A stretch of DNA of 35,094 nucleotides from Candidatus Woesearchaeota archaeon (GTDB taxonomy: Archaea > Nanobdellota > Nanobdellia > Woesearchaeales > CG1-02-33-12): positions 1-35,094 of the forward strand of contig JAGYOA010000003.1 of assembly GCA_018399355.1 (NCBI GenBank), read 5' to 3'. The translations under genes were made by a program, and so were the position numbers. The notes under the pieces were generated by a model, which worked only from the letters and a program-made list of their open reading frames with translations, was not told the DNA's origin and made no database searches. Of this stretch, positions 1 to 35,094 are shown one piece after another; positions within the stretch are counted from its first letter, which is position 1, and each line of letters starts with the position of its first letter.

Positions 1-138
1 ATTATATAAGATTAAATTGACATAAATACTTATTTTTTAAGTAAAATAACATTTTAAATACTTAATATTTAAGAATAATTTATATAAACCTTATTTATTA
101 AGACTAAATAGAAAAAAAATTATTGAATAATAAAAAAA

Positions 139-882
139 TTAATCGTTCTCAACTCTTGGGGCCAAAACAAAGCTTAATGCAACCTTATCCACTTCCTTGT
201 ACTCTAACTTTAGAGGATAGTCTTTGTTGAACTGGATTATTACATTATCTGAAAGCTTTGAGCCATTAACCATCTTTTTAAGGTATTCAATAGAATATCT
301 GGATTTTATTTTTTCTTTTGAGTCTGAAACAATATTAGTGTCTTCTCCCTGATTCATATCAACAGTTGCCTTATTCAAATCTCCCTCTGCTTCGATAGTA
401 AACTTGTTTTGCTCTGCAATAAAGCTTACTGACTCTGCAACAATATCAGCATCCTCTATAGCGCTTGTTAAAATATCTGATTTTGTTTTTATTGTAACAG
501 GAAATGTTAACTGGGGAATTTTCTGCTCTTTTTCCTCAATCTCTATAACAGGCAAAGAAAATACCCTTGTTGTTTTTGACTTCAGCTGTATCTTCAGCTT
601 GTCTTCCTCTAAATCAATAGTAAGAATATCATTTGGACTTGCCCTTCTCAAGACCTGCTTCATCCTGCTAAGGTCAATAGCTATCTTAACCTCTTCCTTA
701 ACATCATACTCAACAAAGCAGCTTGACAACAATTTAAATATAACCATAGCCACATTTGCAGGGTCCATGGCAACCATCTCTACTCCATTGGGCCCAATCT
801 TAAACCTGGCTTCATTAACAAGTTCTGATATAACTGATATGCTGTCCTTTAAATATTTTGGTTCTGCAAGTGTAAGTTTCAT
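139..882 (-). CDS. pcn: DNA polymerase sliding clamp PCNA
   Basis: 247 aa; AMDPANVAMV, YSIEYLKK, DYPLKLEY and C-terminal FVLAPRVE are typical archaeal PCNA motifs; GGGGT SD-like sequence upstream. Confidence 0.97.
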   Translation of the reverse strand: MKLTLAEPKYLKDSISVISELVNEARFKIGPNGVEMVAMDPANVAMVIFKLLSSCFVEYDVKEEVKIAIDLSRMKQVLRRASPNDILTIDLEEDKLKIQLKSKTTRVFSLPVIEIEEKEQKIPQLTFPVTIKTKSDILTSAIEDADIVAESVSFIAEQNKFTIEAEGDLNKATVDMNQGEDTNIVSDSKEKIKSRYSIEYLKKMVNGSKLSDNVIIQFNKDYPLKLEYKEVDKVALSFVLAPRVEND

Positions 883-918
883 TTTATACCCCCAATAGAA
901 TAATAAAACACTATCTAT

Positions 919-2256
919 TTATAAATTTTGTTGTAAAACAACACGCTGCCCGTTCTTCATCATATGGACATTTTTTTCTTTATAGCCCATCTCAATCGCA
1001 AGCTCTTTCATGGCCATAGTCATCTTCTGCTCTCCATGAGCAGGCATTATGTGTTTTGGCCTAACCAAACTAATCAAATCGCGCAAATCCTCTCTTGCAG
1101 CATGGCCTGAAACATGAATCCCAGTAAACAATCTTACGTGCTGGCTTTTCAGGTTTTCCTCTAAAACCTTTCTATTCTCTATATTTGTTGGGGTAGGAAT
1201 TGTGTTGCAGGAAAATATAATATGGTCATCTTCCTTCAGCTTAAAATCAAGCTCCCTGTTTGCCAGCCTTGACAATGCGGCCTTTGGTTCTCCCTGATGG
1301 CCAGTCAAAACAACAAGAAACTTTTCCATTCCCATCTTGTTCATTTTCACAAGGCTTTTTTTTATCTCTTTTCTGTACTTAAAAATCTTGACATCATTGA
1401 ATTTTGCAATGCCTGCTTTCTCACTTGCAGTGCAGTATCTCTCCAAAGACCTTCCCATAAAAACAACCTTCCTGTTCAGCTTTTTTCCGAGGTCTACAAT
1501 GCTTCTTAATCTTGCTATATGAGAAGAAAAAGTGCTTACAAATATTGCCTTACCTTTGTTTCCAGTCCCAAGCAAAACGTCTTTTAGCATTTCTTTTGCA
1601 ACAGACTCAGAAGGGGTTTTCTTATGGCTTCTTGAATATGTTGAATCAACTATTAAGCATAAAACCCCTTTTTTGCCAATCTCTTTCATCCTTTTGTAGT
1701 TTGGCTTTTCCCCTATTGTTGGGAAATTGTCAAACTTAAAGTCATTTGCATAAAGGATTATTCCATATTTTGTATGCAGTGCAACCATCACTGTCTGAGG
1801 CGTTGAATGAGTTATATTGATAAACTCCATCCTAATATTTTTAGATATCTGAAAAACAGAATTCGAGGCTAATTTCCTTATCTTGTTCTTTATCTTTATC
1901 CCTTCATTTTTTAGTATTGCTTTTAAAACCTCTATAGTAAAAGGTGTTCCAAGAATAGGAGCATCATAATTATCTGCAAGATAAGGAATCGCTCCTAAGT
2001 GGTCAAGGTGGGCATGAGTAGGGATAATTGCCTTAACCTTATCTTTCCACTCTTCTATCTTTGTTATATCAGGAACAGCTCCTACTTTTATAAGTTCAGA
2101 AGGGTCAACATTGAGAAGATCTTCGTCTTCTGTATATTTGATATAACTTTCAAGATGAATACCCATATCAATTATTACTACTTCATTATCAATCTTGATG
2201 GCAGTCATGTTTTTTCCAACTTCATTATAGCCGCCAACAGCACATATTTCTATCAT
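919..2256 (-). CDS. rnj: Ribonuclease J (metallo-beta-lactamase/beta-CASP)
   Basis: GGYNEVGKNMT, THAHLDHLG, THSTP, DFKFD, STFSSH, HVSGHA, PAHGE motifs. Start moved from the track's 2277 to MIEIC (2256) because a TTTTTAAATA box lies ~25 nt upstream of 2256. Confidence 0.93.
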   Translation of the reverse strand: MIEICAVGGYNEVGKNMTAIKIDNEVVIIDMGIHLESYIKYTEDEDLLNVDPSELIKVGAVPDITKIEEWKDKVKAIIPTHAHLDHLGAIPYLADNYDAPILGTPFTIEVLKAILKNEGIKIKNKIRKLASNSVFQISKNIRMEFINITHSTPQTVMVALHTKYGIILYANDFKFDNFPTIGEKPNYKRMKEIGKKGVLCLIVDSTYSRSHKKTPSESVAKEMLKDVLLGTGNKGKAIFVSTFSSHIARLRSIVDLGKKLNRKVVFMGRSLERYCTASEKAGIAKFNDVKIFKYRKEIKKSLVKMNKMGMEKFLVVLTGHQGEPKAALSRLANRELDFKLKEDDHIIFSCNTIPTPTNIENRKVLEENLKSQHVRLFTGIHVSGHAAREDLRDLISLVRPKHIMPAHGEQKMTMAMKELAIEMGYKEKNVHMMKNGQRVVLQQNL

Positions 2257-2300
2257 TTCATTAAAGAAAAAATACATCTTATTTAAAAAGGTTTTGTAAA

Positions 2301-2429
2301 TGCGGGGGAAGGGATTTGAACCCTCGTATCCACTAAGGAAATGGATATCGCATAATGCTTAAATCATCGCCGAAGCTCATCACTCAAATAACTTGAGTCC
2401 ATCGCATTTGACCGCTCTGCCACCCCCGC
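2301..2429 (-). tRNA. tRNA-Leu(CAA) with 45-nt intron at position 37/38 (intron 2347..2391); CCA not encoded
   Basis: Minus strand folds as acceptor GCGGGGG/CCCCCGC+A, D arm, anticodon stem ATGGA/TCCAT with loop CT-CAA-G[intron]A (anticodon 2395..2393), long variable arm, T arm GAGGG-TTCAAAT-CCCTT. Confidence 0.95.
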
Positions 2430-2451
2430 ATATGTTTAAGAATTGGATTTT

Positions 2452-2470
2452 ATTATAAAAAGCTTTTGAA
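2452..2470 (-). promoter_or_regulatory. BRE-TATA promoter of tRNA-Leu
   Basis: Minus strand TTCAAAAGC-TTTTTATAAT ending ~22 nt upstream of the tRNA 5' end. Confidence 0.65.
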
Positions 2471-2473
2471 AAC

Positions 2474-3700
2474 TTACCTTATAAATCTCAGTAAACCATA
2501 TTTTTTTAGTTTTTCATAAATACTTCTGTTTAAGTCATAGTTTCCTCCATGCTCACATTCCTCATCCAATAAAAGGTTCCCATCTCTCATCACAAAATTT
2601 TCCTTTAAACCACAGTCCCTGGCTATAACCCTCATTTTATTATAATTTTCTGAAAGCCAAATATCCTTAAATCTTTTATCTTCAAGGCTGTCAATTATTT
2701 TATGCGCGCAACAGAAAGAAATTCCATCAGAAACCCAATATCTTGAAAAATACCAACCAACAAAACACCCTTTATCCTTATAAAAATTTGCCTCCCAGTT
2801 ACCTGACTTAGGTTCAAAGCTTTTTATCTGGACATTTATATTATTTTGAATGTTAATATTATAATCATTGGCCTTTTCCTTAACTTTTTTTAAAATATCA
2901 TTAAACTCAGTCTTTTCTTTCTCACTTAACATAATATTTTTCAATTTTATATTGTGCATCAGCTGAAATCTTATTTCATTTGCTCCAACATTGTTGGCCC
3001 ACTCTAACATATCCATGGTTTCCCTGTAATTTAATTTGTTTATAACCTCAATTATTATTATCCTTGGCAATGATTTATTCTTCTGTTTTTTATATGATGA
3101 AAGAAACGATATGTTATCCTCTATTTTTTTAAAAATATTTTTGCCTGAAAAGGGATGCAACTCCTCATAAGTTTTGCTGTTTGATGCAGATATGCTGCAA
3201 TACAGTTCTTCTAATCCCATATCAACTAGTTTTTTTGAATAATCCTTATTTAAAAGTACAGCATTAGTAAAGATTTGCAGATGAATATCTTTATTTTTTA
3301 CATACCTTGCCATCTCTATTACATCTGGATGGGTTAATGGTTCTCCCGCACCACTGAAAAAAATAAGTTCTGTACTAAGCTCATCAAGGTCATCAACTAA
3401 TTCTTTGAATTTTCTTAATTCTATCTTTTTCTTCTTCCACTCTTCAGAATAATACCTGTCTGCTGCATCCTTAGAGTGAAACCAACAATATAAACATTTT
3501 AAGTTGCAGCTGTTTGATATATCTAAATGAAAATATGCGGGACCAACAATTGCCTTGCAGCAGACTATACCCAAAAGCCTTAGTACATCTTCTTTACTTT
3601 CATATTTTGATATTTTTCTGAATATTTCAGTTAGCTCTTTTTTTTCACTTAATTTAAAACTAGAATTGTTCAAATTTTCAACTACTTGGTTTATGACCAT
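2474..3700 (-). CDS. Radical SAM protein with C-terminal SPASM/Twitch-like Cys domain
   Basis: CNLKCLYC motif, SGAGEPL, FTNA; C-terminal C...CC...IWxSxxYxxxR...C pattern. Confidence 0.88.
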   Translation of the reverse strand: MVINQVVENLNNSSFKLSEKKELTEIFRKISKYESKEDVLRLLGIVCCKAIVGPAYFHLDISNSCNLKCLYCWFHSKDAADRYYSEEWKKKKIELRKFKELVDDLDELSTELIFFSGAGEPLTHPDVIEMARYVKNKDIHLQIFTNAVLLNKDYSKKLVDMGLEELYCSISASNSKTYEELHPFSGKNIFKKIEDNISFLSSYKKQKNKSLPRIIIIEVINKLNYRETMDMLEWANNVGANEIRFQLMHNIKLKNIMLSEKEKTEFNDILKKVKEKANDYNINIQNNINVQIKSFEPKSGNWEANFYKDKGCFVGWYFSRYWVSDGISFCCAHKIIDSLEDKRFKDIWLSENYNKMRVIARDCGLKENFVMRDGNLLLDEECEHGGNYDLNRSIYEKLKKYGLLRFIR

Positions 3701-3749
3701 TTACTTAGAAATCTTACTGCTGTTTTTATATCTTATGGTGTTATAAAAA

Positions 3750-4112
3750 TCACATGCTGTTAAGCCTTGCCTCTATTTCAGCTAAGTCTGTTTCAAGCCT
3801 CGCTATTTCCTCATTCTCTATTTTAACCTTTTTTTGAGTTTGTTTTCCTGTTCTTGTTTTAGAACTTTCTTTTGACTCAGTTTGAATGCCTTGCCTTGGA
3901 AATGTCTTTTTTAAAAAAGAGAAAAGTTCTGTTATTTCATCAATCTTTTTCTTGAATTCAGCTGTTTTTTTGCTTTTTTCCTCTCTTATTGACATTATCT
4001 TTTCATAATCTTTTAGATTTTCTATTATCTTTTTAGAGGATTCAAGAAGGCTTTTTCTTACTTCTTTTGGCTTTTTTACGCCAACATAAAAATTATCATC
4101 AGTTTTTGCCAT
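3750..4112 (-). CDS. Hypothetical coiled-coil protein (triad member 3)
   Basis: 120 aa ORF; FYVGV strand then long amphipathic helices; C-terminal LETDLAEIEARL helix. Confidence 0.8.
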   Translation of the reverse strand: MAKTDDNFYVGVKKPKEVRKSLLESSKKIIENLKDYEKIMSIREEKSKKTAEFKKKIDEITELFSFLKKTFPRQGIQTESKESSKTRTGKQTQKKVKIENEEIARLETDLAEIEARLNSM

Positions 4113-4128
4113 TTTAAATTATTTAAAT

Positions 4129-4350
4129 CTACAATTTTCCAAGTTCCTGGTCAACAAGCTTTATTCTTTTTTCAATATCTTCAAGGTTTGAATCCCATTT
4201 GCTGAGCTGGTTATATTCCTGAATCTTCAGCTCGCTTATGCTCTTCAGTATTTCCTTTGCCTCTTCAAGCTTAACTTTAAGCAGATTAACTGTGCTGATT
4301 ATCTTTTTATAATCTTCAATTTTTATAAATACCTGTGCGCTTTCCTGCAT
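4129..4350 (-). CDS. Hypothetical small coiled-coil protein (triad member 2)
   Basis: 73 aa; GGGTGA SD 4 nt before ATG; VFIKIEDY followed by heptad helices. Confidence 0.82.
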   Translation of the reverse strand: MQESAQVFIKIEDYKKIISTVNLLKVKLEEAKEILKSISELKIQEYNQLSKWDSNLEDIEKRIKLVDQELGKL

Positions 4351-4354
4351 TGTA

Positions 4355-4987
4355 TCACCCTTTTGATATTATATCATCAACAATCATTATTTTTCCTTGA
4401 AGCCCTTCAAGAGACTTTTTTAATTTTTCCAGCTCTAAATAATCTTTCTGCTTTAATTTTTCCAGCTCACCAACAGACTGTTCAAAATTTCTTGCAATAC
4501 CTGAAACTTCAATATAATTCACTATTCCACTATATTTTTTTACATTCACAAAAACAGGTCCTTCCTTTGTTTCCTCCTCAAAGGACTCTTTATCTAATAT
4601 TCTGGGTTTTTCTTTATATTGTTTTTTATCTGGTTGTTTAACTTGTTTTTTTTCATTGAAAGAAGAAACCAGTTCTGAAAAATGCTCCATTTCATCTTCT
4701 ACATTTTTACCTTGGTTGTGATCTTGAAAAGTTTCTTCTTGCTTTTTGACAGCTGGCTTTAATATTGGTCTTTCATCCATAGAAGGAATAGAAATCTCAT
4801 TTTTGTTTAGGTCTTCAAGCGGCTCTATTTTCGGCAGAGGAGCTATTCCTTCATCAGGCATTGTCGGAAATTCAGGAAGCTCTGTTAGATTATCAGAGCT
4901 ATCATTTATCTCAAGAGAAGGGGCCTCGGTTGGCATTTCTTCATCTTTTATCTCCTCTTTTTTCTTGTTGAAGTTAAACATGGCCAT
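4355..4987 (-). CDS. Hypothetical protein, acidic Pro-rich disordered N-terminus plus coiled-coil domain (triad member 1)
   Basis: 210 aa; E/P-rich N-terminus, then PVFVNVKKY plus helices similar to the next gene; TATA-like TTTTTAATAA upstream. Confidence 0.82.
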   Translation of the reverse strand: MAMFNFNKKKEEIKDEEMPTEAPSLEINDSSDNLTELPEFPTMPDEGIAPLPKIEPLEDLNKNEISIPSMDERPILKPAVKKQEETFQDHNQGKNVEDEMEHFSELVSSFNEKKQVKQPDKKQYKEKPRILDKESFEEETKEGPVFVNVKKYSGIVNYIEVSGIARNFEQSVGELEKLKQKDYLELEKLKKSLEGLQGKIMIVDDIISKG

Positions 4988-5172
4988 TATATCACAGTAA
5001 TAAATTCCTCTTTATTAAAAACTTTTTGTAGTACTCAATAATAGTTACATTTATTTAAAAATGATTTCTTCAGCTAAATGAATCAAATATTTTATGTTTT
5101 TTAATTTTTTCAAAGAATTTTTTCCAGTTTTTTGTTTTGTTGCATTAATTTAACTTTATTTTTTGTCGCTTT

Positions 5173-5295
5173 TCAGCTTTGCATATTTTCAAAAGCCCTT
5201 TTTATCAGCTCAGGACTTGAGCCCCAAATTCCTGAGGACAAAACTAAGGGATTTTTTATTTTTATTCTGTTAATTTTTGTGCTTAAGTCTGTCAT
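5173..5295 (-). pseudogene. pyrD: Truncated dihydroorotate dehydrogenase (PyrD) N-terminal fragment, 40 codons
   Basis: Hand translation MTDLSTKINRIKIKNPLVLSSGIWGSSPELIKRAFENMQS*; matches the DLST...KNPxxLASG N-terminus of family 1 DHODH and stops where GAGAVVTKS should follow; lies directly downstream of upp-uraA. Not in the ORF track. Confidence 0.72.
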
Positions 5296-5360
5296 TTTAT
5301 ATTTCAGTTTATTTTTTCAATAACTTAAACTTTTCTACAAATAAAAAAATAAAAAATAAA

Positions 5361-6593
5361 TTATACTGCTGGCTTATCCTCTCTTCCTGGGAGTGTAAGA
5401 TTAAGCAAAACTCCAACAACACTTGCAAGGCCTATCCCTGCAATTGAGAAAGTTCCCCATGAAAGCACAGCACCCCCTATTCCTATTGTCAGGATTATTG
5501 ACACTATCACAAGGTTTCTTGTCTTGTCCATGTTTGGCCTTGCCTCTAGCAAAGTCCTTACTCCGACTGCAGCTATCATTCCAAACAGCAAAATCATTAT
5601 TCCTCCTAAAACCGCTCCGGGAATTGTCTGAAGAATTGCCCCAAGCTTTCCGACAAATGCAAGTATTATCGCTGTTACTGCAGCTATCCTCATCACGACA
5701 GGACTGTAAACCTTTGTTAATGCAACAGCTCCTGTAACCTCAGAGTATGTTGTGTTTGGAGGACCTCCAAAAAATCCTGCAAGCATGGTTGCAATTCCAT
5801 CACCTAATATTGTTTTGTGTATTCCGGGATTTTCAACAAAGTTTTTTCCTGTAACCTTGCTTATTGTGTATATATCCCCTATGTGCTCAATCAATGGAGC
5901 TATTGCAACAGGAGCAAAATAAATTATCGCGCTCCAGTTAAACACAGGAAAGGTAAAATTTGGAATTGAAAGCCATGCAGCTTCTCTTATTGGAGTGAAA
6001 TCAACCAATCCCATAACCAATGCAACTGCATATCCTCCTATTATTCCACCTAAAATAGGAATAAGTTTCAGCATACTTTTTCCAAAAGTTACCATTAATA
6101 CCGCAACAACCAATGATATTATTGCCAAAAGCCAATTTCCCTTTGCCATATCTATTCCAGTCGGTGCCAAGGCAAGGCCTATGGACATAATCACTGGGCC
6201 GATAACAACTGCAGGGAAGTATTTTTCAACTATCTTTATTCCTTTTTTTCTTACAATCAATGAAACAAGCACATAAATAAAGCCTGCTGCAATTAATCCT
6301 CCTAAAGCTCCGGGCAGACCATAAAGCTTAATTCCTCCTACAATCGGCGCTATAAATGCAAAGCTGCTTCCTAAAAATATTGGAACCTTGCCCTTTGTAA
6401 TGAAATGAAACACCAGTGTTCCAATTCCTGCTGTAAACAACGCAACTCCAGGGTCAAGCCCTGTAAGCAAAGGCACAAGAACAGTTGCACCAAATGCCAC
6501 AAAAAGCATCTGCACTCCTAAAACAAGCTTCGCAGCACTGCTAAGTTTTTTAACTTCTTTGTTTGCTGTATTAGACACAGCATTTTTTTCCAT
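5361..6593 (-). CDS. uraA: Uracil permease (NCS2/UraA family)
   Basis: Highly hydrophobic 410 aa; QMLFVAFGATVLVP, FLGSSFAF, EHIGD, GPPNTTYSE, LFGMIA motifs; adjacent to upp. Confidence 0.95.
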   Translation of the reverse strand: MEKNAVSNTANKEVKKLSSAAKLVLGVQMLFVAFGATVLVPLLTGLDPGVALFTAGIGTLVFHFITKGKVPIFLGSSFAFIAPIVGGIKLYGLPGALGGLIAAGFIYVLVSLIVRKKGIKIVEKYFPAVVIGPVIMSIGLALAPTGIDMAKGNWLLAIISLVVAVLMVTFGKSMLKLIPILGGIIGGYAVALVMGLVDFTPIREAAWLSIPNFTFPVFNWSAIIYFAPVAIAPLIEHIGDIYTISKVTGKNFVENPGIHKTILGDGIATMLAGFFGGPPNTTYSEVTGAVALTKVYSPVVMRIAAVTAIILAFVGKLGAILQTIPGAVLGGIMILLFGMIAAVGVRTLLEARPNMDKTRNLVIVSIILTIGIGGAVLSWGTFSIAGIGLASVVGVLLNLTLPGREDKPAV

Positions 6594-6623
6594 TTTTACA
6601 CCCCCTTTATCGCTTAAAACGAT

Positions 6624-7259
6624 TTATTTTGTTCCAAATAACCTATCCCCTGCATCACCTAATCCTGGAAGAATATAACCTACATCATTTAAGCACTGGT
6701 CAATTGATGCTGTATAAACATCAACATCAGGATGCTTTTCCTGTATTTTTTTTATTCCTTCTGGGGCTGCGACAAGGCAGATTGCCCTTATTTTTTTGCA
6801 GCCATTGTTTTTCAGAATCTCTATTGTTTTTATCATTGAGTTGGCTGTTGCAAGCATAGGGTCAACAATAACAGCCATTCTTTCCTGAATATCATTTGAC
6901 AGCTTAGAATAATATTCCACTGCCTCAAGAGTTTCATGATCGCGGTAAAGCCCTATAAAATTTACTTTTGCAGAAGGAATCATTTTCAATAGGCCGTCAA
7001 GCATTCCAATGCCTGCCCTCAAAATCGGAACAGCCACAAGTTTTTTCCCTTTTATCTCCTTAACCTTAGTTTCTTCAGCCCATCCATTTATTGTTTTTTC
7101 CTTTAAAGGTAAATCACGTGTTGCCTCGTATGTAAGAAGTGATGCGATTTCGCTGGTTATTTCCCTGAACTCTTTTGTGTTAAGACCAGGATTTCTTAAG
7201 AGGCCAAGCTTGTGCTCAATCAGTGGATGCTTAACCTCAATAACTGCGATAGCTATCAC
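6624..7259 (-). CDS. upp: Uracil phosphoribosyltransferase
   Basis: [39 protein letters not shown]. Start uncertain: GTG at 7259 or ATC at 7250. Confidence 0.96.
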
Positions 7260-7349
7260 CCGTTAACATTTTAATGCAAACAAGAAAGGTATTGCCTAGA
7301 AACAGCTTAGAAAACTTTTTTTTATGAAAAAAACACATTCTAAAAAAGA

Positions 7350-7380
7350 ATAAAGGAAGGTACTCCTTTATATACTTTTA
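7350..7380 (-). promoter_or_regulatory. upp promoter TATA box overlapped by an 8-bp inverted repeat
   Basis: ATAAAGGA-N6-TCCTTTAT at 7350..7371; minus-strand TAAAAG-TATATAAA (TATA 7374..7367). Confidence 0.5.
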
Positions 7381-7445
7381 TTTTTTGCAGAATATGCTTT
7401 TCTAGAAAATAAATATTTTAATACTAATCTTTCTTATTATAACAT

Positions 7446-8450
7446 ATGAAAGAGGCAAGCTATTACAAAAAACTAAATAACGATAATGTTCAGTGCGAGC
7501 TCTGTCCTAGGAATTGTATTATAAAAGAAGGGGATTATGGTTTTTGCAATGCGCGTAAAAACATTGATGGAACTCTTTATTCTATAGTATATGCAAAGCC
7601 ATGCGCAATGCATATTGACCCAATTGAAAAAAAGCCATTATATCATTTTATGCCTGGTGAAAATGCTCTTTCAATTGGAACTTCTGGATGTAACCTTGAA
7701 TGCAAACACTGCCAGAACTGGAGCATGTCCAGATCAAAACCAGAGGATTTTTTTGTTAAAGAAATAACACCAGAACAGGTTGTAGAGAATGCAATTGATA
7801 ATAATTGCAAAATAATTGCCTATACTTACAATGAGCCCACTGTTTTTTATGAGTACATGATTGAGTGTGCAAAACTTGCAAAGAAAAAAGGAATAAAAAA
7901 TGTTATAGTATCCAATGGTTTTATTAACCAAGAGCCTCTTAAAGAGCTCTGCAAATACATAGACGGGGCAAATATTGACTTAAAATCTTTTGATAATGAT
8001 TTTTATAAAAAGATAACAAACTCATGGATTCAACCAGTGCTTGAATCTCTCAAAATTCTAAAAAAGAATAATGTATGGCTTGAAATTACAATGCTGATAA
8101 TACCAAAACTTAATGATGACCCTGAAAAAATAAAGCAAATGTGCAACTGGATAAGAGATAATCTTGGAAAAGATGTTCCACTGCACTTCAGCGCATTCTA
8201 TCCATGCTACAAGCTGCTTGGATATCCTCCTACTAAAAAAGAAACACTGTTAAAAGCAAGGAAAATAACATTAGAAACTGGTTTAAAGTATGTTTATGTT
8301 GGAAATGTTGGGCCTTCAGATGAAAACAATACGCACTGTTACGAATGCAATTCAATTGCTATTGAGCGTTTATCATTCGGGGTTGTTAAAAATAACCTAA
8401 AAAAAGGAAAATGCCCCTGTGGTGAGAACATTCCCGGTGTTTTTGAATGA
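7446..8450 (+). CDS. amrS: AmmeMemoRadiSam system radical SAM enzyme
   Basis: CELCPRNC...FCNAR, DPIEKKPLYHF, GCNLECKHCQNW, YTYNEP, ANIDLK, PLHFS, YVYVGNV are family hallmarks. Confidence 0.92.
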   Translation: MKEASYYKKLNNDNVQCELCPRNCIIKEGDYGFCNARKNIDGTLYSIVYAKPCAMHIDPIEKKPLYHFMPGENALSIGTSGCNLECKHCQNWSMSRSKPEDFFVKEITPEQVVENAIDNNCKIIAYTYNEPTVFYEYMIECAKLAKKKGIKNVIVSNGFINQEPLKELCKYIDGANIDLKSFDNDFYKKITNSWIQPVLESLKILKKNNVWLEITMLIIPKLNDDPEKIKQMCNWIRDNLGKDVPLHFSAFYPCYKLLGYPPTKKETLLKARKITLETGLKYVYVGNVGPSDENNTHCYECNSIAIERLSFGVVKNNLKKGKCPCGENIPGVFE

Positions 8451-9316
8451 AAAAAGATTATTCAATTGATGCAGTTTTGCTGGCAGGGAAAAGCGATAAT
8501 TATGACTTAGGAGTTGAATACAAACCTCTTCTTGAAATAAATAAAAAACCAATGATTAAGTATGTTGTTGATGCACTTTATAATTCTAACTATGTTGATA
8601 ATATTCACATTGGAGGAGAAAAAGAATTAAATAATGTTTTTGGAAACTATAATTCAAGGGTTTCTGTTTTAGAATCAAAGGAAAATATTGTTGATAATAT
8701 AATGATGCTTACGGAAAAAGCAGATAGTAAAAATGTTTTTATAATAACTTCTGACCTCCCTCTTGCAACAAACAAAAACATTGATAATTTCATTGAAAAA
8801 TGCACAAATGAATCTTATTTTGATTTTTGCATTTCATACTTTCTTAGAGATGAAAATTATTACAAAGAATTCAAAGAAGTTAAAAAAAGCTCTTCTTTAA
8901 AAATTCCCTTATTAAAAAATATACCTGGAATTAAAAATGGATGTGTGTTTATGGCAAACAGGGAATCCCTCCTTAAATTAAAAGAGGATGAAAAGATTTT
9001 AGAAATAATGAACTCTCTTTACAGTGATAGGAAAGGAAAACCTTATGAATATGTCAAAAAAGGTATAGAAAAAATTGGAATAAGAAAAAAGCTTTTAATC
9101 TATACTATTTTAAAAGGACTTATAAAATCCCCTTTTCATATAGGTGGCTCAAACTTGTTTTCAATTTTAAAAAAAGATTTAGGAAACCTTATAGAAAGAA
9201 AAACAGGTTATTCTTTCTTAATCAGGCAGTGTCATTCAAATCTTGGGGTAGATGTAGACAGTTTAAGTGAAGCAAAAGAGATTGAAAAAATATTAAAGAA
9301 AGAAAATAAAAGTTAA
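8447..9316 (+). CDS. MobA-like nucleotidyltransferase family protein
   Basis: AVLLAG, KPLLEINKKPMIKYVVDAL, SDLPL, C-terminal DVD; ATGA overlap with amrS. Confidence 0.75.
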   Translation: MKKDYSIDAVLLAGKSDNYDLGVEYKPLLEINKKPMIKYVVDALYNSNYVDNIHIGGEKELNNVFGNYNSRVSVLESKENIVDNIMMLTEKADSKNVFIITSDLPLATNKNIDNFIEKCTNESYFDFCISYFLRDENYYKEFKEVKKSSSLKIPLLKNIPGIKNGCVFMANRESLLKLKEDEKILEIMNSLYSDRKGKPYEYVKKGIEKIGIRKKLLIYTILKGLIKSPFHIGGSNLFSILKKDLGNLIERKTGYSFLIRQCHSNLGVDVDSLSEAKEIEKILKKENKS

Positions 9317-11865
9317 GCAGAGTGCCTCTTCCTTATCTCCTTCTCCTTTAGCTCGTTTAAAAGTTCTTTTCTCTTGCTGTAGTTGTTATACAGGTCAACC
9401 ATCCTGTTGTAGTTTGCAGTCAAATATGGATTCCTTTCAACAGTTGGTATTATACCAGGTCTGTTGGTTATCTCCTCCATCTTTCTCTGGAATTCTTCCT
9501 CTATTTCAACTATATCCTTCTGGGTTTTTCTCCTTGTTTCAATCTGCTCTTCGTAATAGCTGTATATATCAACAAGCCTGTTATAGACCCCAGCTATCTT
9601 TCTGCCTGATTTTATAACAGTCATTATATGCTTGTCATTTGCAAGCTCCCTCATCTCAAACATGAAATCATTTATCAAATCAAGCTCTTTATTTTTGTCT
9701 GTTTTTTTCCTTTCAATATGTTTTTTTAATTTTTTCAGGCTTTCCATAACATCCTTGAATTCAAAATAGTTTCTTGAGAGATTGATGAAAATTAATTTAG
9801 ATAATATATTTTTAATCCTTGCAATCTGCTGGTTATCTGTTTTAACATCAGAAAGTATTATTTTTCTCTTTTCCACGCTCCTCCTTATTATAGAGTATAT
9901 TTCTCTTGCCGCTTTTGATATTTTTTCATCAAGTTTTGAGTTGCTTATGTCATTGTAAAGATTGATTCCTAACTTTAGCTCCATATTCTTTAATGATTCT
10001 TCCTGGACTTTCACTATGCTTTCTGTGTTTCTCTTGTCCATTTCCATCATTTTCCTTTCCACTCTCCTCTTCCTGAATTCATCATAAGTCCACTTGCTGT
10101 TGAGATAGCTAAGTCCTGCAACTGCTATTGCAGTTATGACTGGAATCCAGAAGTAAAAAAGCCAGTAGAGGTTTTTGCACTGGTTGAGGTAGATGTAAAG
10201 GGAGATTATTATTATGACAGAGCATAGAGCAACTGAGACAGCATAAATCCTACGCCTTATTTTTTTGTATTTAATCATTAATTTCCTGTATTCCCTGAGC
10301 TCTTTCTTTGTTATTTTCTTTATGTAAACATGGTCTCCTGCTGTTGTCATAAACATTACTACTGAAACCAATAAAAGTAAAACCCATGGGTATTTTGCTA
10401 TACAGAAAGGACCTTCAAAAAGAGGAACTTCTGCATGTTTTTTTATCTCACATGGCTCACACGGCCCACCACAATCAATCCCTTCCTCACAAGAGCCGTC
10501 ATGGCAGTTCTGTATTCCATCATAGCAGCTTGGAGGTACAGCACATGGCTCACACGGCCCACCACAATCAATCCCTTCCTCACAAGAGCCGTCATGGCAG
10601 TTCTGTATTCCGTCATCACATGTTCCAATATAAGTGCATTCCCTTTTTTCTTCTGGCTTGTCTTCTGTTGTTCCGCACTTGTTTACGTCAATACATGTCC
10701 TGTATTGGAATCCTTCCGGCTTGCATTCTGACCATGCAGTGCACTCCCACTTTTCGTGGCATACACTTGGATAGGTTCTTTTTTTGTATTGAGTTTCTTC
10801 CTCACTGCCAGCATCTTCTTCACCTTCATCTCCTGTAGATGGTTTTGTAGGCGGTTGAGGGCATGGCCCGCAGTCCTCAGGGCAGTTATTGCAGTTTTCA
10901 TCTATCCCGCAGACTCCATCACCGCAATACGGGCCCCGAACAATCCTGAAATGTATAACCTCCCAGTCCCAGTAAAACCCGTCTGTAACAGAAATATTTA
11001 TAGAATAATTTCCGACCTGGCTTACCTGCGGAGTGAAGTTTATTATTGCGCTTCTATTGTTTATGTTCTCAATTTCAAAAAGAGAGGTATTTGCATAAAA
11101 GGTTAGGTTGTCATTGATATCATTATCAGTTGCATTTATGTATAATGTGAAACTCTCATCTGTTACAGCTATTTGGTTTCCTATTGAGGATAACACAGGG
11201 GCGTTATTCACATCGTAAACAGTTATGTTCAATATTCCCGAGGTATTTAATCTTCCATCACTCACTGTTATATTAACTGAATGATTTCCGACGTGCTCAT
11301 CTCTTGGAGTCCAGTTAATCAGGCCATTGTTTAGGATTATATTAAACATGGATGTGTTGTCATAATATGTTAGGTTATCCCAATAGTTCAAATCAGAGGC
11401 ATTTATATCATAAATGAATATGAAGGTTTCATTAATATATTGGTGTGTTAGGTTATGTAGAAAATAAGGAGGAAAGTTTTGGGCAGATAAGTTAACCTCA
11501 TTAAATGTTCCTTCTCCCCATGTATTATTTCCAAACATAACAGCCCTTTCATTATTAATAAAGAAAAACAGACTTTCATTTGCTTCTGCGCCCTCATCAA
11601 CATTATTTGTTTCATTATCTTCTCCCTTGCATGAGACAAGGCCATAATACCCTTCTTCCACTATTGTAAAGCTTCCGCACAAAACATTATCTGAATCATA
11701 CACTGTTACATTCATTCCAGCAGAGGCATTTGTCCAGTTAACAGATGCAGCGCCGTAAAATTCTGCTGCAATAGGAGGAAATGAGGATACTAATGGAAGG
11801 TTAAATAAAACAAGTAAAACTAGGATGATGAGTTCACCTTTCCATTTTTTTTGCTTTTTTTTCAT
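9313..11865 (-). CDS. Large cell-surface membrane protein: signal peptide, Ig/cadherin-like domains, Cys-rich repeats, ~3 TM helices, long cytoplasmic helical tail
   Basis: Start MKKKQKK at 11865 (ATGA overlap with upstream stop) preferred over TTG 11904; NFPP/DVNNAPVL cadherin-like linkers; CGDGVC..ENC..CPEDC; WECTAWSEC; 2x CxDGIQNC..EEGIDCGGPC; many NxT/S sequons. Confidence 0.85.
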   Translation of the reverse strand: MKKKQKKWKGELIILVLLVLFNLPLVSSFPPIAAEFYGAASVNWTNASAGMNVTVYDSDNVLCGSFTIVEEGYYGLVSCKGEDNETNNVDEGAEANESLFFFINNERAVMFGNNTWGEGTFNEVNLSAQNFPPYFLHNLTHQYINETFIFIYDINASDLNYWDNLTYYDNTSMFNIILNNGLINWTPRDEHVGNHSVNITVSDGRLNTSGILNITVYDVNNAPVLSSIGNQIAVTDESFTLYINATDNDINDNLTFYANTSLFEIENINNRSAIINFTPQVSQVGNYSINISVTDGFYWDWEVIHFRIVRGPYCGDGVCGIDENCNNCPEDCGPCPQPPTKPSTGDEGEEDAGSEEETQYKKRTYPSVCHEKWECTAWSECKPEGFQYRTCIDVNKCGTTEDKPEEKRECTYIGTCDDGIQNCHDGSCEEGIDCGGPCEPCAVPPSCYDGIQNCHDGSCEEGIDCGGPCEPCEIKKHAEVPLFEGPFCIAKYPWVLLLLVSVVMFMTTAGDHVYIKKITKKELREYRKLMIKYKKIRRRIYAVSVALCSVIIIISLYIYLNQCKNLYWLFYFWIPVITAIAVAGLSYLNSKWTYDEFRKRRVERKMMEMDKRNTESIVKVQEESLKNMELKLGINLYNDISNSKLDEKISKAAREIYSIIRRSVEKRKIILSDVKTDNQQIARIKNILSKLIFINLSRNYFEFKDVMESLKKLKKHIERKKTDKNKELDLINDFMFEMRELANDKHIMTVIKSGRKIAGVYNRLVDIYSYYEEQIETRRKTQKDIVEIEEEFQRKMEEITNRPGIIPTVERNPYLTANYNRMVDLYNNYSKRKELLNELKEKEIRKRHSA
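10449..10611. repeat. Intragenic direct repeat, 2 x 70 bp identical, 93-bp period
   Basis: cacatggctcac...tctgtattcc at 10449..10518 and 10542..10611; encodes duplicated GIQNCHDGSCEEGIDCGGPCEPC. Confidence 0.95.
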
Positions 11866-12539
11866 ATTACAAATAATAGTCCTGAGCTGCTCATTTTCAA
11901 CCAATATCCCTTGTATTTTTCCATTTCAGTTATTGTTCCATTTTCTGAAGATGCATTATAGTAATAATAAGTATCATCAGTTGTGTTGTACATCCACACA
12001 ATATCATAACTTCCACTTATTGTTTCCAATGCTTCTGTTATGTTTTTTGAGTTATTTGCAGGATAACCTATTAAGTTCCATCCCTCTGAAAGAGGTATCA
12101 TATTTGGTTGTGTTAGGGTTCCATTTATGTGAAAATTGTTTTGGTTTTTCATGTTTATCCAGTATCCTTTTAAGTCGCTTATTTCATTTAAATCATTCAC
12201 AACCCAATGCGGAAGGTCAGGATTGTATGCTTTCCATGGGTCTGTTTTATCATTTAGGTCATATCCATGGATAGAGGAATAATTTCCTTTTATGGATGAA
12301 AGAACAAAACTTACTGATTTGTTTTCAGTTGCGCAGGGATTTGATACAAGGTTCCATCCCTCAAAAAATGTTGCGCTGCAGCTGTGGTTTACAGTAAGCC
12401 CTGTAACAAAGACTTTTGTAATACTTATTGAACTTCCTATTATAGAGGGGTCTGTTATTATCTGTTTTATTGGAACTATGGTTATCAAAACTAGTAAAAC
12501 CAAAAGCACAACAATTAGTTTTGTTTTTTTGTCTTTCAT
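11862..12539 (-). CDS. Secreted/anchored protein with two GWNL...GYW repeats
   Basis: N-terminal hydrophobic segment; EGWNLVSNP...KGYWINM and EGWNLIGYP...KGYWLKM. Confidence 0.85.
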   Translation of the reverse strand: MKDKKTKLIVVLLVLLVLITIVPIKQIITDPSIIGSSISITKVFVTGLTVNHSCSATFFEGWNLVSNPCATENKSVSFVLSSIKGNYSSIHGYDLNDKTDPWKAYNPDLPHWVVNDLNEISDLKGYWINMKNQNNFHINGTLTQPNMIPLSEGWNLIGYPANNSKNITEALETISGSYDIVWMYNTTDDTYYYYNASSENGTITEMEKYKGYWLKMSSSGLLFVI

Positions 12540-12540
12540 C

Positions 12541-15090
12541 TTATGTCAGCTCCACATAAAAGTAATATGGTGTTGAACTTGTCCATGTTGGCGCTCCATT
12601 TTCCGGCACAATCATCTGGAAGTCAAACTGGTTATTGTTATATCCTGCAAGGTCCTGTTCGAGTATTGTTGCATAGACTATATCTCCATTTGAATGGTCT
12701 GTTCCGTCATAGAGTATTATCTCTTCAAAATCAGAGTCTTGTGATTCATTATTCACATTTGTATGGATCGAATAACATTGGTCTGTGTTTATTTTTATGC
12801 TTCCTATATACACCTCTTCATGGTTTTTAACATTGAAGGTTGCGGTTATGTTGTCATCTGGATTTGATGTATGGCTTAATGCAACCTCTTCATTATACAT
12901 ATGGGTTTCATTAGAGCAATTTATGCTCCCCCATGACACTGCTGTAGAGCTTCTTGTCGCATAAACCTCTCCTAAAACAGTGCTTAGTGTCCAGTCATAA
13001 ACAGAGTAATTATATGAATCTGCAAGAGTAAGCTTGCCTGAAACATTTCCAACAAATGCCTTCCATTTAAGGTTTTGCGCAGTCATATTGAGTTCCATTG
13101 TTGTTATTGAGCCGCCATTATTTGTCACATTAAATTCTGAAGGAATCAATTCAATAAAATCAAATGTTTCAGCCCCATTATATGATATAATCCTTATAGA
13201 TGAATCAAAATCACCAATCCATGGGTCTGTTGTTGCAGGAATATCTCTTAAGATGTCAAACTCATAATAATCTTTTACAATGAAATAAGAGCCCATTGTG
13301 CTGTTTACATCATCAGATAATGCGCTTACAAACAAGGAGTAATTTCCTTCTGCATTTGTTTCAGAATAAGATGCTTCATAAATCCCTTCTTCGGTTTCAA
13401 CTATTGTTTGTTCTGAAGTTGAGTAATGTGATGTTTCATTTGATGGGCTTGTAATTATCAACCCAACATCTGCATCAGTAACAAGCCTGCCCAATTTGTC
13501 CAAAACAACCATTATAATTTCTGCTTCCTCGCCTGGATGATAAATTGACTTTCTTGTGTTTACTGTTGCAACACCTATCTCAAACAACTGCTCTGAAAGC
13601 ATTGGCACATTCCATTCAACTTTGTCATAAAGGCCATTATTATCTGAGTCTATAAACTTAACATCATAATCAGGATTCTCTGTTACATCAATTTTTGAGT
13701 TGTTAATGAGATGATAAATCCTCAAATTTTCAATTCCCTCTGGTATATCCGAATAAGATTTTATATTATAATAGTGGAAAGAAACATCAGAGTGAATCTT
13801 TATTCTTTTTATTGCATTTCCATTCACATTGAAAATCTCATCTTTTATTGGCGCAGGGGTTTCATATTCAATATTATACTCTGTTTTGCTTTTATTTACT
13901 TTGTCTTTGATTACAAAATTCTTTTTGCTTTTACTTGTTCCACTAAATTCAAACAATGGCCCATCTTCAGAACGTCCAAGACTTAAAAGCGCACTTAATA
14001 TTCCTGTTCTTTTTTCATTTATCTCTTTATCATCTTTCTTTACAACAATATTTTCTGCTTTCTCAGGAACATCAAAATCAAGATTAACATCTCTTGATTC
14101 ATTTGCAAAATTTTCCAGGTTTATCTTTTTAGTCCACTTAACCGGTTTTCCAATCTCTGCATATCCTTGTTTTAAATTTTCAGTAGCATAAATGCTTTCA
14201 TTGTTTGAAGGCAGAACTGTCATAAAACTATTATTTGAGCTTGGCATCAAAATAATAGTTTCATTCCACTTTTGTATTTTAATTCCATCAAACCTAATAT
14301 CAACAGAATAATTCCCAGGGCTTAAATCAGATGTATCAATTTCAAATAATGCTTCACCATTTTCATCAGTTGTTCTTGTTTCAAAAAGATTATTGTTTAG
14401 ATACAAACTTATGTTCATAAGACTAATAGCACTATCATTAACATATTGAAGTGTTGAATAAACATTTTGAATTTCTCCTTTTGAAATCTCATTTTGCTCA
14501 ATATAATTAGTTATTCTTGTTCCTACACTTATTCCTTTCCTGAAAGCTGCATCAAGAGAGCTTATCTTGCTGTAATAAACCTTTGAGTAAGGATTTTCCT
14601 CCTTTAAACTATAATCAACATGAATAACCTGCGCACTTACTTCATTGTTGTTTGTTGCCCCGTATTTTCCATAATAAATGTAAAAGATATCATCCCACTT
14701 AGATGATGATGGACTCATTTCAATGAAATTGCAGCATTTTTCAGCCCCATAACATAAAGTCAAGGAGCTTTCATTTTCAATAGAATAAACATTCCATCTT
14801 GTGCAAAGATTGCTTTCATTCAATGACTCATCTATTTCTGTATTTTCAACATTAAAATCAACAATGCCATCTAATTTTTCAATTCCATCATTATCAGAAT
14901 CATAAGATGAATTTTTGTTGTACTCAATGTTTATCTTTATTTTACTTTGGTTTATATTATTCCCTATAATGCTGTCTGAAGCAAATATAAAAGGAATTAT
15001 AATTATTGATGAAACAAGGAGGAACATAATTAATGAGTTGTTTATCTTACCTAATCTTTTTCCCATTCCTCTTTTTATTTTAAGACTCAT
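12541..15090 (-). CDS. Large secreted beta-rich multidomain protein
   Basis: 849 aa; signal/TM segment, Ig-like stretches, D/N-rich loops (YDSDNDG, IDSDNNGLYD), distinct ~190-aa C-terminal domain ending YYFYVELT; ATGA overlap with upstream HTH gene. Confidence 0.85.
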   Translation of the reverse strand: MSLKIKRGMGKRLGKINNSLIMFLLVSSIIIIPFIFASDSIIGNNINQSKIKINIEYNKNSSYDSDNDGIEKLDGIVDFNVENTEIDESLNESNLCTRWNVYSIENESSLTLCYGAEKCCNFIEMSPSSSKWDDIFYIYYGKYGATNNNEVSAQVIHVDYSLKEENPYSKVYYSKISSLDAAFRKGISVGTRITNYIEQNEISKGEIQNVYSTLQYVNDSAISLMNISLYLNNNLFETRTTDENGEALFEIDTSDLSPGNYSVDIRFDGIKIQKWNETIILMPSSNNSFMTVLPSNNESIYATENLKQGYAEIGKPVKWTKKINLENFANESRDVNLDFDVPEKAENIVVKKDDKEINEKRTGILSALLSLGRSEDGPLFEFSGTSKSKKNFVIKDKVNKSKTEYNIEYETPAPIKDEIFNVNGNAIKRIKIHSDVSFHYYNIKSYSDIPEGIENLRIYHLINNSKIDVTENPDYDVKFIDSDNNGLYDKVEWNVPMLSEQLFEIGVATVNTRKSIYHPGEEAEIIMVVLDKLGRLVTDADVGLIITSPSNETSHYSTSEQTIVETEEGIYEASYSETNAEGNYSLFVSALSDDVNSTMGSYFIVKDYYEFDILRDIPATTDPWIGDFDSSIRIISYNGAETFDFIELIPSEFNVTNNGGSITTMELNMTAQNLKWKAFVGNVSGKLTLADSYNYSVYDWTLSTVLGEVYATRSSTAVSWGSINCSNETHMYNEEVALSHTSNPDDNITATFNVKNHEEVYIGSIKINTDQCYSIHTNVNNESQDSDFEEIILYDGTDHSNGDIVYATILEQDLAGYNNNQFDFQMIVPENGAPTWTSSTPYYFYVELT

Positions 15091-15608
15091 TTTATTTTCA
15101 TCAGTTTTTCATTTGCTCTTTTGTATGATGTCCATACAGTCCTTTCATTCCTGTTAAGAATATCGGCAATCTCATGGTTTCTCATACTTTCATTCTCTTT
15201 CAGATGTTTTGTAAGCGCTTCCAATAATCCAATATCACGGTTTGCAAACACAGAAACAGGAATATCTTTTGGGTTGTCTTTTAAAATAAAGCTGCCTTTG
15301 AACTTTTTCCTTGCATTATTGTAGCTCGCCCATATGATGCGGTCATCCCTGTTTAAAAGCAAGGCAATCTCATGGTAGCTAAGATTAAGCTTATCCTTAA
15401 GGTAGATAGTTAATGATTCAAGAATTCCAAGAGTTCTTTTTTTGAATATACAGCACGGAACATTTATTTTAGTTCCATTTTCTTTTTCCTTAAGAATATC
15501 AACGAATTTTTCAAGAGAAAGGTTATTTTTTTTAAGAATTGATTTTAAGAAAACCCCGACTGCATCTACTTCTCTCTCTAACTCTTTCTCTAACACTTGC
15601 GCTTGCAT
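15087..15608 (-). CDS. Tandem HTH (sigma-70 region 4-like) DNA-binding protein
   Basis: Two similar units: LGILESLTIYLK..LSYHEIALLLNRDDRIIWASYNNA and IGLLEALTKHLK..MRNHEIADILNRNERTVWTSYKRA. Confidence 0.8.
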   Translation of the reverse strand: MQAQVLEKELEREVDAVGVFLKSILKKNNLSLEKFVDILKEKENGTKINVPCCIFKKRTLGILESLTIYLKDKLNLSYHEIALLLNRDDRIIWASYNNARKKFKGSFILKDNPKDIPVSVFANRDIGLLEALTKHLKENESMRNHEIADILNRNERTVWTSYKRANEKLMKIK

Positions 15609-15665
15609 TAAATCCCTCTTTTTTTAAATTCCCTGTACTTCTATGAATAATTCTTAAGATTATTC

Positions 15666-15708
15666 TATTTAAATCTTTCTGTTTTATTACATATCTTGTA
15701 GGATAAAA
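15666..15708 (-). promoter_or_regulatory. BRE-TATA promoter of tandem-HTH operon with imperfect inverted repeat directly upstream
   Basis: Minus strand AGAAAGA-TTTAAATA (15680..15666); plus strand ttttattaca-N5-tgtaggataaaa (15682..15708). Confidence 0.55.
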
Positions 15709-15765
15709 TACATATTGTGTAAGATTTATAACCTATTCAGTAAGAAAAAAAGAATTAAAATATGA

Positions 15766-18255
15766 TTAAAACTGCCTTCCCATTCTTTTTTGCAGCTCAA
15801 TACATTTGTTAAATACAAGGGCCTTTTCATTCTTCGGAAGGTTCTTGTAAAGGAATTCTATTCTTGGGTAAAGGCGTTTTGCCTCTTCCATTTCATTGTT
15901 GTTCAGGTGGTTATGCCCCCATTCAACAAGCTCTTCTATTATATCAATCTCTTTTCTTGCTATTAACCTTCCTCCAAGCTCAGCGTATTTAGAATTTATC
16001 TCTTTCATGTTTAAATTTTTCATCTGCTTATCAAAATTATAACTGGCCCTGTTAAAACTCCTGTCTGCGCTATAGCTCCTTCCTATAAAAACCTGGTAGC
16101 CAACCAGGGCCCCAATAACTAAAATGCCTACAATTATGAAAATCATATCTCTCCTTTGTATTCCAAGGCCCATATTTAATATTGAGAAACCAGTCAGCTT
16201 GCTTATATCCTGCTCAAGCTGCACAGGCCCAATCAATGCAACAGACGCGCTGTTCTTTACATCATTTATATTAACCCTTTTGTCAACAATATATTTTATT
16301 TCCTGTCCTGTAAAACCTATTTCTGCAAACCCAAATTTTATTATAGGGTCTTCCTCTACAACATTATAATTCTTTGTCAAGAAGGTTATATCTGATGAGC
16401 TCTGCGCTATGCTCTTTGGGATTATTTCATATAATATTACATCCTTTGCACTTTCTGTGCCCTTGTATGATATTGATTTTATTATGAGACTTTTTTCCTC
16501 AATCTCATTATCAATAAATTCTATTTCAATATTGTACAATGTTACCAAAACCTCAATATTCTCCTGTATTTTCATATTCTGGTTTTTGTATTTTGTTTTG
16601 TCTATTGTTTCAAATTCAGGATTCTCAAATAATTTTTCTATTGCAAGGTCAATGCTTCCCTCTCCTAAACCCTGCACATTATCGCTTTTTTGTATAACAC
16701 TCACATCTCTTGGAGTTGTCTGCCTTATCTTCTTTAGCTCAAGCTCAATTTTATCAATCTCATTATCAAGCTGTGATTCTGTCATATACCTGTCTTTTAA
16801 TCCTTCAAAGTCATTTTTTATTTTTTCAAGTTTTGATTTTGCCTGGCTTATTTTTTCATTTAGGTTTAGATATCCAACAAGCTCTTTTTCTTCTTTATTC
16901 TTAAGCATTGAGGATATTTCATCTATATCTATGAGTAAAGTTTCAACTTTTTTTATTTCATCATTCACCTTATAAACAAGGTTTGGAGGCAGCACTTTCG
17001 GCGCCTCCTCCTTGCTTTCGCTTACACTCTCTTTTTCCTTTGATGAATCCTTTACAGAGGTTGCGTAAACCTCTTCAGAAAGCTGGCCCATGTTTCCTGC
17101 CTTGTCAACAGCATTTACCTTATAATAATAAGTTGCCCTGTCTTCTGTTGAATAGTCTATGAACCTTGTTATATTTCCTGTTTCAGAATAAAAGTCAAGA
17201 TAATCAACTCCTGATGAAGTTGACCTGTAAATTCTAAAGTAATCTATGTCCTCTCCCTCATAATACCAGTTAAGCTCAATTCTTCCGTCATCCCTTGATT
17301 TTGCCTCGATATTCACTGGTTTTGGCGGCTTTTTAGTGTCAACAACAAAGATTTTTCCCTCTTTTATTGTGTTGCCTGTTACTCCATTTTCATTTCTTCC
17401 TGAGAAATAAAATGTCCCGACTTTATTATCATCTGTTTCAGTTATTATCATATATCCTTTCCATATTCCCTCATCTTCTGCTAGGGAAACAAGCCTTTTT
17501 GATCCTGGGGATGTATCAAAACTGTATTCAAGTTTTGGAGTTTCCTGCAGTTCTTCTGATGGGATAAGTGTAACCTCGATTGTCCCTGCTGTCAAAGGAG
17601 ACTCATCACTTAAAACTATTTCAGCATAAGGAGGAAGGTCAATTGTAAATGTTATTTTCTCTGACTCATTCATCTTGTATCCGTTTAAGTCCTTGCATCT
17701 TACAAAATATTCATGCGTTCCATCTGAAAGCTCTGATATTATCTGTTTATGAGTCTTCTCCCCTGTAACCTCAAATGTTTTTGGCAGATTATCATAGTTT
17801 GCGTTGCTTGTTCCATACCTGCATGTAGCATCCTCATTTGTTGTTACTTCTAATGTTACTGAATCTGAGCTAACAACACCAGAAGGATATGTTGATAATA
17901 TTTCAGGAGCAGAACTCTGAATATTTCCTGTTATCTGCTTTGTGTCCACTATTGTTCCATTTGTTGCAATCAAGTCTGCAGAAATAGTATACTCTCCTGG
18001 ATTAATCCCCTTGAAGTTTCTTGTTATTTGTTTTGATAATGTGTTTTCGAGCTGTATTATCTCATCAGAAATGTCAAGATTGGTGTAATCAATGTATAAT
18101 GTCCCGTTAAAAGGAGAACTTGAAGAGAGTGAAACTGTTAATGTTTCAGTTTCGCCCTGCATCACTAAATTTGGGGCTGACAACCCTATTGATTCTGCAT
18201 GGACTACTGGAACTATTAAGATGAGTACCAATAGGGCTGTCAGTTTAGCGTTCAT
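15766..18255 (-). CDS. Cell-surface protein: signal peptide, Ig-like and fibronectin type III domains, coiled coil, TM helix, TPR-like cytoplasmic end
   Basis: MNAKLTALLVLILIVPVVHA signal; PPKP..IELNW..YFRIYRS..YYYKVNAVDKAGN FN3 pattern; TM MIFIIVGILVIGALVGY; C-terminal EEAKRLY..IEFLYKNLP. Confidence 0.87.
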   Translation of the reverse strand: MNAKLTALLVLILIVPVVHAESIGLSAPNLVMQGETETLTVSLSSSSPFNGTLYIDYTNLDISDEIIQLENTLSKQITRNFKGINPGEYTISADLIATNGTIVDTKQITGNIQSSAPEILSTYPSGVVSSDSVTLEVTTNEDATCRYGTSNANYDNLPKTFEVTGEKTHKQIISELSDGTHEYFVRCKDLNGYKMNESEKITFTIDLPPYAEIVLSDESPLTAGTIEVTLIPSEELQETPKLEYSFDTSPGSKRLVSLAEDEGIWKGYMIITETDDNKVGTFYFSGRNENGVTGNTIKEGKIFVVDTKKPPKPVNIEAKSRDDGRIELNWYYEGEDIDYFRIYRSTSSGVDYLDFYSETGNITRFIDYSTEDRATYYYKVNAVDKAGNMGQLSEEVYATSVKDSSKEKESVSESKEEAPKVLPPNLVYKVNDEIKKVETLLIDIDEISSMLKNKEEKELVGYLNLNEKISQAKSKLEKIKNDFEGLKDRYMTESQLDNEIDKIELELKKIRQTTPRDVSVIQKSDNVQGLGEGSIDLAIEKLFENPEFETIDKTKYKNQNMKIQENIEVLVTLYNIEIEFIDNEIEEKSLIIKSISYKGTESAKDVILYEIIPKSIAQSSSDITFLTKNYNVVEEDPIIKFGFAEIGFTGQEIKYIVDKRVNINDVKNSASVALIGPVQLEQDISKLTGFSILNMGLGIQRRDMIFIIVGILVIGALVGYQVFIGRSYSADRSFNRASYNFDKQMKNLNMKEINSKYAELGGRLIARKEIDIIEELVEWGHNHLNNNEMEEAKRLYPRIEFLYKNLPKNEKALVFNKCIELQKRMGRQF

Positions 18256-18401
18256 TTTTTGTTCTCCTTGAGTATGAATTTTTTTAGATCTTCGATTATC
18301 AGGCTCTTAATATAATCAGATTTAGCAAGGCCCATCCTCTTAGAAATATCCTCTAATTTCTCATTTAGCTCGTCTTTAATTGAAAAGTTGATTTGGGCCA
18401 T
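18252..18401 (-). CDS. Ribbon-helix-helix (CopG/Arc/MetJ-like) DNA-binding protein, 49 aa
   Basis: Hand translation MAQINFSIKDELNEKLEDISKRMGLAKSDYIKSLIIEDLKKFILKENKK*; QINFSI beta strand, helix A, G-x-x-K-S turn, helix B; ATGA overlap with the next gene. Not in the ORF track. Confidence 0.87.
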   Translation of the reverse strand: MAQINFSIKDELNEKLEDISKRMGLAKSDYIKSLIIEDLKKFILKENKK

Positions 18402-18421
18402 TTTATGTTTCTGCCAGCAGT

Positions 18422-18504
18422 TACTGAAATAATACTAATAATATACTAATAACTACTAATATAATACTATTAATATACTATTTATACACTATTTCATTAC
18501 TATT
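18422..18504. repeat. Array of eight helically phased TACTA(A/T)T motifs, probable RHH operator
   Basis: Motif starts at 18422, 18433, 18444, 18454, 18465, 18476, 18487, 18498 (spacing 11,11,10,11,11,11,11); variants TACTG at 18422 and CACTA at 18487. Confidence 0.82.
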
Positions 18505-18506
18505 TA

Positions 18507-18521
18507 TATATAAACCTTTCG
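18507..18521 (-). promoter_or_regulatory. BRE-TATA promoter of RHH operon
   Basis: Minus strand CGAAAGG-TTTATATA, close to the archaeal BRE/TATA consensus, abutting the repeat array. Confidence 0.75.
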
Positions 18522-18634
18522 ATTATTTTTCTTTTGAAATTCTTTCGTAAAAATAAAAGAAAATTCATAAAACCCAAAAAAACCAAGGCTTTAGCCTGCT
18601 TATTTTTTTAAATTTCAGATACAATACAACCTTT

Positions 18635-19261
18635 ATGAACAAAACAAGATTTGCTGTTTTAACTGGATTTTTTGTTTTACTGGTTCCAATTTTAGTCAGC
18701 GCAGATTTACAACTTCAGCCAATAATAGGAAAAGAGCTTGATATAGGCGAAATCTGCAAAAACCTTTTCAGGGTTGAAAATAAAGATTATTCCAGCAATG
18801 AAAAAAGCTGCATAGACGCATTTGTTTACTACAACATCTCAGGAAAAAACTTTTTTTATGAGGATCATTTCAATGTTAAATGCATCAATAAGTTTAAATC
18901 TTCTGGAACAGGAGAATTTACGCCTGAAAAATCAGGCAGATATGTTTTATGTGGGCTTATCATCAATTCAACTGCAAAACACAAAAATAATGCTTCATGC
19001 GCTGAAATTCTTGTGAAAGGCATTCCAAAAACATCCTTCAATGTTTCAATCAATGCAAATGTTGTTAACCAGGAAACTGCAGTTGTTAAAGATAAAGATG
19101 AAACTACTAATTCTAGGCAAACAAATCAAGATTCTTCTTCTCAGCCAATCACAGGAAAAACTGTTTATGAGTCAAGCTCTATGAAATCATTTAACATATC
19201 AAGATATATATTCATAGGAATTCTTGTTTTGTTTGTTGCATTGCTGCTTTTAAAAAAATAA
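18635..19261 (+). CDS. Secreted membrane-anchored hypothetical protein
   Basis: N-terminal signal peptide, Cys-containing beta domain, S/T/Q linker, ITGKTVYES, C-terminal TM plus KK. Confidence 0.85.
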   Translation: MNKTRFAVLTGFFVLLVPILVSADLQLQPIIGKELDIGEICKNLFRVENKDYSSNEKSCIDAFVYYNISGKNFFYEDHFNVKCINKFKSSGTGEFTPEKSGRYVLCGLIINSTAKHKNNASCAEILVKGIPKTSFNVSINANVVNQETAVVKDKDETTNSRQTNQDSSSQPITGKTVYESSSMKSFNISRYIFIGILVLFVALLLLKK

Positions 19262-20062
19262 TCATTTAAGAAAAAATTTCAATTGCTTTGGATGAGCTTT
19301 TATTTTATCATAATTTTTTATTATATCATAAATATTATTGAACTCAAGAAAAGTCAACTCGCTCCTTGCGAAATCATCTTTTAGTTTTTGAATGTAAGAT
19401 TTATCATTATAGCTTTCATGGCTCCATGTCTCGCATGGAATAAGTATTCCATTTATTCCGGTTAGCCGTCCCTGCTGTATTGGCTCGGGCGCATTGTCAA
19501 CAAGAAAAACATTTCTCTTGTCAAGATTTTTTACAATTTCATTAAGAGTTTTAGCTTTTTTTTCATTAACTACATAGCAATCGTTTTCATTGAAATATTT
19601 ATAAAGACCATTCACCTTTACCTTTTCTCTCTGGAAATGAGGCTCTCCTCTTGTGCATATCATTATCTTATCTTTTTTTGTATTCTTAACGTAATCAAGA
19701 ACATCATAAGCCTTTTTTTTAACTGAATTTCTTGTTTGTGAAACTTTCTCTGCCAAATTTCTTATTTTTCTTATTTCATCTTCATTATATCTTTTATTGT
19801 ACTTTTTGCAGAAATATTCAAAAGTTTCCTGAAAGGATAAAATATATCTCTCTGTGGCATAAGGAATCTTTCCTTGTTTCTTGAAAATTTCAAAGTTTTT
19901 CATATCTATCTCTTCAAGAACCTCGCCAATTGTCTTTAAATCAACAGCATTTTCATTGAGCTTGTGCATAATCGCAGAGGCCAGCTTAGCTTGGGGAAAC
20001 TTGTAATTATGCTGTGTGCTTATCAGGGTATCATCAAGGTCAAATATGAAGGTCTTGTTCAT
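19262..20062 (-). CDS. HAD superfamily hydrolase
   Basis: FIFDLDDTL motif I, CTRG motif II, LVDN motif IV-like; minus-strand CAAAAGG-TTTATATA promoter near 20095..20109. Confidence 0.85.
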   Translation of the reverse strand: MNKTFIFDLDDTLISTQHNYKFPQAKLASAIMHKLNENAVDLKTIGEVLEEIDMKNFEIFKKQGKIPYATERYILSFQETFEYFCKKYNKRYNEDEIRKIRNLAEKVSQTRNSVKKKAYDVLDYVKNTKKDKIMICTRGEPHFQREKVKVNGLYKYFNENDCYVVNEKKAKTLNEIVKNLDKRNVFLVDNAPEPIQQGRLTGINGILIPCETWSHESYNDKSYIQKLKDDFARSELTFLEFNNIYDIIKNYDKIKAHPKQLKFFLK

Positions 20063-20189
20063 TTTCTTTTATTTCATCTTGTCTTGTTTTTCAATATATA
20101 AACCTTTTGATTGTATTCATTTTATAATAGTAATAATACTTTAACTACTATGGAAACTTTTTTAAATTCATTTGATTTTTAGTTTCTGT

Positions 20190-20801
20190 ATGGATGAAAA
20201 AGAAAACAAAAAAACAGTGAGACAGAATATTGATGAAGGCAAGATTCTTGTGAGGGCAATTGTCGAGATAGTTGGAAAGCCGAAGGAGCATGTTGAAGAG
20301 GCATTGAAAGTTGTAATTAAAAAAATAAAAGAGGAAAAGGATTTAAAAGTAGTTGATGAAAAGGTTTTCAATGCAGAGCCTTATGAAAAAATGTTTAGTG
20401 CCTTTGCAGAAATGGAATTTCTTTTAGGCAGCATAGATTCTCTTGTAGGGTTTTGCTTTGATTACATGCCTTCTTCGCTTGAAATAATCGAGCCAGAAAA
20501 GCTGAAGTTCAATTCAGGTGAGTTAGCCTCAGTCTTAAATGATATGATAGGAAAGCTGCAAAACATAAATGTCAGGGCCACCCAGTCTGATATGGAGCAA
20601 AAATCACTAAAAAAGAATATGATAAAAGTCATCAGAAATATGATACTAATTCTCCTTAAATCAAAGGATATGGATATAAGAGAACTGTCAAAAAACAGTG
20701 GTATTGATGAGAAAAATCTAGAACAACTGCTTAATGTTATGGCAAAGGAAAATGTAATAATCTTAAAAGAAGGGGTTTACAGCTTAAAAAAAGATGGATG
20801 A
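20190..20801 (+). CDS. Conserved archaeal hypothetical protein with C-terminal winged-helix-like segment
   Basis: IVEIVGKPKEHVEEAL, FSAFAEME, FDYMPSSLEIIEP; start at ATG 20190 (TATA-like TTTTTAAAT ~24 nt upstream) preferred over TTG 20172. Confidence 0.78.
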   Translation: MDEKENKKTVRQNIDEGKILVRAIVEIVGKPKEHVEEALKVVIKKIKEEKDLKVVDEKVFNAEPYEKMFSAFAEMEFLLGSIDSLVGFCFDYMPSSLEIIEPEKLKFNSGELASVLNDMIGKLQNINVRATQSDMEQKSLKKNMIKVIRNMILILLKSKDMDIRELSKNSGIDEKNLEQLLNVMAKENVIILKEGVYSLKKDG

Positions 20802-21453
20802 GCTTAAAAAACAGGCGGAAGCAGTGCTGTTCGCAGCCGGAGACAGAATTGAATTAAACGATATTGCAAGGCTTTGCAAAACCAGCCCGAATAATGTTAA
20901 AAACGCCCTTAATGAGCTGAAAAAGGCTTATAAAAACAATGATTCAGGGCTTATGGTTGTTGATGATGGAATCTTCTGGAAAATTACAGTCAGGGAAGCA
21001 TATATCCCTTTAGTGCAACAGATCAATCCAAGAACAGAGCTTGATAGAACAACTATTGAAACACTGGCTGTAATAGCATGGAAATCTCCTATTCTTCAGT
21101 CAGATGTTATAAAGACAAGAACAAATAAGGCATATGACCATATAAAAGAGCTTGTTGATTCAGGATTTTTAGTTAAGCAAAGGCACGGCAGGAGCTATAT
21201 TCTCAGACTATCTAAAAAATTCTTTGATTACTTTGATTTAAGCGATAAAGAGGATATTAAAAACCGCTTCAAGGATTTTGTTGATATAAATGAAGATGAG
21301 CTCATAGAATTAGAGAAAGAAAAAATAAAAGAAGAGCACGAAAAACAAGATATTGATGAAGAAATTCCTAAAGAAACCCAAAAACAGCTGGAAACTCAGC
21401 AAGAGCAATCCACTGAAAACAAGAGTGAAAACCTTTCTGATGAAGTAAAATGA
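20794..21453 (+). CDS. scpB: SMC-Scp complex subunit ScpB
   Basis: EAVLFAAG, ETLAVIAWKSPI.QSDVIKTR..KAYDHIKEL, KKFFDYF; acidic tail. Confidence 0.92.
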   Translation: MDELKKQAEAVLFAAGDRIELNDIARLCKTSPNNVKNALNELKKAYKNNDSGLMVVDDGIFWKITVREAYIPLVQQINPRTELDRTTIETLAVIAWKSPILQSDVIKTRTNKAYDHIKELVDSGFLVKQRHGRSYILRLSKKFFDYFDLSDKEDIKNRFKDFVDINEDELIELEKEKIKEEHEKQDIDEEIPKETQKQLETQQEQSTENKSENLSDEVK

Positions 21454-22151
21454 AAATAGGGGTGTATTCTGCTCACGATGATGATTCTATTTTAGGTGTT
21501 GGCGGAAGAATTGCCCAATACATTAAAAAAAAGGATGATGTTTATGTTGTTATCTGCAACCCTGGAATGAATGCGTACACAGTTAATTTCGATATAAACG
21601 AAAATCCATCTCCTGTTGAGTTAGGCAAAGCAAGGAAAAATGAAATCATTAACGCATTAAAAATTTTAGGAGTGAAAAAAGAAAGATTGTACTTTTTGGA
21701 CCTAGACAAAAAAAACAAAAGGGTTCGCGAAAACATGGCAAAGGCAAAGGAGCAGCTTTTAAAAATTACAGAAAAAGAAAAACCCAATATTATTTATTTT
21801 CATCATCCTGATGCACATGCAGAACACAGGGCAGTAAATAAGATAATACTTGAAATTTTAGATGAAATAAATAAGAAACCACAATCTTTCGAGTTTGTTT
21901 TATGGACAAAAGAGCTTGCCAAAGGAAGAAATGATGTTAATGAGAATTTTGTTCCCGAGATTAAGGAAACCACCATAAAAGTTAATATTAAGGAAGAGAT
22001 TGAAATGAAAAGAAAAGCCATAATGCAGATGAAAAGCCAGGTTGAAAAAAATCCTTATCCTGAATGGCAAGTTTTGGAAAGGCCTGTGATTGACAAAAAA
22101 GCTATTGATTATTTTTTAAAGGAAGATGAGATTTTTGTAAAGGTGGAATAA
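21450..22151 (+). CDS. PIG-L/LmbE family deacetylase
   Basis: SAHDDDSILGVGG, RKNE..NALKILGV, DAHAEH, MKSQ motifs. Confidence 0.87.
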   Translation: MKIGVYSAHDDDSILGVGGRIAQYIKKKDDVYVVICNPGMNAYTVNFDINENPSPVELGKARKNEIINALKILGVKKERLYFLDLDKKNKRVRENMAKAKEQLLKITEKEKPNIIYFHHPDAHAEHRAVNKIILEILDEINKKPQSFEFVLWTKELAKGRNDVNENFVPEIKETTIKVNIKEEIEMKRKAIMQMKSQVEKNPYPEWQVLERPVIDKKAIDYFLKEDEIFVKVE

Positions 22152-22318
22152 TGCTGTTGTTAAGATGCCCTAAATGCAAACAAAAGATGAAATATGATGC
22201 TGCGAACAATAGAAATATAAACAAAAAAAGAAAAAAATGTGTTTACTGCGGGCATTCTTTTAAAGTGATTGGAAATATTATTAAAAAGGTTGATTTAAAA
22301 CGCCAAAAGCTTAAATAG
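22151..22318 (+). CDS. Small basic zinc-ribbon protein, 55 aa
   Basis: Hand translation MLLLRCPKCKQKMKYDAANNRNINKKRKKCVYCGHSFKVIGNIIKKVDLKRQKLK*; CPKC...CVYC; TAATG overlap with upstream stop. Not in the ORF track. Confidence 0.8.
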   Translation: MLLLRCPKCKQKMKYDAANNRNINKKRKKCVYCGHSFKVIGNIIKKVDLKRQKLK

Positions 22319-22366
22319 TTGAAGTTTTCTTTAATAAATAACTGAACAAAAGCTTCGGTTAAAAAG

Positions 22367-22855
22367 GTGATAAGAATAAAACAAGAAAAACCTGAAACAA
22401 TTTTAAAAGTTAAAAGGCTTTTAAAAGATGCAGAGCTTCCTGAGTACGCCTTAAACACAGATATTGGAATTGACATAAGAGCAAATGAAACAATAGTAAT
22501 TCCTGTTTCTGAGCAAAAGACAATAAAGACAGGACTGGCAATAGAAATACCTGAAGGCCATGTCGGCTTAATAAGAGACAGGGCAGGGATTATAACAAAA
22601 ATGGGAGTTCATACAGCAGCAGGCACATTTGATCCTGCATATAGGGGAGAAGTTTCAATAGTCCTTGTTAATTGCGGAGAGGAAGATGTTGAGGTTGAAA
22701 AAGGAATGAGGATTGCACAGATGATAATACTTCCTGTGGCAAAGGCAAAGATACAAGAAGTTAAACAACTGTCTTCCACTGAAAGAGGAGAAAGGGGCTT
22801 TAGCTCAACAGGTTTCAAGGAAGTAATCAAAGATCTTGACAAGATAAAAAAGTAA
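22367..22855 (+). CDS. dut: dUTP diphosphatase (trimeric dUTPase)
   Basis: GIDIRA, IRDRAG, AGTFDPAYRGE, RIAQ, RGERGFSSTG (motifs I-V, partly divergent). Start uncertain: GTG 22367 or ATA 22376. Confidence 0.9.
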   Translation: MIRIKQEKPETILKVKRLLKDAELPEYALNTDIGIDIRANETIVIPVSEQKTIKTGLAIEIPEGHVGLIRDRAGIITKMGVHTAAGTFDPAYRGEVSIVLVNCGEEDVEVEKGMRIAQMIILPVAKAKIQEVKQLSSTERGERGFSSTGFKEVIKDLDKIKK

Positions 22856-22946
22856 TTTTCTTAATTTTTTTAGCTTTTCTGATTTTACTCTTTTAATCAA
22901 CCCAAAAGATATATAAACTATTGCAGATTACTATTTATCGAGGAAA

Positions 22947-25900
22947 ATGGATGAAAATATTGCGGAAAAAAACACTGAAAAAAAACAGGAAAAAATAGTA
23001 AAAAGGCTTGTTTCAGAAGAGATGAAAGAGTCATACCTTTCATACTCTATGAGTGTTATAGTAGGCAGGGCCCTTCCTGATGCTAGAGATGGCCTGAAGC
23101 CAGTTCACAGAAGAGTTCTTTACACTATGTATGAGAATGGATTACTTCATAACAAGCCATTCAGAAAATCTGCAAATGTTGTTGGAAACTGCATGGCCAA
23201 ATACCATCCTCACGGAGATTCAGCTATTTACGATACTTTGGTCAGGATGGCCCAGGATTTTTCATTGAGATATCCTTTAGTTCAGGGTCACGGCAACTTT
23301 GGCTCAATTGATGGGGATTCTGCGGCTGCAATGAGATACTGTATTACAGGAGATTCATTAATATTGACAGATAAGGGGATGTTAGATATAAAAAATATTT
23401 CCAATAAAAAAGAAGCAAAAATTAATATGAAAATTTTATCTTTCAATAACAAAAAAAATACAGCTTCAAAATTTTTTAATTCTGGAAAACATGATATTAT
23501 TTCGTTGCAGACTAATTTAGGATATAAAATCAAGGGCTCATATAACCATCCAGTTATGTGCTGGGAAATAAAAAACAAAATTCCAGAAATACAATGGAAA
23601 CTTCTTGAAGATATTAAAGAAGGAGACATGGTTCTTTTGAATAGAAATTCATCCTTATTTGCAAAAGCAGATTTAAACTTAACCAAATTCAAGCCAAAAT
23701 TCAACAAGAAAACAAAGAGCATACAATTGCCTTCAAGGATGAACAAGGAATTGGCTTTTTTATTAGGGGCTCTAATTTCAGAAGGCTCTTTCCATCAAAA
23801 TAGAATATATTTTAGTAATTCAGATATGGAATTTTATAATTATGTGAAAAAAATAATTTATGACCAATTTAAAGGAGTTTTATTATATGAAAGAAAAATA
23901 ACTGGAAATTGTTTAGAGTTAAATATTTATCATAAAAATATTGTTGATTTTTTAAAAAACATAGGCTTTAAGGATGAAAAGTCAAACAAAAAAGAGATTC
24001 CATTTTCAGTATTGCAATCATCTAAAAAGGTTGTTTCAAGCTTTTTAAGGGGTTTATTTGAAGGGGATGGCTCAGTTATATACAAAACAGACAAAAGGCA
24101 CAATGGAAAAAGCATTGAGTTAACCTATAATTCAAAAAGCGAAGTTTTGATCAACCAATTAAAAATTTTATTGCTAAATTTTGGGATAGTTACAACACAT
24201 CCTTACAAAGACAAAAGAAACGGGTGTTATAAGCTAATAATTTCTGGTTATTATTCCATTAAAAAATTTAAGGATGAAATAAACTTTTTCTCAATAAGAA
24301 AAAAAGAAGCTGTTCTTAAAATTGATGAAATAAACTCAAAAAGGATGAGCAAAACAGATTATATTCCTTTTTTAAGCGCTTATCTAAGGAAAAAGTATAA
24401 ATCAACCTTTATAGCAAAAAATAATTTTGACAGATACTCTAATTTAGAAAAAAATTATAACAAATTAACAGCAATTATTGATGGAAAGGACAAGAAAATT
24501 ATTGATATGCTTATTAAACAAAAATACTTGTTTGATAAGGTAAATTTAACCAAAAAACTGGATAAAAAAGAAGAAGTGTTTTCAGTGAAGGTTAACAGCA
24601 ATTGCCATTCTTTTGTTTCTAATGGATTTATTAACCATAACACAGAAGCACGCCTTCCAAAAATCTCAGAAGAGATAATGGAAGATATTGAAAAAGATAC
24701 AGTTGATTTTAATCCAAATTTTGACGGCTCTGCAAATGAGCCATTAGTTCTTCCCTCAAAGGTTCCAAATCTTCTTTTAAACGGTTCATCAGGAATTGCA
24801 GTTGGAATGGCCACAAATATTCCTTCTCATAATCTTAATGAGGTTGCGGATGCAATAATAAAGGTTATTGACAATCCAGATACAAACATTGATGAGCTCA
24901 ATCAGATAATTAAAGGGCCAGACTTTCCTACAGGTGCTTTAATCTGCGGAAGAAACGGAATAAAAAGCGCTTACAGCACTGGAAGAGGAAAGGTAATAAT
25001 AAAATCAAAAGCAGAAATAACAGAAGAAAAAGGCAAAAAAAGAATCATTGTTTCTGAAATTCCATATATGGTCAATAAGGCTGTGCTCATGGAACAGATA
25101 GCTGATAATGTAAGAAACAAAGTAATAGAAGGAATATCTGATCTTAGGGATGAATCTGATAGAGAAGGAATTAGGATAGTTATTGAGTTAAGAAAGGATG
25201 CAAATTCTGAGGTAGTGCTTAACCAGCTTTACAAGCACACAAGGATGCAGGACTCTTTTGGGATAATAATGCTTGCCCTTGTTAAAAACCAGCCAAGGGT
25301 TCTTAATCTTAAAGAAATCATTCTCTGCCATATAAACCATAGAAGAGATGTAATAAGAAAGAAAATACAGTTTGAACTTAAAAAAGCAGAGGAAAGAGCA
25401 CACATTCTTGAAGGGCTTAGGATAGCTCTTGCCAATATAGACTCTGTTGTTGACATGATAAAAAAAGCAGAATCAACTGAAGATGCAAGACAGGTTTTAA
25501 TGAGTGCATTCAGCCTTACAAAAAAACAGGCAAATGCTGTTCTTGACATGAAACTCCAGAAATTAAGCTCCTTGGAACAGAAAAAGCTAAAGCAAGAGCT
25601 TGAGGAACTTATTAAGAAAATAGAGGAATACAAATCAATACTTGCATCAGAGCAAAAAATCCTTGATATAATAAAAAAAGAGCTTATTGAGCTCAAGCAA
25701 AAATATGGTGATGAGAGAAGAACACAGATTATTGATGGAGAGGAAGAAGATATAGATATAGAGGATTTAATAGAAGATGAAGAGGTTGTTATAACTGTAA
25801 CTCATGCAGGATACATAAAAAGGATCCCTTTAACTGAATACCGCGAACAAAGAAGAGGGGGGAAAGGAGTTATAGCAACAAGAACGAGAGAGGAAGATTT

Positions 25901-26699
25901 TGTTGAAAATATATTCATCTCATCTACACATTCATACCTTTTATTCTTTACAAACAAAGGAAATGTTCATTGGCTAAAAGCTTACAAGGTTCCTGAAGAA
26001 TCAAAACAGGCCAAAGGAAAAGCAATTGTAAACCTTCTTGAACTTAAGGATGAGTATGTAACCACTGTTATTCCAATAAAGGAATTCAATAAAGGTTATT
26101 ATCTGTTTATGGCTACAAAAAAAGGTTTTGTAAAGAAGACAGAACTTGACTTGTTTTCGAGACCAAGGGCAGGAGGAATAAGGGCATTAAGCCTGGATGA
26201 AAATGACGAACTGGTAAATGCAGTCCTTACAGATGGAACAAAGAACATTCTTCTTGCAACAAAAAATGGAATGGCTGTAAAATTTAAGGAAAACAATGTT
26301 AGGCCTGTTGGAAGGACAGCAAGAGGAGTTAGAGGAATAAGGCTAAAAAACAATGACGAGATAATAGGAATGATAATGGCCCATGATGCTTACACCCTTC
26401 TTACTGTTACAGAAAATGGATATGGAAAAAGAACAAAAATAGAAGATTACCGCCTTATAAACAGAGGTGGCTCAGGAGTTATAAACATTCAATGCAGTGA
26501 GAGAAATGGAAAAGTTATTGCAGTTATGTCTGTTGATGGTGAAGACGGAATAATCATAATTAGCAGAAAGGGAATTGTGATAAGGATGCTTTCAAGCGGA
26601 ATATCTGTTATTGGAAGGAATACCCAGGGAGTAAGATTAATGAGATTAAGCGATGATGATAAAGTAGTTTCAGCAGCAAAAGTAATCAATGGCGAATAA
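22947..26699 (+). CDS. gyrA: DNA gyrase subunit A, intein-containing (816 aa after splicing)
   Basis: RALPDARDGLKPVHRR, YHPHGD, AAAMRY|TEAR, GIAVGMAT, GyrA box QRRGGKG, C-terminal beta-pinwheel repeats. Confidence 0.97.
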   Translation: MDENIAEKNTEKKQEKIVKRLVSEEMKESYLSYSMSVIVGRALPDARDGLKPVHRRVLYTMYENGLLHNKPFRKSANVVGNCMAKYHPHGDSAIYDTLVRMAQDFSLRYPLVQGHGNFGSIDGDSAAAMRYCITGDSLILTDKGMLDIKNISNKKEAKINMKILSFNNKKNTASKFFNSGKHDIISLQTNLGYKIKGSYNHPVMCWEIKNKIPEIQWKLLEDIKEGDMVLLNRNSSLFAKADLNLTKFKPKFNKKTKSIQLPSRMNKELAFLLGALISEGSFHQNRIYFSNSDMEFYNYVKKIIYDQFKGVLLYERKITGNCLELNIYHKNIVDFLKNIGFKDEKSNKKEIPFSVLQSSKKVVSSFLRGLFEGDGSVIYKTDKRHNGKSIELTYNSKSEVLINQLKILLLNFGIVTTHPYKDKRNGCYKLIISGYYSIKKFKDEINFFSIRKKEAVLKIDEINSKRMSKTDYIPFLSAYLRKKYKSTFIAKNNFDRYSNLEKNYNKLTAIIDGKDKKIIDMLIKQKYLFDKVNLTKKLDKKEEVFSVKVNSNCHSFVSNGFINHNTEARLPKISEEIMEDIEKDTVDFNPNFDGSANEPLVLPSKVPNLLLNGSSGIAVGMATNIPSHNLNEVADAIIKVIDNPDTNIDELNQIIKGPDFPTGALICGRNGIKSAYSTGRGKVIIKSKAEITEEKGKKRIIVSEIPYMVNKAVLMEQIADNVRNKVIEGISDLRDESDREGIRIVIELRKDANSEVVLNQLYKHTRMQDSFGIIMLALVKNQPRVLNLKEIILCHINHRRDVIRKKIQFELKKAEERAHILEGLRIALANIDSVVDMIKKAESTEDARQVLMSAFSLTKKQANAVLDMKLQKLSSLEQKKLKQELEELIKKIEEYKSILASEQKILDIIKKELIELKQKYGDERRTQIIDGEEEDIDIEDLIEDEEVVITVTHAGYIKRIPLTEYREQRRGGKGVIATRTREEDFVENIFISSTHSYLLFFTNKGNVHWLKAYKVPEESKQAKGKAIVNLLELKDEYVTTVIPIKEFNKGYYLFMATKKGFVKKTELDLFSRPRAGGIRALSLDENDELVNAVLTDGTKNILLATKNGMAVKFKENNVRPVGRTARGVRGIRLKNNDEIIGMIMAHDAYTLLTVTENGYGKRTKIEDYRLINRGGSGVINIQCSERNGKVIAVMSVDGEDGIIIISRKGIVIRMLSSGISVIGRNTQGVRLMRLSDDDKVVSAAKVINGE
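23340..24641 (+). mobile_element. Intein with LAGLIDADG homing endonuclease (434 aa, residues 132-565)
   Basis: Starts CITGDSLI directly after catalytic Tyr131; block B GSYNHP; LLGALISEGS and FLRGLFEGDGS endonuclease blocks; ends FVSNGFINHN followed by +1 Thr. Confidence 0.96.
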
Positions 26700-26766
26700 T
26701 TCTTTATGCACAGAAATGTTTGATAAAACCCTTATTTTGTTATTATAGGAATCATTTCTGGCATCC

Positions 26767-26789
26767 TAAAAATCCATAATGGATTTTTA
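26767..26789. promoter_or_regulatory. Perfect 11-1-11 palindrome upstream of the thyA promoter
   Basis: TAAAAATCCAT-A-ATGGATTTTTA; TATA-like TTTTTAAAT at ~26815. Function unknown. Confidence 0.5.
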
Positions 26790-26871
26790 TGATATATTTT
26801 GATTAATAACAATCTTTTTAAATGATATATGTTTCTAAAATTTGGGGTTGATTTATTAAAAGAGGTATATT

Positions 26872-27738
26872 ATGAAAGCTTATCTTGATATAATTAAGAG
26901 TATTATTGATAAAGGAGTTCTTAAGAAAAATCGTACAGGGGTTGACACCATTGCAGTTGCAGGGGTTATGTTTGAGCATGATATGAAAGATGGTTTTCCT
27001 CTTTTAACAACAAAAAGTGTTCCTTTAAGGTTAGTTGCTTCTGAGCTTGAGTTCTTCATAAAAGGAATAACAGATAAAAGATGGCTTCAGGAAAGAAACA
27101 ATCATATCTGGGATGAGTGGTGCACTCAAAAAAAAGTGCCTTACAACCATGATGAGGAAACAAAGAAAAAAATGTCTGAAGAGCGCGACCTTGGGCCGAT
27201 ATACGGATGGCAGTGGCGAAATTTTGGTGCAAAGTACGATTCTTTTGATAAAGAGCCAGTTGGAAATGGAATAGACCAATTAAAAAATCTTGTTGAAACA
27301 TTGAAAAAAAATCCAAACGATAGAAGAATGATTGTTTCAGCTTGGAATCCTGTTGATTTAAAGGATATGGCTTTGCCGCCATGCCATTACTGTTTCCAGG
27401 TTACTGTTATTGACGGCAAGTTAAATCTTTTATGGAACCAGCGCTCTGTTGATGTTGCCTTAGGATTGCCATTTAATATAGCGAGTTATGGTTTGTTATT
27501 GCACTTGCTTGCAAAAGAAACAGGGCTTAAGGAAGGAAAATTAGTTGGTTTTTTAGGAGATACTCATATTTATGTAAACCATTTAGATGGTTTGAAAGAG
27601 CAGATTGAAAGAAAGCCACTTCAACTCCCAAAGATAAAAACAGAAAAATTTACATCAATATTTGAATGGAAATATGAGGATTCAATTGTTGAGGATTACA
27701 ATCATCACCCAAGAATAAAATTTGAGGTTGCTGTATGA
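26872..27738 (+). CDS. thyA: Thymidylate synthase (bacterial-type ThyA)
   Basis: RTGV, FPLLTTK, IWDEW, DLGPIYGWQWR, ALPPCH, QRSVD..LGLPFNIASY, DTHIY; GAGGT SD. Confidence 0.97.
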   Translation: MKAYLDIIKSIIDKGVLKKNRTGVDTIAVAGVMFEHDMKDGFPLLTTKSVPLRLVASELEFFIKGITDKRWLQERNNHIWDEWCTQKKVPYNHDEETKKKMSEERDLGPIYGWQWRNFGAKYDSFDKEPVGNGIDQLKNLVETLKKNPNDRRMIVSAWNPVDLKDMALPPCHYCFQVTVIDGKLNLLWNQRSVDVALGLPFNIASYGLLLHLLAKETGLKEGKLVGFLGDTHIYVNHLDGLKEQIERKPLQLPKIKTEKFTSIFEWKYEDSIVEDYNHHPRIKFEVAV

Positions 27739-28229
27739 AAGATATTATAATAATTGCTGCTGTTGCTGAGAACAATGTTATTGGAAAAGATGGAAAAATC
27801 CCCTGGCATATAAAGGAGGATTTCCAACATTTCAAAAAACTTACAATGGGATGTCCATGCATTATGGGAGACAAAACATATGAGTCACTTCCAATAAATC
27901 CATTACCTGGAAGAGAAAATATCATACTAACCTTTAATAAAGATTATCATCCAGAAGGAACAGTTGTAAAATACTCATTTGAGGAAGCATTAGAGCATTG
28001 CAAAAACAGTGAAAAAATCTTCATAATAGGAGGAGCAAGCATATACAAACAGGGATTGAAGTTTGCAAACAGAATGGAGCTAACAAGAATACATAAAAGC
28101 TATGATGGAGATACTTACTTTCCTGAGTTTGATGAAAATGAATGGATTATTGAGAAAAAGAAAGACCATGGAAAATATTCGTTCATAAGCTATGTTAAAA
28201 AAGGAGGTAATGAAGATGATAAATCTTGA
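27735..28229 (+). CDS. folA: Dihydrofolate reductase
   Basis: [40 protein letters not shown]; ATGA overlap with thyA. Confidence 0.96.
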
Positions 28230-29517
28230 TGAGCTTAATAAGTCAGACCATTTAGTTGCAGATGCAGTTAAAATGGAGCTTAACAGGCAGCGCAATTCTG
28301 TTGAATTAATCGCGTCTGAAAACTTTGTTAGCATCCCTGTACTGCAGGCAATGGGAACTTGGCTAACAAACAAATATTCTGAAGGATATCCACACAAAAG
28401 ATACTACGGCGGAAATAAGTTTATTGACATGAGCGAGGACTTGGCAATAGAAAGGGCTAAATTATTATTTGATGCAGAGCACGCAAATGTGCAGCCGCAT
28501 GCAGGAAGCCAGGCCAACATGGAAGTTTATTTTGCACTGCTCAACCTTAAAGATAAAATTTTAGGAATGGACTTATCACACGGCGGCCACCTAACTCATG
28601 GAAGCCCTGTAAATTTCTCAGGAAAGTTTTATGATTTTGTTTCATACGGAATTTCAAAAGAAACAGAAAGAATTGATATGGATGAGGTAAGAAAAATTGC
28701 ATTAAAGGAAAAACCAAAACTGATTTTAGCAGGCTACAGCGCTTATCCAAGGAATATTGATTTCAAGGAATTCAGGGAGATTGCAGATGAGGTTGATGCT
28801 TATTTAATGGCAGATGTTGCTCATTTTGCAGGAATTATTGCTGCAAGAAAGCACATGATGCCCTTTCCTTATTGTGATGTTGTAACAACAACAACACATA
28901 AAACATTAAGGGGACCAAGGGGAGCGATGATACTCTCTATGCAGGAAGACCGCTTAAAGGAAAAATATCATCCTGATTCAAAGAAAAATCTTGCGAGAAT
29001 GATTGATTCTGCTGTCTTTCCAGGAATGCAGGGCGGCCCATTAGATCATGTGATAGCTGCAAAGGCAGTTGCTTTCGGAGAAGCTTTAAAACCCGACTTT
29101 AAGGATTATATAGAGCAAGTATTGAAAAACGCAAAAGCACTCGCAAGTGATTTAATGTATCATGGATTTAAGCTAATAAGCGACGGCACAGACAATCACC
29201 TTATGCTTATTGATTTAAGCAATAAAGATGTTACAGGAAAACAGGCAGAAGCTGCTTTAGATGAGGCAGGAATAACATGCAATAAAAACATGGTTCCATT
29301 TGATGAGAGAAGCCCATTTGACCCAAGCGGAATAAGGATTGGAACTCCTGCAATAACCACCAGGGGATTTAATGAAAATGACATGAAAGTAATTGCAGAC
29401 TCAATGAACAAAATAATTGAGAACATAAATAATAAAGAAATAATTGAAAAGGTAAGGCAGGATATTGTTGAGATTTGCAATGAGCATCCTCTTTATCCTG
29501 AAATAAATCTTGATTAA
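28216..29517 (+). CDS. glyA: Serine hydroxymethyltransferase (bacterial-type)
   Basis: [42 protein letters not shown]; start set at ATG 28216 behind GGAGGT (28210 also possible). Confidence 0.96.
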
Positions 29518-29518
29518 T

Positions 29519-30205
29519 ATGAAGGGAAAACTTATTGTTATAGCAGGAACAGACGGAAGCGGAAAAGCAACGCAGGTTAAGTTTCTTGAAGAGAAACTAA
29601 TAAGAAAAGGTTATGATGTTAAAGTAACTGATTTTCCACAGTACGGCCAGAAAAGTGCTGCGCTAGTTGAAGAATACCTTAATGGAAAGTACGGCTCTCC
29701 TGAAGATGTTGGACCTTACAGGGCATCTATATTTTATGCATGCGACAGGTATGCTGCATCATTTAAAATGAAGGAATGGCTTGATGAGGGCAATATAATC
29801 ATTTCAAACAGGTATGTTTCCGCAAACATAGGTCATCAGGGAGGAAAAATAAATGATATCAATGAAAGAAACAAATACCTTGACTGGCTTTTTGACCTTG
29901 AGTTTAATATTTTTGGGATTCCGAGGCCAGACAAAAACATACTTCTTTATGTTCCACCTGAAGTAAGCCAAATGCTTGTTGACCAAAAAGACTTAAGAGA
30001 ATACATAGAGAACGGAAAAAAAAGAGACATACATGAGGAAAACTTAAATCATCTTAAGAATGCTGCTGATGCTTATCTTTATGCTGCTGAAAAATACAAC
30101 TGGGATAAGATTGAATGTGCGCCTAATGGAAAACTCAAAACAAAAGAAGAGATTTCAGAAGAAATTTGGGAAAAGGTAATTGATCTGATTAAAACTGATT
30201 CTTAG
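29519..30205 (+). CDS. tmk: Thymidylate kinase
   Basis: GTDGSGKATQ P-loop, DFPQY, YACDRY, SNRYVSAN, DIHE; ATG 29519 follows the glyA stop. Confidence 0.9.
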   Translation: MKGKLIVIAGTDGSGKATQVKFLEEKLIRKGYDVKVTDFPQYGQKSAALVEEYLNGKYGSPEDVGPYRASIFYACDRYAASFKMKEWLDEGNIIISNRYVSANIGHQGGKINDINERNKYLDWLFDLEFNIFGIPRPDKNILLYVPPEVSQMLVDQKDLREYIENGKKRDIHEENLNHLKNAADAYLYAAEKYNWDKIECAPNGKLKTKEEISEEIWEKVIDLIKTDS

Positions 30206-30240
30206 ATAGATTTATAAATTTCTTTATTAAGCCAGATAAG

Positions 30241-31434
30241 ATGAAGCTTACAGACATTGATATAAACTCTATTGAAAAAGTCTTATTGGTTGAGAGAAAG
30301 GCAAAGACATTTGGTCTTGAGGGAATAAAAAAATTTCTAAGCTTGATTGGAAATCCTGAAAAAAAATTAAAGATAATCCATGTTGCAGGAACAAACGGAA
30401 AAGGTTCTGTGTGCGCAATGATATCATCTGTTTTAAATGAAGCTGATTTTAACGCAGGTATGTTTACTTCTCCTCATTTAATAAAAGTCAATGAAAGGAT
30501 AAGGATTAATGATGAGCTTATAAGTGATGAGAATTTCAGAAGAATAGCTGATTTTGTTTACGAAAAAGAGAAGGAGAATAACATTAGCTTAACTTTTTTT
30601 GAAACATTGACAGTTATGGCCTTTATTTACTTTAATGAAAAGAAAGTTGATTATGCTATTATGGAAACAGGAATGGGCGGCCGCTTGGACGCAACAAATG
30701 TTTCACAGCCAATAATTTCTGTTATAACAAATATTGGTTTAGAGCATAAAGATGTTTTGGGCAATACAATAAAAGAGATTGCAAATGAAAAGGCGGGAAT
30801 CATAAAGTCAAATACAACAATTGTTACAAGCGCAAAAGGAAAAGCGCTTTCTGTTATTGAGAATATTGCTGAGAAGCATAACTCAAAACTTGTTGTTGCA
30901 AAAAAACTTAACAATATTGAGTTAAGATTAAAAGGAGAGTATCAAAAAGAGAATGCCTCAACTTCATATGCAGCTTTAAAGGAGATTGGTTTAAAAGAAG
31001 ATGTAATATTAAACGGGTTGAAGAAGGCTTACTGGCCGGGCCGTTTCGAGTTCATAGGTGGAAATATCTTACTTGATTGCGCCCACAATCCAGACGGAAT
31101 AAATGCTCTTGTAAATTCTATAAAAAGGCTTGAGTACCATAATCTTATAGTTGTTATTGGAGTTATGAAAGATAAGGATATTAGTTCAATTGAAAAAAAG
31201 CTTGAAAAACTTAATCCTTTTGTTATTGCAACAAAGGCCTCTGTATCAAGGTCAAAAGAGCCAGAGGAAATTGCAAAATATTTTGAAAATGCAGTGGTTA
31301 TACCTAACTTAAAAGATGCAATAAACCACTCTATTGAAAAAGCTGAAAAAAATGATCTTGTGTTAATAACAGGCTCAATCTTTGTTGTTGGAGAGGCATA
31401 TCCTTTTCTTACTAAACATTTAAATAAACTGTAA
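30241..31434 (+). CDS. folC: Folylpolyglutamate synthase / dihydrofolate synthase
   Basis: IHVAGTNGKGS, FTSPHL, ETGMGGRLDATN, EKAGII, WPGRFE, DCAHNP, TGS; own TTTATAAA box at 30211..30218. Confidence 0.95.
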   Translation: MKLTDIDINSIEKVLLVERKAKTFGLEGIKKFLSLIGNPEKKLKIIHVAGTNGKGSVCAMISSVLNEADFNAGMFTSPHLIKVNERIRINDELISDENFRRIADFVYEKEKENNISLTFFETLTVMAFIYFNEKKVDYAIMETGMGGRLDATNVSQPIISVITNIGLEHKDVLGNTIKEIANEKAGIIKSNTTIVTSAKGKALSVIENIAEKHNSKLVVAKKLNNIELRLKGEYQKENASTSYAALKEIGLKEDVILNGLKKAYWPGRFEFIGGNILLDCAHNPDGINALVNSIKRLEYHNLIVVIGVMKDKDISSIEKKLEKLNPFVIATKASVSRSKEPEEIAKYFENAVVIPNLKDAINHSIEKAEKNDLVLITGSIFVVGEAYPFLTKHLNKL

Positions 31435-31448
31435 TTTTACTTTTTTCT

Positions 31449-32588
31449 ATGAAAGGAATTGCAATAACACACAAAGGATTGGAAGATATAGCTGCCTTGG
31501 AGATTAAGGAGATAATCAAAGCTGAGTCTGAGGTTAAGGAAACAACTGTAGTTTTCAGTCCAAAAAATCTTGTTGATTTGTGCACTCTGGCTTATAAGGC
31601 ACAGTCTTTGATAAAAGTTCTTTATCTTTTTGACATTTTTAAGGTTAAGAATGATGAAAAATCAATTCTTGATAAAATCAAAAAAAGCGTTGAAAAGATT
31701 GATTTTAAAGAGTGGTTAGATAAAGAAAAGACATTCAGGGTTTCATGTAAACATGTTGAAAATGAGATAAGCAGCCAGGAAATAGAAAAGGAAACAGGAG
31801 CTATTTTAATAGACAAGATACAAAAGACAGGTAAATACGACCAAAAGGTTGATCTTGATAATCCTGATGTCATATTTTACATTTACATTTATGAAAACCA
31901 ATGTTACATTGGAATTGATTTCTGCGGTTTTGACTTAAGCAAAAGGGATTATAAAGTTTTCAGCAATCCAGCTGATACAAAAGGAACAATATCATACTCT
32001 GTTTTAAGGATTGCAGAATATAAAAAATCAGATACATTGCTTGACCCTTTCTGCAGCTCAGGAACTATTCCGATTGAGGCAGCCTTGTTTAAGCTTGGCT
32101 CTGTGAATTTTTACAGAAAAGACAGGTTTGCTTTTTTAAAACTTAAGCAGTTTGAAAATCATGATTTCAAAAAATTATTTAGCAATGAATATGATGAAGA
32201 AAAACCAAACATACTTGCATCTGATGAAAGGCTTTACAACATGAGGGCAGCAAAAAAGAACGCAAAAATAGCTTCTGTTAATAAAATGATTGAGTTTTCA
32301 AAAATTGATGTTGACTGGCTTGACACAAAGTATGAAAAACAAAGCATTGATTTAATAGCAACAAAACCAATTTTCCTTAAGTATGAACTTGATAAGACAA
32401 AAAAAATTTATGATGGATTTTTTTATGGCGCAAAATATATTCTTAAGAATAAGGGAAAAATAGTAGTCATTTCAAAGGGAGATGATTTAATAGAAGAGAT
32501 ATCTAAAAAACATGGATTTAATATTTGCCATGAAAGAGTTGTTTTTCAGGGCAGTCAGCAGCTTAAGGTAACTGTTTTTCAAAAATAA
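31449..32588 (+). CDS. THUMP-domain RNA methyltransferase (Trm14/RlmL-like)
   Basis: GLEDIAALE, TFRVSC, KVDLDNPD, DLSKRDY, LLDPFCSSGTIPIEAA, AKKNAK. Confidence 0.85.
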   Translation: MKGIAITHKGLEDIAALEIKEIIKAESEVKETTVVFSPKNLVDLCTLAYKAQSLIKVLYLFDIFKVKNDEKSILDKIKKSVEKIDFKEWLDKEKTFRVSCKHVENEISSQEIEKETGAILIDKIQKTGKYDQKVDLDNPDVIFYIYIYENQCYIGIDFCGFDLSKRDYKVFSNPADTKGTISYSVLRIAEYKKSDTLLDPFCSSGTIPIEAALFKLGSVNFYRKDRFAFLKLKQFENHDFKKLFSNEYDEEKPNILASDERLYNMRAAKKNAKIASVNKMIEFSKIDVDWLDTKYEKQSIDLIATKPIFLKYELDKTKKIYDGFFYGAKYILKNKGKIVVISKGDDLIEEISKKHGFNICHERVVFQGSQQLKVTVFQK

Positions 32589-32627
32589 ATCAAAAGGTTT
32601 ATAAATAATATTTATTAAGGAGATAGT

Positions 32628-33398
32628 ATGGAAAAAAGAGGTCAGGTAAGCATATTTATAATCATTGGATTTGTTTTTATCATCACTATATCCTTGTTTT
32701 TTTTAATAAGGAACACCAATTTAAAGTTTGGCTTTGCAGGTTCCCCTGACACAAGGCCGATAGAACACTACATTGAGCTTTGCATAAAATCATCTGCTTC
32801 TGATGCTATTTATCTTGCAGGTATGCAGGGCGGCTACACAACAACTCCAAATATTTACTTTGAGTCAGGTTATGCAAGAACAGCATACTGGTATAATCAA
32901 GGAGAAGACACTTCTCCTAATGTAGAAGAAATAGAACAGGAGCTTTCATCTTACATAAACAATGTTTTGCCTGACTGTATTGAGAGCCTTAGGATTTTTG
33001 AGGATATGGGATATGAATTTGAGTTTGGAAACCTTAACACAGAAGCAACCATATATGAAAACAAAGTTGATTTTAATATTCAATATCCTATAAAAATAAA
33101 GAAAGGAGAATCAATTTCAGAGATAAAAGATTTTCAGCAAAGCTTTGATGTGAGGCTCGGGCATATAATTAATATAGCAAAAGAAATAGTTGAAATGGAA
33201 ATTAATGATCCAGACTGGATAGACATGACTTACATGACAGAGCAGGACATTGATTTTAAGATTTATCCATATGATGAAAACATAATAATTTATTCATTGG
33301 TTGATACTGATTCAAAGATAAGCAACAACCTTGACTTCGTATTTCTTTTTGCTAACCGTTTCAATGAAAGCGGGCAAGCTTTAAATAAAAATGAATAA
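32628..33398 (+). CDS. Class III signal peptide (pilin-like) protein
   Basis: MEKRG|QVSIFIIIGFVFIITISLFFLI; YIELC, GMQGGY, LPDC; promoter CAAAAGG-TTTATAAA at 32591..32605. Confidence 0.8.
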   Translation: MEKRGQVSIFIIIGFVFIITISLFFLIRNTNLKFGFAGSPDTRPIEHYIELCIKSSASDAIYLAGMQGGYTTTPNIYFESGYARTAYWYNQGEDTSPNVEEIEQELSSYINNVLPDCIESLRIFEDMGYEFEFGNLNTEATIYENKVDFNIQYPIKIKKGESISEIKDFQQSFDVRLGHIINIAKEIVEMEINDPDWIDMTYMTEQDIDFKIYPYDENIIIYSLVDTDSKISNNLDFVFLFANRFNESGQALNKNE

Positions 33399-35094
33399 AA
33401 AGAAGATTATTTCCTTAGTGAAAACTCCTTTAATTTTCCTAGTTTTATTCTCTTTGTTGTTGGTTTCTGTTTATGCTCCAGTTTCGCAGGATTTATTAGA
33501 CAAACTTAAAGACAGATATGATATTGATAACCAGGAATCTGATTTAGAAAATGAAGATACTACTTCTAATACTGATTCAGGAGATGCATATGAAAATGAA
33601 GATGATATCCTTAGCGATTTAAATGATGTTACATTAGATGAAGGCAATCTGGATGTTTCAAAATCAACAGGAAGCACTACTCTTTCAAGTGAGGAAATAG
33701 AAACATTAGGACTCAAAAAGATTTTTTCAAAGAATGAGGTTATTAATATTGAGAATGCAAACATTGAGCTAATATCTATTAAGGATGGAATTACAAAAAT
33801 TACATTTGCAAAATCAGACACGGCTAATGAAATAACCTTTGAAGTTAATGGTGAAACACATACAGTAAGTGCTGAAAAGGGAACAGTTGAATGGATTGAT
33901 GGAGAGATGATTTTCAGTGAAGGAGTAACCATTAAAACACAGGATGGAAAATCATTTACATCATTGCAAGAAGGAACAAAAATAAAACTGGGAGAAGTAA
34001 CTGAAGTACAGGGAAAGGCATCTCTTGAATACAAACAGGATTTTTTAGCTGAGATTAAAGTTGTTGGAAAAGATAGTTCTCTTTTCATAGAAAAATCAGA
34101 AAATGAAAAAACAGAATTTACAACTATTGATGGAAAAGATATGACAATAACAACAGGAGAGTTTCACAACAGCGAGGAATGTCAAGGAAACTGCATTTCT
34201 TACAAAGATATGGGGGCATGGAGCAAGGCAAAGATTGACGGCAATGTACTCTTTGTTAAATATACTGGAGATGAAAAAAGAACAGTAAGGTTTGAGGATA
34301 AAAAGGTTTATCTTTACTCAAAGGACGACCTTAAAACATTTCAGAAAGAGTATGATTTTGTTCAGAAAATGGTAATAAATTACAACAATGGCATACCTGT
34401 AGTAGTTGAAAATACAGGAGAGGTCAAGACAGATACATATGAATTTTATGATGAGCAAAATCCAGAAAAAGTTGTTGTTGAAAATCAAGATACACCAATA
34501 CCTGAAACTCAAAACCCACAAACCCAAAAAGTTACTGAAGGACAACTTACAGAGTTTGAAAATAAGGCAAAAACTGTGATAATAAACGGAGAGTCCCTAT
34601 ATGACAAGGTCACAGAAATCTACAATGAGTATGAAGGAGGAGATATTTCCAAACAATTGTTTATTTCATTAATAGAAAAAGAATCTTTAATGGATGAAGA
34701 GGGAGCATATTATTATTCTTATGGATTAACCCAGTCAACATTAAGCTCGGTAAAAGATTTGATATTAAATGAGCCAGATGAATACAGCAAATACAAGGAT
34801 TACAGCGATGAGGAGATTGTTAACCTGCTTAAGTCAGACCCAGTTTTTAATTTAAGAGCAGGATTTGATTATCTTAAACGAATTGAGGAACATTATGGAA
34901 GATCTTACGGCTTTTCAGAACCAAAGCAAACATATAATTATGATGGTGATGAAGTTGATATTTACCTCCTGGCTTACAATGCAGGCCCAACAGTAACAAA
35001 CAAGCTAATGAAATCATTCAATGAAGAAGGGGGAGGAGACTGGGAAGACTTAAAGATATTCATTAATTCAGATAAAGGAGTATCAATCCTTGGG
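33391..35094 (+). CDS. Secreted protein with lytic transglycosylase (SLT)-like domain; 3' end outside window
   Basis: Open frame of 568 codons without a stop, read by hand; signal peptide MNKKKII...VSVYA; LFISLIEKES (E431), YGLTQ, DPVFNLRAGFDYL, LLAYNAGP. Not in the ORF track because it lacks a stop. Confidence 0.85.
   Translation, partial: MNKKKIISLVKTPLIFLVLFSLLLVSVYAPVSQDLLDKLKDRYDIDNQESDLENEDTTSNTDSGDAYENEDDILSDLNDVTLDEGNLDVSKSTGSTTLSSEEIETLGLKKIFSKNEVINIENANIELISIKDGITKITFAKSDTANEITFEVNGETHTVSAEKGTVEWIDGEMIFSEGVTIKTQDGKSFTSLQEGTKIKLGEVTEVQGKASLEYKQDFLAEIKVVGKDSSLFIEKSENEKTEFTTIDGKDMTITTGEFHNSEECQGNCISYKDMGAWSKAKIDGNVLFVKYTGDEKRTVRFEDKKVYLYSKDDLKTFQKEYDFVQKMVINYNNGIPVVVENTGEVKTDTYEFYDEQNPEKVVVENQDTPIPETQNPQTQKVTEGQLTEFENKAKTVIINGESLYDKVTEIYNEYEGGDISKQLFISLIEKESLMDEEGAYYYSYGLTQSTLSSVKDLILNEPDEYSKYKDYSDEEIVNLLKSDPVFNLRAGFDYLKRIEEHYGRSYGFSEPKQTYNYDGDEVDIYLLAYNAGPTVTNKLMKSFNEEGGGDWEDLKIFINSDKGVSILG

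Follow-up and report, generated by a model that had tools for sequence, protein, structure and literature searches.

An overlapping pair of genes for a class III signal protein and a predicted secreted SLT-like protein in a Woesearchaeota-type DPANN archaeon

The window, by which we mean the whole stretch of 35,094 nucleotides that was analysed, ends with a gene for a class III signal protein (ORF1) that overlaps a gene for a predicted secreted protein with a C-terminal domain of the SLT/GH23 type (ORF2). The coupling of the two genes is conserved in close relatives. We propose that a surface cassette of a Woesearchaeota-type DPANN archaeon begins with these two genes and that an SLT enzyme docked on a stalk would act on bacterial walls, and we consider the chances that this proposal is right to be about even. 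The features to which we refer are as follows:

32598..32607, + strand: TATA-box-like element TTTATAAATA, read from the sequence
32617..32622, + strand: Shine-Dalgarno-like AAGGAG, inferred from the sequence, 5 nt 5' of the ORF1 ATG
32628..33398, + strand: ORF1, 256 aa, member of an order-wide, multi-copy, unnamed family
33391..35094, + strand: ORF2 ("SLT1"), 568 codons, 3' end open at the contig end; predicted secreted, with an SLT/GH23-like C-terminal domain
33391..33477, + strand: putative Sec-type signal peptide of ORF2, residues 1-29 (...VYA|PV), from composition and hydrophobicity; N-terminus conserved among homologues
33481..33675, + strand: acidic linker of ORF2, residues 31-95, 21 D/E in 65 (32%)
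33676..34560, + strand: family-specific N-domain of ORF2, residues 96-390, with an invariant CxGNC
34645..35025, + strand: SLT (PF01464) match, ORF2 residues 419-545, 19.4 bits, E 8e-4 (curated cut-off 21.3)
34681..34683, + strand: codon for Glu431 of the E-S motif, a residue that is putatively the catalytic acid and is invariant in 7/7 orthologues

ORF1 is separated from the preceding THUMP methyltransferase gene by a spacer of 39 nt, and the TATA-box-like element in this spacer may serve as the promoter from which ORF1 and ORF2 are transcribed as a unit. The ATG of ORF2 at 33391 lies within ...AAAAATGAATAAA... and the frame overlaps the end of ORF1, including its stop codon TAA (33396-33398), by 8 nt. 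This confirms the earlier note, which had described an ORF at this start overlapping the stop of a gene with a KRG|Q class III signal, and the signal is conserved. Judging from the 8-nt overlap, ORF2 is translationally coupled to ORF1. The window is the entire contig C23, and the frame of ORF2 remains open through base 35094. Since the full-length homologues are 591-611 aa long and the copy at the L002 locus is 589 aa, the C-terminus should be short by about 21-43 residues. When k-mers of at least 17 bases were taken from the final 200 nt of the window, none was found on any other contig, and the continuation of the locus was placed by homology at contig C26, which begins with a GT-C gene; the first 235 bases of C26 hold a 72-aa ORF that is not the tail of SLT2. 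SLT1 and SLT2 are tandem paralogues in the relatives, from which we infer that the SLT2 paralogue of this genome lies in the assembly gap after SLT1. The genome is compact, and every gene of the window from about 20 kb on lies on one strand. We rejected the possibility that C23 is a contaminating bacterial contig, as it carries PCNA, RNase J and an intron-bearing tRNA and shows synteny with four relatives.

The N-terminus of ORF1 reads MEKRGQVSIFIIIGFVFIITISLFFLI and has the make-up of a class III (prepilin-type) signal, MEKRG|QVSIFIIIGFVFIITISLFFLI, with basic residues and Gly at position -1, followed by a hydrophobic stretch of about 20 residues. The peak hydrophobicity falls on residues 9-27 (mean Kyte-Doolittle 3.15 in a 19-residue window). 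K3, R4 and Q6 hardly vary across the 13 rows of the family alignment (A2), the exceptions being one KRA and one row that lacks the N-terminus. The remaining 220 or so residues form a globular domain in which Cys52 and Cys117 are conserved, and no Pfam or NCBIfam family was matched by ORF1. Members were found in 188 of the 201 genomes of the order, of which this is the most widespread class III-signal family, and the relatives in the Atlas are hypothetical proteins from Nanobdellota only, in two forms of about 250 aa and about 660 aa. The genome encodes a prepilin peptidase (Peptidase_A24 at C9:2098-2439, 58.7 bits) with a second, weaker copy on C47. Within the 35-kb window there are no genes for an assembly ATPase or platform protein; T2SSE-type ATPases and platform proteins are encoded on contig C1, where they adjoin two long paralogues of the ORF1 family.

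ORF2 is more than a chance open reading frame because it has six homologues with E-values of 1e-90 to 1e-249. The signal peptide and acidic linker that had been read from the sequence are borne out by composition and hydrophobicity: the first 30 residues contain four K/R, zero D/E and a hydrophobic core, and the D/E-rich segment follows directly. The N-domain is also present in the paralogous SLT2 proteins (27-31% identity), and residues 108-147 recur in a non-SLT protein that occupies the same slot in the genome G010 (hhalign 94.7%, E 5.6e-8, 40 columns). The N-domain matched no Pfam family and ORF2 as a whole no NCBIfam family, and Pfam found none of the peptidoglycan-binding domains LysM, SH3 and PG_binding in the protein.

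Family 1 lytic transglycosylases are characterized by the motifs E-S, G-L-x-Q and A-Y-N-x-G. In ORF2 the motifs LIEKES (427-432), YGLTQ (444-448), DPVFN (483-487) and AYNAG (528-532) follow in family 1 order, as the earlier note had claimed, and E431, S432, G445, T447, Q448 and A528-P533 are invariant in all seven rows of the alignment. The catalytic Glu and the Y, N and G of the motifs are likewise invariant in 8/8 SLT1 and SLT2 domains. A comparison with PF01464, proposed at the outset as a check, gave a divided answer. The family is recognized, with the SLT model found in four of seven orthologues at E<=0.01 (best 2.1e-6) and two proteins above the 21.3-bit cut-off, namely the paralogue L002-SLT2 (29.5 bits) and the L003 orthologue (21.7 bits), whereas the window protein itself stays below it; a six-frame search scores its SLT region at 20 bits, or 22.7 bits with the neighbours in frame.

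More distant comparisons were less clear-cut. With the domain profile (A3), the top two matches in the PDB were to MltC (including 4c5f) at a non-significant E of 0.051, with E-S, GLxQ and AYN aligned. The whole-protein profile (A1) matched nothing in the PDB at E<=1, and the C-terminal domain of ORF2 as a single sequence gave only chance-level matches there. An hhalign comparison of the SLT1/2 domains with the two canonical SLT domains of the genome returned a probability of 31.5% over 51 columns. For the Atlas, stored orthologues stood in for the window protein. The three nearest feature clusters of the orthologue P0006 were SLT (0.90, 0.88 and 0.88), and its low-confidence model (pTM 0.42) aligned with an SLT protein of 198 aa with a TM of 0.74 by the latter and 0.27 by the query. 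Taken at the level of sequence, membership in SLT (GH23) is supported for the family and marginal for the window protein.

Five related genomes keep the pairing, as does one further lineage; it is rare in the order. An ORF1 gene followed by a gene in the SLT slot, with frames that overlap or abut, was observed in G000, L002, L003, L004 (=G142) and G010. Conservation of this adjacency across Woesearchaeota, which the earlier note had proposed to examine, is not supported: the SLT1 family occurs in 4/201 genomes of the order and is confined to one family-level clade, a clear ORF1-family neighbour was seen at none of the 30 best SLT loci (one had a weak match), and when the genes downstream of ORF1-family members were scanned at 18 loci, one had an SLT domain. 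SLT domains of any kind are present in 120 of the 201 genomes, and this genome has at least three assembled SLT genes. The genome G197 has an independent pair of an ORF1-like and an SLT gene (SLT 54.9 bits).

At G010, the protein in the first slot has in common with SLT1 only the 40-residue N-proximal module and ends in a Cys/His domain. One relative of this domain is fused to a GH73 glucosaminidase and another has a weak NlpC/P60 match; the domain itself matches Amidase_6 weakly, below the cut-off (E 0.0096), and its profile (A6) had no relevant match in the PDB. From these similarities, the protein would be a second type of peptidoglycan hydrolase in the same slot. Elsewhere, ORF1-family genes are usually located directly upstream of a gene for a large secreted protein, the place taken at the window locus by a muralytic-like protein. 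No SLT domain was found in the giant ORFs downstream of ORF1-like genes, in scans that at L109 covered residues 1-1,775 and the final 3,000 residues of an ORF of at least 5,875, and at L111 all but about 420 of 5,427 residues. One hypothesis, which we put forward tentatively and think rather doubtful, is that proteins of the ORF1 family are "header" subunits that anchor or export the large secreted protein encoded directly downstream by means of a short N-proximal docking module. The cargoes would then be interchangeable (SLT enzymes, the Cys/His hydrolase and giants of 2,000 to >5,800 aa) in a modular, pilin-primed effector-display system that extends across the order, and wall-degrading enzymes would be the cargo in this clade.

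The statement of the earlier note that archaea do not make peptidoglycan agrees with a search for four murein-synthesis families in this genome, which is 97.5% complete. No member of the SEDS, PBP transpeptidase or MurA families was found, and the sole Mur-ligase fold is that of a folC-like gene. Since none of the four families was found, a peptidoglycan target would be foreign. We envisage that the ORF1 product is cut by the prepilin peptidase of the cell and stays as a membrane-anchored or pilus-like stalk. The product of the second gene, a protein of about 590 aa, would be secreted by the Sec pathway and displayed at the surface, probably by docking on the ORF1 product with its N-proximal module. 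The lysozyme-like GH23/SLT domain, with Glu431-Ser432, may then cleave the beta-1,4 glycan of peptidoglycan, and the foreign substrate would be the cell walls of bacteria, which the archaeon would attach to, breach locally or scavenge.

We also considered the possibility that the SLT-like pair trims or releases a polymer made by the cell itself. In L002 and L004, the cassette is part of the tight order ORF1-SLT1-SLT2-GTCa-GTCb-GT2-thioredoxin-like; L003 shows this order through GT2, where its contig ends, G010 shows it in part, and the GT part opens contig C26 in this genome. Processive GT2 enzymes have the motifs D, DxD, TED and QxxRW, and the GT2 on C26 carries DAD, TED and QRNRW, while its orthologue in L004 matches PgaC_IcaA at 4.7e-49, below the equivalog cut-off of that model. 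A PgaC-like GT2 and two GT-C membrane glycosyltransferases could accordingly make an N-acetylhexosamine polymer on which the pair would act, in parallel with the hydrolases of bacterial synthase-dependent exopolysaccharide operons, and GH23 enzymes can act on chitin-like glycans. We nevertheless regard this as unlikely. GT-Ca is near-core (160/201 genomes of the order) and is followed by GT-Cb in 25 of 27 non-f1 loci, yet an SLT or ORF1-like gene was found within 1.5 kb of GT-Ca in none of these 27; the reading loses weight because the synthase module occurs throughout the order and elsewhere has no SLT neighbours. Furthermore, the ORF1-like and SLT pair of G197 is on a different contig from its GT-Ca, adjacency alone is weak evidence where genes run on one strand in a compact genome, and a peptidase-like domain, as in the G010 slot, would find no substrate in a pure polysaccharide.

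Alternatively, the target may be a foreign glycan other than murein, for instance chitin, pseudomurein or a glycan in the envelope of an archaeal host. The known hosts of cultivated DPANN are archaea, which favours such a target and counts against a bacterial one. The SLT domain is divergent, ORF2 has no murein-specific binding module detectable by Pfam, and the SLT relative in G197 shows no more than a weak match to LysM (E 0.013), a domain that also binds chitin. This option is nonetheless improbable in our view, given that the family 1 motifs are intact and that the closest Atlas clusters and PDB matches are murein transglycosylases of bacteria or phages; pseudomurein has beta-1,3 links that, to our knowledge, lysozyme-type enzymes do not cut. 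The low similarity to canonical SLT domains could also mean that the domain merely binds glycan strands for attachment, and "bind and degrade" as well as attachment were proposed by Castelle et al. (PMC8204110). The invariance of Glu-Ser, GLxQ and AYNxG in the paralogues, and in orthologues that are 41-73% identical to the window protein, makes a non-catalytic adhesin very unlikely. Least probable of all is an enzyme that makes space for a pilus or secretion machine belonging to the cell itself, by analogy with the specialised transglycosylases of bacterial type III and IV secretion and flagella. The adjacent pilin-like gene and the machinery encoded on C1 would fit this, but there is no wall to breach in a cell with none of the searched murein-synthesis genes, and the 35-kb window lacks the ATPase and platform genes.

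The idea that Woesearchaeota-type DPANN live on bacteria rather than archaea rests largely on SLT-domain genes. With a partner of 256 aa and an enzyme of about 590 aa that has a clear putative catalytic residue, the pair at this locus is small and tractable, and the link with ORF1 suggests how the cell keeps SLT enzymes at its surface. Should the header-plus-cargo rule prove right, a function would be assigned to a family present in 188/201 genomes; if pilin-primed display with a wall-degrading cargo is correct, these Woesearchaeota would have bacterial hosts or prey.

Among known systems, the synthase-dependent exopolysaccharide operons PgaABCD and Bcs have a dedicated hydrolase, and the locus resembles them in that a PgaC-like GT2 with QRNRW adjoins enzymes of a glycan-cleaving type. 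It differs in that the adjacency of hydrolase and synthase is not kept outside one clade, and Pfam scans of the genes in the module revealed neither a deacetylase nor a porin-type partner. With the bacterial family 1 lytic transglycosylases (Slt70, MltC, MltD; PF01464, GH23), ORF2 has the order of motifs in common, and MltC is the best PDB match of its family. However, its Pfam score is below the cut-off, it has an insertion between motifs II and III, its accessory domains are not TPR/superhelical or LysM, and it comes from an archaeon that presumably has no murein. Archaeal class III signal proteins and type IV pilins with Gln at +1 are substrates of EppA in Methanococcus maripaludis. ORF1 is like these pilins in that a hydrophobic helix comes after the KRG|Q cleavage motif and in the presence of a prepilin peptidase in the genome, and unlike them in its 220-residue globular domain of no known family, without a Pfam match, and in that no gene for an ATPase or platform protein adjoins it. 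The relatives of ORF1 stand at the head of operons that encode large secreted proteins and do not form pilin clusters.

Archaeal peptidoglycan hydrolases that kill bacteria have been described (PMC12352652) and are prominent in Nanoarchaeota in that survey. In its pertinent sections, M23 (zoocin-like) peptidases of haloarchaea were assayed and SLT proteins of Woesearchaeota were only cited; ORF2 resembles these enzymes in being archaeal and, by its presumed target, aimed at bacterial murein. The inference that SLT proteins of DPANN act on bacterial walls has already been published (Castelle, 2021, PMC8204110; Vigneron, 2022, PMC9723730), in the latter paper for the GH23 genes of the Lake A MAGs and of AR20. 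The proteins described in these two papers are likewise secreted SLT/GH23 proteins from very small DPANN genomes with a proposed role against bacterial walls, and they reach up to 3,000 aa, compared with about 590 aa in the window family. Unlike the proteins presented there, the window family has its own N-domain, is restricted to one family-level clade (4/201), forms tandem paralogues and is coupled to a class III-signal gene. SLT enzymes in DPANN have thus been reported before, and the new detail is the tight pairing of such an enzyme with a class III-signal gene.

The window, which is contig C23 in full, ends in a prepilin-like gene (ORF1) and a gene for an SLT/GH23-like protein (ORF2, or SLT1), which starts at 33391 with an ATG in the last codons of ORF1, an overlap of 8 nt. 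This start had been proposed in the earlier note, and the signal-peptide-like N-terminus, the acidic stretch and all four SLT motifs were likewise found where that note had placed them.

Features of the contig
2301-2429, minus strand: tRNA gene of 129 nt, 47.4 bits against the full 71-position Rfam tRNA model, with an intron implied by its length
9313-18255, minus strand: weak Ig-like/MG2 matches in three large ORFs, 863, 849 and 829 aa long
22947-26699, plus strand: gyrA, 1,250 aa, interrupted by an intein that bears a LAGLIDADG homing-endonuclease domain (Intein_splicing and LAGLIDADG_3)
26872-31434, plus strand: compact thymidylate/folate cluster of thyA, DHFR, SHMT, thymidylate kinase and a Mur-ligase-fold gene best read as folC-like
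32628-33398, plus strand: ORF1, 256 aa, N-terminus MEKRG|QVSIFIIIGFVFIITISLFFLI
33391-35094, plus strand: ORF2 (SLT1), 568 codons, open to the last base

The presence of PCNA, an archaeal-type RNase J and the intron-bearing tRNA on the same contig identifies the window as archaeal, and close homologues carry the NCBI names Nanoarchaeota or Candidatus Woesearchaeota. The genome comprises 0.92 Mb in 85 contigs, with a completeness rating of 97.5%. The ORFs at 9313-18255 may form another surface-protein cluster; a 173-aa ORF in the same group has a sigma-70 region 4-like HTH. The gyrA orthologues of the related locus L004 and genome G010 are 808 aa long and lack the intein.

Homologues of ORF2 are 591-611 aa long and the copy in the related locus L002 has 589 aa, so that about 21-43 residues are missing here. 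The acidic stretch covers residues 31-95 and includes 21 D/E. When the profile check suggested in the earlier note (PF01464) was made, the window protein alone fell just below the cut-off of 21.3 bits (19.4 bits, E 8e-4; 20 bits in a six-frame search, 22.7 with neighbours in frame), and four of seven orthologues matched at E<=0.01 (best 2.1e-6), with the cut-off passed by the orthologue of locus L003 and the paralogue (SLT2) of L002. Glu431-Ser432, G445/T447/Q448 and AYNAGP are invariant in all seven rows of the orthologue alignment, as are the Glu and Y-N-x-G in 8/8 SLT1 and SLT2 domains. Against the PDB, a profile of these domains returned MltC at ranks 1 and 2, and the motifs aligned, although the E-values were no better than 0.051 and 0.23. 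For P0006, an orthologue in the Atlas, the three nearest feature clusters were all SLT (0.90, 0.88, 0.88), and a structural match reached TM 0.74 over a 198-aa SLT protein, the Atlas model itself being poor (pTM 0.42). The case for SLT membership is better at the level of the family than for the protein alone, and we treat the C-terminal part of ORF2 as a divergent, putatively active GH23/SLT domain with a presumed lysozyme-like fold and an intact catalytic dyad.

No Pfam or NCBIfam family matched ORF1. Its KRG|Q signal is conserved in the family alignment; genes for a prepilin peptidase and T2SSE-type ATPases are present in the genome. A TATA-like TTTATAAATA and AAGGAG can be read upstream and are putative functional elements. 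The globular domain belongs to a very large, unnamed family with 1-12 matches in each of 188 of the 201 sampled genomes of the order (including three flagged as unpublished, G183, G121 and G112); its Atlas relatives are exclusively Nanobdellota hypothetical proteins, in forms of ~250 and ~660 aa. On contig C1 of our genome, long paralogues of 713 and 636 aa are encoded near an ATPase and FlaJ-like genes. In 19 of 20 extended loci from other families, the ORF1-like gene directly adjoins or runs into a large downstream frame, whose length was between 236 aa (truncated where the contig stops) and at least 5,875 aa. ORF1 therefore looks more like a header gene, serving a large secreted protein, than like a classical pilin. 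Giant open frames directly 3' of family members occur in loci L109 (G007:C1; at least 5,875 aa), L111 (G092:C5; 5,427 aa) and L112 (G070:C24; 4,967 aa); in the parts scanned, Pfam at E<=0.001 gave nothing but TPR repeats, plus a PP2C-like stretch in L109 and, in L111, one sub-threshold match.

How far does the pairing extend? ORF1 is followed directly by a gene in the SLT slot in our genome, in G010, and in L002, L003 and L004 (same contig as G142); in the last three SLT2 comes next. In L003 (4623-6869) SLT2 is split into frames of 547 and 156 aa, the second bearing the GYNAGP half of the domain, as the result of a frameshift or of an assembly error; in our genome SLT2 falls within an assembly gap. 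SLT domains of any kind occur in 120 of the 201 genomes. Matches to the SLT1 family occurred in four, namely our genome, both other members of its family-level clade (f1) and, weakly, one genome of another family; beyond the clade the family as such was not found. Within 1.5 kb of the 30 best SLT loci, no clear ORF1-family gene was found (one weak match, E 4.7e-4), and no SLT1-type neighbour lay within 1.5 kb in 27 ORF1-like loci outside f1, one of them from the unpublished G183. A single SLT domain (54.9 bits) appeared in the 18 extended ORF1-like loci whose downstream protein was scanned. It belongs to G197, and the ORF1-like gene there matches ORF1 better than any other from beyond the clade; the SLT protein has a weak LysM match (E 0.013) and faintly resembles SLT1 in its N-proximal part (E 8e-6). 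The linkage to a class III-signal gene is real but local, and the expectation of a rule for Woesearchaeota was not borne out. Under a lenient regular expression, some SLT proteins of other families (loci L114, L118 and L119) themselves have class III-like N-termini, such as ...NKKG|T... and MNKRA|M....

In G010 the slot holds a different protein:
G010 contig C39 (locus L057), 3169-5199, minus strand: secreted protein of 676 aa, next after ORF1

It has in common with SLT1 only a 40-residue N-proximal module (hhalign 94.7%, E 5.6e-8), a candidate docking piece for ORF1. Its C-terminal Cys/His domain, with an invariant HCWD...PGD...GHN.IF, belongs to no named family; Amidase_6 in Pfam was below the cut-off (E 0.0096) and a PDB search returned no match. 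An exhaustive search gave 16 relatives at E<=1e-3. Among the 14 scanned, a distant one is fused to an adjoining GH73 glucosaminidase domain and another has a weak NlpC/P60 match over the Cys/His domain. A role as a putative murein hydrolase is a lead rather than a result. Should the Cys/His domain prove to be a papain-like murein peptidase or amidase, there would be two types of peptidoglycan hydrolase in one slot, which would indicate peptidoglycan as their common target.

Searches of the 97.5% complete genome found no SEDS, PBP transpeptidase or MurA-family genes, and its only Mur-ligase fold is that of the folC-like gene; by these searches the cell is without a wall of its own. Nevertheless, the genome has at least three assembled SLT genes, and the two outside the window are canonical (38 and 35 bits), with SLT regions 69% identical:
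C2:13064-14182 (L017:3064-4182): SLT-domain protein of 372 aa, preceded by three small ORFs whose N-termini have hydrophobic segments, one ORF starting MKKRGM
C56:18792-20891 (L018:2792-4891): SLT-domain protein of 699 aa with many N-terminal hydrophobic segments (by eye), followed by three lipobox-like paralogues

The SLT proteins might instead process a GlcNAc-type polymer of the cell itself. Downstream of the SLT genes, the relatives encode two paralogous membrane proteins of GT-C type (PMT_2/YYY-like; GT-Ca and GT-Cb) and a 415-419-aa GT2, which carries DAD, TED and QRNRW motifs and matches PgaC/IcaA at 4.7e-49; a membrane-anchored thioredoxin-like protein comes next in L004, the L002 and L003 loci ending before that position. 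In our genome this order-wide module opens another contig:
C26:236-5118 (L016), start of the contig: GT-C to thioredoxin-like module, with GT-C proteins of 496 and 488 aa and a PgaC-like processive GT2

However, GT-Ca is near-core in the order (160/201 genomes), and within 1.5 kb of GT-Ca, all 27 loci outside f1 lacked any SLT or ORF1-like gene, whereas GT-Cb came directly after GT-Ca in 25 of them. In G197, the ORF1-like/SLT pair and GT-Ca are on different contigs. The adjacency therefore looks clade-specific, within a compact single-strand gene run, and processing of the cell's own glycan is rather unlikely.

The most likely mechanism, to which we give about an even chance, is that a class III-signal anchor would present secreted enzymes of GH23 type, translationally coupled to it, whose substrate would be foreign and probably bacterial peptidoglycan. 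The observation in the earlier note is confirmed and its interpretation, attack on bacterial walls, is supported in part. Another foreign glycan as the target has a fairly low probability; that the SLT-like domain only binds is quite improbable, and that the SLT proteins serve machine assembly is highly improbable.

Attack on bacterial walls by SLT proteins of DPANN archaea has been proposed before, by Castelle et al. (2021; PMC8204110) and by Vigneron et al. (2022; PMC9723730), the latter as GH23-based predation. A 2025 PLoS Biology article (PMC12352652) shows other archaeal peptidoglycan hydrolases killing bacteria and cites the Woesearchaeota genes. In a survey from 2026 on type IV filament systems of archaea, a term search found no mention of transglycosylases, and a search of articles apart from their supplements (such as the Castelle module 98 families) found no paper on a pilin or class III signal paired with a transglycosylase in Woesearchaeota or DPANN. 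What is new here is the coupled header gene, the tandem SLT paralogues and a possible exchange of catalytic domains in one slot.
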